IMG/VR virus record: IMGVR_UViG_3300045837_000080
Span: 1 to 54,242 of that record
Length of the DNA: 54,242 nt
Origin: a virus
Lineage: Duplodnaviria > Caudoviricetes
Reading direction: 5' to 3' (one strand)
The notes beneath the pieces are model-generated. The model was not told the DNA's origin. It saw nothing but the letters and a program-made list of their open reading frames with translations, and ran no database searches. This document shows positions 1 to 54,242 of this stretch, one piece after another; position 1 is the first letter of the stretch, and each line of letters starts with the position of its first letter. Position numbers and translations under genes: made by a program.

Positions 1-33
1 CTTCCTCGCAGCGGCGAGCCTCTGGCTTTCCAA

Positions 34-107
34 GCCCGCATAGCTCAGTGGAACAGAGCGTCGCACTACGGATGCGGATGTCGGGGGTTCGAGTCCCTCT
101 GCGGGTG
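34..107 (+). tRNA. tRNA-Arg(ACG)
   Basis: Cloverleaf: acceptor GCCCGCA/TGCGGGT, D arm TAGCTCAGTGGAACAGAGC, anticodon loop CT-ACG-GA, T loop GGTTCGAGTCC; no encoded CCA. Confidence 0.95.
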
Positions 108-108
108 C

Positions 109-300
109 ATGGTACGGCAGCTAACGCAGGAGCAGATCCAGCGCGTCCGGGAGCTGATCCGGCGCTGGGAGGGCGTCCCGGCGCCTTGCGGGATCAGCTA
201 CGCTGACATCTATAACCCGTGCCTCCCGGAATACGATGACGACGGCTGGCTGGTCTGCGTCACCTGCTGGCGCAAGCAGAAGCCGGCGATAACTCCGTAG
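109..300 (+). CDS. hypothetical protein (63 aa, CxxC)
   Basis: ATG directly after the tRNA; fills the spacer. Confidence 0.55.
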   Translation: MVRQLTQEQIQRVRELIRRWEGVPAPCGISYADIYNPCLPEYDDDGWLVCVTCWRKQKPAITP

Positions 301-309
301 GGTAATGTG

Positions 310-426
310 ATGAGGAAGAAACCTAAGACCCGCAGGAACGTCTGGTGCATCATCTGCCAGCGGAAGATACGCTATCATGTGAGGAAGCTTCCCGCGAAGC
401 ACTGGTGGCATTTCAAGGTCGGCTAG
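310..426 (+). CDS. small basic hypothetical protein (38 aa, MRKKPKTRRNVWCIIC...)
   Basis: Hand-translated ORF; its stop lies inside the 5' end of tRNA-Val. Confidence 0.4.
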   Translation: MRKKPKTRRNVWCIICQRKIRYHVRKLPAKHWWHFKVG

Positions 427-488
427 CTCAGCGGCAGAGCAGCCCGTTCACACCGGGCAGGTCCGGGGTTCGACTCCCTGGCTGACTA
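417..488 (+). tRNA. tRNA-Val(CAC)
   Basis: Acceptor GGTCGGC/GCTGACT, anticodon stem GCCCG/CGGGC with loop TT-CAC-AC, T loop GGTTCGACTCC. Confidence 0.95.
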
Positions 489-490
489 CC

Positions 491-664
491 GGACGCTGAG
501 TCCCCCCGTCTTGTACAGGGCGAGGCGGGGCACCCCAGTCTCAGCGTCCTCAGCGTGGCTGGAGGAGAAGCCTGCTAGCGAGGCGGATCATCCTGCGCCA
601 GGGTGGAACCTGGCTCCGGCGGCGGACGCGCCGTGCATCCCCTGAGCACAGGGGCAGCTGCTCC
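491..664 (+). ncRNA. candidate structured non-coding RNA(s) of unknown class
   Basis: Stems GGACGCTGAG/CTCAGCGTCC (491-549), GCCAGG/CCTGGC, CGGCG/CGCCG, CCCCTG/CAGGGG, closed by GGAG/CTCC; lies between two tRNAs; no convincing ORF. Confidence 0.4.
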
Positions 665-666
665 AT

Positions 667-740
667 GGTGGCTGAAGCCAAAACGGTTGAGGCACTGGGC
701 TGTGAACCCAGGTAAGCGAGTTCGATCCTCGTCGGTCACC
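667..740 (+). tRNA. tRNA-His(GTG) with encoded G-1
   Basis: G-1 plus GTGGCTG/CGGTCAC-C acceptor, anticodon stem CTGGG/CCCAG with loop CT-GTG-AA, T loop AGTTCGATCCT. Confidence 0.93.
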
Positions 741-758
741 CGAGGAAAGGAGATCATC

Positions 759-794
759 ATGATCAGGTATTATCCGGGGTCACCTCATAACTGA
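759..794 (+). CDS. 11-aa micro-ORF MIRYYPGSPHN (possible leader peptide)
   Basis: Strong RBS AAAGGAG about 6 nt upstream of ATG; ends 4 nt before tRNA-Tyr. Confidence 0.45.
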   Translation: MIRYYPGSPHN

Positions 795-798
795 CCCT

Positions 799-881
799 GC
801 CAGGGTATCCAAGTCCGGCTAAAGGAATCCGACTGTAACTCGGCTGCTTCGGCTTCGGGGGTTCGAATCCCTCCCCTGGTA
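799..881 (+). tRNA. tRNA-Tyr(GTA)
   Basis: Acceptor GCCAGGG/CCCTGGT, anticodon loop CT-GTA-AC, type II variable arm GCTTCGGC, T loop GGTTCGAATCC. Confidence 0.93.
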
Positions 882-882
882 C

Positions 883-1155
883 GTGTGCACGCACTGCAGT
901 ACGAACATGGCAGAATACGACTGGAGCGACCCGCAGCTCACCCTCGCCTTTCATGACGGGTGGCTGTACCCGCACGGTCGCCACGGATACAATTCCACGC
1001 CAGAAGAGATAGCTGCGGCGACGGGACGGTGCCCGTTCTGCCGTGATCCTGCCAGCATCCACTACCGGGGTCCGCAGATGAGCATCCGTGCCCCCGTCCC
1101 CTGGATAACGGTGACTGATGACGCAAGCGAAGATCCGCCCGAAGACGAAAGATGA
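883..1155 (+). CDS. hypothetical protein (CxxC motifs)
   Basis: ORF track; start uncertain. Confidence 0.45.
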   Translation: MCTHCSTNMAEYDWSDPQLTLAFHDGWLYPHGRHGYNSTPEEIAAATGRCPFCRDPASIHYRGPQMSIRAPVPWITVTDDASEDPPEDER

Positions 1156-1678
1156 ACTGAAACAGCAGCGCCGCAGGGTCTCGCACTCCTGCTGGGGGTA
1201 CGCCCCCGGGGGGATCGTCTGCGCCGTGCCTCACCCCCTGCACGGGGTCAACCTGGGGACGCTGCTGCGCACCTGCGAGGCGGTCGGAGCGTGCTTGGCT
1301 GTCCCCCACTACCCGTGGGTGCCGCAAGCGCTGAGCAAAGGCTACACGATCTCCCAGCGGGGCTGCGTGCACTGGATGCGCCCGTCCGCCATGAAGTGGA
1401 TGGAGCGCGAGCGGGAGCGAGGCAAGGACAACCCGGATGAGTATGTGAACATCATCGGGGTAGAGCTTGCCGACGAGGCGGTCCGGCTGGCGGACCTGCC
1501 CGTGCGCGGGAAGCGGCGGAGCATCGTGGTGATGGGGCACGAGAAAGAGGGGATTCCCGCCGCCATGCTGCCCCTGCTGGACACTGCGGTGGAAATCCCC
1601 ATGGTGGGAGCCGGGACGACGCTGAACATGGCGGTCGCCGGCTCGCTGGTACTCTACAAGCTGGCTGGACTGGTCTAA
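1118..1678 (+). CDS. SpoU/TrmH-family RNA 2'-O-methyltransferase
   Basis: SPOUT motifs NLGTLLRTCEAVG, VVMGHEKEGIP, VEIPMVG..TLNMAVAGSLVLY. Confidence 0.92.
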   Translation: MTQAKIRPKTKDELKQQRRRVSHSCWGYAPGGIVCAVPHPLHGVNLGTLLRTCEAVGACLAVPHYPWVPQALSKGYTISQRGCVHWMRPSAMKWMERERERGKDNPDEYVNIIGVELADEAVRLADLPVRGKRRSIVVMGHEKEGIPAAMLPLLDTAVEIPMVGAGTTLNMAVAGSLVLYKLAGLV

Positions 1679-1684
1679 GTGAAG

Positions 1685-1813
1685 ATGCTCACCGTCCCGA
1701 AGGACTTGCGGCACGTCGTCCGTGATACGATGAGGTTCTGCGTGATCTGCATGGACATCTGCCGCCGGGGCGACCGGTGCGAATGCTGCAGGGAAGTGAT
1801 GCGTAATGGGTGA
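1685..1813 (+). CDS. small Cys-rich hypothetical protein (42 aa)
   Basis: Hand-translated MLTVPKDLRH...CVICMDICRRGDRCECC; overlaps the next start. Confidence 0.45.
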   Translation: MLTVPKDLRHVVRDTMRFCVICMDICRRGDRCECCREVMRNG

Positions 1814-2027
1814 GACGGAGAAGCGGCTCGCGGAGATCATCGACCGGAACGAGCGCAACGGGGTGCTGGTGACCATCCCCGGGTGGCGGGAGCACGACAT
1901 GACCGCCACGGTGATCCGGTGGAGCCCGGGGGACCCGAACGCCCTCGCCCACGCGATCATCAACAACGTCCAGGGGGAGACCGAGCTGATCCTGGACGGG
2001 AACAGGTTTTTCGTCAGGCGGGCGTGA
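1806..2027 (+). CDS. hypothetical protein (73 aa)
   Basis: GC3-rich codons; coupled to the upstream ORF. Confidence 0.6.
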   Translation: MGETEKRLAEIIDRNERNGVLVTIPGWREHDMTATVIRWSPGDPNALAHAIINNVQGETELILDGNRFFVRRA

Positions 2028-2034
2028 GCCCGTT

Positions 2035-2103
2035 GCCCCCGGTAACGGATTTTCCCCTGTCCCTCCGAAGGACGGGTGTCCGGTTCGACTCCGGGCGGGG
2101 GTA
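2035..2103 (+). tRNA. atypical tRNA-Arg(CCG), D-stem degenerate
   Basis: Acceptor GCCCCCG/CGGGGGT, 7-bp anticodon stem with loop CT-CCG-AA, T arm TCCGG-TTCGACT-CCGGG; only 69 nt with no canonical D stem. Confidence 0.75.
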
Positions 2104-2104
2104 C

Positions 2105-2260
2105 GTGAGGAAATGCCGGAGCTGCGGCGATCAGATGTCCAGGCACGTCCGGTTCGACGGGCGCAAGGTATGGGCGTGCCGCTGGTGCGCACGCCAGGAA
2201 ACCTTGTGGCTTCACCGCCGCGTCCGGGGGGGCAAGCAAGAGATGGACCAGGCGGTATGA
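2105..2260 (+). CDS. small zinc-ribbon-like protein (CxxC..CxxC)
   Basis: GTG start after the tRNA; CRSC...CRWC. Confidence 0.5.
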   Translation: MRKCRSCGDQMSRHVRFDGRKVWACRWCARQETLWLHRRVRGGKQEMDQAV

Positions 2261-2283
2261 GAGAGCCAGGCGGTCCAGGTAAT

Positions 2284-2356
2284 GGCGCTGTGCTGAAATG
2301 GTTAACAGAGCCGCCTGCAAAGCGGTTATTTGGGAGTTCGAATCTCCCCAGCGTCT
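2284..2356 (+). tRNA. tRNA-Cys(GCA)
   Basis: Acceptor GGCGCTG/CAGCGTC, U discriminator, anticodon loop CT-GCA-AA, T loop AGTTCGAATCT. Confidence 0.95.
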
Positions 2357-2358
2357 CG

Positions 2359-2523
2359 ATGAGAATATACTGCCTGCGCTATGAGGCGCTGCCTGACGGC
2401 AGCCTCCGCATCCTCGACCTGTCTCTCGTTGACGATGATCACCTGTACGGGAAGGGCGGAGACTGGGAGTCTCATATCCCTGGCGAGGTGATCGCAAGCC
2501 CGGGTATCCCGCCTTCCTCCTAA
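2359..2523 (+). CDS. hypothetical protein (54 aa)
   Basis: ATG right after tRNA-Cys; 3' end overlaps the next tRNA-like RNA. Confidence 0.45.
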   Translation: MRIYCLRYEALPDGSLRILDLSLVDDDHLYGKGGDWESHIPGEVIASPGIPPSS

Positions 2524-2573
2524 GAACGGTCAGGGTAACAGGATTGATGCGGGTTCGAATCCCGCCTCGGGCG
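2498..2573 (+). tRNA. atypical tRNA-Arg(CCT)-like RNA lacking a D arm, with long variable region
   Basis: Acceptor GCCCGGG/CTCGGGC, 6-nt connector, anticodon loop CT-CCT-AA, 18-nt extra region, perfect T arm GCGGG-TTCGAAT-CCCGC. Confidence 0.7.
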
Positions 2574-3417
2574 CGGAAGGATAAAAACGGGACCCTCCGT
2601 GCCAGTAAGCGGACATAATCCCAGCTTTCTTGATGAGAACATGGCATGCCGGGCATGGTTCTCGTGTCACGTAAATCGTGCATCCGGTCAAGGAGCCGTG
2701 AGAATTACGGATGGCGTTATCTTCGCTGTGCCGGCTGATACAATTATCGTAGTTACCGCCATGCGGCTGGTCAGCATAGGACATGAGACCTCGCGGGCAT
2801 GCGCCAGCCAGGCATCCCGGTGCCCCAGGCTCCGTGCCTACATAACCTGTGCCCGCTATAGAGCCATCTGCCCTGGCAATGACTGAACCGACTTTGCTGC
2901 GACGGCAATCAGAGCGCGCAGCGACGGCTGCCGCGATCATCATGAAGTAGGCATGCTTGTCCGGGCGCGTAGGGACGCCGATCAGGTACTGGAAGACCTT
3001 CCATGCGGAAGTGGCGGTATCGCCGATCCCCCCGATGACTTTGTTGTGGTATCTACAGAGAACACCCCGGAAGGCACTGGTAGCATGATCATGGTCATAG
3101 ACGAGATCTTCAGTGCTGCCGCAGATTGCGCATTCTCCGTCTTTCATCCTCTCTCGGTAAACCTCAAGAGAAATGCCGTACCTGTGGTAAACTTCCGAGC
3201 GTTTCTTGCTTTCTCTCTCGCTGGCGTCGCCTACATGCTTGTGCTCAGGACACCACTGCGGCTTGCGTCCAGGACCTGCATGCTCGAACAGAATGCCGCA
3301 TTCCCTGCATTTTCCGAAGCCTTTAGGAGCTGTATGGATTACCGTATCCTCTCTGTCGCGCCAGGATTCATCCAGGCGGCTCCGATCACCCGGGTGGTCA
3401 TACCATGACCCTCGCAT
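2530..3417 (-). CDS. endonuclease VII-type HNH fused to dCMP deaminase
   Basis: CAICG..DHDH...RGVLCRYHN (EndoVII), then YFMMIA..RSDC..KVG, HSEDNAI, EPCPAC (deaminase zinc motifs); start uncertain. Confidence 0.85.
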   Translation of the reverse strand: MRGSWYDHPGDRSRLDESWRDREDTVIHTAPKGFGKCRECGILFEHAGPGRKPQWCPEHKHVGDASERESKKRSEVYHRYGISLEVYRERMKDGECAICGSTEDLVYDHDHATSAFRGVLCRYHNKVIGGIGDTATSAWKVFQYLIGVPTRPDKHAYFMMIAAAVAARSDCRRSKVGSVIARADGSIAGTGYVGTEPGAPGCLAGACPRGLMSYADQPHGGNYDNCISRHSEDNAIRNSHGSLTGCTIYVTREPCPACHVLIKKAGIMSAYWHGGSRFYPSAPEAGFEPASILLP

Positions 3418-3519
3418 CCGGCATGCCCTCCACGGGCTTCTGGGGGACGCAGCTGGGCACTTTGCTGATCGTCATAGGGGGGGTCGTCCTGCTGTTCCTG
3501 TTCATCATGAGCGGGTTCG

Positions 3520-3918
3520 TCATCCCGGACTGGCGGGAGAAGCGCCGGGAGCGCCGCAGGAGGAAGCGGGCGCAGCCCTGAGCCTGTACCGGATCAGCTC
3601 CGCCCCGCAGATGTTGAACAGGACGGCGGCGGCGTGGTCCTCGTCATCCTCCCCGGTGAGCCACTGGATGAGATGGCGGAACGCGGATTCCCGCATGCGG
3701 GCAAGCTCCGCCTCCGAATCCGCCTTCTCCCAGTTCCGCTCCCCGTACTTCACCGCGCCCCGGGTCATCAGCTGCGCCCAGCGGGTGAGCATCTGCTCCT
3801 CGCAGGGGACGTCCCGCGCGAGGAGCAGGTCGAAACGCGGCTTGCCCCCTCGGGCGTCACGGCGCATGCCCGACGGGAAATCCTCCATGACTCCGGAGTC
3901 TTTCGTCTCGAAGGTCAC
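3520..3918 (-). CDS. dATP/dGTP diphosphohydrolase-domain protein (DUF5664-like)
   Basis: GKPRFDLL, GAVKYGERNWEK, SAFRH, EDHAAAVLFN motifs; GTG start after GAAGGAG. Confidence 0.8.
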   Translation of the reverse strand: MTFETKDSGVMEDFPSGMRRDARGGKPRFDLLLARDVPCEEQMLTRWAQLMTRGAVKYGERNWEKADSEAELARMRESAFRHLIQWLTGEDDEDHAAAVLFNICGAELIRYRLRAAPASSCGAPGASPASPG

Positions 3919-4043
3919 GCATTCTCCTTCTCCGGGCGCAGCCAGGTCACCTGCCGGCAGGTCAGGCACCTGATCCACCGGCAGGGGATGCTCTCGCAGT
4001 GCGGCTGGGTCTCTTCCCCGCCGCAATAGCCGCACGGTCTCAC
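3915..4043 (-). CDS. small Cys-rich protein (42 aa)
   Basis: GTGA overlaps at both ends; CGYC..C..C..CLTC. Confidence 0.5.
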   Translation of the reverse strand: MRPCGYCGGEETQPHCESIPCRWIRCLTCRQVTWLRPEKENA

Positions 4044-5002
4044 GCGGTCACCCGCATGGTCGCCGCCGCCCCGCCCGGCGCCGCCACCGAGACGTCATAT
4101 GCCCATCCGCTGACCAGCCCGCTGATCACCGCCTGGGTGGTTGCCACGGTCAGCTTGTCCGCGACGATCCCGTTCATCTGCCGTACCTCGACCGCGTACC
4201 CGGTCGCCGGCTTGCCTCCTGACAGCACCGCGTCCCAGGTGAGGGTAAGCGTCACGCCGCTGATCTTCAGGTTGCCCGGGGCGGGAATCCCGCCGGGAGC
4301 TTTGTCCAGTGCCGCCCAGGTAACCGGCTGGACCACCCCGTCGGCGATCATCCCGTGCGCCGACTGGAATGCCTTCAGCGCCAGCAGCGTCAGGTTCCCG
4401 AACAGCCCGTCGGTGATCAGCGGCGGCTTCTCTCCCTGCGCGTTCAGCCGCTGCTGCAGATGGGCGACCGGCGCTCCGCTCATCCCCTGGACGAGCACCG
4501 GCTCGGCGCCGAAGAAATCATCAGCCAGCAGGGACTGGTCGGCGTTCAGGCTTCCCTTGCGGTCAGTCCACTGGGTGCCGTCAGCAGGGATGCTCAGCAG
4601 CTTGCATGTCGCCGGACCGCAGATGTGCGGCGTCCCGGTGTAATGGGCGCTCCACAGCCGGAACGACGCCCGGGGAATCCCGGCAGCCTTGACCGCCGGG
4701 ATCAGGTCTGAGTTCATCAGCGACGCGCTCGCGTAGAAGCACGGGCGGCTAGCGCCGCGCGCCTTCTGCCGCTGGTACCATCCCGCCGCCATGGCGACGG
4801 TCGCCGCCCCGCTCTCGATGTCCAGGCAGTCCGCGTCATTGCCCAGCACGGAAATGCTCAGGTGATAGGCAGCCGGGAAATGCCGGGTCACCCAGTCGTA
4901 ATTCGGCTGGCTGCCCACGTGCCCGTCCACGTACCCGGCATATGCCTGCCCGCCGGGGGGGAACTGGTCATTGAACGCCGAGTCGTACATGGAAAGAGTC
5001 AT
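4040..5002 (-). CDS. endolysin (glycoside-hydrolase-like domain + PG-binding + FN3-like)
   Basis: YAGYVDG/LDIESG/WSAHYTG catalytic region; LQQRLN..DGLFG..T..ALKAFQ..DGVV..TW PG-binding domain; C-terminal FN3-like domain. Confidence 0.85.
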   Translation of the reverse strand: MTLSMYDSAFNDQFPPGGQAYAGYVDGHVGSQPNYDWVTRHFPAAYHLSISVLGNDADCLDIESGAATVAMAAGWYQRQKARGASRPCFYASASLMNSDLIPAVKAAGIPRASFRLWSAHYTGTPHICGPATCKLLSIPADGTQWTDRKGSLNADQSLLADDFFGAEPVLVQGMSGAPVAHLQQRLNAQGEKPPLITDGLFGNLTLLALKAFQSAHGMIADGVVQPVTWAALDKAPGGIPAPGNLKISGVTLTLTWDAVLSGGKPATGYAVEVRQMNGIVADKLTVATTQAVISGLVSGWAYDVSVAAPGGAAATMRVTA

Positions 5003-5229
5003 CCGGAACCTCCGGGGGAAGGATATGCGGTATTTTCCTGGCTGTCATCCGCAGGCTGCGCAATGCTCGCATGGACTTCCTGCATCAAGGTCAGGTGCAC
5101 CTGGTGCAGGCGGTGGATTGCCCGCAGCTTCAGCCATACCAGCACCCCGACGATCGCCGATGCCACCAGGTTCGTCCACAAGGGCACCCACAGGTCCAGG
5201 TATACCCAGTGGTAGAGGAAGGTTCTCAC
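4999..5229 (-). CDS. membrane protein (holin-like)
   Basis: One hydrophobic helix; adjacent to the lysin. Confidence 0.55.
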   Translation of the reverse strand: MRTFLYHWVYLDLWVPLWTNLVASAIVGVLVWLKLRAIHRLHQVHLTLMQEVHASIAQPADDSQENTAYPSPGGSG

Positions 5230-5414
5230 CGCTCCTCCTTTATCTCATGATCGCAATCGCAGGGCTTGCGGCACCTGCGGTGCCAGCTGGATGCCAGCGC
5301 CAGGACGCGGGCAGCGAAATCAGGGTCAGCTCCCGGGGGGATTTCCTCCGGCAGGAGCCCGGCTATCTGGCAATGCCGGCACGTTACCTGTCCCACCGGT
5401 CGGATATGCACCAC
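5226..5414 (-). CDS. small Cys/His-rich hypothetical protein
   Basis: ORF track; stop overlaps the next start; start uncertain. Confidence 0.4.
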   Translation of the reverse strand: MVHIRPVGQVTCRHCQIAGLLPEEIPPGADPDFAARVLALASSWHRRCRKPCDCDHEIKEER

Positions 5415-5527
5415 AGCAGCAGCCCCAGGAGGGCGAACAGCCGGTCATCCCACACCCCGTGCTTAACCTGCCAGGCATCGAAGATGACGGCGATGGCAAG
5501 GCTGATGATGGCAGCGATCCTGACCAT
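5384..5527 (-). CDS. small 2-TM membrane protein (holin candidate, 47 aa)
   Basis: AAAGGAGG RBS; MVRIAAIISLAIAVIFDAW...LFALLGLLLWC. Confidence 0.65.
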   Translation of the reverse strand: MVRIAAIISLAIAVIFDAWQVKHGVWDDRLFALLGLLLWCISDRWDR

Positions 5528-5537
5528 GATGCCTCCT

Positions 5538-5915
5538 TTAGCTCCCGTTCCCCCCGTTCGCCGGGTGATTGCGGCGGGACTGGAAGAATTCCAGCCGGGT
5601 TACCCGCTTGCCCAGCCCGTTCAGCTCGGTATGCACTCCCGCGATGAAATCCGACATCTGCACCCCGAGTTTCGCCTGGGTGTCGGTCAGCCGGGCGATC
5701 GCCTCGGTGTTCGCCGCAAGCCGCTCGCTGTTCTCCCGCGCCGCGCGCACTGCCTCCGCCTCGTCCACCCACTTCTTGCGCTGCCGGGACAGGAACCGCC
5801 GCATCCCCTCGAAGAACCCGGCGACCAGCGCGACGCTGGCGAGGACGTAGTAGATCGTGTCGACGGACGTGCCCGAGGCGGGCGGGGGCTCAGGGGCGAA
5901 CGGCAGCATCAGCAT
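5538..5915 (-). CDS. TM + coiled-coil protein (holin/lysis-associated)
   Basis: N-terminal TM helix then heptad-rich region. Confidence 0.65.
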   Translation of the reverse strand: MLMLPFAPEPPPASGTSVDTIYYVLASVALVAGFFEGMRRFLSRQRKKWVDEAEAVRAARENSERLAANTEAIARLTDTQAKLGVQMSDFIAGVHTELNGLGKRVTRLEFFQSRRNHPANGGNGS

Positions 5916-6160
5916 CCCAGGCTCGCTTTCAGGTCAGCCAGGTTCTGCGCGATCAGCCTGCCCCGGGGGATCTGCGGCGGCGAGCCAGGCGGGGGCGGCA
6001 AAGTCAGGGTCCGCAGGAGGGAGCAGAAATGATGCTGGCTCTGCGAGATCTGCCAGGAGACATACCCCCCGGTCAGCGCCGTCCACGTGACCAGGCACAG
6101 GACTGCGGTGATCTCCGCCCGCAGCGTCATCCGCCGGAAGATCTTGCGCAGCGGCACCAT
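5909..6160 (-). CDS. membrane protein (lysis cassette)
   Basis: GGAGG RBS; TM helix; C-terminal Cys. Confidence 0.6.
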   Translation of the reverse strand: MVPLRKIFRRMTLRAEITAVLCLVTWTALTGGYVSWQISQSQHHFCSLLRTLTLPPPPGSPPQIPRGRLIAQNLADLKASLGC

Positions 6161-6216
6161 AACACCTCCGCGATCGTGTACACTGGGAACGGAGTATCAG
6201 AACAGAGAGGAAACGC

Positions 6217-6540
6217 ATGAAGAAGATCCTGGCGGCAGCCGCCATCGCGGGTACCGCGCTCGCCGCAGCCGCCCTCCCGGCGGGTGCCAGCACTCATCCC
6301 AAGCCCCATCACAAGTTCCAGGTGGTGGTCAGCATCAACGACGGTCCCACCGGGGTCCTCAAGACCTCCGCCCCCCTGCACGCGGGCGAGAAGCTCACCC
6401 TCATCGGGGTGGGCACCGGGACGTTCACCGTCACCTCGGTCACGCCGCAGGGGGCGCAGGACAGGGTGACGGTGAGCCCGGCGCTCAGCCCGTCATTCCA
6501 TGACACGACGCTGGACTTCCGCGTCGTCGCGGGCAGCTAA
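6217..6540 (+). CDS. secreted protein with Sec signal peptide
   Basis: MKKILAAAAIAGTALAAAALPAGA signal; GAGAGGA RBS; upstream TACACT -10-like box; opposite strand to its neighbours. Confidence 0.75.
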   Translation: MKKILAAAAIAGTALAAAALPAGASTHPKPHHKFQVVVSINDGPTGVLKTSAPLHAGEKLTLIGVGTGTFTVTSVTPQGAQDRVTVSPALSPSFHDTTLDFRVVAGS

Positions 6541-7268
6541 GCCGGAACCCCGGGGGGCGGGGTAAGGTCTGCGCTCTCCCCCCGGGGCTCCTCCAGCCAT
6601 TCACGGGGGCATGTACCTTCTTTTACCCACCGGGGGTGGTTCTCATTCACCTCGCGCCGCCACAGGGCTTTCCCGTCCGGGTGCAGCCAGCCCTCGTCCG
6701 GGGTTTCCCCCATCAGCGACAGCCGGGTCCCGGCGTTGACGATCGCGGGAAGTCCCTTGCGCATGTCCCGCATCCCGGCGAACGAGCCCGTGCGGCGCCA
6801 TTCCCGCGCCACCGTCCCCCGCCACAGATCCTGATGAACACGCTCGGCGCGGTAGGCGCACCAGCGCATCTCCAGGACCACCGGGACGGGGATCTTGCCT
6901 TCCGCCAGCTCCTTCACTACCCATGCCGACGGGATCTCGTCGATGTTCCCGTGCAGGATGATGTCGTGGGGCTCCCCGTTGATCCCGTGCGCGAGGTAAT
7001 CCCGCAAGGCGTCCTTGCGGACATGCGGGTCCGCGTCCGGGAGTTCCTCCGGGTGCACCAGGACGTGGTTGTACTTCCCGTGCCAGCGGAAGAACCGGTC
7101 AGATAGCCTGTTCTCCCAGTAATGCGCGGGCTTAGGGTTCCCGCCGAAATCCACGGTGGATTCGGCGATGACGATGGTCACCTGCGGGATATCCTCGTAC
7201 TCGCGGAACCTGGTTTCCAGCAGGTCCAGCTCATCGTGCAGGATCACGCAGTCGAAAACGCGGGGCAT
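6537..7268 (-). CDS. GT17-like glycosyltransferase (beta-1,4-GlcNAc transferase family)
   Basis: VFDC...ELDLLETR, VIAES..F.GNPKP, DIIL..IDEIP motifs. Confidence 0.75.
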   Translation of the reverse strand: MPRVFDCVILHDELDLLETRFREYEDIPQVTIVIAESTVDFGGNPKPAHYWENRLSDRFFRWHGKYNHVLVHPEELPDADPHVRKDALRDYLAHGINGEPHDIILHGNIDEIPSAWVVKELAEGKIPVPVVLEMRWCAYRAERVHQDLWRGTVAREWRRTGSFAGMRDMRKGLPAIVNAGTRLSLMGETPDEGWLHPDGKALWRREVNENHPRWVKEGTCPREWLEEPRGESADLTPPPGVPA

Positions 7269-7270
7269 GG

Positions 7271-10200
7271 TCAGCTCCACCACGAGGAAGGTTCGAAGTC
7301 ACAGGTGAGTACTACTTCCGCGATCTGGTCCGCCTGATCGCCGGTATCGGTGCGCCCGCCCCCGGAGATCCGGCGGGTCAGCTCGGTGACGCGGTAGGTG
7401 CTCACGTTCCCGCCCCCCCCGACCTGCCAGTCTTCCACGGTCACGATATCCCCGATGTTGACCCCGACGACGAATCCGAACGCGGGAGGGTAAGCCGCCG
7501 CGTCCACTTTCAGGTTCTCGATGCGCCGCTGCGGCTGCCCGAAATTACTGAACAGCCAGTTCGCCTGGGACTGCATCTCGGAGGTGGACTGGAGCCAGGA
7601 GGTGATCTGCAGCGGCTGCGCCCCGTGCCGGATCTGGCTCCTGTTCACCGCCGTGGCATTCTGCGGGGTGATCAGCGGCAGCTGCGCGCCGGTCGGGCTC
7701 ACCGGGGAGATGGTGATCACGTTGAACACCCGGTGCGGGTCGGTGATCCACTGGATCTCCTGGTAATAGGGGATCTTCCCGGCTGAGGGACCCAGCTGCC
7801 ATACCGGAGAGGAATACTGGCTGGCGAGATGGGTCTTCATCCAGTATGTCAGGTGATTGAGGTTGTCCACGTAGAGCAGCCCGGAATCGGACTGCGCCAT
7901 CGCCTGGATGGAGACGCTCACCTGCTGCCCGCCGCCTGCTGCTCCCGGAGCCTGGACGAGCAGCGGGGACTGGTCGATGCACCGGTTGGGGGACGCGCAG
8001 CGCCCTGCCCGCATCAGCCGCTCGATCCGCTCCCCGACCGAGTCGCCGATCGCCGTCGGGGACGCAGGATACGCCGAGCCGTCACCGCTCGCGGTATGGC
8101 ACACCCCGATCCCTGTTGCCGAGCCCCCGTACCCGCTGGAATAGGAGTCCCCGCTGCCGCACACCGTGGAGGCATTCAGGTCCGAGCCCACCTGGGAGGC
8201 GGTATAGATCCCGAACGAGGGAGCGAGCCCGAGGAAGCTGACGAACAGGTTCTCGGTGAACACGCTGGTCGAGGGGATATCCACCTGCGCGGACCCTGCC
8301 ACCCATGCCGACGGACCCGAGGTGATCCCGCCCGGGGCTTTCGCCACGACGATCGCCGAGGCTCCCACCCCGTTGATCGCCCCGAAGTTCGCCCCCGAGG
8401 TCCCGTCCGGAGCATACGCGGTCGAGGTGCCCCCCGATCCCGCGCTGGGGAACACCGGGGGCGTCCAGGTGATGGTCACCCCGGTCGGCGCCGGCAACTG
8501 CCCGAACGCAGTGATCGCCGCGAAATAATGATCCATGATCCGGTAGTAGGGCAGCGCGTACGGGTAGACGGCGAGGTGGCTGACCGAGACGTTGCCCCCG
8601 TGGGCGATGCCGCCCGTGCTCCCGCCGCCGCCGGAGCCCATGTCCGCGTTGGCGATCAGGTACGTCCATGCCGAGGTCATGCCCGTGGCGGTGCCCGACA
8701 CCTGGGCGGTCGCCCCCCCGTTCACGTACACGGTCCAGGCGGTCGTGGTCAGTGTCATGCTCACCATGAACCAGTTGTTCGAGCGAAGGTCCGACCCGCT
8801 GTAGATAACGTTACTGGTTCCCGTGCCCCCGTTGTAGGTGATCAGGTTCAGGTGCCCGGAATTGTCCAGCTGCAGGACTGCCACGGGCGCGGAATCGGTC
8901 GCCAGTTCGAGGACGGTCAGCGGGCACAGCGGCTGCTGCTGCACCGGGGCGGGAGCCCCGCCGCTCGGGGTGAGCGCCGTCCCGGACAGCCGGAACGGGT
9001 AATTGAACCAGCCTTCCACGGTGATCCCCCCGCTCAGCGGCGGGAAGCCCGTGTCACGGCAGGACAGGAACCACCCGTAGCTGCCCGTGGAACCCACCTG
9101 CCCGGAGGACTGCCAGGCTGCCGAGCCCGGAGTGGCGGTCACCGGGTTCCCGGATTCCAGGGCGGCAGGGCTGGTCTGCGGATCGCCGAACATCCACCCG
9201 GCAAGCGCCCCGGCAGTGTAGATCGCCATCGACGGCGGGATGAACTGGCTGCCCGACGCCCCGTTGGCATTGAGCACCGCCTGCGCCGCGCCGCCGTTCG
9301 GCGACAGCACGACACTGAGGGTGTTCACGTTCCCGATCGCGGCGTTGGCGAGCTGGGTGGGCAGCACGCCGGAGGTGCCCGGCTGGTCATCGCAGGGGAA
9401 CCAGGCGTACGGGGCGTCCTCGTACACCTCGCTGCGGTAGAACGTCGGGGGGGTGGAGGACAGCGCCGCCCACAGGTCGGTCCCGCTGACCGGGCAGTAC
9501 CGGCGGCGCACCTCGGTCAGCTGCTCGCCCCACTGGGTGGCGTTGCGCTGGATCACGTACCAGCGGTTGTAGGCGACCCCGCCGACCGTGCCCAGGGCGA
9601 ACCGGATGCGCACGGGCGTCCCCGAGGTGACCCTGCCCGTGGACACTACCGAAGACCCGGCGGTGAACGCCGCTTCCGCGACGTAGAAAGGCGCGGCGGA
9701 CGGCGTCCCGGACAACTGCAGGATCAGCGCGGTCTTGCCCGCGTTCGACGGGGACGTTCCCGTGACGCTCACCTGCGTCCACGTCCCGGCGGTCAGGGCG
9801 ACCGCAGAGCTGGTGGAGAAGGAGATGAACGCGCCGCCGGAGGTGTACCAGGCGAACGCCACCTGTGCCCCCGTGGCGTACCCGCCGGGAGAATAGAACC
9901 ACGCGGAGGCTGTGTAGGCGGTGCTCCCCGAGATGGTCACCTGCTCGGAGATCGCGCCGGGGAACGCGGTCACCCCGTCGGGGGTGACCTGCATGCTGTA
10001 CTTCGCCACGCCCGGGGGGGCGGAGGCGAACGCGAACGCCGTGGACTGGGCGATCGCCGCATTCCCGTTGCCCGCCCATGGGCTCGTCCCGGACTGGAAG
10101 CTCATGTTCGCGTTCAGGGCGTTCGAGTAATACGGTGACCCTACGTTGCTGGGCGATAGCGCCCCGTCATTGTTGTCCATCTCCATTTCCAGCTGCGTGG

Positions 10201-11935
10201 ACTGGAGTTCGCCCAGCTGGAACTGGATGCCGGTCGTCTCGTTCCAGTGCCACAGCCGGGCGGAGATGTCCGTCCAGGTAATCTCCGAGTCCGGGGTATT
10301 ATACCCTGCGCCGAACCCCGCCTCGCATATCACGTACGGCCAGTTCGGATTGCTGCCTGCCGGCACCGGGCTCTGCCCGGATGTGTAGACGGCGAGGGCG
10401 AACCCGGAGAGGTTTTCCGCCGAGCTGGCTGTCCCGGTCACCGACTGGGACGAAGAGGAGCTGGGCAGGAACGCCGAGGTGAGGATGTTATCGGCAAGAT
10501 GGTTGGACCCGTTGGTCTGGGTCTGGGTCGCCAGGGTGGTCCACCCCCCCGGCGCGAACACCTGCCCGGCGGCGGTGTTGTCCCCGCCGATCCCGGCGAG
10601 GAAGAACGAGGCTTGCGCGGGGGCTCCGATACTGAGCCCCAGCGAGGTGGCGCCTGCCGAGTAGTTCAGCCCGGTGCCCGCGACCGTGTCCCACGGGTTG
10701 AGCCCCGCCACCTCGATGACCAGCACGTTGATCGCGGCGATCTCCATGTCCGGGGCGACGTAAACGCTGGACACGCTGCGGGCGATGTTCGGGGTGTAGG
10801 AGATCGAGGTCCGGGTCAGCCCCCCCGAGCCCGCAGCCGGGAACTCCCGCCACCAGGAGTGGATGTCATCGCCCACCCCGACATGCACGTTGGAGATCAG
10901 CGGGTTCTGCGTCCAGCTGACGATGGTGAACAGCCAGTTGCCCGCCGTGGGCACCCCGGACCCGGGACCGACCGAGTTCATCGGGCTGAGCCCCACGACG
11001 ACCGACTGCAGGGCGGAGGTGATCGAGGTGAACGTGGTGCCCTGCCCGTACCCGTCCGCCCACTGGTTGACCACCGAGGGCGCGGGCACCCCGCCGAACG
11101 CGGACAGCGTGCCCGTCCCGGACAGGGCGGTCGTCCCGGTGATCGTCTGCACCTGGTTGCCCGGGGGGGCAGGGTGCCGCCAGCGGGCGAACCGGCGCAG
11201 CCAGGTCTGCCCGGGACTGATCGTCCCGGTGATCGGGGTGCCCGGGTTGGCTGCTGTCCCGGTGGCGGTGAGCGTGCCGACGCCGCCGAGAGCGGCAGTG
11301 CCTGCCGTGGTCGCGGTGTAGGTGATCGAGATCTGCCCCGCCGCGCCCGAGCCGCCGCCGTTCCCGAACGAGGAGGTGGAGCCGCCGCCGCCGCCCGCCC
11401 CGCCCGGGGCGTTGCCGTTGGACCCGGTCCCGTTGGAGCCGCCGTTCCCGCCGGATGCCCCCCCGCCGGAGCCTGCGGACCCCCCGAGCGTCCCGGAGGC
11501 GTTGCCGCCGTTGCCGCCCGAGCCTGCGGACCCCCCGCCGCCGCCTCCGGGCTGACCCCCGGTCCCGCTCTGCCCGCCCGCGCCCGCGCCGCCCGCTTTC
11601 GCGATCGTGTTCGACCCTGCCGCGCCCCCGCTGGCGCCCAGCTGGTTCTGGGTGCCCCCGTTGTTGCCCCCGGCGTTGGCGGTAACCGTGACCGAGTTCC
11701 CGGCGAAAGAGGTGTTCGTCCCGGTGCCGCCGCTGCCGATGGTGAAGGAGTAAACGGTGTTAACCGTCAGGGCAAGCGCGGGCTCCTCGGCGTAAGCGCC
11801 TCCTCCGCCGCCGCCGCCTGCGTGGTGGTTGGCGAACCCGTTGGCTCCGCTGCCGCCCTCGCCCCATGCCTGCAGGTCGACGCTGGCGGCTGCCGCCTGC
11901 CAGGAGCCGCTGCTCGAAAACGTGACGGTAGTCAA
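7271..11935 (-). CDS. large tail/adhesin protein (Gly-rich N-terminus, CBM-like and LamG-like domains)
   Basis: 1554 aa; GGGGGG repeats, carbohydrate-binding-module-like and concanavalin-like segments; downstream of the tape measure. Confidence 0.8.
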   Translation of the reverse strand: MTTVTFSSSGSWQAAAASVDLQAWGEGGSGANGFANHHAGGGGGGGAYAEEPALALTVNTVYSFTIGSGGTGTNTSFAGNSVTVTANAGGNNGGTQNQLGASGGAAGSNTIAKAGGAGAGGQSGTGGQPGGGGGGSAGSGGNGGNASGTLGGSAGSGGGASGGNGGSNGTGSNGNAPGGAGGGGGSTSSFGNGGGSGAAGQISITYTATTAGTAALGGVGTLTATGTAANPGTPITGTISPGQTWLRRFARWRHPAPPGNQVQTITGTTALSGTGTLSAFGGVPAPSVVNQWADGYGQGTTFTSITSALQSVVVGLSPMNSVGPGSGVPTAGNWLFTIVSWTQNPLISNVHVGVGDDIHSWWREFPAAGSGGLTRTSISYTPNIARSVSSVYVAPDMEIAAINVLVIEVAGLNPWDTVAGTGLNYSAGATSLGLSIGAPAQASFFLAGIGGDNTAAGQVFAPGGWTTLATQTQTNGSNHLADNILTSAFLPSSSSSQSVTGTASSAENLSGFALAVYTSGQSPVPAGSNPNWPYVICEAGFGAGYNTPDSEITWTDISARLWHWNETTGIQFQLGELQSTQLEMEMDNNDGALSPSNVGSPYYSNALNANMSFQSGTSPWAGNGNAAIAQSTAFAFASAPPGVAKYSMQVTPDGVTAFPGAISEQVTISGSTAYTASAWFYSPGGYATGAQVAFAWYTSGGAFISFSTSSAVALTAGTWTQVSVTGTSPSNAGKTALILQLSGTPSAAPFYVAEAAFTAGSSVVSTGRVTSGTPVRIRFALGTVGGVAYNRWYVIQRNATQWGEQLTEVRRRYCPVSGTDLWAALSSTPPTFYRSEVYEDAPYAWFPCDDQPGTSGVLPTQLANAAIGNVNTLSVVLSPNGGAAQAVLNANGASGSQFIPPSMAIYTAGALAGWMFGDPQTSPAALESGNPVTATPGSAAWQSSGQVGSTGSYGWFLSCRDTGFPPLSGGITVEGWFNYPFRLSGTALTPSGGAPAPVQQQPLCPLTVLELATDSAPVAVLQLDNSGHLNLITYNGGTGTSNVIYSGSDLRSNNWFMVSMTLTTTAWTVYVNGGATAQVSGTATGMTSAWTYLIANADMGSGGGGSTGGIAHGGNVSVSHLAVYPYALPYYRIMDHYFAAITAFGQLPAPTGVTITWTPPVFPSAGSGGTSTAYAPDGTSGANFGAINGVGASAIVVAKAPGGITSGPSAWVAGSAQVDIPSTSVFTENLFVSFLGLAPSFGIYTASQVGSDLNASTVCGSGDSYSSGYGGSATGIGVCHTASGDGSAYPASPTAIGDSVGERIERLMRAGRCASPNRCIDQSPLLVQAPGAAGGGQQVSVSIQAMAQSDSGLLYVDNLNHLTYWMKTHLASQYSSPVWQLGPSAGKIPYYQEIQWITDPHRVFNVITISPVSPTGAQLPLITPQNATAVNRSQIRHGAQPLQITSWLQSTSEMQSQANWLFSNFGQPQRRIENLKVDAAAYPPAFGFVVGVNIGDIVTVEDWQVGGGGNVSTYRVTELTRRISGGGRTDTGDQADQIAEVVLTCDFEPSSWWS

Positions 11936-11948
11936 CGGAGGGTAATCC

Positions 11949-12344
11949 TTAGACGAGGCTGACGGTGATGCCCGCTGCCGCGATCTGGAAGGTGTTCCCG
12001 TTGTTGACGGTCACCGGCTGCCCGGTCCACGTCCCGAACAGGTGCCGCAGCGGCGTGCCCGCCGTGTCCCAGATCTCCAGCCCCACCAGGGACCATGCTG
12101 TCCCGGAGTTCGTCCACGACACCACGTTCGAATTCGACGTGGACGCGGAGGAGACTGCGTTCCAGGTGATCGAGGAACCTCCGGTGGTGTATCCGGTGCC
12201 GCCGCCGAGTTCCGTCATGGCGACCGTCGCCGTGGGGGTGTTGGTGCCGAGGCGGATCTTGGTCGCCGCGACGGTCGAGTACGCTGTGTTATTCAAAATA
12301 GCGGCGAGAAGAGCCGTCGCGTCCGCCTGATCAAAGCAAGCCGC
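11949..12344 (-). CDS. minor tail/fibre-associated protein
   Basis: TELGGGTGYTTGG..ITW..GLEIWD..VTVNNGNTFQI pattern; frame is open upstream of TTG 12296; start ambiguous. Confidence 0.7.
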   Translation of the reverse strand, partial: AACFDQADATALLAAILNNTAYSTVAATKIRLGTNTPTATVAMTELGGGTGYTTGGSSITWNAVSSASTSNSNVVSWTNSGTAWSLVGLEIWDTAGTPLRHLFGTWTGQPVTVNNGNTFQIAAAGITVSLV

Positions 12345-12352
12345 ACGATCAC

Positions 12353-13042
12353 CTATTCTTTGAATCGTTGAAGATATTCAATAAGCCCCGCAAGTTTCCC
12401 GGGGTTGTCATCTACATGCCCTAGTGCTATGTTGCATCCTGGGCAGAGAAGTGCCCTGATCTTCCCGGACTTGTGGCAATGATCGGCATGGAGCGCCTTC
12501 CGGTAATCAGGCGGATCGAGCGGGTACCAGCTCCTGCATCCCGGGTTTGCGCATCTGCCTTCCTGTCGTGCCCACATCGCGTCGTATTCTTCAGGAGTGG
12601 TCCCGCGCTTTTTCAGGTTCGCGCGGCGCTGAAGGTATCTCGCACGCTCCGGGTTATTCCTGAGCCAGTTATTCCCGCTGTTGGCATCGGGGTGTGCCTT
12701 AATCCAGGCAGCGACGTAGCAGGAATGGCACAAGCCGTTACCGCCGTATCTGCGTCCTTCGTGACCGCAGATGAGGACGCCACTCGTATTGCGTGATGCA
12801 ATAGGGGGAGCCATCTCTTCTTCGGTTGCGCCCTTGGTGAAGCGCTCATAGTGGGGCTTGCAGTATCCCTTGGCGAAATGCCTGCGGCTACAGTTCTCCT
12901 GAGAGCAGTCTGGGCGGACATGGATCGGTTTTGCCATCTCCTCCGGGGTGGCTCCCCGCCTCATCCGAGCATAGTGGGCAGCGCAGTACCCTTTGGCGTC
13001 TACTGACCGGTCACAAGCATCTTGCGAACATGTATTCGGCAT
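12353..13042 (-). CDS. endonuclease VII-family homing endonuclease
   Basis: Two C-x4-C...KGYC..HY repeats; QEGRCANPGC, HADHCH..GKIRALLCPGCN. Confidence 0.9.
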   Translation of the reverse strand: MPNTCSQDACDRSVDAKGYCAAHYARMRRGATPEEMAKPIHVRPDCSQENCSRRHFAKGYCKPHYERFTKGATEEEMAPPIASRNTSGVLICGHEGRRYGGNGLCHSCYVAAWIKAHPDANSGNNWLRNNPERARYLQRRANLKKRGTTPEEYDAMWARQEGRCANPGCRSWYPLDPPDYRKALHADHCHKSGKIRALLCPGCNIALGHVDDNPGKLAGLIEYLQRFKE

Positions 13043-13689
13043 GAATTCATGATAACAAGATCACGCTGGACTAGCCAGTAATTCACCCGTAAATTGAGCC
13101 CATACACAATAAGTTGCCCGAGCGTGGCTGTATTCGAGGCGCTGCTCGTGGAGAACGTCACGGTCAGGTACAGCCACTGGTTGACCGAGAAGTCGATCGT
13201 CTGCAAGGCAGTGGGTCCGCCGAGGGTTTGCCCGCTAGATGCTGCAGGCTGCGTGGTAGAGCCATTGTTGAACCTGATGTCAATTGTCGAGGACAGGTTC
13301 GTGGACACCGAGGAAGTCCCGTAGCCCGCGCCGAAACAGGAGATGAGCAGCTCCCCGTGGAAGATGGAGCTGGCGAAGTTGGTCACCGTGACCGCATTGG
13401 CGGCAACCAGGGTGGAACCCGCCACGTTGTTCGGGGCGGTGTTCAGCCCGGCGGTGATGATCGCGGTGGTCGCCGACGCCTGTCCGCCGATGGTGATCGT
13501 GAACTCGGCTTTCGCTACCTGCCCCGTTCTTCCCTGCTGGAAGAACCCGCCCTGGAAGTAGGGCTGCTGGAATTTCCCGGAAGCCCCGGTGACCAGCGAC
13601 TGGGCGGACGTGGATGCCGCATTAGCCGTCGGGTAGGCGAACCCGTTGGCGAAGACGATCTCCGCCTGGGTGCCCTGGGTAAACGACAT
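13000..13689 (-). CDS. virion structural protein (Thr/Ser-rich beta protein)
   Basis: ATG coupled to the upstream stop; similar to 45262-45843; TTA codon after ...YGLN. Confidence 0.7.
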   Translation of the reverse strand: MSFTQGTQAEIVFANGFAYPTANAASTSAQSLVTGASGKFQQPYFQGGFFQQGRTGQVAKAEFTITIGGQASATTAIITAGLNTAPNNVAGSTLVAANAVTVTNFASSIFHGELLISCFGAGYGTSSVSTNLSSTIDIRFNNGSTTQPAASSGQTLGGPTALQTIDFSVNQWLYLTVTFSTSSASNTATLGQLIVYGLNLRVNYWLVQRDLVIMNSCRIHVRKMLVTGQ

Positions 13690-13874
13690 TACGCCGCCTC
13701 TCCGGAAAGGTGCGCGAACGCGGTGATCGTCACCGTGCGGTCGCAATCGGAATGGTCATGGTCCAGCGGGCAGCAGTCGCATCTGACCGCCTGGTCCAGG
13801 CGGCTGCCGTCATGGGTTTCCGCGCTCTTCCCGCAGGAATCGCAGCGGACGTGGAATGGCATGCGCTCAGGCAT
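13689..13874 (-). CDS. small Cys/His-rich protein
   Basis: GGAG RBS; CDSC..CDCC..H.H..C. Confidence 0.6.
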   Translation of the reverse strand: MPERMPFHVRCDSCGKSAETHDGSRLDQAVRCDCCPLDHDHSDCDRTVTITAFAHLSGEAA

Positions 13875-13900
13875 GGTAAAATCTCCCTAGAAAACGGGCG

Positions 13901-16900
13901 TCAGACCCCGCCGCCCTTGAGCTTCAGACCCGGCTTCCCGTCCCGCTTCGCCTTCTGGAGCAGCTTCTTCTGGATTTCCTGCACCAGCTGGTTGAGCTGC
14001 TGGGCGCTCAGCGAGGACAGGTCGCCCCCGCCTTTCATGCTGATGCTGATCGAGACGTTGTTGTTGATGAACGTCCCGCTCTTCAGGTTCGGGGCAAGGG
14101 TCCCGCCAAAGATGGCGCTCGCCCCCACCGCCCCCAGCTTGTTCGCGGCGGTGTTGATCTGCTTCCACAGGTTGTTGACCGCGCCCACCCCGCCGGGACC
14201 GCCCAGGATGGAGCTGGCGAGCAGGTGCCCCTGCCCGGGACCCGCCGCCAGCACCTGCTGGAGCACGTCCTTGTTCAGGTGCGCCTTGGACAGGTGGGTG
14301 ACATCGGCGCTGAACGTCTTGATCGAGTCCAGGTAGGACTTCATCTGCTGCTGCACCGACTGCGGCTGGGCGGCGGGAGGTCCGCTCAGCGCCGCGTTCG
14401 CCACCGCCGCGTTCCACGCCGCCAGGCTGAAGCCCCGTTGTCCCGGAGCCACGGCGCCCTGCCCGGTGCCGGCTGCCGTGGGGTCCGGGAGCTGCATCCC
14501 GCCCAGGTTCAGCCCCTGCACCGTCTGCTGGGAGAGGTTCTTGGCGAACGCGATCTCCTGCTGGATGTGGCTGACCATCTGCTGGGCGACCTTCGTCATC
14601 GCCGCCGCCGTGTCCTTCAGGTTCGCGGGCAGCTTGCCCACGACGGAGACGGTGACATCCTTCAGCGAGCCCGCCGCGCCCGCCGCGTGGTTCTTCAGCC
14701 GGTCCAGCGCTGCGTACAGCGGGTCCAGGGTGTTCTTCCAGAACGCGCTGATCTGCGCCGAGACGTTCATCCCGGCGTTCTTCTCCGCGTACAGCCGGTC
14801 CAGCAGCTTCCACGCCGCGCTGATCTCCGCCTTCAGCTCCGGGATCGTCGTGCCTGACGGCACGACCCCTCCGGCGGCGAAATGCGATGCCGAGGACTGG
14901 GGCATGCCGCCGAACCCGGGGATGTGGTGCGCGTTCAGGAACCCGGTGAGCTGCGGCACCAGGTACCGGGGGATGACCACCTCGCCCGGCTCCAGCATCG
15001 CCGGGACAATGTCCCCGATACCGGAGCCCGGCACCAGACCCCCGGTCTGCATGCCAGGTCCGGTGTGCCCGCCGAGGGCTGCCACCGTCCCCGACGAGCT
15101 GATCAGCCGGGACAGCCCCGGTGACCCGACCACCACGTAGTCCACGGTGACCGTCACCGTCTTGCCCTGCACCGAGTTGATCGCCGCCTTGACCGCGCCC
15201 ACTCCCTGCTGGACTGCCTTGACCACCACGGTCTTGCCCTGGATGGAATTGATCGCCGCCTTGGCGCCGGTCACCTGGGCGTCCACCTGGATCATGATCT
15301 TCTTCTGCATCCCGGCGGACACCCCGGCTGCCTGCAGGGCGTGCTGGATAATCGGTCCGATCGCCTGGGCGGTCACCCCCGCCTGCTTCATGGCACCCAC
15401 TACGCCCTGGATGCCCGAGGTGTCCACCTTGCCTTTCCCGGCGGCGCCCAGCACGCTGCTCATCGCTGAGGAGGCTTTCGAGATCTGGTCGGAGAAGATG
15501 GTGGCGTTGAACCCCATGGCGAACTGCTGGGCGATCTGCGGCAGCCGGGACAGGTTGACGGTCATCGTGTCCGTCGTCCTGTTCGCCTGCTTAGCGTTGT
15601 CGGCGATCTTCGCCGTCGCCTGGACGGCGGCTTGGTAGTTGGCAGCCTGGGACTTGCCCGGGTCGTAGTACGGGGTGACCCCCATCTGCGCGCCCTGCTG
15701 CATGATCGACGCCAGGGCTCCGGCTGACTGCTTGCCCAGCGGGAGCAGCTGCTGGATCTGGAAGCCCGCCAGCCCGGCTGCCTGCGGCTGGGTGAGCGCG
15801 CCCAGGGTGAGCGCGGTGCGCAGCTGGTCCAGGTTGGCTTGCTCGGAGGCGATCAGCCCCTGCGGTCCGGCGAACGTCCGCCACGCCGCCGCGCCGCCGG
15901 CGGAAGTGTAGGAGGTGAGCGCCTGCGCCATCTTCGCGAACGCCGGGGGAGCCTGGAGCTGCAATCCCGCGCGGGTCGGCTTAGTAGTCACCGGGGTGCC
16001 CCCGAGCATCGCGAACAGGTTCGCCATTCCCGACGGACCCCCGGTCATGATCGAGGTCATCGAGTCCATCGCCTTGTTGACATCGCCCAGGTTCTGCATG
16101 GCATGGGAGGACATGATGTTCTGCGCGGCGATCGCAGAGTTGAACGCGCCCGCGTTGCGGGTCATCGGACCGATCGCCGCCACGTAGTCGCCCAGCTGGG
16201 TGATCGCCTGCTGGGTCAGCTGCCCGTGCTTGTTGAATCCGTGCGTCAGGTCGAGCAGGGCGTTCTGCGCGATCTGGAAGACCTCCGACATGGACGCGCC
16301 CTGGATGCCCGCCTTGGCGAGCACGGATGCCAGCTGGGGTCCGGCGCGCATCAGGTTGCCCATCGTCGCGTCGAAACCCATCGCCGCCTGCGCCCAGTGG
16401 GACCGGGCGACCGTGGCAGCCATCGCCGGGGTTGTCATCCCGATGCCGCCGCCGCGCGCCGCCGCGATCTGCACGACCTGGAGACCTTCCGGGCTGAGCA
16501 CTGGTCCCGGAGCTGCGCCCGCTCCCGGGGCTGACAGCATGGTCGCCTTGGTGACCGCATGCCCGAGCGCCTGCCAGGTGGACACCGGGGCTCCCCCCGG
16601 ACCCGCGCCCGCGACGAATCCCATCTGCCCGATCTGCGCCTGCAAGGCGGCGATCGCCCGCTGATCAGGGGTTTTCGCGGTCATGATCTTGCCCGCGCCG
16701 AACGCCAGGATCGCCGCCGCCGCCACTTCCGGACCGGACAGCCCCCCGAGGATATCCGCGATGCTCAGCGCGCCGCGCCCGGCGGTCAGCAGCCCTTCCG
16801 CGCCCGTCCGCAAGCCCAGGTCGGCAAGCCTGCCGCCGATCCCGCCGATGCCTCGCCCGACCAGCCCGACCAGCGGGGTGCCCACTCGCATGCCCGCCTC

Positions 16901-18349
16901 GCCGGCGAGCGCCGCCCCGATCACGTTGCCCATGCCGTGGCTGCCCATGAACCGCAGCAGCCCGGCAGCCCCCCCGGTCAGCCCTTGCAGGACGGACAGG
17001 TAGTCCCCGCCCACCCCGGGAAGGTGGGGCGCCAGCCCGAGGAAGATGTTCCCGATGTTCGCCCCGATATCGCCGAACTGCTGCAGGTAGCCCGTGCCGC
17101 TGCCCATCAGCCCCGCCAGGATGCCCGCCGTCCCCCGCTGCGCCATGTTCAGCTGCATGGTGGCGACGCCCCGGTCCAGCATCCCGATCGTGTTCAGCCC
17201 CATCTGCAGGAACGGACCCTGGGTGGCTTTCGCCAGGTTGATCCCCGCGCCCGCCAGCTCGTAGACGCCCCCGGTCGCCAGGTCCTGGAAATTCTGCAGG
17301 CTCCTGCCCATGCCCAGGTACTGCCCGGCGGTGATCCCGTACGCGGGACCCAGGGACTCGGCTGTCGCCGAGATCGCCTGGAACCGCGACTGGATCTGCT
17401 CCACGCCCTGCCACCCGACCATGGCGGCAGCCCCGGCGGCTGCTACTGCCGGACCTGCCGTGGCGAGGATCTCGTTGGTCGCCATCATCGCCCAGTGCAC
17501 CGGACCCCACCAGCGCCGCACCCACCCGACGATCGCCTCAGCCTGCGCCCCGGCGCTCCCCTTCGGGAACGTGGCAGCCACGGCTGCCGTCCCCCCGCCT
17601 CCGCCGCCTCCGCCGCCTCCGCCGCCTGCACCCTGAGACAGGGCGGCAAGCACGGCGGCAGCAGATGCCCCGCCGCCTCCGCCGCCTTGCTGGCTGGCGC
17701 CCAGCGCGGAGCCGAGGGCGGCAGCGGCTGCCGCCTGCCCTGCCGCGTTCCCGCGTGCCCCGCGCAATCCGCTTGCAGCAGCGAGCGGGATGGCAGCGGC
17801 ATTTCCCGCGTTCGCGACATTCTGCAATGCCGATGCCAGCCTTTGCACGGAATTGATCGTCGCGTCCGATACGCGCACCCGGTTGCGCAGCCGGGAAACC
17901 GCGTCCAGTGCCGGCGTGGCACGAGTCCCCGCATCCGCCAGGTCATTCAGCAGGCGATGGACATCAGCCATCTTCGCCAGATCCCCGGGATCGGGTCCTT
18001 TTACCACGTACTTCACTGTCGCCGTCTTATCTTTCGCATCCGGAGGGCTTCCGGCGGTAACGTACTTCACGTTTACCGTCTGGACGGCGTCCTTGACCTG
18101 GGGGAGGTCACCTTCGGTGACATACCGGACAGCGACCTTGACTTCCCGGTCCCCGCCCAGCCCGTCCAGCTCGCGCTTGAGCCGTGCCACGTCGGCGATC
18201 GCCCGGTCCACGTCCGCCTTGAACGTGATCTTCACCACGTCCGGGATCGTCTTCAGTGACTCCTGGATCTTCTTGATCCCGTCCAGGTAGTCCCTGGTGT
18301 CCGCGCGGAACTTCTGGACGACGTCAGGCAAGCCGCCAGTGCGTGGCAT
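13901..18349 (-). CDS. tape measure protein
   Basis: 1482 aa Ala/Gly/Gln-rich helical protein; GGLVPG.G.GD.VPAMLEPGEVV motif; position after the chaperones. Confidence 0.88.
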   Translation of the reverse strand: MPRTGGLPDVVQKFRADTRDYLDGIKKIQESLKTIPDVVKITFKADVDRAIADVARLKRELDGLGGDREVKVAVRYVTEGDLPQVKDAVQTVNVKYVTAGSPPDAKDKTATVKYVVKGPDPGDLAKMADVHRLLNDLADAGTRATPALDAVSRLRNRVRVSDATINSVQRLASALQNVANAGNAAAIPLAAASGLRGARGNAAGQAAAAAALGSALGASQQGGGGGGASAAAVLAALSQGAGGGGGGGGGGGGTAAVAATFPKGSAGAQAEAIVGWVRRWWGPVHWAMMATNEILATAGPAVAAAGAAAMVGWQGVEQIQSRFQAISATAESLGPAYGITAGQYLGMGRSLQNFQDLATGGVYELAGAGINLAKATQGPFLQMGLNTIGMLDRGVATMQLNMAQRGTAGILAGLMGSGTGYLQQFGDIGANIGNIFLGLAPHLPGVGGDYLSVLQGLTGGAAGLLRFMGSHGMGNVIGAALAGEAGMRVGTPLVGLVGRGIGGIGGRLADLGLRTGAEGLLTAGRGALSIADILGGLSGPEVAAAAILAFGAGKIMTAKTPDQRAIAALQAQIGQMGFVAGAGPGGAPVSTWQALGHAVTKATMLSAPGAGAAPGPVLSPEGLQVVQIAAARGGGIGMTTPAMAATVARSHWAQAAMGFDATMGNLMRAGPQLASVLAKAGIQGASMSEVFQIAQNALLDLTHGFNKHGQLTQQAITQLGDYVAAIGPMTRNAGAFNSAIAAQNIMSSHAMQNLGDVNKAMDSMTSIMTGGPSGMANLFAMLGGTPVTTKPTRAGLQLQAPPAFAKMAQALTSYTSAGGAAAWRTFAGPQGLIASEQANLDQLRTALTLGALTQPQAAGLAGFQIQQLLPLGKQSAGALASIMQQGAQMGVTPYYDPGKSQAANYQAAVQATAKIADNAKQANRTTDTMTVNLSRLPQIAQQFAMGFNATIFSDQISKASSAMSSVLGAAGKGKVDTSGIQGVVGAMKQAGVTAQAIGPIIQHALQAAGVSAGMQKKIMIQVDAQVTGAKAAINSIQGKTVVVKAVQQGVGAVKAAINSVQGKTVTVTVDYVVVGSPGLSRLISSSGTVAALGGHTGPGMQTGGLVPGSGIGDIVPAMLEPGEVVIPRYLVPQLTGFLNAHHIPGFGGMPQSSASHFAAGGVVPSGTTIPELKAEISAAWKLLDRLYAEKNAGMNVSAQISAFWKNTLDPLYAALDRLKNHAAGAAGSLKDVTVSVVGKLPANLKDTAAAMTKVAQQMVSHIQQEIAFAKNLSQQTVQGLNLGGMQLPDPTAAGTGQGAVAPGQRGFSLAAWNAAVANAALSGPPAAQPQSVQQQMKSYLDSIKTFSADVTHLSKAHLNKDVLQQVLAAGPGQGHLLASSILGGPGGVGAVNNLWKQINTAANKLGAVGASAIFGGTLAPNLKSGTFINNNVSISISMKGGGDLSSLSAQQLNQLVQEIQKKLLQKAKRDGKPGLKLKGGGV

Positions 18350-18657
18350 CGTCCACCTCCGTCGCGGGTTACCAGGGATATGTTAAAATCAGGCGGCATC
18401 AGCTCACCCTTGCTGGGCTGATCTCAATCTGGGAAAGCCAGGACCGGAAGTGCTACAACTGCTTCCGCTTGCTGGCAGATCCCCGCCTTTCCCGTTACGG
18501 GGGCGGACAGAACACAGATGGAGGCTGGCGATCACGAATAGACCATGACCATTCGATCTGTCCCGATGCAAAGCATTCCTGCGAGCGCTGCAGGAGGGGG
18601 CTAACCTGTCACGGATGCAACGTGCACCGGTTGCCGTCGGGGAACTACGGATCGTAG
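18343..18657 (+). pseudogene. truncated endonuclease VII-like HNH
   Basis: QDRKCYNC..IDHDH..C..CERCRRGLTCHGCN; lacks a long N-terminal domain; antisense insertion. Confidence 0.6.
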
Positions 18658-19115
18658 GGGCGGAAGCCCTCGATCGCGGCACGGCGCAGCTCGCCGTCCC
18701 GGATCGCTTCTTCGGTGGTCGGGCGCAGGAACGGGTGCTCCGGGTGCGGCAGCGCCGTGTGGTACCACGAGCCGCCCGAATCCGTCCAGTGCACCATCTC
18801 CCCGTTCGCCGGCTCCTCCACCACGCACCCGTATTCCAGGATGCGGGCGTAGTCCACCCGGTTCCCGGCAACAGCCGAAGTTCCCAGCGCGCTGTAGAAC
18901 ATGCCGCGCGCCAGGTTCCCCGAGGCGTACGCCGGCGGGTCCCCGGGAGGCGTGCGGTGCCATGCGCCTTTCGCGTGCCGGGTGCGCCGCAAGGTGATGT
19001 TCGCTGCCCGCTCGGCGATGTATTTCGCCATCGCCAGGGACGCCGCAGCCTCGCCCCGGCGCGCCAGGGCGTAGATGTCACCCCACCAGTCGCTCGCACC
19101 CGACGGGCTGCTCAC
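18645..19115 (-). CDS. HK97 gp10-like tail completion protein
   Basis: PGDPPA..SGNL, YARILEYG, HPFLRP motifs. Confidence 0.75.
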   Translation of the reverse strand: MSSPSGASDWWGDIYALARRGEAAASLAMAKYIAERAANITLRRTRHAKGAWHRTPPGDPPAYASGNLARGMFYSALGTSAVAGNRVDYARILEYGCVVEEPANGEMVHWTDSGGSWYHTALPHPEHPFLRPTTEEAIRDGELRRAAIEGFRPYDP

Positions 19116-20259
19116 ATGGCTTTGCCCTGCACGCGGTTCAGCAGCTCCCCGATCGCCGGAGCCATATATTCCTCCGCGACGAAATCCTTGTCGTAGCCGA
19201 GGGCGAACTCGCGCAGGTCAGCCCGGAGCTTATCGTCGGGGCGCTCCTTGTAGCTGCGCTCGTACGCCATGACCAGCTCCCCCAGGTCCGGGCGCGTCCA
19301 CCAGCCCTTGTGCACCCCGTTATAGAACGGGGTCCCGTCCACTGAGATGCCCAGCGGGTTCAGCTCCGGCATCGAGGAGGCGTCAGTGGTGATCACCGGG
19401 GTGCCGCATGCCTGCGCCTCGATGATCGGCAGCCCGAATCCCTCGCCGAATGAGCACGCGGACAGCACGTCGATCGCGTTGTACCATTCAGCGATCTCCT
19501 CCGGGGTGATCAGCCCGCAATGGTAGTGATACTGGCTGACCACTTTCACCCGGTCGCTGATCCCCAGGTTCTCCGCGAGGGCTTCCAGGTCCTGCCCGCC
19601 CGCCTGGTGCACTCCCGAATGCAAGGCGAGCAGCGTGTCCGGGTGCCGGTCCAGGAACTTGGCGAACGCGAGCATCTGCTCGGGGATCGCCTTGCGGATC
19701 GCGTCATTGTTGGCGGCGTTCATCCCGATGACGAAATTGTCCCCGAACCCGAGCCGCTCCCGGATCTCCTCCCGGTTGCCCAGCGGGCGGAACACGTCAG
19801 TATCGATCCCGTGCGGCACGTAGACCGCGTCCAGCCCGGCATCGCGGTACCGTTCCAGCCCGAACACGGACATGGCGATCACCTGCATGCCCGCTGCCTC
19901 GATGACGTTCCGGTCGGCAGTCGAAGACGGGCGGCAGTCGCACGGCAGCCAGTGCGCGACCGGCAGCTGGCGCAGGACATTCGGGTCCATCACCCACACG
20001 TCGCCCAGGTTGATCACCAGGTCCGGGCGCACGTACTTGGCATGATCGCCGAGGGAGTCCGAGCAGTAGTTCTGCCCGTACCCGGGGAGCACGGTGATCC
20101 CGTTCCACGTTGTCGGGGAGCCGCTCAGCCCGTAATAGGAGCTGACCACCACCTCGTGCCCCATCTCGGTCAGCTTGCGCACCCAGGTTGCCGTCTGGGT
20201 CCCGTACCCGCTAAACTGGGGGACCACGGGGCACAGCTGTGCCACATAATCCTTGCCAT
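19112..20259 (-). CDS. GT4-family glycosyltransferase, 5' end split by a 5-nt TTA-containing gap
   Basis: AGGAGG RBS + ATG 20259 gives MARIMWHSCAPWSPS; the other frame continues GYGTQ...; PHGIDT, RK, EGFGLPIIEAQACGTPVI motifs. Confidence 0.9.
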
Positions 20260-20272
20260 TCAGCACCACCTC

Positions 20273-20536
20273 CTATCCGTATTGCAGCATCTCCTGCTTG
20301 CGGCTCATCAGCCGTTCCTCGGTGATATCCCAGGCTGCCTGGATGACCGGCAGCCAGAAAAGCTCATCGAGGGAGAGTTCATCAACCTCTCGCGGGGTGA
20401 GACCTCTCCCTCTCATGAACCGGTAGTACTCCAGCATGTGCTCCGGGAAGCCCTCGGGATAAGGGGGCTGCCGGGCGGGATTGCCCCCGCCCTGCTGGTA
20501 GGTGAAGATTTCCGCTAGTCTCCCGATGGCTTTTTT
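20273..20536 (-). CDS. tail assembly chaperone -1 frameshift extension (gpGT-like)
   Basis: Slippery CCA-AAA-AAG (+ strand 20530-20538); the -1 frame is open to TAG at 20273 (...LTPREVDELSLDELFWLP...). Confidence 0.8.
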   Translation of the reverse strand, partial: KKAIGRLAEIFTYQQGGGNPARQPPYPEGFPEHMLEYYRFMRGRGLTPREVDELSLDELFWLPVIQAAWDITEERLMSRKQEMLQYG

Positions 20537-20889
20537 GGGTCCGGCAGGTCACGCCCGGAAATCTTGTCCATCAGCGGCTCGACTGCCTTCTCCACGGCTG
20601 CGTAATCGTCCAGGTCCAGTGCGCTGCCGATGACCACGTCCGCCGCCTGGAAGTGATTCTGCGAGGGGATGGGCACCGGGAAGCTCCATGCGGTGATGAT
20701 CCTGCCCAGCAGGGCGTTGCGCATGTCGTTCGCCATCGCGTAGAAATTGGCTTTGCTCTTGCCTTCCCCGGTGACGTCGATGCTGGCGACCTCCTGGACG
20801 GCGAACCGGTCCAGGGACATCAGGCGATCCCGGATGTCCACCCAGTTGTGCTCGCCGTCAGCTTTCAGGCTGGGCAGCTCAATGCGCAT
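20515..20889 (-). CDS. tail assembly chaperone (gpG-like)
   Basis: Follows the tail tube gene; ends ...DPKK at a slippery site; AAGGA RBS. Confidence 0.8.
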   Translation of the reverse strand: MRIELPSLKADGEHNWVDIRDRLMSLDRFAVQEVASIDVTGEGKSKANFYAMANDMRNALLGRIITAWSFPVPIPSQNHFQAADVVIGSALDLDDYAAVEKAVEPLMDKISGRDLPDPKKPSGD

Positions 20890-20909
20890 GCGCGGTTCCT
20901 TGCTTGTAG

Positions 20910-20938
20910 TGGACAATCAATAGTCCGTAAAGTACCAT
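20910..20938 (+). promoter_or_regulatory. sigma70-type promoter for leaderless HNH gene
   Basis: TGGACA-17-TACCAT, 7 nt before ATG 20946; no RBS. Confidence 0.6.
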
Positions 20939-20945
20939 TTACTTC

Positions 20946-21563
20946 ATGGAGAACTGGAAACCCGTCATCGGGTTTGAATTCTTCTATTCTGTATCCATTT
21001 CAGGACAGGTACGAAGCCTACGCCAAAGCAAGATCATGCGACCAAGCACCAGTAATACCGGCGGGTACCCGATGTATGTCTTCACCGTGCAAGGCAAGCG
21101 CACAGGGAAGTATGCACATCAGATGGTCATGGAGGCATTTGTCGGTCCATGCCCGGAAGGCATGGAAGTCCGTCACCTAGATGGTGATGCGAGCAACCCT
21201 GCATTGTTCTCCCCGTCTGGGGAGAGAAGGCTGGCATGGGGCACGAAAAGTGAGAATAACTTTGATGAGGTTCGTCACGGTACCCATTATGAAGCTTCAC
21301 GTACTCACTGTGAGAACGGTCATGAGTGGACAAAGGAAAACACCCGGATCGAACGTTACCCAGATGGAACCTTTAAAGCTCGCCGCTGTCGGGAATGCAA
21401 GCGACTGGATGCTGCACGCCTAAGATCTCAGCGTAAGACTGATATCCGCCGCTGCAAAGAACCTGATTGCGGGAAACCGTACTTCGGACGTAATTGGTGT
21501 TCTATGCACTATGCCCGCTGGTACACGAAACAGAAAAAACTCACAGCAAGTGAAGCTGCTTAG
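20946..21563 (+). CDS. NUMOD4/HNH homing endonuclease
   Basis: ENWKPVIGFE.FYSVS..GQVRS, HQMV.EAF.GP, VRHLDG, WGT.SEN, THC.NGH. Confidence 0.92.
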   Translation: MENWKPVIGFEFFYSVSISGQVRSLRQSKIMRPSTSNTGGYPMYVFTVQGKRTGKYAHQMVMEAFVGPCPEGMEVRHLDGDASNPALFSPSGERRLAWGTKSENNFDEVRHGTHYEASRTHCENGHEWTKENTRIERYPDGTFKARRCRECKRLDAARLRSQRKTDIRRCKEPDCGKPYFGRNWCSMHYARWYTKQKKLTASEAA

Positions 21564-22965
21564 CGAAGATTCCCTCGTTCACCATCCACCCTGTGGCGGT
21601 GTAAACTGCGGTGCCGTTGGTCAAGGTCAGAGTGCCTGGACCGAGCCCCCCGGAGCCGCCGAAATCTGTACTATTAGCAACTGCCTCGAACGAGTTGCTG
21701 TACCCGATCAGCGCCTTGTTGCGCATGATCTTGCTCTTGATGTTCGCCACCTGAGACCCGGTGAACGTCAGGGTGAACGGGGTACCCGAGTTGGGAATCC
21801 CGTTGTTGGTCATGGTGATCTGCATGGGACCCTGCGCGTTCATCAGCATCAGGTCCAGCGGGGTCTCGGTGTTGGCGGGGTCCCACTGGATCGTCCCGTC
21901 CATCGTCAGCGGACCCCGCGCGATCACGAACGGGGACTGCAGACCCTGGACGGTCCAGTACACCTGGGTGGCGCGCTTGAAGCTGATGCTGAACTCGCCG
22001 ATCCCCGACCAGACCCCGGTGCTGCTCACCGTGTTCCCGAGGATGACCACGGTCGAGTTCCAGTTCGGGATCGGGCGGCTGTTCGTCGTGGTGTTCGTCA
22101 CCGGGGCGGTGGCGACCGTGGACTGCCAGGAGTCGCCTTGCATCCGGATGTTGAGCAGCTGCTCGGCGTTCCCGGAGAAGTCGAACGACCGCAGCACCGC
22201 GCTCGGGTACTGCCGCGCCCCGTAGGTGTTGGTCGGGGCAGTGCCGTACGTGGCGTGGGTCATCACGTTGACGATGTTGGTCGTGTCCGTGAACGTATGC
22301 GTGGGCGGCTGCGCCCCGTAAGCGCCGCCGTAGCCGAGCGCGGAGTTGAGCGCGGCGAACCGGTGGGTGAACTGGGTGCCCGTGCACAGGTTGGCGATCG
22401 TGCTCCCGGTGACCGCCGTGCCGTTGATCGAGGACGGGTGGGCGAACCGCAGCGGGGTGTTGATGAAGTTGACGATGTTCGATGCTGCTGTCGAAGAGAT
22501 CTGGATGACCTCGTTGACGTACGACGGCACCGTGCCCGTCGCGTACGTGCCCAGCTGGATGTACGCGCCTGCGGTGTATGCCGCCGGCGGGGCAGCCGAC
22601 AGGGTGAACTGGGTCGCCCCGACCGCCGCCGTCCCCGAGATGGTCGCCGGGGTGGTCACTGCGCTGCACGTGGTCGACAGATCACCGAACACGTTGTCGA
22701 AAAAGTACCCGTGGCTGTCCAGGTAATTGGGACCGCCGAAGCTGAACGTCGCGGACTCGACACCGAGCGTCTTGTAGAACAGGTCGGTCATCGAGCCCCT
22801 GATGCCCTTGTCATCGAGGAACTTCGGAGTGTCCTCCGGCTCGAACTGCGCCTGCTCCAGCGGGTGGGTGATCACCGGGTTGACCACTGTGCCGACGGTC
22901 AGCTCGCGGGCAATCCCCAGCCAGGACAACACCCCCGGATAAATGTTCGGCCCTCCGAGTGCCAC
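21541..22965 (-). CDS. major tail (tube) protein
   Basis: LGIARE..G, F..D.G.RGS N-terminal pattern; lies between the terminator and chaperone genes. Confidence 0.78.
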   Translation of the reverse strand: MALGGPNIYPGVLSWLGIARELTVGTVVNPVITHPLEQAQFEPEDTPKFLDDKGIRGSMTDLFYKTLGVESATFSFGGPNYLDSHGYFFDNVFGDLSTTCSAVTTPATISGTAAVGATQFTLSAAPPAAYTAGAYIQLGTYATGTVPSYVNEVIQISSTAASNIVNFINTPLRFAHPSSINGTAVTGSTIANLCTGTQFTHRFAALNSALGYGGAYGAQPPTHTFTDTTNIVNVMTHATYGTAPTNTYGARQYPSAVLRSFDFSGNAEQLLNIRMQGDSWQSTVATAPVTNTTTNSRPIPNWNSTVVILGNTVSSTGVWSGIGEFSISFKRATQVYWTVQGLQSPFVIARGPLTMDGTIQWDPANTETPLDLMLMNAQGPMQITMTNNGIPNSGTPFTLTFTGSQVANIKSKIMRNKALIGYSNSFEAVANSTDFGGSGGLGPGTLTLTNGTAVYTATGWMVNEGIFAKQLHLL

Positions 22966-22978
22966 ACGTTCCTTCCTC

Positions 22979-23007
22979 TGGACCTAACTCCAGAATGGCG
23001 TTATAAT
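22979..23007 (+). promoter_or_regulatory. sigma70-type promoter for leaderless HNH gene
   Basis: TGGACC-17-TATAAT, 6 nt before GTG 23014. Confidence 0.65.
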
Positions 23008-23013
23008 TTCCCT

Positions 23014-23544
23014 GTGAGAGAAACCTGGAGACCCGTTCCTTTCGGCAGGGTCTACGAAGTGAGTGATTACGGGCGTCTCCGCAACGCGAAGACAGGAAAA
23101 TTCCTCACAGGAACCATCAATGAAGACGGGTACTGCAGGGTTTATCTATCCGACGGCAACCTTCATAAGAGCTTCTATCTGCACGTACTTGTCGCCAGGG
23201 TTTTCCTTGGTCCTCGCCCCGCAGGACAGCAGGTCAGGCACTGGGACGGGAACCCGCTCAACAACAGGATTACTAACCTGCTGTACGGCACTCCCTCCGA
23301 GAACGTTCGCGACACTGTCCGGTACGGAAATCACGTACAGGCTCGGAAGACTCACTGTCCTGACGGTCACCCGTACGACAAGGAGAACACCTATGTCTTC
23401 CCGGACGGGCGCAGGCACTGCAAGACCTGCCGACGTAAAGCGTTTCAGCGCCATGACGAGAAACGCAGGAGGATCACTGTCAACGGGAAGCGCATCTGGA
23501 TTCCCGTTGACGAATCGCTATGCGCGGAAAATCTCCCACAATGA
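23014..23544 (+). CDS. NUMOD4/HNH homing endonuclease
   Basis: ETWRPVP..YEVSDYGRLR, HVLVARVFLG, VRHWDGNPLNN.I.NL.YGT.SEN, KTHCPDGHPY. Confidence 0.92.
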   Translation: MRETWRPVPFGRVYEVSDYGRLRNAKTGKFLTGTINEDGYCRVYLSDGNLHKSFYLHVLVARVFLGPRPAGQQVRHWDGNPLNNRITNLLYGTPSENVRDTVRYGNHVQARKTHCPDGHPYDKENTYVFPDGRRHCKTCRRKAFQRHDEKRRRITVNGKRIWIPVDESLCAENLPQ

Positions 23545-24033
23545 CAGCTTGACCAGACAGTCGTACCGTTTCGTGCGCTCGTCAGCCGTGGACACGATCC
23601 CCGTCTGGTAGTGCATGTCCTCGCCCGCGTTGTAGATGTCCGAGACCAGCCCCGAATTAGGGTCGGCGAACGTCGCCGGGTTGGGCATGGAAAACCGCAG
23701 CGCGTACATGACCGCGTCCACCATCCCCGGGAACACCGGGTCCTGGGCTTTCCCCGCGTCCGCCGAGAACCAGGTCAGGTACACGTCCATCCGGTGCAGG
23801 ATTCCCTTGGTGCCCGAGGACGTGCCCGGTCCGGTATTGCGGGGGATCGTCCCGCCCAGCTCCTCAGAGCGGTTCTCCTCCCCGTCCGCCGGCCAGATGA
23901 GGATCTGCGGGACCTTCCCCTGGACGTTCGGGTCCTGCGGGGTGATCCACGCCCTGGCATTCGGCTTCCCGTACGGCATGGGAAGGTCATCGAGGATGCT
24001 CAAAAGGAAAGCCTGCACGGTCACCAGGGGCAA
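23518..24033 (-). CDS. tail terminator-like protein
   Basis: Position just before the tail tube; GGAGG RBS + TTG. Confidence 0.6.
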   Translation of the reverse strand: MPLVTVQAFLLSILDDLPMPYGKPNARAWITPQDPNVQGKVPQILIWPADGEENRSEELGGTIPRNTGPGTSSGTKGILHRMDVYLTWFSADAGKAQDPVFPGMVDAVMYALRFSMPNPATFADPNSGLVSDIYNAGEDMHYQTGIVSTADERTKRYDCLVKLSLWEIFRA

Positions 24034-24086
24034 CGCAGGAACCTCCCTGCTGCAATTTTACCGGTAAAAGGCTGCAGCGCAAGTGC

Positions 24087-24227
24087 CTATGCTTTCTGCG
24101 CCTTTTCTGCTTTCTGCGCCCGGGGGGAGACGGGAGCGCCGGATGATGATCTCGGCTGCGCGATGATCCCGCCGCGCTGGCGCCTCATGATGACCCGGCG
24201 CATCGCCTGCGCCCGCCTGCGGTTCAT
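24087..24227 (-). CDS. small basic protein (46 aa)
   Basis: AGGAG RBS + ATG; Arg-rich. Confidence 0.45.
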   Translation of the reverse strand: MNRRRAQAMRRVIMRRQRGGIIAQPRSSSGAPVSPRAQKAEKAQKA

Positions 24228-24234
24228 GGCGCTC

Positions 24235-25231
24235 CTAAATGGTCCTGCGGAACGGGTGGATGAGAAGCTCCGCCTCGGAGTTGAGCCCTTCGATGTCCCC
24301 GCCCGTGTGCTGGGAATGACCCCCGATGTCATGGATGGTCGTGGTGGTCGCGCCCCGGGTGAGGGCTTCGGCGACGCAGAACAGGATGCACGCCTGCTCC
24401 ACGGTCGCGGGCAGCGTGGTGACCAGCGTCCCGGGGGCGTGCGGGTAGACCAGGTTCGATGACAGGGTGAGCGTCCCCGGACCGGCGGTCGCGCTCGCCG
24501 AGGTGACGTGCACGGTCTCCTGCTGCCCGGAGTCCTTGATCACCCCGGTCGCCCCGGTCACCCCCTGGTAGCTGGTGATCCCCCAGCCGGTGCAGTCATC
24601 GACGGTCAGCGTGTTCGTCCCGGAGGATGCCTGGGCGGTGATCTCCGCGTGCGGGAACCCGTTGATGTAAGAGATCATGCAGATCCACCCGTTGCGCCCC
24701 ATCGACCAGTCGATGTACCCGGGTCCGATCAGCACCACCTGGGAGCCGTAAGCCTCCGAGCTGGGGCTGGATGACCCGTAGATCCCGATCGGGGGGTACT
24801 CGGGCTCCGCCCATCCGGCAGGCAGGGTGGTGAACTTGCGCGGGAACACGTTGTTCGCGCACACCTGCACCTGGGTGACCTGCAAGATGGGAAACCGGGA
24901 CATGACAGCGCGGGCGTTGAAGCTGGGGGTGTCGTTGAACCAGAACGAGTTGCTGACCCCGCCGCCGCCCGCCGGTCCCACGGTCAGCCGGAAGTCCGGT
25001 CCGTGCAGCACCTCGGTGTCCACGGTCGCCCGCAGCACCTGGTTGCAGTACCCGTTGACTTTCGCGGTGGCGCGCTGGCACATGTTCCACCATTCGGCTT
25101 CGTTCTGCGCCGGGGTGACATCGCCGCCGATAGGAATGGATGTCCAGTCCTAAATCGATCCCCGTGGGCGCCGTGGTCAGCGTCACAGGGCTGATATAAG
25201 GAGCACCCGCCGTAGGCATCGGGGTTGTCAT
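24235..25231 (-). CDS. head-tail connector/adaptor-like protein, 5' end split by a 7-nt TTA-containing gap
   Basis: GGAGG RBS + ATG 25231 gives ...PYISPVTLTTAPTGID; the other frame continues WTSIP...RATAKVNGYCNQVLRAT...VEQACIL...AELLIHPFRR. Confidence 0.8.
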
Positions 25232-25250
25232 GGGACATCACCTCCCGTCC

Positions 25251-25457
25251 TCATGCCGCTTTCCTGCTTTTTCTCAGGCAGGAATGACATACATAGCCGC
25301 CGCGTCCCTCGTCTTCCTCGGACAGCCAGTCCGAGTGCCTCGGGTAGCAGACCATCTCATTGCACCGGGCGCACTGACCGGACGGCGCGGCTGTGCGGGC
25401 ATTGCGCGCCCTTCTCGGACCCCCGCAGTACCTGCACAGCCCAGCCGCCCTGCTCAT
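25251..25457 (-). CDS. small Cys-rich zinc-finger-like protein
   Basis: CRYC, CARC, CHSC. Confidence 0.6.
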   Translation of the reverse strand: MSRAAGLCRYCGGPRRARNARTAAPSGQCARCNEMVCYPRHSDWLSEEDEGRGGYVCHSCLRKSRKAA

Positions 25458-25463
25458 GCGTTC

Positions 25464-26165
25464 CTAAGTTGCCAGCCTGGTGATCATGGCGTCTTTGGTG
25501 CCCTTGTCCGTCAGACCCCGCTCGCGGCACATCTTGCGCAGCGTGGAGACATGCAGGGTGCCCAGCGGCAGCGGGTTCAGCGGCGCGTCCTCCTCGGTCA
25601 CGTCCGGGGCTTCCCCCAGCTGCGCCTGGGCGCTCATCCTGATCCCGCAGGTGCTGCAGAACCCGGCTCCCGCCACGTTGTCGTGCCCGTTGGCGCACAC
25701 CGTGGTGCCCTTGATGATCCGGGGATCGAACGTCTGCTGGAGCAGCCACATCGCGTTGTCCGGGATGGAGATGCCGGCGGACTTGGCGGCGATCAGCGCC
25801 TGGAGCTGCTGAAGCTCCTGGGCTCCCCGCTCCGCGCGGATCTTGTTGACGTGCTGCTCATCGGGCGTCGGCGGGATGCCCTCGGGGGTGCTCGACCAGT
25901 GCGGGTCAGCGTCGGCGACATGCTCCATCCGGGACGGGATGCCCTGTTCCCGGTCGCCGGGGATCACCTTGATGATCTTCGGCTTGTGGTCGCCGCGCAG
26001 GTAGGACTCGCAGCCGGCGCGCCCGTCAGGCTGCGGACCGCAGTCCAGCTTCCATACTTTCGCCGGGCTGCCGTGGGTCACCGGACGCACATGCGTGGCT
26101 CCGCAGCCTCCCGAGGTCTCGGGGATCGAGACGGACATCAGGTCCGACCTCGCGTAGAGCGAAAT
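25464..26165 (-). CDS. virion-module protein with zinc ribbon and C-terminal SAP-like domain
   Basis: CANGH..FCSTCG; LHVSTLRKMCRERGL..KGTK..MITRL (SAP-like); start ATT 26165 or GTG 26174. Confidence 0.65.
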   Translation of the reverse strand: MSLYARSDLMSVSIPETSGGCGATHVRPVTHGSPAKVWKLDCGPQPDGRAGCESYLRGDHKPKIIKVIPGDREQGIPSRMEHVADADPHWSSTPEGIPPTPDEQHVNKIRAERGAQELQQLQALIAAKSAGISIPDNAMWLLQQTFDPRIIKGTTVCANGHDNVAGAGFCSTCGIRMSAQAQLGEAPDVTEEDAPLNPLPLGTLHVSTLRKMCRERGLTDKGTKDAMITRLAT

Positions 26166-26210
26166 GATAACCACTTCCTCTTGGATAGAGTTGATACGAC
26201 ATGAAAGGAC

Positions 26211-26450
26211 GTGATGCTGATGGCAGGAACCGCGCGCCCCCAGGCAGACGGGATGATCACCTGGAGTGATACCTGCGTCGCCTGCGGGAAGCCCGCCGAG
26301 GTCGCCGGGCTCGACCCGGGCGCGGTCAATCTCTGGCGGGACGGGATGTTCATCCAGGACGCCTTCCCGCAGCTCAGTGACGACGAGCGGGAGATCCTCA
26401 TCTCCGGGATGCACGGGGACTGCTATGACTGGTGGTACCCCCCGGAGTGA
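26211..26450 (+). CDS. hypothetical protein (79 aa)
   Basis: GAAAGGA RBS; IQDAFPQLSDDEREILISG.H..C.D motif. Confidence 0.65.
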   Translation: MMLMAGTARPQADGMITWSDTCVACGKPAEVAGLDPGAVNLWRDGMFIQDAFPQLSDDEREILISGMHGDCYDWWYPPE

Positions 26451-26539
26451 GGTATGCTTGCCCGTGAGCCCGGGGGTTCTCTTTGCTGCCGCTTCCAGGA
26501 CCCCCGGGCTCAGCCCTGGAACCTGCAGGGAGGTATCAC

Positions 26540-26872
26540 GTGACCCGGACCAGGAAGCCGGTCCCCAGCAGGTGGTGGAAGCACCCTTACTGCTGGTACT
26601 GCGGCAAGAAAGTCTTCAAGTCCCGCAGCCCTCGCGCCAGCAACAACCCGGACATGGGTACCGTCGAGCACATCCCGCCGCTGTGGATCACCCGGCTCCC
26701 CGGGGGGGAGAAGCTGGAGCAGCGCAAGGTGCTCGCCTGCCGGGCATGCAATCACGCCGAGGGCGTGAAAGTCACCCGGCTGTTCCCCGCTTTCTTCATC
26801 CAGCTGTGGAACGGCGGCAGCCTGCCCAGGGAGAAGCTCATGCTGCCGCCTGGCGGCAGGTCTAGCCAGTAG
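26540..26872 (+). CDS. HNH endonuclease
   Basis: GGAGG RBS + GTG; CWYCG..TVEHIPP..VLACRACN. Confidence 0.8.
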   Translation: MTRTRKPVPSRWWKHPYCWYCGKKVFKSRSPRASNNPDMGTVEHIPPLWITRLPGGEKLEQRKVLACRACNHAEGVKVTRLFPAFFIQLWNGGSLPREKLMLPPGGRSSQ

Positions 26873-26882
26873 TCGTTCCCGC

Positions 26883-27224
26883 TCATCGCGGCATGGCGAT
26901 CGGGGCGAACACGTCGTCCATGGTGATCTCGCGCCCGCGCATCTCCGACTCAGGAACGGTCTGACCGCCGCACTTGCGGCAGGTCGTCATCCACGCATAT
27001 CCCAGGAAAACGCACTCCGGGCACCAGCGCCCCTCCGGGGTCTTCTTCGGGAAGAACTTCTCCGGACCGGCATCCACCAGTCCCGCCTGCGCGTACTGCT
27101 GCTCGCGCAGCGCCGGGATATGCCGGTCATCCACGTCTACTGACGTCCCTGGCTTGGCGACGTACCGCGTCCCGTCGGACGCCTTGAAACCCATACAGCC
27201 GGGCGGAAGGTTGACCCTGGTCAT
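26883..27224 (-). CDS. hypothetical protein with zinc ribbon
   Basis: AGGAG RBS; CPEC..CRKCG. Confidence 0.65.
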   Translation of the reverse strand: MTRVNLPPGCMGFKASDGTRYVAKPGTSVDVDDRHIPALREQQYAQAGLVDAGPEKFFPKKTPEGRWCPECVFLGYAWMTTCRKCGGQTVPESEMRGREITMDDVFAPIAMPR

Positions 27225-27231
27225 CGTTCTC

Positions 27232-27522
27232 CTAGCTTGCGGTGCTGATCAGGAAATGAAACGTGGAGGCGACTGCCGAACCGGTGGTCGCGTAGAATTG
27301 CTTCCCGCCTCCGGTTCCTATGTAGGACTCGGAGTTAGCTGGCGTGACCGGGACGGGAATCCCGTTCGCGCTGCTCACGTTCGCGCTCGACCCCAGGTAC
27401 ACGGTCGCCGGGTTCCCCGATGTCGGCTGGAAGACCAGGAAGTTGGAGAGCCCGGTCGGCAGCAGGAAAACGGGAATGGTGGCATTCCCGGGGACAGCCA
27501 CCTGTCCGAGGGTGATGCTCAT
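27232..27522 (-). CDS. small virion protein (paralog family A)
   Basis: ATG overlaps the upstream TGA; VYLGSSANVSSANG motif. Confidence 0.65.
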   Translation of the reverse strand: MSITLGQVAVPGNATIPVFLLPTGLSNFLVFQPTSGNPATVYLGSSANVSSANGIPVPVTPANSESYIGTGGGKQFYATTGSAVASTFHFLISTAS

Positions 27523-27803
27523 CAGCCCTGGTCCGTCACGATCACGAAGTTGACGACCCCGCTCGTGGCGGAGGTGTTGGCTCCGTAAAAAGTAGAGCCC
27601 TTGGATGAGACGTAATTGAAGAAGCTCGTCGGGATCGAGTGGCAGACCAGCCCGTTCGAGGAAGTGACCGCCGTGCTCGTGCCCACGTAGATGTTCGGGA
27701 CGGACACGTTCCAGAACGTGACATTGCACAAGCCGCTGGGAACGGTGAAAATAGGGACGGTGGATGTGGCTCCTACCGTCGCCTGCCCCATGACATAGCC
27801 CAC
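27522..27803 (-). CDS. small virion protein (paralog family A)
   Basis: AGGAG RBS; IYVGTSTAVTSSNG motif. Confidence 0.65.
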   Translation of the reverse strand: MGYVMGQATVGATSTVPIFTVPSGLCNVTFWNVSVPNIYVGTSTAVTSSNGLVCHSIPTSFFNYVSSKGSTFYGANTSATSGVVNFVIVTDQG

Positions 27804-27809
27804 ATGCTC

Positions 27810-28502
27810 CTAGAACTTAGTGAAAAGCCACTGCAGATCCGGGCTGAACATCCGGCGGAGCAAGGAGACCTGGCCGGACATGCGCTGCGCCCGCCAGCGG
27901 GTGAACTCAGCGAAATCAGGATCGCCGTCCGCCTGCTCCGCCCGGCTGTACGTCTCATCCCGCACCGCGCCGGGCGTCACCGAGTAATGCTCGTGGCGGA
28001 TGACCGCGCGGGGGCAGAACCGCATCAGCCCCGAGCGCTTGCCCAGCTCCGCCCACACGTTGTCGATGTAGAAGTGCCGGAAGCCCGGCTCGGCGAACCA
28101 GCCGAGCACCGTGATCACGTCACTGGACATGAGCACGTGCTCGGGGACGTCATAACGCCGCTTGTCATCGGGGTAGACGATCCCCGTCCCGCCTAGCGCG
28201 TCCAGCGTCCCCATCATGAGCAGGTCCCACCCGGGGGTGACGAACACCTGGTCATCGGCAGCCAGCATGAGCGCCCGGTACCGGGGCGCGAGCTTAAGGG
28301 CGGCGTCGTTGATCGCGGTGACCAGCGAGTCGCGCTCCACGGTCATCACGTCGGCGCCGATGCCCGCATAGGAAACATCGTCATCGTCGATGACCAGCAC
28401 CAGGTCCACTTCGCCCAGGGCGGTCTCCCGGAACGAGGCGATGCACTTTTCTGCCAGCTCCCGGCGCTTCCTGGTCGGGATGAACACGCACAGCTCGCTC
28501 AT
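27810..28502 (-). CDS. GT2/GT-A-fold glycosyltransferase
   Basis: VFIPTRKR, VIDDDD, AADD (DxD-like), HFYIDN motifs. Confidence 0.85.
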   Translation of the reverse strand: MSELCVFIPTRKRRELAEKCIASFRETALGEVDLVLVIDDDDVSYAGIGADVMTVERDSLVTAINDAALKLAPRYRALMLAADDQVFVTPGWDLLMMGTLDALGGTGIVYPDDKRRYDVPEHVLMSSDVITVLGWFAEPGFRHFYIDNVWAELGKRSGLMRFCPRAVIRHEHYSVTPGAVRDETYSRAEQADGDPDFAEFTRWRAQRMSGQVSLLRRMFSPDLQWLFTKF

Positions 28503-28852
28503 GTCAGGATCGGCGTCCCTAGTCTCTTGGTGTCCGTCTCGTACGCTTGCCCGCTGCGCGGACCCCTGGTGAACACGAGCACCGTGGTGTCCTCCAGTGC
28601 CTTCCAGGCATGCGGGATGCCCGCCGGCTCGGTGATCAGCTCGCCCGGACCATGCTCGCCCAGGTGCACCCCGTCATCCTCGGTCCAGGCTGTCTGCAGC
28701 CTCCCGGAGACGACGTACGTCCACTGCGTGGTCCGCATGTGAACGTGATTGCCCCGGACGCTGCCAGCTCTCGTGAAGATCTCGGTGACCGCGTCGATGC
28801 TTCCCAGGAGATCCTGGATGACGCCTCTTTCATCCTGGTATCTATCAGCCAT
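28499..28852 (-). CDS. cupin-fold NDP-sugar isomerase/epimerase
   Basis: DERG, RGNHVH, YVVSG, P.GIPH motifs. Confidence 0.8.
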   Translation of the reverse strand: MADRYQDERGVIQDLLGSIDAVTEIFTRAGSVRGNHVHMRTTQWTYVVSGRLQTAWTEDDGVHLGEHGPGELITEPAGIPHAWKALEDTTVLVFTRGPRSGQAYETDTKRLGTPILT

Positions 28853-30044
28853 TTCCCAGCACCTCCCGTACCTTGCTGAACGGGACGGGACCTTTCACCG
28901 TGTAGACGACCGGCTCCCGGCACTCGTCGCTGATAATGCGAGGCTCAGGAAGGGGGATGATGATCCCTCCCATGTACCCCATCTGCCGGATCTTCGGGAC
29001 GATGTCGTCCCTGATATGCCAGGACAGCAGCAGCGCGTACGGGGGCTGGTCCTGCTTGAGCCTGATCTCATCGACGACCGGGATCAGCGTCCCGGGGATG
29101 TTCGTCCCGATCTTCTCGCTCCACGGCACCTCGCATACGCAGTGCAGCCACTGCCCCAGACCCGCGTAGTGGATGAGCGTGGTCGCCCGTGTCGTCGCCC
29201 CGATCCCGTAGACGGGACCGCGAAGGGACGAGAGCAGCTCCCGCAGGCTCTCACGTGCCCGCTGAGCCTTTATCTCCAGCCCATCGGGCTCTTTCATGGC
29301 GGTGAGCCGGAACGAGCCTCCGTGCGCCTGGAGGCGCTCTGCGTCCACGACGGTCAGCCCGTGCATCTCCAGCAGCCGGGTCAGCGTCCCCAGGGTGTAA
29401 TAGCGGAGATGCTCGTGGTAGACCGTGTCGAACTGCAAGCCCCTGGAGATGGAATTCCAGTCGTGGTTCTCGGTGATGAAGACCCCGTCGTCATCCAGCA
29501 GCGTGATGATGCCTTCGAGGAAGTCATGCGGGTCAGGTACGTGAGCCAGGACATTGCATGCCGTAATCACGGATGCCCTCCGGACATGCGAGATGTCCAG
29601 CCCCAGCCGCGCCGTGAAATACTGCTGCTGTACCGGAATACCCTCGGCGCTGATCTTCCGCGCCTGCCCGGTGGGCTCTACCCCGAGCAGCCCCAGTCCG
29701 GGAGCGACCTTCCGGACTGCTCGCAGCAGCGTCCCGTCGTTTGCCCCGATGTCAATGACCAGCCCGCCGCTCCCGCTCACGTGCACGGCGATCTTCTCCG
29801 CGAGATCAGCGAAATGCCGCTGACGTTCCTTCGAGTTCCCGGCGGCATACAGGTGATCCTGCGGGAAGACTTCCTCTTTCGGCGGGATATGCGACAGCTG
29901 GACCAGCTGGCATTTCTCGCACCGGATCAGCTTCAGCGGGTAGCGCTTGCCGTTGTCGTTCTCCGCGAGCGGCTGGGTCCCCAGGTCAAGGACAGGCTGG
30001 AAGTTACGCCAGCCGCACAGCCCGCAGGCGGTCACCTCACCCAT
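28845..30044 (-). CDS. NDP-sugar C-methyltransferase-like protein
   Basis: CGLCG..VLDLG.QPLA, CQLVQL, DIGANDGTLL, NVLAHVPD, FDTVYHEH.RYY, HGGS, P.YALLLSWH. Confidence 0.88.
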   Translation of the reverse strand: MGEVTACGLCGWRNFQPVLDLGTQPLAENDNGKRYPLKLIRCEKCQLVQLSHIPPKEEVFPQDHLYAAGNSKERQRHFADLAEKIAVHVSGSGGLVIDIGANDGTLLRAVRKVAPGLGLLGVEPTGQARKISAEGIPVQQQYFTARLGLDISHVRRASVITACNVLAHVPDPHDFLEGIITLLDDDGVFITENHDWNSISRGLQFDTVYHEHLRYYTLGTLTRLLEMHGLTVVDAERLQAHGGSFRLTAMKEPDGLEIKAQRARESLRELLSSLRGPVYGIGATTRATTLIHYAGLGQWLHCVCEVPWSEKIGTNIPGTLIPVVDEIRLKQDQPPYALLLSWHIRDDIVPKIRQMGYMGGIIIPLPEPRIISDECREPVVYTVKGPVPFSKVREVLGNG

Positions 30045-30993
30045 TGGCGCGGTACCAGGCGACTGTCCTGGCAAGCCCGTCATCGAAAGGCACCTCGGGG
30101 TAATAGAAATTCCCGAGTTCCTTCATCTTGCCCATGTCCGGGAGCCTGCGCGGCGGGGAGCCTTTCGGTAGCTTCCCGGGAATCAGCTTGATATCCCTGC
30201 CGTAACAGGCGGCGACGCCGTGAGCCACATCGGAGATTGTCCGCTCCTCCATCGTGCCTACGTTGTAGATGCCCTGCTCGCCCTGCTCCAGCAGGAGCAT
30301 GAACTGGTCAATGCAGTCATCGATATAGCAGAAGCTGCGGGTCTCTTCGCCCGTTCCCTGGATGGGAAACCGGATGATCCCCCCGGGATGCTCCTGGATG
30401 AGCCGGTTCATCCGGATGCAGAACTCGGGGATGACATGCTCGCGCCCCATGTCCGGACCGTAGATGTTATGCGGGCGGGCGATGATCACCCGGTCCAGGA
30501 CGCCGGTCCGCGCCCATGCCAGGGACATGATCTCGCTGGCGATCTTCCCGCCGCCGTAGGAGTACCGGGGGTTCAGCGGGTCCGGCACGGTCAGCGGGAT
30601 CGTCTCCGGGGTGGGGACGATACTTGCCACCTGGTACGCCTCGGAAGAGGAGACGAGCAGCAGGTCAGCGCAGCCCGTGGCTTCGCAGGCAGCCAGGATG
30701 TTCAGCATGCCCCGCATCGCCACGTCCAGCACCTGGCGCGGCTCGGAATAAAACGACTGGGTTCCCTGCAGGTATGCCAGGTGGATGACGCAATCGCATC
30801 CGTGCATGGCGAGGTTCACCATGTACGGGTCGCGGACATCCCCGCTGACGATATCGCATCCTATTCCTGCCAGCCGCTCCGGCTTCCCCCGGGAGAAGTC
30901 GTCAAGGACGACGACTTCGCATCCCTGTGATGCCAGGCGCCTGACCAGGTTACTGCCTATGAACCCTGCCCCGCCGGTTACCAGATAGCGCAC
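30037..30993 (-). CDS. NAD-dependent NDP-sugar epimerase/dehydratase (extended SDR)
   Basis: VTGGAGFIGS, SSSEAY, YGGGK, RPHNIYGP, TRSFCYIDD. Confidence 0.92.
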   Translation of the reverse strand: MRYLVTGGAGFIGSNLVRRLASQGCEVVVLDDFSRGKPERLAGIGCDIVSGDVRDPYMVNLAMHGCDCVIHLAYLQGTQSFYSEPRQVLDVAMRGMLNILAACEATGCADLLLVSSSEAYQVASIVPTPETIPLTVPDPLNPRYSYGGGKIASEIMSLAWARTGVLDRVIIARPHNIYGPDMGREHVIPEFCIRMNRLIQEHPGGIIRFPIQGTGEETRSFCYIDDCIDQFMLLLEQGEQGIYNVGTMEERTISDVAHGVAACYGRDIKLIPGKLPKGSPPRRLPDMGKMKELGNFYYPEVPFDDGLARTVAWYRANG

Positions 30994-31048
30994 TCACATA
31001 CCTGCCTTCCCGGCGGAGCCGGATCATAATACAGTCCTTGCGCGGATA

Positions 31049-31576
31049 TTACCCGACGCCTGCGTTCACGCGCAATTGCCCTGGCTGGAATGTCGCCGAA
31101 TAGACGACATCGCCATTCGCGACATCCAGGACCAGCGGGTTGGCGAACGTGATCTGGCTGGACGCCGTCGTGCTCGCCACCAGCTGCGCCTGCATTCCCG
31201 AGGTGTTCGCCGTGTTCCCGATGAGAACATAGGTCCCGGCGGCGAGACCCGCAGGGACGGCGGCGGTCAGGGTGAGCGCGGTCGTCCCTGCGGTCGCCGC
31301 CGAGGCGCCCACGGTGCCGCGCACGATGGGGGCGGTCACCCCGGACACCGCGTACAGCTGCTGATTGATGTTCTGCAGCTCGATCGGGCGGTTGCCCGGG
31401 AGGATCGGCAGCCCCGTGTACTGGGTGACACCCGGTCCCCCTACGTAGACGGGATTGACGTTCCCCTCGTTGAACAGCCGCACCGACGCCTGCGTCCCCG
31501 GGGTGGGCGTGAACACCCACTGGGGCGTCACCGTCGGGTTGTAATCCGCCTGGACGCCCGGACCCAAGTTGGTCAT
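31049..31576 (-). CDS. virion protein (paralog family A with extra beta domain)
   Basis: AGGAG RBS; N.G...VYVGGPGVT..TG motif. Confidence 0.65.
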   Translation of the reverse strand: MTNLGPGVQADYNPTVTPQWVFTPTPGTQASVRLFNEGNVNPVYVGGPGVTQYTGLPILPGNRPIELQNINQQLYAVSGVTAPIVRGTVGASAATAGTTALTLTAAVPAGLAAGTYVLIGNTANTSGMQAQLVASTTASSQITFANPLVLDVANGDVVYSATFQPGQLRVNAGVG

Positions 31577-31658
31577 AGTAGACTCCTTGCTGGGATCTCC
31601 GCAGAGGTCTTGAGGAAATGCTCCCCCGGCATTGGCGTGCCGGGGGAGATCTCAAGCC

Positions 31659-31979
31659 TCAGACGTAGGCGACGTTGGTCGCGTAGCCGACCGACACCTG
31701 ACCGGTGCCGGCGCCCGCGATCGCGGTCAGCGGGACGCCCGACGGCACCTGGCACTGGGTGAGCACCAGGGAGCCCCCGGTCGGGATCTGGAAGCTCGCC
31801 ACCGAGGTGGCGACGTTGGATGCCCCGATCCCGACGAAAATCGATACCGTCCCCGAATTGGTGACCACCAGGTCCCGCTGGTAAGCGAACGTGGACGCGG
31901 TCGCGGCGGCGGTGGTGAAAACAGTGCCAGCGGTCGTTGTAACGGAAGCGACAGTCTGCCACTGAGCTGCAATAGCCAT
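31659..31979 (-). CDS. small virion protein (paralog family A), possible capsid decoration
   Basis: Directly after the capsid gene; NSG.VSIFVG motif. Confidence 0.65.
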   Translation of the reverse strand: MAIAAQWQTVASVTTTAGTVFTTAAATASTFAYQRDLVVTNSGTVSIFVGIGASNVATSVASFQIPTGGSLVLTQCQVPSGVPLTAIAGAGTGQVSVGYATNVAYV

Positions 31980-32001
31980 GGGAAAACCTATTCCTCTTGT
32001 G

Positions 32002-32037
32002 ATGAGCCCGGAGAGGTTTGCGCCTCTCCGGGCTCAT
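32002..32037 (-). terminator. 15-bp hairpin after the major capsid gene
   Basis: ATGAGCCCGGAGAGG / CCTCTCCGGGCTCAT perfect inverted repeat; no U tract. Confidence 0.6.
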
Positions 32038-32042
32038 GGTTA

Positions 32043-33959
32043 TTAGCTGAACGGCGTGACGTCGCTGACCTGCAGACCCTGCAGGATTCCGCTGTACATC
32101 GGGGCGTGCGCGACCAGGCTTCCGAGAAGGAAAATCGAATACCTGAACGTAGCGTCGATGACCGGCCATGCGACACTGATGTAGTCCTGGACGACGGTCA
32201 TCTCCCAGGCGTTGTCCACGTGGGACCACGTCTGGGGCAGCTGGTAGCTCATGAGCAGGGCAGTGCCCTGGCTCATCCACGGGTGGACGGTCAGCTTGAC
32301 AGTCGAACGGGTGACCGGGTTGACGAACTCGGCGACCGCAGCGCCGGCACGGATGCCGGAAATCTGGTCCTGGCTGATGTTCAGCAGGTAGTTCAGCGAG
32401 TTGCCCTGGAGCAGCATGTCATTGGCGAGCCGCATGAGGTCACCGCCATCGGCGACGATCTCCGACGGGTCCGCCTTGTAGACGCCGGGCGCGACGTTGT
32501 TCAGCCCGTTGTTCTCCCACAGCGCATCGAGCGCGGTGAAGATGGCATTCGTGCTCAGGTGGGTGCCGACGCTCTGGTTGACGTACCCCCCCTTCCACAC
32601 GTTCGAGCCGGTGAACCCGACGTTCGCGTACGGACCCGACCCGGTGGCGCTCAGCCCGGACAGGGTGGGGATCAGACCTTCCAGCCTGTTCGAGCCGCCC
32701 GTGCCCGTGTCCGCCGCCGGCGGCTGGGTGTTCGTCCCGCCCGGGTTATTCGAGGTAGTCGCCACCGCGCCCTGCAGGGTGACCCGGATGCCGCCGACCG
32801 AGTTGGCGTTCTGGGTGCCCTGGTAGGTGACCCCGGACTGGACGGAGGTGCCCACCATCAGGTAGAACGTGCCGCCGTTCGTGGTCATGTAGACGTTGTA
32901 CTGCTGCGCGCCCGCCACGGGCGCGATCACCACGTCCGCCACCTGCCCGTTCGAGGCGGTGACGTTACCGCTGGAGGCAGAGGCGACCGTCTCGCCGAAG
33001 AAGTTCAGCGCGGTCACCTTGACGGCGATGTTCGTGGTGATGCCCGTCATCCCGGTCTCGTTCGAGCCGGCGGTCCGCACCGTCACCGTCGGGGCGGCAG
33101 GAGTCGGCAGGTTCTGCGAGGAACCAGCCATGAGCTGGTATTCCTCGCCCAGCATCATCTCCTGGAGCAGCACCAGGTTGGCGAGCGCGGAAACATCTTC
33201 GAACCCCTGACCCTCGAACTGGGCAAGCCAGCTCAGGCTTTCGGTAAGCCCGAAGAAACGGTAAGGAACCGAGAGCTTGTACTCAGTCTGGCTTCCGGTC
33301 TTCGGGAGGTTCAGCGGCCAGTTGGTGCCGCCGATCCCGGTGACCCCGGACTGGACAAGCTCGGGCATCGAGATGTCGACGATGCCCTGCCCGCCGGTCT
33401 GGGACCCGGAGATCCCGATCAGCCCGTACACCTGCCGCGCCGCGCCCTGCCCTGCCGGGCGAGGGAACTTGTTGCGGAAAAGGGTATAAACCGGGTAAAT
33501 CAGGCGAGAAGGGGCAAGCAGGTCAAAAGGCACCAGACCGTACGGAACCCCGTTGAGACCCAGGTTGCCTGCGGTGAAGCTCTTGTTCAGCACCGCGCTC
33601 TGCTTCACCTGGTAGGCGATCGGCGCGAAGCTGCGGTGGTTCAGGAAGTCACGGGAAACCCCCGCCAGGACGTCATCGGTGTCCCGGACGCCCCGCATGG
33701 TCGCGGTGCGCACGTCCAGCGCCGCCTGGGTCGCCTTGGTCAGGATCTCCCCGGAATGCCTGCCCTCGGACAGGGGCACCCCGTTGTTCGTGACGTGACC
33801 GACGCCTTTCACCAGGTCTTTCGCCTTGGTGGTGAACAGGGCTTCGTAGTCGGTCCGCCGGGCTGCCGCGCCCATCTGCGCGTTCACAGCCCCGAGGGGA
33901 GCGCCTGCTCCCATCGCGGGAGCGGTAAGCTCCTCATTCGTGGTCAGGATATCTGCCAC
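32043..33959 (-). CDS. major capsid protein with inserted Ig/FN3-like domain
   Basis: Follows the protease/scaffold; FDL..PS.LIYPV.T.FRNK.PR..GQG, EEYQLM.G, HPWM.QG; PAAPTV...YNVY insert. Confidence 0.82.
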   Translation of the reverse strand: MADILTTNEELTAPAMGAGAPLGAVNAQMGAAARRTDYEALFTTKAKDLVKGVGHVTNNGVPLSEGRHSGEILTKATQAALDVRTATMRGVRDTDDVLAGVSRDFLNHRSFAPIAYQVKQSAVLNKSFTAGNLGLNGVPYGLVPFDLLAPSRLIYPVYTLFRNKFPRPAGQGAARQVYGLIGISGSQTGGQGIVDISMPELVQSGVTGIGGTNWPLNLPKTGSQTEYKLSVPYRFFGLTESLSWLAQFEGQGFEDVSALANLVLLQEMMLGEEYQLMAGSSQNLPTPAAPTVTVRTAGSNETGMTGITTNIAVKVTALNFFGETVASASSGNVTASNGQVADVVIAPVAGAQQYNVYMTTNGGTFYLMVGTSVQSGVTYQGTQNANSVGGIRVTLQGAVATTSNNPGGTNTQPPAADTGTGGSNRLEGLIPTLSGLSATGSGPYANVGFTGSNVWKGGYVNQSVGTHLSTNAIFTALDALWENNGLNNVAPGVYKADPSEIVADGGDLMRLANDMLLQGNSLNYLLNISQDQISGIRAGAAVAEFVNPVTRSTVKLTVHPWMSQGTALLMSYQLPQTWSHVDNAWEMTVVQDYISVAWPVIDATFRYSIFLLGSLVAHAPMYSGILQGLQVSDVTPFS

Positions 33960-33987
33960 ACATCTCCGGTGGAGTAGTCAGCGTGCA

Positions 33988-36732
33988 TTAGTCAGTCTTG
34001 CCTTGGTATTTCAGGAGAGCGGCGTATGCAGCTTCCCGCTCCGCAGGATTCTCGCTGGTGCGCCATGTCCGCTCAAGCTGGCGCATCATCATTCCCTGGA
34101 CGCTCTTGGAAATCTCCGCCTGCTGCACGATGCCCGCCGGGCGTGTCGTGTGCATCGCGGGATTGAGCGCCAGACCGGGGAACGCGGTGGTCGAAGGATC
34201 GCGCTCGTTCGCCAGCGCCTCCCAGCGCCGGTCGTGCACTTCCTCTTTCTCGCGCAGGCTGTCCACCTGCTGCTTGTAGGAGGCATTCTCGGACAGCAGA
34301 TCCTCGATCCGCTTGTCCTGGGCGGCGATCCTCTCCTCGAACGGGGTGAGGATGTCGCTCATCATCGTCTTCATCACCTCGGGGGTGAGAGACTTGGAAA
34401 CCTCGGGCTCCGGCGGCGCGCTCACGACCGCTGCCTTAGCCGCCGTCTCGGCAGGGGGGATCTCGATGCCCAGCGCCTTCAGCACCGCATCGCGGGAGGT
34501 GATGCCCTTCTGCACCTGCCGCTGGAGGTTCTCCGCGTACTTCTTCGCCGTCCGCTTGGACAGCTTGGTACGCGCCTGCTCCTCGGTGATCAGCCCGGCA
34601 CGGACCTGCTTCTCCAGCTTGGAAATGTATTTGTAAACATCGCCCAGGACGGCAGTTTCCGGAGTCTCGGTCATCTTGCCGAGCCCGACCGGCAGGTTCA
34701 GGGTGTGACCATCCTCCTGCCGGTACGCATCTTGTTCGATCATGGGGCAGCTGGCGGGGAACATGTGCGCCAGGTGGTCGTGCATCATCGACAGAGCCCG
34801 GCGAGCCTTGTCCTTCTCCAGCACCGCGTAGCGGATCTGGGTGGGGACCCCCTGCTGCTCGGGGTACTCGAAGCTGGACTTCATGTGGCTCGGGCTCGGG
34901 GACTGGTGCGCCGAGGTGAGCGGGGGACGCCCGAAGCTGTGCGCGTTCGGGGAGCCGTCCGGGATGCGCGGCGCGGTCGTCGGGCTGCCGTAGCCCTGGG
35001 AGTGCGCGGCATGCCCGTCAGTGATGCACGGGCGGTTGTACTTGCGCGGGCTCATCGCGCCCGGGGTGGGGAAGCTGGACACGCCCGGGTTCGCGTCCCG
35101 GAACGCCTTGTGCGCCTCCGCCCGGAAGTCGTTGAGCATCCCCTGGTCGGAGTTCCTCAGCAGGACGGCGGACTGCCATGCCTGCTGAGCCTCGGTCGCC
35201 TCGGCGATCGACTTCCCGGCGGCTGCCGCCAGCGCCTTGCGCTGCCACAGCCCCTCATCCACCAAGGTGGTGAAATCGGCGAACGGGAAGAACTCTGCGG
35301 TCTGCTCAGGGGAGAACGCCGGGCAGGTCATATCGTGCATGATGCCCAGGTCGGTGTCGATCCCGATCGTCTTGAACCGCATGACCGCCGACTCGCTCTT
35401 CATGTGCGGCTTGGCGGGGTATTCTTTCAGGTCGCCGAGCGGAGCCGGGTTCATGTCAGCGGGCTCTTCCGCGCCGCTGGCGGTCTTCGGGTCCATGTCG
35501 CACTTCTCAGCGTCGCCCTGCACGCTCTTGGCGTCATCGCCGTCAGCGGGCTTGTTCAGCCACGGGGGCAGCTTCTTGCCTTTCTTGCCCTTTGCGGGCT
35601 TGGGAGCCTTGGCTGCCTTCCCGGTCGCCTGGTCCTCGACCTGGTCGTTGTCCTCGTCGCTGGACGGCTTGGGGATGCTCTTGCCCGGGGTGGGGTCAGA
35701 GCCGCCGCCGGCAGCCGGGTCCTTGATGATCGCCGGGACGGCTTCCTTCACCTCGGCGGTGACCTCCGGCGCCGGGATCACCTTCTCCGCGCCGTCTTCC
35801 AGCGGGTTGGCGACGCCCAGCTCCTTCGCCCGCCGCGCGATCAGCTTCTTCGCGCCCTCGGCGTTGCCGTGCCCGGTGCGCGCCAGGTGCGCGGCGTTGT
35901 GCAGGTCGCCCTCGTTGGCGATCGGGTAGGAGCCGTCCGCCAGGGCGTGCCCGGCGGAGGCGAGGCTGCGGCGCTCGGCGGTGCTCACGTCCCGCTTGTA
36001 GACCGCCCGCTCAGCCTCGGCGATCGCCTTGAGCGCGACATCGTCGTCCCGCTGCTTCGCCATCTTCTCCTGCATGATCCGCCACATGTCGTTCGGGGTG
36101 AAGTCGATCTTCATCGACTCGAAATCGAAGGAGGAGATGTCGCTGACCACGGCATCGGACTTGGTCACCTCGGCATCCAGCGCCTTGGCGATCGCCTGCT
36201 CATCGCCGAACACCTCCCCGGTGAACTCGGCATGCCCGTCGGAGGCGCTCTTGACCAGCTGGAACCCGCAGGAGGCATTGGCGGGGCGGTCGACCAGGGA
36301 GATCTCCACGATCTTCCCCGACTTGATGATCCCGCCGCGCGCCTTCCCGGTCAGGTCCCGCTCGATCGTCGGGTTGGCGATCCCCACGCTGTAGGCGCGC
36401 AGCACTCCCTTGGACACCAGCCGCTTGGCGACCGGCTCGACGATCAGGGACTTCACCCAGGTTGCCCCGGACTCATCCGTGCTCGCCTCCACGCCGATCC
36501 CGGCGGGGTCGCGCTGCGGGTTGTGCTGCACCCGGACGTTCCCGCCCGTGGACAGCCAGTCGCTGATCGCCTTCGAGCTGAACCCGGGGTCCACGATCTG
36601 CATGTCGTGGTCGACGGAGCCGTCTGTGGCTTTCCCGTACACCATGAGATCGCCGTCGGGGGTGCTCTCCACCTTCTCGATGCCAAAACTCACGTACGTG
36701 AGTTCGCCCGTCCCGGTGAGAGTAGCTGCCAC
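33988..36732 (-). CDS. prohead protease-scaffold fusion
   Basis: VYGKAT..VDHD.QIV, VRVQHN, AYSVG, EISLVDRPAN (HK97-type protease); long charged coiled-coil C-terminus. Confidence 0.85.
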   Translation of the reverse strand: MAATLTGTGELTYVSFGIEKVESTPDGDLMVYGKATDGSVDHDMQIVDPGFSSKAISDWLSTGGNVRVQHNPQRDPAGIGVEASTDESGATWVKSLIVEPVAKRLVSKGVLRAYSVGIANPTIERDLTGKARGGIIKSGKIVEISLVDRPANASCGFQLVKSASDGHAEFTGEVFGDEQAIAKALDAEVTKSDAVVSDISSFDFESMKIDFTPNDMWRIMQEKMAKQRDDDVALKAIAEAERAVYKRDVSTAERRSLASAGHALADGSYPIANEGDLHNAAHLARTGHGNAEGAKKLIARRAKELGVANPLEDGAEKVIPAPEVTAEVKEAVPAIIKDPAAGGGSDPTPGKSIPKPSSDEDNDQVEDQATGKAAKAPKPAKGKKGKKLPPWLNKPADGDDAKSVQGDAEKCDMDPKTASGAEEPADMNPAPLGDLKEYPAKPHMKSESAVMRFKTIGIDTDLGIMHDMTCPAFSPEQTAEFFPFADFTTLVDEGLWQRKALAAAAGKSIAEATEAQQAWQSAVLLRNSDQGMLNDFRAEAHKAFRDANPGVSSFPTPGAMSPRKYNRPCITDGHAAHSQGYGSPTTAPRIPDGSPNAHSFGRPPLTSAHQSPSPSHMKSSFEYPEQQGVPTQIRYAVLEKDKARRALSMMHDHLAHMFPASCPMIEQDAYRQEDGHTLNLPVGLGKMTETPETAVLGDVYKYISKLEKQVRAGLITEEQARTKLSKRTAKKYAENLQRQVQKGITSRDAVLKALGIEIPPAETAAKAAVVSAPPEPEVSKSLTPEVMKTMMSDILTPFEERIAAQDKRIEDLLSENASYKQQVDSLREKEEVHDRRWEALANERDPSTTAFPGLALNPAMHTTRPAGIVQQAEISKSVQGMMMRQLERTWRTSENPAEREAAYAALLKYQGKTD

Positions 36733-36796
36733 ACGCCTCCATGAAAGGAAAATGAAAAGGGGCTCACGCCGAAAGGCAATAAGCCACCTGATGCGA

Positions 36797-36826
36797 ATTT
36801 TAAGTTAATTACCGCAGGTCTGTCAA
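36797..36826 (-). promoter_or_regulatory. sigma70-type promoter for the capsid operon
   Basis: TTGACA-18-TAAAAT on the - strand in an AT-rich gap. Confidence 0.75.
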
Positions 36827-36832
36827 GTGCCG

Positions 36833-37039
36833 CTATTTCAGCGGTCGCGCTTTCCAGCCGTCGGCGAAAGGGAGCACGTACCCGGCGTCGGTGAAGATCA
36901 CCCCGTGCTTCAGCTTAGGTCGTATCCCGCATCTCTCGCAGGAGTTCAGCAACCTCGCCAATGCCAGCAGGAGCATAACCGGGTCCTCGCGAGGCTTCGA
37001 GCCGCGCTTGCGCTTCCGCGTATTCTTTTTTGATGTCAT
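36833..37039 (-). CDS. small basic hypothetical protein
   Basis: ORF track; overlaps an alternative ORF. Confidence 0.4.
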   Translation of the reverse strand: MTSKKNTRKRKRGSKPREDPVMLLLALARLLNSCERCGIRPKLKHGVIFTDAGYVLPFADGWKARPLK

Positions 37040-37207
37040 CCAGCCACTCCGGGAGCATGACCCATATCAGCGAGTAGCCCTCGCAGCTTTCAGCCAGGCA
37101 GTGCCAGTTCCAGCCCCGCCTGAAGTTCTGCCCCCCGGGGTCAGGGTGGTAGTTGTCCCGGTGGACGCAGGCTTTGAACCCGTGACAGGCGCATCTCGGG
37201 TGCGGGG

Positions 37208-37879
37208 TCAGTGGTGGCTGGCTTTGAGGTCTTCCCATTCCCTGAGCGCCCTCTGCGCCGCCTGCTGGACCTCCGGGGTGACCTTGACTTTCCCGCCGAA
37301 AGCCTTCCCCTCCGCCCACGATTTCACCGCGTTGACCGCCGTGGCGATCGCCTGCGATTCTTCCATGCCGTCCCGCATGAGCGCGTGCGCGGTGTTCTCG
37401 ATGTACGCTGGCAGGGATTGCTTTTCCGGGACGTGCTTGTCCGGGGTGTGCCACAGCCCCTCGGTGCCCAGCGGGTTGTGCTCGGTGCTCGCCCGCGCGG
37501 TATCCGCTGACTTCAGCCAGTCCCGCAGCGCGGGGTTTTCCAGCTGCCCCGTCTCCCAGCCGAACGCGGTCGCCTCCGCCAGGACGGGGAAACCCGCGTC
37601 ATGGGCTTTCACCAGGACACGGAACGCTTCTTTGCGGATCTCCCAGCAGTCAGCCTGCAGGTTCTTCTGGGCGTCGGTGACCGTCTTCTCCGAGCGGTAC
37701 AGCAGCTCCAGCTTGCCCGCTGCGGCATCATAGCGCTCGCGCAATGCCGGCAGGCGCAGGTACTCCCGGCGAGCGTCATCGCCGAAGCCGTACCGGTACT
37801 CCCAGGCGCGCTCGCGCTTCTCGCTCACAGGGGCAGGCTGGGGCTGGATGGGCTCGCATGGCGCGAAAGGATTCGTCAT
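37208..37879 (-). CDS. head-module hypothetical protein
   Basis: ATG 37879; GLW...LPAYIE..AHAL.R.G...S.AIA.AV..VK.WA.G motif. Confidence 0.65.
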   Translation of the reverse strand: MTNPFAPCEPIQPQPAPVSEKRERAWEYRYGFGDDARREYLRLPALRERYDAAAGKLELLYRSEKTVTDAQKNLQADCWEIRKEAFRVLVKAHDAGFPVLAEATAFGWETGQLENPALRDWLKSADTARASTEHNPLGTEGLWHTPDKHVPEKQSLPAYIENTAHALMRDGMEESQAIATAVNAVKSWAEGKAFGGKVKVTPEVQQAAQRALREWEDLKASHH

Positions 37880-38042
37880 CCCGCCCCCCGTCATGTCCCG
37901 ATCCCGACAGTAAGACCAGAGGTGTCGAACTTCTCCGTGTCGATCACGAAAAACGTGGGAACCGTGCCGCCGGACGGCGTGAAGTCGCGAACCTTCCCGG
38001 AGCCCGCGCACATCGGGCACTCCTTGCGCGGTTCTTCCTCGC

Positions 38043-41000
38043 TCACTTCGCCTCCCAGCGGTCACAGGTATCCCCGGGCTTGATGTGCCCCATCACCAGG
38101 TCGCATGTCCCGCCCGGGTGGAACATGACGCAATTGCCGCATTTGCGGTTCCCGGTCGCATGGCGGTAATTCACGCTGTCCTTGCTCAGGCTCGGACGCC
38201 TTGCTGCCTTATTGGCGGGGTCGCTGCCCTGGTGCAATTGGCTGGAATGGGTTTCCCATGCTGCCTGGCGGTCCGCCTCGTCGATGTTCCCCAGGTACGC
38301 CAGGACATCCTGCTTCAGGTTCCTGCGCGCCAGTGCCCGGTGATGCCCGTCCACGAGGAACGCCTTGTGCGTGGACGGCTCCTGGACGAGGATAGACGGG
38401 GCGACATGCCCGTCATGAGCGGCGATCTGCCGCTCGAATTCCTTCACCTTGCCCGGCTGGTGACTCGCAGCCCACTTGTCGATGTCGTCGGTGTCCACCC
38501 GGTCCCACGGCACCATCACCGGTCCCGTCCACCGCGCCCTCTTCACCCACTCGATGGCTTTCGGAGGGAAATTGGCTGCCATCTGGAGGTAGACATGCTC
38601 AGCATCGACAGGGTTCGGGTCGTTCAGGTTCTCCACGTTCTTGAGCTGCATGCGCTCCGCCAGTGCCCGAGGGATCACATAGCTGTTATCCAGCCATACT
38701 GGAGGAGTGTCCCAGCTGGCGCTAGGGACAAGCCCGCCCTTGGAGTACAGGACGTTCCCGTCCTCGCCCTGATGCTGGACAGCCTCCGCCGGATCATAGG
38801 TCTCCGGGGATTCCGGACGGGGTGTCTCCGGGTGAGGCAGCTGCGGCTTGGGGGCTCCCACGATGGGGCGGACGCCCTTGATCTTGCCCCCGGGCACTGA
38901 TTGCGCGCCCATCCCGGGGCTTCCCGCGATGCCGCCCTGCGGGTTCTGCCCGTCCTCGCTGGACGGGAACCTCTTCGCCGGCTTGTTCTTCGCCCGGCGC
39001 TTCGGATATCCCTCGTCATCCGTGCCCCGGGGGTAGACGTGGGCAACCCGCTCATCCGCCCGGTCCTGGGGTCCCTGGCGCGGAGGTTCCGTTGCGCCCA
39101 TCTCCCCCTGGGCTTGCCCGCCGCCGCCCCTGGTGTTCTGCGGAGCCCCGTCGCTGCGCCGGGGCAGCTGCACCTGGGCACCGCCGCCGGGGGCAGGATA
39201 CGGGTAATTGACGCTATCCTGCGGATGTTCCAGGACCAGCCACTCGCCATTTTCGGTGCGGACATTCTGGGCTGCCTTGGATGCGTTATCCTTCAGGCGG
39301 ATACCCTTCTCCCAGTCATCCCGGAATTTCGGCGACAGGTCGAGATCCCCGATTTCCTTCTTCCGGAACCAGGCAGCGCCCAGGGTTTCCTCCGGGGTGC
39401 TCCCGTTCATCTTCGGGTGGAAATACTCAGTGTCGCACAGGTACAGGTAGACCTGCGCCCCGTCCTCGACATGGTGGAAGGTCTTCGCCACGGTCAGCGC
39501 GGGGATGTCCCCGATCTCCTCGGTGACCTCCCGTACCGCCGCATCCCACGGAGCCTCGCCCACGTGCGGCTTGCCCCCGGGCATGCCCCAGCTGCCGTCT
39601 GAGCGCTGCTGGAGCAGGAACCGGGTCTTGCCGTCCTCATCCTCAGCGCGCAGCAGCAGCCAGCACAGCCGGTTCTCGTCCTCCCGGGCTGCCTGCCGCG
39701 CCTCGTCCATCGTCATGTAGCGCTTGCCGAGATGCGCCTGCGGCGGGGTCAGCTCCATCCCGGCAGGGGCGGACACGCACCGGCACATCGGGTGCAGCGG
39801 CGGCTCCCCGCCCGGGTAGATGGCATCCAGCGGGATGGTCCCCGCGTTTTCTGCCGCCTTGCAGGTCTCGCACTCGCGGTCATCGGGGGCTGCCAGCAGG
39901 TGCTTGCGGGTCACCCCGTGATCCTTGTACGCCTGGATAGCCCCGGCGTTCATCGCCCTGGCGACCTCGGTGCGGGCGATCATCTCGCTGCGGGCGGAAG
40001 AATTGCCCAGCCCGGTGCGGGACACCTTGTCCAGCCAGTGCTGCCCCTCGGTGCCCAGGAACGCCTCGAACGCCGCCCCGGAGTGGTCGGCGGCGAAATC
40101 GGGCTCATTCCCGGTGACCAGCGACCGTGCCGATTCATATCCCAGGTCCCACGCGGACTTCCACATCGGGGTCATCGCGCCGGAGAACACGTCCCTGCTC
40201 GCATCGGAGATCATCCCGGTCAGCACCGGGGGAGAGACGAACAGCTCTCCGGACGCGGCGTCCTTGCGGATCTGCTGCCCCCTGATCTCGGCGTCGGTGA
40301 ATGCCTGGGAGATCAGCTCCTTGTACCGCCCGACCAGCCCCAGGTCATGACGCCACCCCGGGAACTCCGCGAGTTCGCTCGCAGCGCTTTTGTGCTGCTC
40401 CGGGAACTGCGCACCTTCTGCTTTCGCGGCGAACAGGGCGGCGCGGTCCACCGCGATGCCCGGGGGAATCCCCTGCCCGATCGCCTTCTGGATCATCGGG
40501 AGCACGGAAGGGTTGATATGCTGCGGCTCCCATGACCCGATGTCCCTGCCCTTGCGCAGGTGGCGCTTGAGCGAGTCCAGCTCCGCCTCTGCCGCCTTGT
40601 TGCGCATGCGTCCCTGGGTGGGGGTCCTGCCCTCGCCGCGCTTGCGGCTGCCCGCGACCGGGGAGCGGGACGGGGTCCCGCCCGTGCTGCCCCGCACCGG
40701 GCGCTGCAGCTGGGCAGCTGCCGCCTCGTGCGCCGGGGTGATGCTCGCCCTGCTGGGCGCCAGCGGCGCCGGGTGGCTGCCGTTCGGCTTGGTACCCCCG
40801 GTGCCCCGGCGCACCGACGGCTGCTTGGATGTCGTCTTCTTCTTCGAAGAGCTGCTGCTGCCCTGTTGCTGCCCTTGCAGTGCCGCCTGGATCAGCTGGG
40901 GCGCCATCGAGAACGGGACGGGACCCTGCTGGGTCATCACGATCGGCTCGGAGGTCTCCTGGAGCCCCCACGGGGGCAGGTCCAGCCGCTCCCGCACCTC

Positions 41001-42506
41001 GTCGATCGAGGAGATCCCGTTCTGGATCTGGTCCACGCCCAGCTGGGTGATCGCCTGCTTGTCCTCGTCATCCACGAGCCCCTTGAACTCGAACTGCATG
41101 TCCCGCTGACCGCAGATATCCTGGATGACGTAATTGAAGATATCGCAGAGGAATTTCAGCAGCGGACGGGTGGACATGCGGGACTTGATGTCCCGGTTCT
41201 CCTGCCCGGCGAACCGGATGCCCGCCGCCGAGGGTCCGGTCGGGGTCCCCCCGACATTCGGGATGATCCCCAGTTCATAGGGCTGAACGTCGAACGCCAT
41301 GCACACCTGGTTCATCACCAGGTAGTCGAAAGAATCGCTCAGGTCCACCGGGCGTTGCGGGTCGACTTTGCTCCCCGGCGGCAGGACGATCACCTTCAGG
41401 TGGTACGCCGGGTCTCCCGCGAGAGAATTCAGCGCGCTTTGCAGTTCCCCGATCTGGGTGGGGGTGATGCCCACGTCCCCCGGGGAGATGTAAACGGCGG
41501 GAATCGTCCCCTCGGTGAAGTAGTCGAGCTGGAACTCCTGCTTCTGCAAGCCGGAGATAATCGGCAGCAGCGCTCTTTCCACCGGGGGGAACCCGTACGG
41601 GGTCTCCCGGGTCACCCAGTAGGGGGCGTACAGCATCACATCGGAGCTGAAAGCATTTACTTCCGCGCCCTGGAGCCCCGCCTCCTCGATGTCCGTGCCC
41701 ATCGCGATCGTCATGTAATCGCTGCGGGGGACCCCGTAGAGGTACTGCTGGTAAGCGGGCGCCGGAGGGGCGGGGTGACCGCCGTGCAGGTCGATCAGCG
41801 GGCGGATCGTCGGACCGGAGATCAGGTTCAGGCTGTCCAGGTCCGACCCGAGAAGCCCCCTGCCGCCCATCCCGAAGCTCGCCCCGTATTTCGGGCGAAA
41901 CACGATGGAGAGCGCGTCGAAGACGAAGATCTCCTCCAGCAGCGCCGCCATGAACGAATCGAAATTCCAGAAATCGGGGTCCGGGCGGCGGAAGAAGCGG
42001 ACGAACTTGCCCTTGCGCTCCCCGAAGAACCGGTTAGCCTCCCGGTCGTTCCGGTAGGCTTTCGCCGCCTCCGTGGTCATGGTGATATCCCAGTCGAGCC
42101 CCCGGATCTCCTCGATCCGCAGCTCGATCGCTGCCCGCGCCACGCTGTACTTGGTGCTGATCGTCCTCAGCTGGTCGAAGCTCGCCAGCTTCAGCCCCTC
42201 GGTTCCCGGGGGAGTGGGCAGGTTCCACGACGGGCGGTACTGCCAGCGCCTGGGGCTGGGGAACTGCGCCCCCGGGTAGGGCTGGTCGACCGGGGTGGGC
42301 TGGATGGGCGGGGACGGGGCGAACGCGCCGTCGGAGAACACCGAGGCGGGGCGCTCCAGGAACGGACCGTAGACGTTGGAGTAATTCCCCTGGGCGTACA
42401 TCTCCGCCATCGCCGGGCTGATCCTGCCCATGCCGGAATTCGACGGGGCGGCAACGTATCTCCCGCCTGCTTTCAGTGCCGCGACGATCGCGCCCGGTCT
42501 GGCCAA
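38043..42506 (-). CDS. portal protein fused to MuF (SPP1 gp7-like), NUDIX, ParB-like and HiPIP-like domains
   Basis: Portal PYGFPPVE/YFTEG.IP/VC.AF.V.P.ELG/DEVRE; IARTEVARA..C..C..PPLHPMCRC; WGMPGG..GE....AVREV.EEIG; LVDGHHRA; CGNCVMF..C..V.G.I...C..W. Confidence 0.88.
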   Translation of the reverse strand: MARPGAIVAALKAGGRYVAAPSNSGMGRISPAMAEMYAQGNYSNVYGPFLERPASVFSDGAFAPSPPIQPTPVDQPYPGAQFPSPRRWQYRPSWNLPTPPGTEGLKLASFDQLRTISTKYSVARAAIELRIEEIRGLDWDITMTTEAAKAYRNDREANRFFGERKGKFVRFFRRPDPDFWNFDSFMAALLEEIFVFDALSIVFRPKYGASFGMGGRGLLGSDLDSLNLISGPTIRPLIDLHGGHPAPPAPAYQQYLYGVPRSDYMTIAMGTDIEEAGLQGAEVNAFSSDVMLYAPYWVTRETPYGFPPVERALLPIISGLQKQEFQLDYFTEGTIPAVYISPGDVGITPTQIGELQSALNSLAGDPAYHLKVIVLPPGSKVDPQRPVDLSDSFDYLVMNQVCMAFDVQPYELGIIPNVGGTPTGPSAAGIRFAGQENRDIKSRMSTRPLLKFLCDIFNYVIQDICGQRDMQFEFKGLVDDEDKQAITQLGVDQIQNGISSIDEVRERLDLPPWGLQETSEPIVMTQQGPVPFSMAPQLIQAALQGQQQGSSSSSKKKTTSKQPSVRRGTGGTKPNGSHPAPLAPSRASITPAHEAAAAQLQRPVRGSTGGTPSRSPVAGSRKRGEGRTPTQGRMRNKAAEAELDSLKRHLRKGRDIGSWEPQHINPSVLPMIQKAIGQGIPPGIAVDRAALFAAKAEGAQFPEQHKSAASELAEFPGWRHDLGLVGRYKELISQAFTDAEIRGQQIRKDAASGELFVSPPVLTGMISDASRDVFSGAMTPMWKSAWDLGYESARSLVTGNEPDFAADHSGAAFEAFLGTEGQHWLDKVSRTGLGNSSARSEMIARTEVARAMNAGAIQAYKDHGVTRKHLLAAPDDRECETCKAAENAGTIPLDAIYPGGEPPLHPMCRCVSAPAGMELTPPQAHLGKRYMTMDEARQAAREDENRLCWLLLRAEDEDGKTRFLLQQRSDGSWGMPGGKPHVGEAPWDAAVREVTEEIGDIPALTVAKTFHHVEDGAQVYLYLCDTEYFHPKMNGSTPEETLGAAWFRKKEIGDLDLSPKFRDDWEKGIRLKDNASKAAQNVRTENGEWLVLEHPQDSVNYPYPAPGGGAQVQLPRRSDGAPQNTRGGGGQAQGEMGATEPPRQGPQDRADERVAHVYPRGTDDEGYPKRRAKNKPAKRFPSSEDGQNPQGGIAGSPGMGAQSVPGGKIKGVRPIVGAPKPQLPHPETPRPESPETYDPAEAVQHQGEDGNVLYSKGGLVPSASWDTPPVWLDNSYVIPRALAERMQLKNVENLNDPNPVDAEHVYLQMAANFPPKAIEWVKRARWTGPVMVPWDRVDTDDIDKWAASHQPGKVKEFERQIAAHDGHVAPSILVQEPSTHKAFLVDGHHRALARRNLKQDVLAYLGNIDEADRQAAWETHSSQLHQGSDPANKAARRPSLSKDSVNYRHATGNRKCGNCVMFHPGGTCDLVMGHIKPGDTCDRWEAK

Positions 42507-42516
42507 TGCATGCCTT

Positions 42517-42873
42517 TCAGGTAACCTGAAGGGTCGCCCCGATGAGCACGGGGATTTCCGGATTGTCAGTGATCTTCACGTAGACCGTGTACGTCCCTAT
42601 CCCCAGCGTCACCGTCCCGGACGGTCCGACCAGGCATTTCGCGTTATAGGGGTAGATGGCGTTGGCGGAAGTATCCCAGGACCCGCTCACCCAGTCCGTA
42701 ACCTGCGGCACCTGGGTGGGAGTGGGCATGAACGCGAACTGGACGACATCGGAAGTGGGATTGTAAGAAGCGCCGCCTTTAGTAGCCTGCACCGGGATGA
42801 GGATGTACTCGGTGGACAGGTGATTAAGCCCGATCGCGTCGAAACCCACAGTCCACTCCTGGAAACCGGTCAT
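42517..42873 (-). CDS. BppU-like small virion protein
   Basis: V.FAF..P...DW..G.W, CLVGP, G.Y.VYVKITDNPEIPV pattern. Confidence 0.6.
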   Translation of the reverse strand: MTGFQEWTVGFDAIGLNHLSTEYILIPVQATKGGASYNPTSDVVQFAFMPTPTQVPQVTDWVSGSWDTSANAIYPYNAKCLVGPSGTVTLGIGTYTVYVKITDNPEIPVLIGATLQVT

Positions 42874-44861
42874 GGCGCCCGCCAGTTTTTCTTAGCCCCG
42901 CCGGTCAGCCAGTTCTTCAGCGGCACGCCCAGCTTGAACAAGATGAACCCGACCGGGCGCGAGATGACCGCCGCGATCGTCCCGGCGGCACTTGCCGCCG
43001 TGCTGAGGATGACCACCCGTGCCCGGACCGCAGAGGCGCTTGCCGCTGCCATGGCTGCCAGCGCGCGGGCGATCCCGCGTGACAGGACGGCAGCTGCCGT
43101 CCCCGCTGCCTGCAAGATCCTGCCGATCCTGACCGACTGCCGGGCGGATGCCGCCGCGACTGCCGACAGGATCACGAAGCGCACCCGGGTGAACACGCCC
43201 GCTGCTGCGGCAGCAGCCGTGGCAGCCAGCGGCTTTCCGGTGCTGCGGACCAGCCCCGCCACCGCCTGCGCGGTGCCCGCCAGGGGCTTGCCGACCCGGT
43301 TCGCCAGCGTGGCTGCCGCCGGGGCTGCTGCAGCCAGGATCTTGCCGAGCGCGGATCTCAGCGTGCCCGTCGTGGTCAGCGCAGCAGCCAGGATCACGAT
43401 CTTCACTTTGGTCACGGTGATCGTGCCCGCAGCCGCCGCCGTGCCCGCGAGCAGCTTGCCGGGGGCGCGCACCAGGCTCGCGGTGGTCCCTGCTGCGCCC
43501 GCCAGCTTCTTCGCCACCTGGACGGCGCCGGAGGCAGCGGCTGCCGCCGTGCCTGCCAGCAGCTTGCCGATGCTGCGGACCAGGCTCGCATTCGCTACCG
43601 CTGCCGCTGCCAGCAGCAAGATCTTCACCTTGGTGACCGCGATCGTCCCGGCGGCGGCGATCGTGCCCGCCAGCAGCTTGCCGATGCTGCGGGTCATCGT
43701 CCCGGCGGCGGCGGCGGATGCGGCGAGCGCCTTGCCAGCCTGGCGGGTCATCGTGCCCGCTGCGGCTGCCGTGGCAGCCAGGATCTTGCCTGCCTGGCGG
43801 ATGACCGTGGCGCTGGCGACCGCAGCGGCTTGCAGGGCGAGCGCGTGGATGATCCCTGCGGTCAGCACCGCCGCAGCTGCGGCAGCCTGGGACAGCGGCT
43901 TGGCAACCTGCCTGGTCAGGGTGCTGGCGGCGGCAGGGGTCCCGGACAGGATCTTGCCCGGCTGGCGGACCAGCGCCCCGGCCGCCGCAGCTGCGGCGGA
44001 CAGGATCTTGCCTGCCTGGCTGGCTAGCGTCCCTGACGCCGGCGCTGCCGCCGTCAGGGTCAGCGGGTTCACCGTGCCGCCCTGCACCTGGTAGGACACC
44101 GGGCGCGGCATGAACCGGAACGCCATCGGGGACTGGCGTCCCGGAGGGAACTGCTGGACAGGAGGGGGCGACCCGGCTGCCGGGGCGAGCTTGAACGCGA
44201 CGAAGATCGTGTCCCAGCCGACCCCGGAGGTGGCGCCGCCCACCGACAGGCTCGCCGGGGATTCCGCGCCCCCGGTCGAGTTCTTCCAGAACACCGCGAT
44301 GTCGTCGTTGCCGTTGGCGACGATGTTGTGAGTGTCTGCGGAATACCCGGACGGGGTGGCGACCGAGGCGACCCCGGAGGTGTCCCCGTTGTCCCCGTAG
44401 AACGCGACCAGGAACTCGCCCGCCGCCGTGCTCGAATACGAGCCGAGGGTGGCGCTGAACGCGATGCCGCTGCCCTGGGTGGCTCCCGCCGTGCCCGCCG
44501 TGCCGTCCAGCACCGCCCCCGCCGTGCTGCCCGTGGCGAGCCCGGTCACCTCCTGGATGAGCAGCGCCTGCCCGTTGGCGCTGCCGGTGAGCGTGGCGGT
44601 GATCGTCGTCGTGCCCCCGGCATCCCCGGCGGGGGTGTCCAGGACGTAGATGTAGATCTTCTCGCCGGAGGACGCGGTCGCCGAGGCGACCTGGGCGAAC
44701 GAGTTACCCGCCGTGTCCTTGACCGTGCTGATCGAGGCGGTCGAGTCCAGCGTGACGTACGCGATCAGCTTGGACCCGGCGGTCAGGTTCGAGCTGTACG
44801 CGACCGCGTTGGTCAGCCCGGAGGAGGTCCCGGAGTTGGACTGCAGGACGTTCCATCCCAT
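42870..44861 (-). CDS. virion fibre/appendage protein with about 21-aa Ala-rich repeats
   Basis: Thr/Ser-rich beta N-terminus then many GK(L/I)LA.TAAAA repeats. Confidence 0.7.
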   Translation of the reverse strand: MGWNVLQSNSGTSSGLTNAVAYSSNLTAGSKLIAYVTLDSTASISTVKDTAGNSFAQVASATASSGEKIYIYVLDTPAGDAGGTTTITATLTGSANGQALLIQEVTGLATGSTAGAVLDGTAGTAGATQGSGIAFSATLGSYSSTAAGEFLVAFYGDNGDTSGVASVATPSGYSADTHNIVANGNDDIAVFWKNSTGGAESPASLSVGGATSGVGWDTIFVAFKLAPAAGSPPPVQQFPPGRQSPMAFRFMPRPVSYQVQGGTVNPLTLTAAAPASGTLASQAGKILSAAAAAAGALVRQPGKILSGTPAAASTLTRQVAKPLSQAAAAAAVLTAGIIHALALQAAAVASATVIRQAGKILAATAAAAGTMTRQAGKALAASAAAAGTMTRSIGKLLAGTIAAAGTIAVTKVKILLLAAAAVANASLVRSIGKLLAGTAAAAASGAVQVAKKLAGAAGTTASLVRAPGKLLAGTAAAAGTITVTKVKIVILAAALTTTGTLRSALGKILAAAAPAAATLANRVGKPLAGTAQAVAGLVRSTGKPLAATAAAAAAGVFTRVRFVILSAVAAASARQSVRIGRILQAAGTAAAVLSRGIARALAAMAAASASAVRARVVILSTAASAAGTIAAVISRPVGFILFKLGVPLKNWLTGGAKKNWRAP

Positions 44862-44881
44862 GATGTCCCGCCCTCAGCCGT

Positions 44882-45262
44882 TCAGGCGACGGTGACGCTC
44901 CCGGACACCGCCACCGAGGCTCCGGCGACAGTCACGGTCGCCCGCACCTGCCGTGACGTTCCCGGGAACAGCCAGGTGAAGAAGTTGTCCTGGGAGATCG
45001 TCCCCCCGGTCTTCGTCGTCCAGGTCCCCCCGACGAACGTGCCGAAGCCCAGCTGGCGCCAGCTGGCGCCCCCGTCGTTGCTCTGGTCCACTTCCAGGGT
45101 GAGCGTGGTGCTGGACGGCTGGGAGTTCATCCCCCCGGAGATGGTCCGGTCATTGACGATCGTGATGGTGCTCAGCGTGTCCGCGACCGCGACTCCCCCG
45201 GAGTTCGGGAAGTTCCTGCTGCCCACGGGCAGGGTCGCCTGCGGGATGGTGAACGTGGTCAT
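44882..45262 (-). CDS. virion structural protein
   Basis: Coupled start; S.DGG.SW motif. Confidence 0.6.
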   Translation of the reverse strand: MTTFTIPQATLPVGSRNFPNSGGVAVADTLSTITIVNDRTISGGMNSQPSSTTLTLEVDQSNDGGASWRQLGFGTFVGGTWTTKTGGTISQDNFFTWLFPGTSRQVRATVTVAGASVAVSGSVTVA

Positions 45263-45843
45263 CAGTCAAGCGCCTCGATATCCCAGTTGGTGACCTGGAT
45301 GGTGGCATTGGCGCCCGCCAGGGTGGCGCGCAGCGCGATCCCCTGGGCGGAGGTGGTGTCGATGGCGGCGGCGGTGCCCCCGGACGCCGAGGGCAGCCCG
45401 GCGATCGTCAGGTTCGCGGTCCCGATCGCCGGAGAGACGGTCGTGGCGATCAGCAGGATCGCCTGGGTGGTCAGCGTGTTCCCCGTCGACCCGATCGCGG
45501 TGCAGACGATGAACCCCGACAGGGTCCAGGGCAGCCCGGTCAGCGACCCGGTCCCGGTCGCCATGCCCGCCGAGGTCGCCAGGGTGGTGTACGTCCCTGC
45601 CTTGTTGGCTGCCAGCAGCACGGTCAAGGTGGTGGACGTGCCCGTGGTGGTCAGCAGCCCCTGGGCGCTCACCCGCAGCGTCAGCCCCGGGTAGAAGAAG
45701 TTCGCCGGGAGCGTGAAGTCGTTGTTGGTGCCCGCCTGCTGGGGGCTGATCGTCGCCGTGGTCGCCGTGTTCAGCGCGGTGCCGCTGGAGGTCTGGTAGG
45801 TGGTCGCGGAGTTGAGCAGCGACACCCAGCCTTGTGAACTCAC
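45262..45843 (-). CDS. virion structural protein (similar to 13000-13689)
   Basis: GGAG RBS + GTG; FTLPANFF.PG.TLRV.A.G, AIDTT. Confidence 0.65.
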   Translation of the reverse strand: MSSQGWVSLLNSATTYQTSSGTALNTATTATISPQQAGTNNDFTLPANFFYPGLTLRVSAQGLLTTTGTSTTLTVLLAANKAGTYTTLATSAGMATGTGSLTGLPWTLSGFIVCTAIGSTGNTLTTQAILLIATTVSPAIGTANLTIAGLPSASGGTAAAIDTTSAQGIALRATLAGANATIQVTNWDIEALD

Positions 45844-46508
45844 ACACTCCCGGGGTTCTCGAAATAGCCATCCCATCGGGGCTGGCGGGGAAACATGCGC
45901 CCTTCCAGGACGGCATCGGCACGTTCTGCTTTCACGATCAGCCAGGGTCTGACCTGGCGGAGGATCTCCGCAGCCTCGCCTGAGTTGACTGTCCAGAAAT
46001 AAGCCAGGGAATGGCGCGGAGTTTTGGGCTGGCGTTCCCGGATGATGCCAACGCCTGTATATTCGACGACCCGTTCCAGCAACGGGCGTACGTTGTTGTA
46101 AACCTGGATCTTGAAGTGCTTTTCAGGAGAGGCACGCTTGCGCTGGGAGAGGATGATCGATCCTTCTCCGTCGATCAACCCGGCGAACCACATGCGCTCG
46201 CCTTCGCTCATCTGGCGAACCTGCTGACCTGACGTGCCGCGCCGAAGATCGGCAGCGCAAACCCTGGAACAGCATCTCACGCGATCCTGAGAAGGGTAAA
46301 CCTGGAACTGTTTCTTGCACTGAGCGCAGTTTTTGGTGATGCGCCTGCCTGGCGGACGGGGTACGCCGCGTCTTGCAGCCCCTGAGCATTGCCTGGAGCA
46401 GAATCTCTTCTCATTCCACTCGGGCAGCGTGAAGCGTGTCTTACACGTGGGGCAGATACGTTCGGTATCCGCTGATTTCTTCGGGCGACCCTGGATAATG
46501 CTTGCCAT
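45840..46508 (-). CDS. LAGLIDADG homing endonuclease with N-terminal Cys repeats
   Basis: WFAGLIDGEGSI, PWLIVK; C..C...F..FCSRQC repeats; TATCAT -10 box 6 nt before ATG. Confidence 0.9.
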   Translation of the reverse strand: MASIIQGRPKKSADTERICPTCKTRFTLPEWNEKRFCSRQCSGAARRGVPRPPGRRITKNCAQCKKQFQVYPSQDRVRCCSRVCAADLRRGTSGQQVRQMSEGERMWFAGLIDGEGSIILSQRKRASPEKHFKIQVYNNVRPLLERVVEYTGVGIIRERQPKTPRHSLAYFWTVNSGEAAEILRQVRPWLIVKAERADAVLEGRMFPRQPRWDGYFENPGSV

Positions 46509-46538
46509 GTCTCCATGATAGCGGACGCTGGGAGACAA

Positions 46539-47216
46539 TCACAGTGAACCAGATGTTATTTGCACGGAGCAAGTGAAAGCGATGGAATCCCCGCTATTCA
46601 AAGGCAGCCCGCTGAAGCTGGCGTGCAGGAACTCCCGCTCCCCGACGACAGTCGAGCCCGGGGCATCCCCCGCCGTCACCGCGTCGGCGGCGGCGATCGT
46701 CGCGATCGCGGTCGACCCGTTCTGCCCCCGGGTGACGGTCAGCGCCGTGGTGCCCGAGCCGGCGGTCACCTTCATCACCTCGGTGCGGATCTGCACGAAG
46801 GAGTTGTTGCCCGGGGTGAACGTGGATGAGGTGTTCAGCGTCGTGGCGACGGCGCTGCCCACCACGCCGCCTGCCGCCACCGTGTTCGCCGGGGGCTTGG
46901 TCGTGTTGTCGAACAGCCCCATCTCGGCGATCGTCTGCCCCGAGGAGGAGGTGATCGTCCCGGTCACCGTGTAGGTGTCGTTGATGGCGGAGGCGTTCGT
47001 CGTGGTCAGCGAGCTGGTCCCGGTGACGCGGGCTTCAGCGGACTCGCTGAACATGGCGACATCGGAAGGGGCGGCGACAAACGGACCGCCCGCGATCCCG
47101 CCCGTCCCCCAGCCGATGATCTTCGGCTCGGTGGCGTAGACGGTCGAGCCGAGCAGCCTGAACCGGTCCCACACCATGTTGATGCCGGTGATCGTCAGGA
47201 AGACGTTGTTTGCCAC
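46539..47216 (-). CDS. virion structural protein
   Basis: IGWGTG, E.RV.GT, IAEMGLFD, LNSGDSI.FT; TVTRGQNGST insert. Confidence 0.7.
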   Translation of the reverse strand: MANNVFLTITGINMVWDRFRLLGSTVYATEPKIIGWGTGGIAGGPFVAAPSDVAMFSESAEARVTGTSSLTTTNASAINDTYTVTGTITSSSGQTIAEMGLFDNTTKPPANTVAAGGVVGSAVATTLNTSSTFTPGNNSFVQIRTEVMKVTAGSGTTALTVTRGQNGSTAIATIAAADAVTAGDAPGSTVVGEREFLHASFSGLPLNSGDSIAFTCSVQITSGSL

Positions 47217-47219
47217 ACC

Positions 47220-47513
47220 CTAAGTCCCTCTGGCTGTCTTGTTAGCATGCCTGATCCGCGCGTTCGCCAGGTGCTGCCCGACGGCGAGCCACCACAGCCG
47301 CCTGCGCCTGCTCTTGTAGGTCGCGGACACGACCCCCAGGTCATGGGTGACCGGGGGATTATCATTGCCGCAGAATCCGCACGGCTTCCCGATCTCGCGC
47401 TTATACCCGCAGGGGCATGCCCGGATGACCACGGCGGAGACGGTTGCCGACTCGAAAGGGATTCTTGCGTAATCCCCCGGGCGGCATGAAGATTCCGTTT
47501 CCCTATATACCAT
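47220..47513 (-). CDS. small Cys-containing protein
   Basis: AGAGGA RBS + ATG; CPCG..CGFCG; alternative start discussed in findings. Confidence 0.55.
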   Translation of the reverse strand: MVYRETESSCRPGDYARIPFESATVSAVVIRACPCGYKREIGKPCGFCGNDNPPVTHDLGVVSATYKSRRRRLWWLAVGQHLANARIRHANKTARGT

Positions 47514-47616
47514 AAAGGTTTCCTCTTGGCAAGCACTGGTTGCCATTGCCGCCCGTATGCCCAGCAGGTTACGTTTTTCCCTGGGTCGCGCGGCACTGGC
47601 AAGATCATGATACCCG

Positions 47617-47793
47617 CTATTTCGCGGGAATTCCCGTCATCATCGTCGTGACAATGGCGACGGTCAGCTGCATCGCCTGCATGTCATTGAAGCCCGCTGA
47701 TTTCAGGGTCTGGTAGATCTCGTACGCCCCTTTCGCCAGCGGGACGAAGTCCGCGTTGACGAAAGGGTTCAGCGGCATCTCATCGTCGCTCAT
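47617..47793 (-). CDS. small hypothetical protein
   Basis: GAGGAG RBS; YQTLKSAGF...QAMQL helix pattern. Confidence 0.6.
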   Translation of the reverse strand: MSDDEMPLNPFVNADFVPLAKGAYEIYQTLKSAGFNDMQAMQLTVAIVTTMMTGIPAK

Positions 47794-48037
47794 CGCTCTC
47801 CTCATTGTCATAGACGTCCTCGGGGAAGATGATCTCGCTGTCATCCCAGTGCTCGAAGTATTCCACTTCGATGCGCGTTCCCGCGCCCATGCCCTCGCCC
47901 ACGTACACTTCCCGTCTCACCCTCGGGCAGGCACGCATGTGATAACCGCCGCAATCCCGGCAGGGCTTATCAGGGGGGGCGCCGAAAATCGCCCGCAGGT
48001 GCTCTTTCTCCTCCTCGGAGGCAAGGCGGTGGGTCAG
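47780..48037 (-). CDS. small Cys/His protein
   Basis: CRDCGGYH..ACPRV; likely CTG start overlapping the terminase TGA. Confidence 0.55.
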   Translation of the reverse strand: MTHRLASEEEKEHLRAIFGAPPDKPCRDCGGYHMRACPRVRREVYVGEGMGAGTRIEVEYFEHWDDSEIIFPEDVYDNEESDERR

Positions 48038-49710
48038 CGGAATGTCCTTCCTGCTAGCCAGCTTTTCTGTCCCTGCGCCCCGAATCCTGCCACTCTCGCC
48101 AGGTAGGCACCCGGGTCCTGCTTGCACTTAGGGCAGTCCAGCCCCAGGCGGAACGGGTACTGGTGCCCTTCCGGGCATGTCCGCAGGTATGCCTCCGACC
48201 AGCGGTTGAAGTGCCTTCTCTCGGACTTGTCCGGGGTCTTCGGCGGCTTCTCCACCCGGGCTCCGCATTTGCGGCACGCCTTATCGGTATTGTAATTGAT
48301 GTCGGACCCGCAGTTCTGGCAGGAGTCGAACCCGTAGATCTCCCGGTAATCCCCGGCTTCCATCGCCGCCAGGTTCCGCATCGCGTACACCCAGGCATCC
48401 GCCCGGTCATCGCGCATCTTCGACCGGTCATCAAAGGACGTCATCGCCGCCAGCTGCTTCTCCAGCGCGTCGAAATCCAGCCGGGAGCCCACCATGTGAA
48501 TGCGCCCCCGCTCGTTGATCAGCGACACCGGCTGGGCGCGGATGATCTTCCCCTTGTGCGCGGTCACCGGGCGGAAGGACACGTTCGGGTCCTTCTGGTA
48601 CAGCAGCGCGGGAAAGTAGTCCCCGATCGCGTTCTTCTCCCCGACGATCATGTCCGCGCCCCACTTGTAATACAAGGACACCACCGTGGTGATCACCTCG
48701 TCCGGGCTCCCGGACATGGAGGCGTCCTCCAGGGTGTAATACTCCTTGTTGACCCCCTCGGCAGCCACGATGATCCCCGTCTCGTCGCTGTCCTTGCCAT
48801 GGGTCTGCGCCGGGTCGACCGCCACCACCACCCGGCGCAGCTCCGGGACATCGGCATGCGGGACGCGGAAGGCATCGAAATCCTCCAGCCGGAACAGGGC
48901 TCCGGGGATGTCGGAGATGTAGAGCCCTTCCAGCTCCTGCTTGATCAGCGACTCGTTGCCGCCCAGCCGCAGCCGCACCTGGGCGATCATGTCCCGCACT
49001 CCGGGGGACTTCCAGTTCTCCATCGAGGTGGCGCGGGTCAGGTGAACCAGGGACGGGTCCCGCTCGGCTGATTCGAGCAGCTCGCGCAGTGTCTTGGTCC
49101 GCCGGGGCGTGGTCGTCACCATCATCTGCCCCTTGGACACCCGCAGCGCGGGCATCAGCCCTTCCTCGTAGAACTCCGGGTAGGGGATGAAGCCCAGCTC
49201 GTCGAACCAGCAGTAGGCGAGGTTCGCGCCCCGGATCGAATCTGCTTTCTGCGCCGAGTAGCCCTGGATGATGCTGCCGTTGCGCAAGGTGATCCGCAGC
49301 TTGTTCCGGTTGTAGTCCGCCATCTCCCCGTCCTGGAGCTGCCCGAGGATGCCGGAGGGTCCCTCGAAGCACACGTCCTGCACCTGGGAGAAGTCCGGGG
49401 CGCACACCGCCACCCAGATCTTGTCCTCACCGAGCGCCTTGGCGATCGTCCACTGGGCGCCGGAACGGGTCTTGCCGAACCCCCGCCCGGTCATCAGAAT
49501 CCAGATCTTGTAGTCCGTATGGCTGCAGCCGCAGTTCAGCCCGGTGACAGGGTCTTTCAGGTTGTGCATCGGGTGGTCGGGGGGCAGCTGCTTGGGGTAT
49601 GCCTGGGACTCCCAGGGGCGCGGCTCGATCGCCGCCTTGAGCGCCGCGATCTCCGCCGCCAGCTTCTGCTTGGTCGCCGCCGAGAGCTTGCTCGGGTCAG
49701 TGCGTGCCAC
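48034..49710 (-). CDS. terL: terminase large subunit
   Basis: Walker A GRGFGKT, Walker B WFDE, TTTP, VAVDPA, DETGI, DDRADA; C-terminal zinc ribbons. Confidence 0.95.
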   Translation of the reverse strand: MARTDPSKLSAATKQKLAAEIAALKAAIEPRPWESQAYPKQLPPDHPMHNLKDPVTGLNCGCSHTDYKIWILMTGRGFGKTRSGAQWTIAKALGEDKIWVAVCAPDFSQVQDVCFEGPSGILGQLQDGEMADYNRNKLRITLRNGSIIQGYSAQKADSIRGANLAYCWFDELGFIPYPEFYEEGLMPALRVSKGQMMVTTTPRRTKTLRELLESAERDPSLVHLTRATSMENWKSPGVRDMIAQVRLRLGGNESLIKQELEGLYISDIPGALFRLEDFDAFRVPHADVPELRRVVVAVDPAQTHGKDSDETGIIVAAEGVNKEYYTLEDASMSGSPDEVITTVVSLYYKWGADMIVGEKNAIGDYFPALLYQKDPNVSFRPVTAHKGKIIRAQPVSLINERGRIHMVGSRLDFDALEKQLAAMTSFDDRSKMRDDRADAWVYAMRNLAAMEAGDYREIYGFDSCQNCGSDINYNTDKACRKCGARVEKPPKTPDKSERRHFNRWSEAYLRTCPEGHQYPFRLGLDCPKCKQDPGAYLARVAGFGAQGQKSWLAGRTFR

Positions 49711-49817
49711 ATGCTCCTAGACATGACGAAGCCCCCGGCGGCGCGGGCACGCCATATGCCGGGGGCTTCCCCTCATCCGCAACCCCGAGAGGGCAGCGGG
49801 ACTGATTATATCACGGG

Positions 49818-50558
49818 TCAGCAGCCGTCGTACGGGCTCCAGTTGGACTGCCCGCCGCGCGCCATCGCGTTCGCGAACACACGGTTCTGCTCCGCGACGC
49901 TGGCGTGACCGAAGTCTGCCGCGCTGCCGCCGTACGCCTCCCAGGTGGGCAGGCTGAACTGGTACAGCCCGTAGTGCCCGCTGGAGTTCATCACCTGGGA
50001 GTTCCCGCCGGACTCGCGGGTGATCACGCACCGCTGGAACCCGGAGTAGCTGCCCGGGTTCACGTTCCCGGCATAGCTGACCGGGGCGGAATGCCGCGCC
50101 GGGCTGACCGCGTGCGCGGGGGAATGCCATTCGTCCCCGTCATTATCCGGTTCCCTGTCATCCGCCGGGGGCTTGGGCGGGGCTGCCTCACGGCAGTCCA
50201 GGACGAGCCTTTCCCCGGGGAAGACCATGTCCGGGTTGCTGCCGACCACCTTGCGATTCCGGTCGTAGATGCCCGTCCAGTCGCGGGGGTTCCCGCAGCG
50301 GGTCATCGCGATCCGCGACAGGGAATCCCCGGGGCGGACGGTTACTGCTGCTGTCTTTGCTGCGGTGACAGCACGGGGTGCCACCCGGAAGGCTTTCGCC
50401 GCCTGCAGATCATCGCGCCCTCCGGTGGTCACGTTCCCCGCGACCTGAGCCCCGGCAGGAGCAGAAGACAGGATGACACCCGTGGCGATCACGCCGGTCA
50501 CGGTACTCCCGGCGATTGCTGCAGCCTTCGAAGGACGGCGATGCCGCGCCTTGCGCAT
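49818..50558 (-). CDS. secreted LysM + Rpf-like lytic transglycosylase
   Basis: Signal peptide RHRR..; VTVRPGDSLS.IA..IY..N (LysM); RESGGN..GHYGLYQF...TW...GG, A...EQ (Rpf). Confidence 0.88.
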   Translation of the reverse strand: MRKARHRRPSKAAAIAGSTVTGVIATGVILSSAPAGAQVAGNVTTGGRDDLQAAKAFRVAPRAVTAAKTAAVTVRPGDSLSRIAMTRCGNPRDWTGIYDRNRKVVGSNPDMVFPGERLVLDCREAAPPKPPADDREPDNDGDEWHSPAHAVSPARHSAPVSYAGNVNPGSYSGFQRCVITRESGGNSQVMNSSGHYGLYQFSLPTWEAYGGSAADFGHASVAEQNRVFANAMARGGQSNWSPYDGC

Positions 50559-50710
50559 ACATGCTCCTTGGTAGGATTCGCGCCCGCGTATCCCCTGAAG
50601 AAGCAGGGAGACGGCGAGCCTGGCACCGGACCAGGGCACAGCCGTCCCTGGTCCAGATATACGGTATGCTGGCATGTGTGTCAACCGCTGTCAGGCGAAA
50701 CCGCAAACAG

Positions 50711-50848
50711 ATGGACCAGACGGAGTACGAATATGAGCGGGCGATCGCCATCGCGGCAGCTCGCGGGGACAATGATGAGGCGTATGAACTGTCGGTCGGG
50801 CTCCGGCAGTACCGGGAGCTGTACCAGGTGCGCGATGACCCCCGGTGA
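50711..50848 (+). CDS. small hypothetical protein
   Basis: GC3-rich ORF; overlaps the next one. Confidence 0.45.
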   Translation: MDQTEYEYERAIAIAAARGDNDEAYELSVGLRQYRELYQVRDDPR

Positions 50849-51026
50849 CTGGCTCCTGCAGGTGTTCGACGCACAGTACGCACTGCTGGCGAGCGATAAC
50901 CCCCGGGAATGGATGCAGTCCGAAATCCCGCTCGCCTGGCTCAACGGGAGCAGGCAGATGATCAGCCTGAAAGACGACCACGTGGCACGTTTCTGCGGTC
51001 TGTGCTTATGCCGCCAAGTCCTCTGA
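50835..51026 (+). CDS. small hypothetical protein
   Basis: GC3-rich ORF. Confidence 0.45.
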   Translation: MTPGDWLLQVFDAQYALLASDNPREWMQSEIPLAWLNGSRQMISLKDDHVARFCGLCLCRQVL

Positions 51027-51278
51027 CAGGTCCCTGACCGTCTCCGCGATCAGCGCCAGCTTGTCCGCCGGGTACGCCCTCGGGTGCCTGCCCTGCCGGC
51101 GGAACTCCGCCATCCTGATCACCCCGGCGGACGGCAGCCCCAGGATGCGCACCAGGTCACGCAGATCTTTCTCGGGCATGTCCAGCATCTTCGCTGCGAA
51201 CTCCAGCGACCAGTTCTCCCCGTCCGGCTCGACCACGGGCTCCGAGCCCCAGCCGAGCGGGTGCGCGCCTTCAGGCAC
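51006..51278 (-). CDS. HTH-like DNA-binding protein
   Basis: WSLEFAAKML.MP..DLR.LV..G...RAY pattern. Confidence 0.55.
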   Translation of the reverse strand: MPEGAHPLGWGSEPVVEPDGENWSLEFAAKMLDMPEKDLRDLVRILGLPSAGVIRMAEFRRQGRHPRAYPADKLALIAETVRDLSEDLAA

Positions 51279-51804
51279 CGATCCTCCCTGCCAGGTCCGC
51301 CGGGGTCACGAACCCGTCCCACCGGTTGTCCGTGAACAGCTGCACCCCCGCCTGCTGGTAGCAGTAATCCACCAGCTGGGAGCAGATCATGTGCCGGGAG
51401 CTGGCGATGTACTCCCGCAGCCCCGGAGCCGGGACATGGAAACGGTGCGCGGCGATCGCCAGGTAATCCGCATAAGAATAGCCGACGCCCTTGCAGGCGA
51501 GCGCGGATGCCACGATCTTGTCCCGCTGCTCCTGCGTCAGCGGGATTTTCCCCGAGGACCACAGGGCATCCCCCCTGTGATCATAGGCTGCCATCGGGTC
51601 CAGCCGCGCCCCGGACGGCTGAGCCCCGATCACGTATCCCCGGGGGCTCTTCTCATCCCCCATGCCCACGTAGATGAATGCATGATCATAGGCGGAGGCA
51701 GCCGAGCCGGAACCGTCCAGCCATTCCCCGACCGTGATCAGCCTGCCCGGGGTGCTGATTATCTTCACGCAGGCGAAATCACCTGGCTGTATCAGCTCGT
51801 TCAT
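51271..51804 (-). CDS. permuted NlpC/P60 (YiiX/YebB-like) cysteine hydrolase
   Basis: QPGD, HAFIYVG, G.GYS..DY, ICSQLVD..Y..AG, VTPADL. Confidence 0.8.
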   Translation of the reverse strand: MNELIQPGDFACVKIISTPGRLITVGEWLDGSGSAASAYDHAFIYVGMGDEKSPRGYVIGAQPSGARLDPMAAYDHRGDALWSSGKIPLTQEQRDKIVASALACKGVGYSYADYLAIAAHRFHVPAPGLREYIASSRHMICSQLVDYCYQQAGVQLFTDNRWDGFVTPADLAGRIGA

Positions 51805-52421
51805 GGCGTCCCGATCACCCCGTCCATCCAGCGCAGCACCATCTCCCCGGCGAAAAACTCCATGACGGCAGACGGGCGCCTGCCCTGGTCGTCCTTGCAC
51901 TTGCCGTTGATGCAGCGGATCTCGCCGTGCCCGTCGGTGTTGAACGGGCACATCCGCAGGGTCTTCAGCTTGCACCAGGGGCACGGGCGCTCCGCCTCGC
52001 CTGCCTGCCGGGGCAGCCTTTTCGGGATCTCGATCTCATTCAGGGCGATGCCGGCGCTGCGCGACCATCTCTCCAGCTCCCGGGCGTTCATCCGGACATA
52101 GTCGTCATCCGCTTTCTCCGCGAGGCTGATCACCGCCTCCAGCGCCTTGCGGGTGTTCCCCGGGGAGCTTCCCCGTTCCCTCGGGGGCAGCCCCAGGTCA
52201 TGGCGCATGTCCCGTTCCAGCTTGCGGGCGAGCGCATGCAGGGCGAGAAACGCCGACGCCGCCGGGGCGTGCCACGGGGGCTGGGAGAAATCCACTTTCC
52301 CGTGGAACGTCCCCGACGGCTGCCGGGATTTCACGTGGGTCAGCTCGCCCAGCCGGTCATGGAGGCTGAGCGCGTGATCGACGGTGTCGCGCAGGTCGTC
52401 GCGGAGGCTCTGCAGGTGCAC
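51801..52421 (-). CDS. zinc-ribbon-containing hypothetical protein (possible transcription regulator)
   Basis: SQPPW, CPWC..TL, C.N..C; start uncertain. Confidence 0.55.
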   Translation of the reverse strand: MHLQSLRDDLRDTVDHALSLHDRLGELTHVKSRQPSGTFHGKVDFSQPPWHAPAASAFLALHALARKLERDMRHDLGLPPRERGSSPGNTRKALEAVISLAEKADDDYVRMNARELERWSRSAGIALNEIEIPKRLPRQAGEAERPCPWCKLKTLRMCPFNTDGHGEIRCINGKCKDDQGRRPSAVMEFFAGEMVLRWMDGVIGTP

Positions 52422-52431
52422 GTATCCATGA

Positions 52432-52626
52432 TTACCCGATTTCCCGGTGGAATTCCAGTACCATCCGCACCGAATCCGGGTCAGAGGCGAAAAGATGCTC
52501 CCCGTCTTTGCGGCAGGGGACGAACCGCTTATGCACCGTGCACACTTCCGGGGGAAGGTCATACAGCTTCAGTTCTTCTGCCAGCCGTATCATCTCCCGC
52601 AGGGCTTCCTCTCTTTCTTCCGTCAT
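52432..52626 (-). CDS. small hypothetical protein
   Basis: ATGA coupling; C..HKRFVPCR. Confidence 0.55.
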   Translation of the reverse strand: MTEEREEALREMIRLAEELKLYDLPPEVCTVHKRFVPCRKDGEHLFASDPDSVRMVLEFHREIG

Positions 52627-52973
52627 TCCATTTCCCGGACGATCGCCATCGCCAGGAACACCTTCAGCTGCTGCTCCGAGGGCAGTTCCCACAGCCCTTT
52701 CATGTTCGGGTGGGTCTTCGCCGCGTAATCCTTCTCCTCGCCCGGGGTCCAGCCGCGCCGCGCCATCCACTCCACCCAGTGCTCCTGCACCTGCTCGGGG
52801 CTGGCGCCCTGCCGGATCAGCCGCACCCGGGCGATGATGAAATCCTGCTCATCGCCGGTCAGGGTGTCCCAGGGTCCTTCCGGGGACGGGTCATCCAGCC
52901 GGGCGTTCAGCCGGATGTGCGCCCCGTGGACCACGTCCGCGATCTCCTCGTCGGTGAACTCGCGCTCCGCCAT
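52623..52973 (-). CDS. RyR-domain protein
   Basis: EHW..M..GWTPGE.KD..KTHP.M...ELP..QQ.K. Confidence 0.8.
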   Translation of the reverse strand: MAEREFTDEEIADVVHGAHIRLNARLDDPSPEGPWDTLTGDEQDFIIARVRLIRQGASPEQVQEHWVEWMARRGWTPGEEKDYAAKTHPNMKGLWELPSEQQLKVFLAMAIVREME

Positions 52974-52992
52974 CGTCTTCTCCTTTCATGAC

Positions 52993-53036
52993 GCAGCCCC
53001 GGAGAGGGCGGGTGAACCTTGCCTCTCCGGGGCTGC
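52993..53036 (-). terminator. 15-bp hairpin after the Ro60 gene
   Basis: GCAGCCCCGGAGAGG / CCTCTCCGGGGCTGC. Confidence 0.55.
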
Positions 53037-53060
53037 TGCTGTCACCCTGGATCTTCCAGG

Positions 53061-54242
53061 TTACTCATTCCCGCTGCGGAACACGGCGTCCCAGTCCGCG
53101 CTGCGCCCCTGCTCGATCCGCTGCATGACCGCGAAGCTGGCGTCGGTCAGCCCTGCCAGCGCCACCCGGTTCCCTCCAGTGGCGAACGCGCCGAACGTGT
53201 TCCCCGCCAGGTTCCAGGCGTACACCGGGGTGCTCGCCGGCAGGGCGGTGGTGATATCCCCGATCTGATGCCGCCAGCCCCCATTCCACCCCGGACCGCC
53301 CGGCAGGGTCTGCTCGTCGGTGAAGATCACCACCCGGTCGTGCCGGGCGGAGTCGAAGCACTGGCGCAGGTTCTGCTCGATCGCCGTCCCGTGCCCGACG
53401 ATCCCGATCTTGCCGACGACGTTCTGCGCCATCCGCAGCAGGGAGTACCCCGGGTCCTCGATGCCTTCCAGCCGGAAATGCCCGGGGCTGGAATGCCGCG
53501 CGCCCAGCCAGTTCGTGCTGGTTCCCGGCGGGTCCGCGAACCCGAACACCTCCACCCGCCCGGGGTTCGCCCGTGCCAGCGCCAGGGCGAACAGGGCTGC
53601 CGCCATCACCCGGTTCGGGTAGACCGCCGTGTCCTTGTTCTTGTCCCTCCTGCCTTCCCTGCCCGGCGGGCGGGACAGCTGGTTCTGCATCGACCCGGAC
53701 ATGTCGATCATCACGAGAGTGTTCCCGGACAGGACGGGGATGTTCCTGATCGAGAGCGACAGCGCGGTCTCCAGCGCTTCGGACCAGCGCACCGAATGGG
53801 TGTTCAGGTACGCGGACAGGAACCGGAACGGCAACTGGCGGCTGCCCCTCACCTCCTGCGGATCGATGATGATCTCCTTGACCAGGGCGGCGGTGGCGTC
53901 CTTGATGCCAGCACTGTCGAAGTTGCGCAGGTTGCGGATCAGCGCCATGTAGCCCATCTGCGGGATGACCAGCTCCCAGCGCTCCCGCTCGGACAGCGCC
54001 GTCTTCAGATCCTTCGCGCCCTCGCCCAGCCAGGAGGTCACCCACTCCCACTGCCCGGCGGCAGCCAGCCGGATCTCCCGCGCGTCCGGGCTCTCCCGGT
54101 CCCGCAGGACCCCCGCCGCCATCGCATGACGCTCAGCGGGGGACAGCAGGGAGCATCTGCGCCGGGCGGCGATCCCCGGGAGGTTCCCGGTGTGCCCCTT
54201 CTCCCGCGCGGCATCGCCGAGGATGTCCGCGCCGTGGTGCCG
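53061..54242 (-). CDS. Ro60/Rsr TROVE-domain RNA-binding protein (5'-truncated by the window)
   Basis: MGYMALIRNLRNFD, SRQLPFRF.SAY, vWA DMSGSM, GT, FTDEQ, WNLAG; frame open to the window edge. Confidence 0.93.
   Translation of the reverse strand, partial: RHHGADILGDAAREKGHTGNLPGIAARRRCSLLSPAERHAMAAGVLRDRESPDAREIRLAAAGQWEWVTSWLGEGAKDLKTALSERERWELVIPQMGYMALIRNLRNFDSAGIKDATAALVKEIIIDPQEVRGSRQLPFRFLSAYLNTHSVRWSEALETALSLSIRNIPVLSGNTLVMIDMSGSMQNQLSRPPGREGRRDKNKDTAVYPNRVMAAALFALALARANPGRVEVFGFADPPGTSTNWLGARHSSPGHFRLEGIEDPGYSLLRMAQNVVGKIGIVGHGTAIEQNLRQCFDSARHDRVVIFTDEQTLPGGPGWNGGWRHQIGDITTALPASTPVYAWNLAGNTFGAFATGGNRVALAGLTDASFAVMQRIEQGRSADWDAVFRSGNE

Follow-up and report, generated by a model that had tools for sequence, protein, structure and literature searches.

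The locus raises the question of how two virion-operon genes of a phage, each interrupted by a few bases that begin with TTA, can be translated into contiguous proteins. The window analysed here (the whole stretch of 54,242 nucleotides) is a partial viral contig from a soil metagenome assembly, and all three TTA sites considered are located on its minus strand. A preliminary description had interpreted them as a genome-wide ribosomal bypassing switch, in which an NNT take-off codon is followed by TTA and, a few nucleotides later, by the synonymous NNC codon. The term genome-wide was overstated, as the window holds two gaps and one TTA that replaces a stop codon. Megablast analysis of positions 13000-25500 against cultured phages gave zero matches, and tblastn searches with the site 2 protein, the terminase and the portal retrieved only distant best matches (≤36% identity) and no cultured relative. 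Prophage relatives of the site 2 gene were absent from a scan of bacterial genome contigs, so that a Streptomyces-like host and a role of bldA are presumptive. The related phages are uncultured, with genomes of approximately 115-130 kb, some of which carry 35-41 tRNA genes.

Site 1 is located in a glycosyltransferase gene with the following features:

20269..20274, minus strand: Shine-Dalgarno sequence AGGAGG, assigned from the sequence, 9 nt upstream of ATG 20259
20215..20259, minus strand: glycosyltransferase coding segment 1, MARIMWHSCAPWSPS, with the last codon AGT (20217-20215) as putative take-off codon
20210..20214, minus strand: coding gap 1, TTAGC, 5 nt, the last bases of which form the putative landing triplet AGC; AGT[TTAGC]GGG
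19112..20209, minus strand: glycosyltransferase coding segment 2 (GYGTQ... to stop), GT4 family (phrog_2170, 3e-30; PF00534, 5e-14)

Segment 1 shares 13 of 15 residues with the uninterrupted homologue of the complete genome G002, and after the gap GGG TAC GGG continues in the frame of a 385-aa ORF. The 5 nt of gap 1 are missing in G001, G002, G003, G004 and L043-L049, which read MAR[IL].WHSC.PW..SGYGTQ, and the same 5-nt gap was found in the glycosyltransferase gene of G005; the G002 gene has an in-frame gap of its own (9 nt). An unbroken glycosyltransferase ORF starting from GTG 20269 was rejected on the basis of homology, which places the coding sequence upstream of the gap in the other frame. 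Independent support for gap 1 from the same sample was weak, the X5 contig piece having under 31 letters to one side.

Site 2 lies in a gene that starts at ATG 25231, preceded at a distance of 9 nt by the sequence GGGAGG:

25154..25231, minus strand: head-completion-like coding segment 1, 26 codons (MTTPMP...APTGID), MTTPMPTAGAPYISPVTLTTAPTGID, with the last codon GAT (25156-25154) as putative take-off codon
25147..25153, minus strand: coding gap 2, TTAGGAC, 7 nt, with the putative landing triplet GAC; GAT[TTAGGAC]TGG; a +1-frame TAG overlaps the TTA
24235..25146, minus strand: head-completion-like coding segment 2 (WTSIPIGGD... to stop), starting with TGG ACA TCC, in frame with ORF 24235..25149

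The label head-completion-like is a lead from the Atlas, pointing to PF24163 (HCP) and PF05135. The protein had no match in Pfam, PHROGs or a PDB profile search, and its AlphaFold model (mean pLDDT 56) retrieved no structure at E ≤ 0.001 in a Foldseek search of the PDB. A first comparison of 12 related loci revealed six uninterrupted copies (APTGIDW) and six interrupted ones, each interruption being led by TTA. In a larger set of 65 loci, 17 of the 59 assessable ones contained a TTA-led gap within the first ~27 codons and the other 42 were contiguous; the window, which is outside this set, provides the 18th gap-bearing copy. At least 14 distinct gaps were found in this short region. The identical 7-nt gap is present in the window, L002/L074, L011/L086 and L089, and also in G005. 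In a tree of the gene, which carries no support values, the gaps were scattered among gap-free relatives, and the close sisters L108 and L099 have different gaps.

The two interruptions named in the preliminary description are real. Homologues either lack exactly these bases or have a different gap very close to this position. In agreement, the junction peptides it had predicted, APWSPSGYGTQ and APTGIDWTSIP, fit the uninterrupted homologues (APW..SGYGTQ and APTGIDW..IP, respectively). That the breaks represent pseudogenes or assembly or sequencing indels is highly improbable. Such errors are suggested by the origin of the window from a metagenome assembly and by assembled contigs of runs X3 and X7 from a near-identical strain, aligned to the window, which lack one base at 25148 and show a 6-nt variant, GAT[TTAGGC]TGG, with the frame restored. 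Against an indel artefact, the same gaps occur in independent, diverged contigs (both gaps in G005; the 7-nt gap in G001/L002 and L089). In segment 1, the window and L002 differ by 13 synonymous versus 4 nonsynonymous codon changes among 26 codons, yet the 7-nt gap is unchanged. Judged by such comparisons, purifying selection acts on both coding segments, which together with the fact that every break is TTA-led speaks against pseudogenes. The gaps thus exist and show conservation and constraint. They have arisen repeatedly and independently, TTA is their first codon in every case, and their removal restores the conserved protein sequence.

Altogether, 19 distinct gaps of 4-16 nt were collected from four genes, namely the glycosyltransferase gene, the head-completion-like gene and two others, with gap borders set by eye from alignments. 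In each of them the TTA directly follows the upstream segment. The NNT-TTA...NNC pattern originally seen in the window holds there and can be generalised to this series, in which the take-off codon ends with T in 13 of 19 gaps. The landing triplet, defined as the last three gap bases, agreed with the take-off codon at positions 2-3 in 13/19 gaps and was fully synonymous in type in 7/19. When the triplet was shifted by −2, −1, +1 or +2 nt, only 0, 1, 1 and 2 of the 19 gaps matched, and 13 matches were not attained in any of 200,000 label permutations. The six gaps with a mismatch at positions 2-3 were ACA..ATT, GAT..GGC, ACA..ACC, ACA..GCT and, twice, TAT..TAA. RNA folding of nine gap-bearing 100-nt segments gave z values from −1.75 to +1.39 with no significant or shared structure (five gap-free control segments: −1.24 to +0.12), and inspection by eye revealed no consistent internal Shine-Dalgarno sequence around the gaps.

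Frameshifting is known to be stimulated by hungry codons, and a programmed +1, +2 or −1 shift on or beside a hungry UUA, in which the remaining gap bases are translated, was considered as an alternative. It may appear attractive because gap lengths modulo 3 were 0 in four, 1 in ten and 2 in five of the 19 gaps, so that a net +1 shift is needed in ten, and because the 4-nt gaps TAT[TTAA] and TAT[TTAC] are indistinguishable from decoding of UUA with a subsequent +1 shift. Frameshifting is nevertheless unlikely by a wide measure. All three length classes are present, take-off codon and landing triplet correspond, and the extra residues would sit within a near-invariant motif. Two in-frame gaps, those of L092 (12 nt) and L099 (15 nt), contain an in-frame TGA, so that neither a single frameshift nor plain decoding reads through them, and a +1-frame TAA or TAG overlaps the TTA in 12/19 gaps, by which a simple +1 slip at UUA is blocked. 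The single-step shift with translation of all other bases that defines programmed +1 or −1 frameshifting is not what the gaps display. Excision of the gap from the mRNA before translation, by cleavage and ligation or by editing, is very improbable. Beyond the TTA, the gaps have nothing in common and range from 4 to 16 nt, and the match between take-off codon and last triplet is expected of tRNA re-pairing but not of splicing; to our knowledge, there is no mRNA-removal system for inserts of 4-16 nt.

Both interruptions are therefore most probably short untranslated coding gaps over which ribosomes hop (translational bypassing); bypassing, the reading of the preliminary description, fits the stop-containing in-frame gaps, the length classes and the landing match better than frameshifting does. 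We infer the following course of the ribosomal reaction, as well as its efficiency and a possible control by the level of host tRNA-Leu(UAA). A ribosome would reach the pre-gap codon AGU or GAU and encounter UUA, a codon that is almost unused and for which the phage provides no tRNA. With the A site remaining empty, the peptidyl-tRNA would release the NNU codon, to which it is bound by a weak G:U wobble pair, the mRNA would slide by 5 or 7 nt, and the tRNA would re-pair with the synonymous NNC triplet at the end of the gap (AGC or GAC). Decoding would then restart at the next codon, giving ...APWSPS-GYGTQ... and ...APTGID-WTSIP.... Where UUA is decoded, translation of the glycosyltransferase terminates 13 codons further on and that of the site 2 gene continues out of frame; since these are off-frame products, formation of the functional proteins should depend on bypassing.

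The scarcity of TTA in the window was evaluated with 52 crude ORF models (15,122 codons), in which 5 in-frame TTA codons were counted, whereas positional base composition predicts 27.8. Site 3 accounts for one of these five, another (12289, plus strand) lies in an antisense artefact ORF, and three are in doubtful short ORFs. In agreement with the manual scan of the preliminary description, the large virion ORFs (portal fusion, 939-aa, 645-aa, terminase, 1494-aa and 1580-aa) contained no in-frame TTA. Crude ORF models of G004 had 20 TTA codons versus 20.5 expected and thus showed no depletion. A census over all ORFs filtered by GC3, the G+C content of third codon positions, was discarded because it was swamped by antisense ORFs. 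The third site differs from the two gaps in that its TTA takes the place of a stop codon:

13000..13689, minus strand: virion-module ORF carrying site 3, family unassigned by Pfam/PHROG
13090..13092, minus strand: in-frame TTA of site 3, AAT TTA at 13095-13090, where homologues stop

In all three homologues found, N is the last residue and a TAA or TAG stands precisely where the window has this TTA codon, as had been anticipated from its location at the expected gene end. Decoding of the TTA would add 30 codons, up to TAG 13000-13002.

The tRNA genes of the window were also inspected:

34..2357, plus strand: five tRNA genes (Arg-ACG, Val-CAC, His-GTG, Tyr-GTA and Cys-GCA), which form the truncated end of a larger array

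Leu-UAA is absent from these five, and it is also absent from the arrays of the relatives G003 (41 tRNAs) and G001 (35), in which Leu-CAA, Leu-GAG and Leu-CAG are present. The complete genome G002 possesses gaps and zero tRNA genes. Possibly, though short of probably, the bypass is constitutive and senses nothing: the host would never decode UUA efficiently, and the gaps would be fixed attenuators of protein yield or near-neutral, tolerated insertions. The omission of Leu-UAA from the phage tRNA arrays is in line with a constitutive bypass, and the in-frame gaps, together with the 7-nt/6-nt polymorphism of near-identical strains, suggest a drifting gap length. With regard to the inverse sensor of the preliminary description, in-frame gaps without stops (L050, 6 nt; G002 glycosyltransferase, 9 nt; the 6-nt X3/X7 variant) would yield full-length protein whether or not the TTA is decoded, and may be read by plain translation. 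By contrast, the multitude of distinct gaps at the start of one gene and their turnover between close relatives suggest selection for a gap, although selection for gap presence is compatible with an attenuator as well as with a sensor. We tentatively propose that a clade of uncultured soil phages repeatedly and independently evolved UUA-led gaps as a tunable sensor, which may couple virion completion and glycosylation to the tRNA-Leu(UAA) state of the host; the gap set may then represent a natural mutational series of short-range bypass rules, with NNU take-off, NNC landing, hops of 4-16 nt and stops tolerated within the gap. If the link to tRNA-Leu(UAA) is true, these phages would read the physiological state of the host through translation.

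Among known recoding systems, bypassing in T4 gene 60 involves a 50-nt gap, a stop codon right after the take-off codon, a take-off stem-loop and a nascent-peptide signal. The proposed reaction would resemble it in the matched take-off and landing codons, the detachment and re-pairing of peptidyl-tRNA, and the formation of one protein from two segments. It differs in the rare sense codon UUA after the take-off codon, the gaps of 4-16 nt and the lack of significant structure, so that the gene 60-type combination of stop after take-off, stem-loop and ~50-nt gap is not found at the gaps. The byp elements of yeast mitochondria have gaps of 27-55 nt, and laboratory hungry-codon bypassing is artificial or of low efficiency. 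In both, as proposed here, an empty A site triggers a slide to a nearby cognate triplet, for which minimal pairing can suffice; unlike the laboratory cases, the phage gaps are natural, conserved and recurrent. In bldA control of Streptomyces, the tRNA reads the codon as Leu and is required for expression. A rare UUA would serve as control point in both systems, but in the opposite sense, as the functional phage product should need UUA not to be decoded.

The closest precedent is the Streptomyces phage phiHau3, in line with the correct reference of the preliminary description to TTA-linked bypassing in Streptomyces phages. UUA-mediated short bypassing has been proposed for its large terminase and for those of the StrepC.1 prophage and an S. 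catenulae prophage (Smith et al. 2013 as cited; Antonov et al. 2023, PMC10732093). In the latter study, the phiHau3 terminase was reported as a contiguous product in S. coelicolor, and a junction peptide was reported in E. coli for a construct carrying UAA in place of UUA. Four sites in three terminase genes had been the basis of UUA-triggered bypassing so far (3 of 100 terminase genes). Its authors note that it has largely escaped attention, and they refer to low-level bypassing at codons that are slow or unassigned (PMC10732093). Both phiHau3 terminase gaps are 10 nt long, GGC[TTACTCCGGT]AAG (GGC..GGT) and TCT[TTAACGGTCC]ACG (TCT..TCC). They share with the window the UUA directly after the take-off codon, a short gap ending in a triplet synonymous with it, the restoration of a conserved motif by gap removal and a phage that otherwise appears to avoid TTA. 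Differences are the genes affected, none of the four being a terminase, the range of 4-16 nt with some in-frame gaps containing internal stops, and the frequency (17/59 versus 3/100 loci). By these sequence features, the window is most probably a case of the known, little-studied UUA-triggered short translational bypassing of the phiHau3 terminase type. New with respect to the phiHau3 proposal, as far as the gap sequences indicate, is that UUA-led gaps occur in a much larger number of genes and phages.

Translational bypassing is very rare in nature, and 19 independent natural gaps in four genes other than terminase are added here, two of which, being in-frame and stop-containing, speak for bypassing on sequence grounds alone. 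Testable rules for the take-off codon, landing triplet and hop length can be drawn from the set. Standard gene callers will mis-annotate gap-bearing genes as truncated or split. Two GC3-based scans for TTA frame switches missed both true sites and reported mostly gene borders and antisense frames. A tblastn frame-transition scan of six genomes that ignored codon identity detected TTA-associated breaks only, plus one doubtful non-coding patch, which indicates that the link of the breaks with TTA exceeds chance. The candidate frame transition at 50626-50651 was rejected, as it resembles conserved non-coding DNA with a 9-bp hairpin.

The window comprises an entire viral record, which is linear and 54,242 bases long; its completeness was estimated at 40%, and the G+C content was 58-71%. 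Matches to the window were found in contigs from soil and rhizosphere metagenome runs. Megablast gave zero matches to a close cultured phage, protein searches for relatives gave identities of 36% or less throughout, and a scan of bacterial genome contigs yielded no prophage relative. The genes of the flagged stretch are carried by the minus strand in the following order:

48034-49716 (-), terminase, first in order along the minus strand
38043-42575 (-), fusion of portal, MuF-like and Nudix parts (1511 aa), after the terminase
large virion ORFs (-), after the portal fusion
sugar-modification set (-) of epimerase/dehydratase, C-methyltransferase and glycosyltransferases, after the large virion ORFs
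24235-25231 (-), site-2 gene, after the sugar-modification set
ORF pair (-) connected through a canonical -1 slippery site, between the site-2 gene and the GT4 glycosyltransferase
19112-20259 (-), GT4 glycosyltransferase (site 1)
1494-aa ORF (-), between the GT4 glycosyltransferase and the site-3 gene
13000-13689 (-), site-3 gene
12353-13042 (-), HNH/endonuclease VII gene (PF02945, 3e-19), directly after the site-3 ORF

The two genes that the preliminary description took to be interrupted are indeed interrupted; homologues that lack the gap read through in one frame. At site 2, ATG 25231, nine bases 3' of GGGAGG, opens the frame MTTPMPTAGAPYISPVTLTTAPTGID with GAT as final codon; TTAGGAC follows, and then TGG ACA TCC, which share their frame with the long ORF 24235..25149; upstream, this frame is closed by a TAG within the 7-nt gap. 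At site 1, the correctly spaced start is ATG 20259, whose frame MARIMWHSCAPWSPS ends with AGT; TTAGC comes next, and GGG TAC GGG after it. An intact 385-aa ORF from GTG 20269 was rejected because this GTG overlaps AGGAGG and the homologues use the other frame. The latter settle the choice of ATG 20259: the related viral records G001, G003 and G004 and the homologous loci L043-L049 show MAR..WHSC.PW..SGYGTQ in a single frame, and the glycosyltransferase of a further record, G005, carries an identical 5-nt insert. With regard to possible assembly indels, contigs of a near-identical strain (a few substitutions) from metagenome runs X3 and X7 lack one base at 25148, by which the 7-nt gap becomes a 6-nt in-frame GAT[TTAGGC]TGG (notation: codon[gap]codon). 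This variant gives no reason to treat the 7-nt form as an error, because diverged contigs from other samples carry the 7-nt form too.

At site 3, the ORF reads ...LIVYGLN with TTA as next codon. All three homologues found end with ..N and TAA or TAG at the TTA position, in agreement with the placing of this TTA at the expected gene end. The simplest account would be that TAA mutated to TTA, so that the product either gains 30 residues or the ribosome stalls where the gene naturally ends. The HNH/endonuclease VII gene lies in a region of reduced G+C, and the read-through frame overlaps its start; the related complete genome G002 has no such gene at the corresponding place.

Five related viral records were taken whole for comparison. 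A TTA-centred read-through search recovered both window sites and two further genes with breaks: TAC[TTAAC]ATC in the G001 homologue of window ORF 37211-38092, which is gap-free in the window, G002, G003 and L051-L057, and TAT[TTAA]GAC in a gene of G004 (50426) without a copy in the window. A codon-agnostic tblastn scan for neighbouring matches in differing frames placed all breaks at TTA, save one doubtful frame transition at 50626-50651, which looks non-coding. The surrounding patch (~50626-50680, minus strand) is also conserved in G003. Located upstream of ORF 49818-50690, it includes a perfect 9-bp hairpin (GGACCAGGG...CCCTGGTCC) and probably has a regulatory or terminator role instead of coding for protein.

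Among 14 glycosyltransferase copies examined, four carried a gap: the 5-nt form in the window and G005, AGT[TTAAAATGC]GGA (9 nt, in frame) in G002, and CCT[TTACCC]AGC (6 nt, in frame) in L050. A profile scan for the site-2 gene gave 65 loci, six of which lacked the N-terminal part; of the 59 assessable, 17 had a gap and 42 were gap-free, although these are not 59 independent genomes because several are identical copies from different samples. TTA opened every break at these loci. The gaps comprise 14 different sequences and are placed after any of five codons in the conserved N-terminal stretch PY|VTP...APT|G|I|D|W. Gain and loss of gaps is frequent, since gap-bearing and gap-free genes were intermixed in a midpoint-rooted FastTree phylogeny (without support values) and close sisters had different gaps. 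The alignments show what the preliminary description had proposed to look for: related phages without the insert or with other TTA-led gaps.

The 19 distinct gaps measured 4-16 nt; four were in frame, 10 shifted the frame by +1 and five by +2. In 13 gaps, the second and third positions of the landing triplet (last of the gap) matched those of the take-off codon that precedes TTA, with the third position scored as purine/pyrimidine. Controls shifted by -2, -1, +1 and +2 bases gave 0, 1, 1 and 2 matches of 19, and permuting landing triplets among events reached 13 matches in 0 of 200,000 trials. Seven pairs were fully synonymous in type, six being NNT to NNC and one ATA to ATA. Thirteen of the 19 gaps had a take-off codon with T at its third position, compared with a third-position G+C of ~0.8-0.9 in these genes. 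The NNT-TTA-n-NNC pattern proposed for the window holds and extends to the wider set: T-ending take-off codons are common, and NNT to NNC applies to 6/19. The position 2-3 match is missing in six gaps, which counts against bypassing, as does the result that RNA folding around the gaps revealed no shared or significant structure.

Other modes of decoding were weighed against a hop. In-frame gaps that are free of stop codons could be translated as they stand. For the four-base gaps, the shortest hops, all after TAT (TAT[TTAA] in two unrelated genes and a single TAT[TTAC]; carriers L087 and L108 in the site-2 gene and G004 50426), a hop and a +1 shift look identical on sequence alone. In 12/19 gaps, the TTA shares bases with a TAA or TAG of the +1 frame. 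The in-frame gaps ACA[TTATGAGAGACC]GGC of L092 and ACA[TTAGGGGCCTGAGCT]GGC of L099 each contain an in-frame TGA; they are impassable to ordinary decoding and to a single frameshift, but a hop can cross them. The first segment of the site-2 gene differs between the window and L002 by 13 synonymous and four nonsynonymous codons in 26, so this coding segment is under purifying selection. L002 and L011 have exactly the 7-nt gap of the window. As judged from sequence, bypassing is well supported for both window gaps.

In 52 crude ORF models of the window, five in-frame TTA were counted in 15,122 codons versus 27.8 expected, and the large virion ORFs had none, in agreement with the earlier manual scan. 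One of the five is site 3, one lies in an antisense artefact ORF and three in doubtful short ORFs; both gap TTAs fall outside this count because the short first segments are absent from the models. Five tRNA genes lie at the window start. The tRNA sets of G003 (41 genes) and G001 (35 genes) include readers of other rare codons that end in A (Ile-TAT, Arg-TCT, Lys-TTT) as well as Leu CAA, GAG and CAG; Leu-TAA is missing from both. G002 has gaps and zero tRNA genes. The phage tRNA content fits a UUA left undecoded by the phage, the host tRNA pool being a separate matter. On the regulatory reading, which is an inference, functional protein would form only when tRNA-Leu(UAA) is scarce; a Streptomyces or bldA setting may likewise be envisaged for the window phage.

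The Streptomyces-phage precedent named in the preliminary description is on record: according to PMC10732093 (Antonov et al., RNA Biol 2023), UUA-mediated bypassing was proposed by Smith et al. 2013 for a pair of 10-nt blocks in the terminase gene of phiHau3, a contiguous product was obtained in S. coelicolor, and the junction peptide was detected in E. coli once UUA was changed to UAA. In that paper, UUA gaps concern terminase genes only, of which 3/100 have such blocks, and full-text literature searches turned up no description of UUA-led gaps in any other phage gene. Direct inspection of the phiHau3 record gave GGC[TTACTCCGGT]AAG and TCT[TTAACGGTCC]ACG, alike in anatomy to the window gaps, which appear to extend this known but obscure phiHau3-type UUA bypassing by a large margin.

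Several further features were observed. ARAGORN called a tRNA whose anticodon has four bases (tagg) at L028 341-416 (G003 20341-20416), between two tRNA-Pro genes of the 41-gene array; G001 has no gene at this place. In the window, the heptamer A_AAA_AAG (20530-20536, minus strand) is in phase and close to the end of an ORF of 133 aa (ORFs 20515-20916 and 20273-20548), where a -1 shift would add ~80 codons up to TAG 20273-20275; this arrangement, usual for phage tail assembly chaperones, is located just upstream of the glycosyltransferase. Epimerase/dehydratase, C-methyltransferase and three glycosyltransferase-like genes are dispersed in the virion module (27810-30993, 6537-7298 and 19112-20259, all minus strand), which suggests that virion proteins are glycosylated. 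A SpoU-type RNA methylase (1115-1678, plus strand) adjoins the tRNA genes, and a TROVE (Ro-like) domain protein is encoded at the contig end (53061-54242, minus strand).

Follow-up and report, generated by a model that had tools for sequence, protein, structure and literature searches.

Programmed translational bypassing at a UUA codon is very probably the best explanation for the expression of an interrupted gene, 24235-25231 on the minus strand, that we describe in an uncultured soil phage lineage. The stretch of DNA that was analysed, hereafter the window, is the whole 54,242-nt IMG/VR record IMGVR_UViG_3300045837_000080. The gene probably encodes a single protein of ~329 amino acids, most plausibly a head-to-tail adaptor. 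Bypassing is preferred because it is the only single mechanism that rescues all natural variants of the gene, whether the interruption displaces the frame by +1 or by +2, or stays in frame and carries a stop codon.

In the mechanism that we propose, the ribosome would start at AUG 25231, decode 26 codons, and stall when its P site holds peptidyl-tRNA-Asp on GAU and its A site has reached UUA, a very rare Leu codon. The peptidyl-tRNA would then unpair, the mRNA would slide by 7 nt, and the same tRNA would re-pair with GAC, the G:U wobble on GAU being replaced by a G:C pair. Decoding would resume at UGG to give ...APTGID-WTSIP..., as in uninterrupted homologues. Four nucleotides, UUAG, would be paired by no tRNA, and together with the landing codon they make up the 7-nt insert. 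The stall, the re-pairing and the efficiency of the hop are what we infer from the observations below.

Results

Anatomy of the interrupted gene

The elements of the site, all on the minus strand, are as follows.

25245-25241, minus: Shine-Dalgarno GGAGG, 9 nt 5' of ATG 25231-25229
25154..25231, minus: 5' coding segment, codons 1-26 (MTTPMPTAGAPYISPVTLTTAPTGID), the last being the putative take-off codon GAT 25156-25154; conserved in homologues
25150..25153, minus: coding gap TTAG; absent from uninterrupted homologues
25147..25149, minus: putative landing codon GAC (Asp), readable by the same tRNA as GAT
24235..25146, minus: 3' coding segment, from TGG 25146-25144 (WTSIP...) to the stop TAG 24237-24235; contains the 282-aa ORF as its tail

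Read on the minus strand, the 5' segment ends ...ACG GGG ATC GAT, and codon 26 is followed directly by TTA 25153-25151, the presumed A-site codon at take-off, and G 25150. The 282-aa ORF (24235..25083, minus, start ATG 25083) is in the +1 frame relative to the 5' segment. That frame has a stop, TAG 25152-25150, just 5' of GAC, and contains no ATG, GTG or TTG between this stop and ATG 25083, which itself lacks a preceding GGAGG. Spacing of the GGAGGTGATGCC type ahead of start codons also occurs in relatives. The sequence-only reading had located the start with its GGAGG ribosome-binding site, the 26 codons ending in GAT, the TTA, the GAC at 25149-25147 and a TGG in frame with the 282-aa ORF, and all of its coordinates proved correct on the minus strand. 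It had also predicted a 211-aa off-frame product if TTA is read in frame, and the corresponding ORF is found at 24596..25231 (minus).

The zero frame of the window stays open past TTA, for 211 codons, and standard decoding would yield a long aberrant product, whereas in phiHau3 it soon meets a stop; we counted this against the site.

Additional recoding signals were also looked for. No GGAGG lies between the start codon and the gap that could serve as an internal Shine-Dalgarno sequence, and the predicted fold of 161 nt around the site (25090-25250, minus; -60.1 kcal/mol, z-score -0.81) is not significant as a stimulatory RNA structure. In the study of the Streptomyces phage phiHau3, local mRNA structure and an internal Shine-Dalgarno sequence figure only as candidate signals, and they may not be defining (PMC10732093).

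Homologues are continuous across the site

A 331-aa query (P0002), in which the gap was read as one step (TTAG as L), was searched against a large protein collection and gave 1,021 matches at E ≤ 0.001. Most of the best 120 homologues are 323-331 aa long and cover 100% of the query, the read-through product, which contradicts the possibility that homologues begin at Met 25083. They align APTGI-D-W where the window has GAT TTA G GAC TGG. Because homologues are continuous at APTGIDW, the window must carry 7 extra bases. Among full-length database homologues, 96 of 97 have exactly G-I/V-D/G between APT and W/F, and T23 and G24 are invariant. The exception is the closest homologue (P0004, 75% identity), which reads GID-LPD-W, with an in-frame 3-residue insert beginning with Leu. 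A hop from GAT to GAC reproduces the family sequence exactly and adds no residues, so that the junction APTGIDW anticipated by the sequence-only reading is the one seen in uninterrupted proteins.

At the nucleotide level the gene had no match among 50,697 phage records. A tblastn search gave only a partial match of 28% identity, in Thermoanaerobacterium phage THSA-485A, and a scan of species genomes gave one distant, intact locus (L109, an Actinomycetes MAG, 32% identity).

Thirty-three of 62 related loci carry a gap at the same few codons

We collected 28 loci from viral contigs, 80 from metagenome contigs and one from species genomes, mapping both halves of the gene by tblastn. Including the window, this gave 110 sequences; the 3' anchor is present in 86 of them and the 5' anchor in 81. 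Once rows identical over the region had been removed, 60 loci were scored by script, and two more (L085, L094) were added by hand, which brings the total to 62 distinct loci. Another nine, which have the 3' anchor, end before the site and were left out. The loci fall into three states.

27/62: intact, the window having 7 extra nt relative to these (the 4-nt gap TTAG plus the landing codon)
33/62: gap of 5-26 nt at the site, in 26 different forms
2/62: other frame defects without TTA (2 extra nt in L076/L078; a 1-nt deletion further downstream in L079)

The comparison of the two halves with related loci, which had been put forward as a check, recovered both intact and gapped relatives and supports the interpretation. 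In the 33 interrupted loci the gap follows T23, G24, I25, D26 or S28, and two of them (L063, L068) have a second gap ten codons on, at G34 (GGT, TTAG, GGC). The gap begins with TTA in 29 of the 33 and with TAG in three (L064, L070, L094). The exact form of the window, GAT TTAG GAC, recurs in four other contigs (L002, L019, L020, L045), whose proteins are 55-71% identical to that of the window over residues 28-110.

The effect on the reading frame varies widely. Gaps of 7, 10 and 16 nt produce a +1 displacement, and gaps of 5, 8, 11 and 26 nt a +2 displacement, the latter in L015, L023, L070, L069, L012, L058, L064, L094 and L046. Two gaps are in frame and contain an internal stop: 12 nt with TAG in L048 (CAACCGTAG) and 15 nt with TGA in L065. 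In L058 the landing codon is immediately preceded by a stop in its own frame, and in L064 such a stop is found one codon further 5', so that frameshifting at TTA would terminate there. A hop from the last shared codon to the triplet that immediately precedes the next shared one, by contrast, accommodates all of the forms.

These variants bear on a +1 frameshift, or quadruplet-like reading, at UUA_G, in which Leu would be inserted to give ...TGID-L-D-WTSIP..., two residues longer than the product of a hop. The frames permit such a shift in the window and in every relative with a gap of 7, 10 or 16 nt, and for phiHau3 sequence alone could not exclude it (PMC10732093). It cannot, however, serve the +2 gaps or the in-frame gaps with a stop, it would add 2-5 residues at the junction whose length is otherwise fixed, and a UUA-reading tRNA re-pairs poorly on UAG. 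In phiHau3 itself, a peptide detected by mass spectrometry showed bypassing (PMC10732093). We consider a +1 shift improbable.

The resemblance between landing and take-off codons was counted by hand over the 26 forms, of which those sharing ancestry are not independent. The two codons have the same base at position 2 in 21 forms and at position 1 in 12; at position 3 they are compatible in 23, with either the same base or one pyrimidine in place of the other. Fully synonymous pairs are GAT to GAC, ACT to ACC, GGT to GGC and GGT to GGT. Near-cognate pairs are ACT to GCC, GGT to AGC or CGC, ATT to CTC, GAT to GGC and TCT to AGC, as well as ACA to TCA, CCA, GCA or ATT. Many relatives therefore have only near-cognate landing triplets, and classical matched re-pairing leaves some variants unexplained. 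Take-off codons mostly end in T and landing triplets mostly in C, which suggests that a wobble pair may be exchanged for a Watson-Crick pair on landing.

TTA is almost absent from the window and from the gene family

The 41 ORFs of the window that show a coding signature comprise 13,349 codons; 1,049 of these specify Leu, and only 3 are TTA, one of them in a likely shadow ORF. Across the 62 related loci, the gene body contains 1,170 Leu codons, of which 5 are TTA. Four of these five (in L034, L048, L056 and L071) are exactly at the expected stop position, after ...RRT[IV], and each complements the TAA stop of a convergent ORF. The use of TTA at stop positions suggests that UUA is inefficiently decoded in the host and, to judge from phage codon usage alone, UUA-decoding tRNA would be scarce.

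ARAGORN identified five tRNAs in the window (Arg, Val, His, Tyr, Cys), among which there is no Leu tRNA and no unusual anticodon loop. A phage-encoded decoder of UUA or of a quadruplet was considered and set aside, as the tRNAs on the contig give it no support and quadruplet reading also fails at +2 gaps.

The element that recurs at the interrupted loci is a TTA (or TAG) immediately 3' of the take-off codon. The sequence-only reading had proposed a shared core, TTTAG, for this site and a second one, and this part found no support: TTTAG occurs 7 times in the window against 13.9 expected and is not enriched. None of the other six occurrences resembles a bypass site. At the candidate second site (20211-20215, minus) a glycosyltransferase frame continues straight through TTT AGC with a normal N-terminus, and plus-strand occurrences at 3322, 5537 and 42778 are antisense to minus-strand genes. 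A further candidate, TTA 31884 (minus), is out of frame.

Both sides of the gap are probably translated as parts of one protein

In 29 interrupted loci, pN/pS over codons 2-23 is 0.23 (pS 0.64, pN 0.148), compared with 1.71 and 3.29 for the same bases in the two wrong frames. The codon substitutions thus indicate that the 5' mini-ORF is under purifying selection where the gene is interrupted, and the upstream 26 codons, whose lack of conservation had been named as a possible refutation, are conserved in the alignment as well. The corresponding value in 22 intact loci is 0.45. The stronger constraint where the gene is interrupted may point to a role for the nascent peptide, though shared ancestry confounds the comparison. 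The pN/pS calculation for residues 29-49, made without gaps, was set aside as distorted by indels. In the AlphaFold model described below, residues 11-20 form a helix and strand with a mean pLDDT of 87, in agreement with an N-terminal peptide that is ordered within the protein.

We also considered a split gene, in which a 26-aa peptide and a protein started at Met50 (ATG 25083) would perhaps assemble non-covalently, or the 282-aa form alone would be functional. Gene callers do predict 278-282-aa forms from Met50 in several relatives. Residues 28-49, upstream of Met50, are nevertheless conserved in the landing frame in interrupted relatives, and ATG 25083 has no GGAGG. Position 50 is Leu or Ile in L016, L020 and L046, so a restart at Met50 cannot be general. 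A zero-frame ribosome in the window would moreover not terminate near the gap. A split gene appears highly improbable.

We also asked how the site appears in assembled contigs. A possible source run covers it without any difference. Among other runs, the site is covered by a single contig, from the same sample (145 nt, depth 5.1), which differs by two substitutions and a 1-nt deletion at 25148; it reads GAT TTA GGC TGG, so that the insert is 6 nt long and in frame, and its landing triplet GGC has counterparts in L009 and L038. With this single variant contig, the evidence for the exact 7-nt form in the population consists of the source assembly and contigs from other samples. That the 7 nt arose by a frameshift mutation as the phage decayed, or by faulty assembly, leaving no full-length adaptor, is scarcely credible: ordinary frame defects do occur in the family (L076/L078, L079) and, among the runs, only the possible source run shows the exact form, but the identical gap in four divergent contigs and 25 other forms at the same few codons speak against the sequencing indel that the sequence-only reading had allowed for, both segments stay under purifying selection, and random indels would not start with TTA in 29 of 33 cases where TTA is so rare a Leu codon.

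A putative head-to-tail adaptor between head and tail genes

The protein matched no families in Pfam or PHROG. An AlphaFold model built from 98 sequences (pLDDT 82.6, pTM 0.81) was compared with BFVD, where matches 2, 4, 5 and 8 are annotated as 'Gp6 domain containing protein' or 'Head to tail adaptor' and the top match is nameless. The named adaptor matches have E values of 4e-7 to 1e-4, query TM scores of 0.24-0.43 and target TM scores up to 0.72. Matches in the PDB are weaker (E 4.5e-3 to 2.4e-2) and include the neck of phage 812 and a GTA neck.

Along the minus strand, and thus toward lower coordinates, the genes follow in this order:

48034-49710: terminase
38043-42506: portal-MuF fusion
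33988-36732: candidate capsid gene
then sugar-modifying genes
then a SAP-domain protein
24235-25231, minus: the adaptor-like gene
then small ORFs and HNH genes
then long tail-like ORFs
4040-5002: endolysin

The gene thus lies downstream of the terminase, portal and candidate capsid genes and upstream of the tail-like ORFs and endolysin. Fold matches and gene order together make a head-to-tail adaptor (HK97 gp6 / SPP1 gp15-like) plausible but not proven. The label 'head-tail connector' given by the sequence-only reading receives moderate support on the same two grounds, the fold and the position between head and tail genes.

The region also contains free-standing HNH endonuclease genes:

22975-23544, plus: ORF with HNH_3 and NUMOD4
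20946-21563, plus: ORF with HNH_3 and NUMOD4
26483-26872, plus: HNH, weak match

Gap state differs among close relatives

When 61 loci are placed on a tree computed from the residues that follow the site, the gap state needs to change at least 27 times. Near-identical genes can differ in gap state, as in the pairs L042/L058, L010/L014, L048/L071, L053/L068 and L064/L074. Codons 1-23 of the intact locus L042 match those of L058, whose gap is 26 nt long, at 49 of 69 nt; beyond a point 6 nt ahead of the D28 codon, the two loci match at 305/306, 292/300 and 299/300 nt. This jump in identity places a recombination breakpoint on the gap.

A possible, though rather doubtful, account of this turnover is an arms race at the DNA level, in which the conserved DNA encoding APTGIDW would be the target of site-specific nucleases such as the free-standing HNH enzymes. 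Breaks would be repaired by small insertions or by recombination, and inserts would survive only if ribosomes can hop over them. The first codon of such an insert would have to be undecodable, either UUA or a stop, and its last triplet one on which the peptidyl-tRNA can re-pair. An arms race would explain why 26 gap forms lie within a few codons, why at least 27 state changes occur on 61 tips, and why near-identical genes differ in gap state with one breakpoint exactly on the gap. As a corollary, UUA would be effectively unassigned or stop-like in the host. HNH-like ORFs adjoin four intact loci (L010, L022, L026, L042) and five interrupted ones (L009, L012, L053, L064 and the window), and no association with gap state is visible among these loci, most of whose flanks are ≤1.5 kb.

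Discussion

Very few natural systems of bypassing have been described, namely T4 gene 60 with its relatives, the byps of yeast mitochondria, and the terminases of three Streptomyces phages or prophages (PMC10732093). We argue from sequence comparison that the window site is probably a UUA-led bypass of the phiHau3 terminase kind, known but very rare, in another gene. In that study, three of 100 terminase genes were interrupted, those of phiHau3 (g6/g7/g8) and of the StrepC.1 and S. catenulae prophages (Antonov et al., 2023; PMC10732093). The phiHau3 gene has two UUA-led gaps of 10 nt each and the two prophages have gaps of 7 nt; a full-length phiHau3 product was found in Streptomyces, the junction peptide was obtained by mass spectrometry in E. 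coli with UAA substituted for UUA, and efficiency was higher with a +1-frame stop in the gap (PMC10732093). The same paper credits a 2013 proposal by Smith et al. for UUA bypassing (PMC10732093). In the phiHau3 genome record, the two sites read GGC TTACTCC GGT AAG and TCT TTAACGG TCC ACG.

The window shares with these terminase sites an in-frame UUA directly 3' of the last codon in common with uninterrupted homologues, and a short frame-disrupting block (7 or 10 nt) whose flanks are adjacent in homologues. In both cases the take-off and landing codons are synonymous (GGC to GGT and TCT to TCC in phiHau3, GAT to GAC in the window), although many relatives of the adaptor are only near-cognate, and in both an essential late gene is affected in a high-GC phage genome that is almost free of TTA. 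Several features differ. The gene is adaptor-like and not a terminase, and it belongs to an uncultured soil phage lineage. Its gap follows codon 26, at codon 27, where the nascent chain would presumably still be in the exit tunnel. There is no nearby zero-frame stop after UUA in the window and no significant local RNA structure at the site. Finally, interruption affects 33 of the 62 distinct adaptor loci, in 26 forms and with many near-cognate landings, compared with 3 of 100 terminases. A regulatory role is also possible, in that the adaptor may be made only when UUA-decoding tRNA is scarce, as proposed for the phiHau3 terminase.

The putative bypass in the window would work similarly to that of T4 gene 60 and is not a member of that type. 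As in T4, a peptidyl-tRNA would take off and land on a matched codon (preprint 10.1101/2022.08.31.505936), and the A-site codon at take-off is poorly decodable, being a stop or a 'hungry' codon. T4 gene 60 has a 50-nt gap, a take-off stem-loop, an internal Shine-Dalgarno sequence and a nascent-peptide signal, whereas the window has a gap of 4 nt plus the landing codon; T4 has a stop after the take-off codon and a matched GGA pair, whereas the A-site codon of the window is a sense codon. The T4 gene 60 insert is associated with the MobA homing-endonuclease cassette and protects against this endonuclease (preprint 10.1101/2022.08.31.505936), a situation that the HNH genes of the window region recall. 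Whether the gap in the adaptor gene plays a similar protective role is speculative.

A third comparison is with the byps of Magnusiomyces capitatus mitochondria. These elements, 27-55 nt long and spread across many mitochondrial genes, are bypassed in large numbers within coding sequences, with a non-decodable codon following the take-off codon. The adaptor family resembles them in its many, presumably bypassed, coding inserts and in the presumably non-decodable codon after take-off, and is unlike them in that its gaps are 5-26 nt long and confined to one short stretch of one gene. Byps are among the examples of bypassing cited in PMC10732093. In full-text literature searches, no adaptor or connector gene turned up as a case of bypassing, and UUA-led gaps were reported only for the terminase cases.

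These observations have a practical consequence for genome annotation. Gene callers truncate or mis-extend the gene, as with the 282-aa form from Met50 in the window, so in-frame TTA codons deserve a check whenever phages of high-GC hosts are annotated.

More broadly, the gene family is a natural allelic series of 26 gap forms, which would take off from codons for Asp, Ile, Gly, Thr or Ser, would require hops of 5-26 nt, and differ in their landing triplets and in the resulting frame. Such a series makes the rules of short-range bypassing directly testable. Candidate rules are that pairing at positions 2 and 3 would be enough for landing, and that a U-ending take-off codon and a C-ending landing triplet would be preferred.

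Gap forms and frame variants around the site

The form of the gap varies among loci carrying homologues of the probable head-to-tail adaptor gene. L063 and L068 have two gaps per gene, ten codons apart: TTAGCGG between take-off codon GAT and landing triplet GAC, and TTAG between GGT and GGC. In having two gaps in one gene, they resemble the terminase gene of the Streptomyces phage phiHau3.

We also observed other variants. A contig from run X5 lacks one gap-region base relative to the window (25148) and reads GAT TTA GGC TGG, leaving 6 nt, in frame. We regard this form only tentatively as a co-occurring strain variant, because it comes from a single 145-nt contig at a depth of 5.1. Frame defects lacking a TTA were found in L076 and L078 (2 extra nt after TGG TCT) and in L079 (a 1-nt deletion ~30 codons downstream); these may be true defects, errors or another type of shift.

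Recombination and HNH endonucleases

Two related loci differ in gap state: L042 is intact, whereas L058 carries a 26-nt gap. Past the site the two genes hardly differ (305/306 nt identical), but over codons 1-23 just 49/69 nt are shared. This combination of downstream near-identity, upstream divergence and differing gap state places a recombination breakpoint exactly at the gap. Immediately after the gene, L042 further carries an inserted HNH-like ORF that is absent from L058. In the window, three free-standing HNH ORFs are found on the opposite strand, amid structural genes and in a lower-GC stretch.

Features of the window
20946-21563 (+), free-standing HNH_3 + NUMOD4 ORF
22975-23544 (+), free-standing HNH_3 + NUMOD4 ORF
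26483-26872 (+), free-standing HNH ORF, weak match below Pfam's cutoff
27810-30993 (-) and 19112-20269 (-), nucleotide-sugar epimerase, C-methyltransferase and two glycosyltransferases, amid virion genes
38043-42506 (-), 1,487-aa ORF with portal, MuF-like minor head protein and NUDIX hydrolase family matches in a single frame
34-2357 (+), tRNA genes Arg-ACG, Val-CAC, His-GTG, Tyr-GTA and Cys-GCA, at one contig end

The sugar genes might serve in the glycosylation of virion proteins. None of the five tRNA genes at 34-2357(+) in the window is a Leu tRNA.

A second TTTAG

The sequence-only reading had proposed another bypass site at a TTTAG, its "site 1". This is probably 20211-20215(-), the sole other minus-strand TTTAG close to a gene start in the window. 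We rejected it as a bypass site: it lies inside the glycosyltransferase gene at 19112-20269, whose frame is continuous across TTT AGC and whose N-terminus is normal.

TTA at the stop position in relatives

In L034, L048, L056 and L071, a TTA lies exactly at the stop-codon position at the 3' end of the homologous gene, after ...RRT[IV]; on the other strand, these three bases form the TAA stop of a convergent ORF. Under standard reading, the proteins would be 24 to at least 100 residues longer. The occupation of the stop position by TTA in these relatives suggests that the host leaves UUA undecoded or treats it much like a stop.
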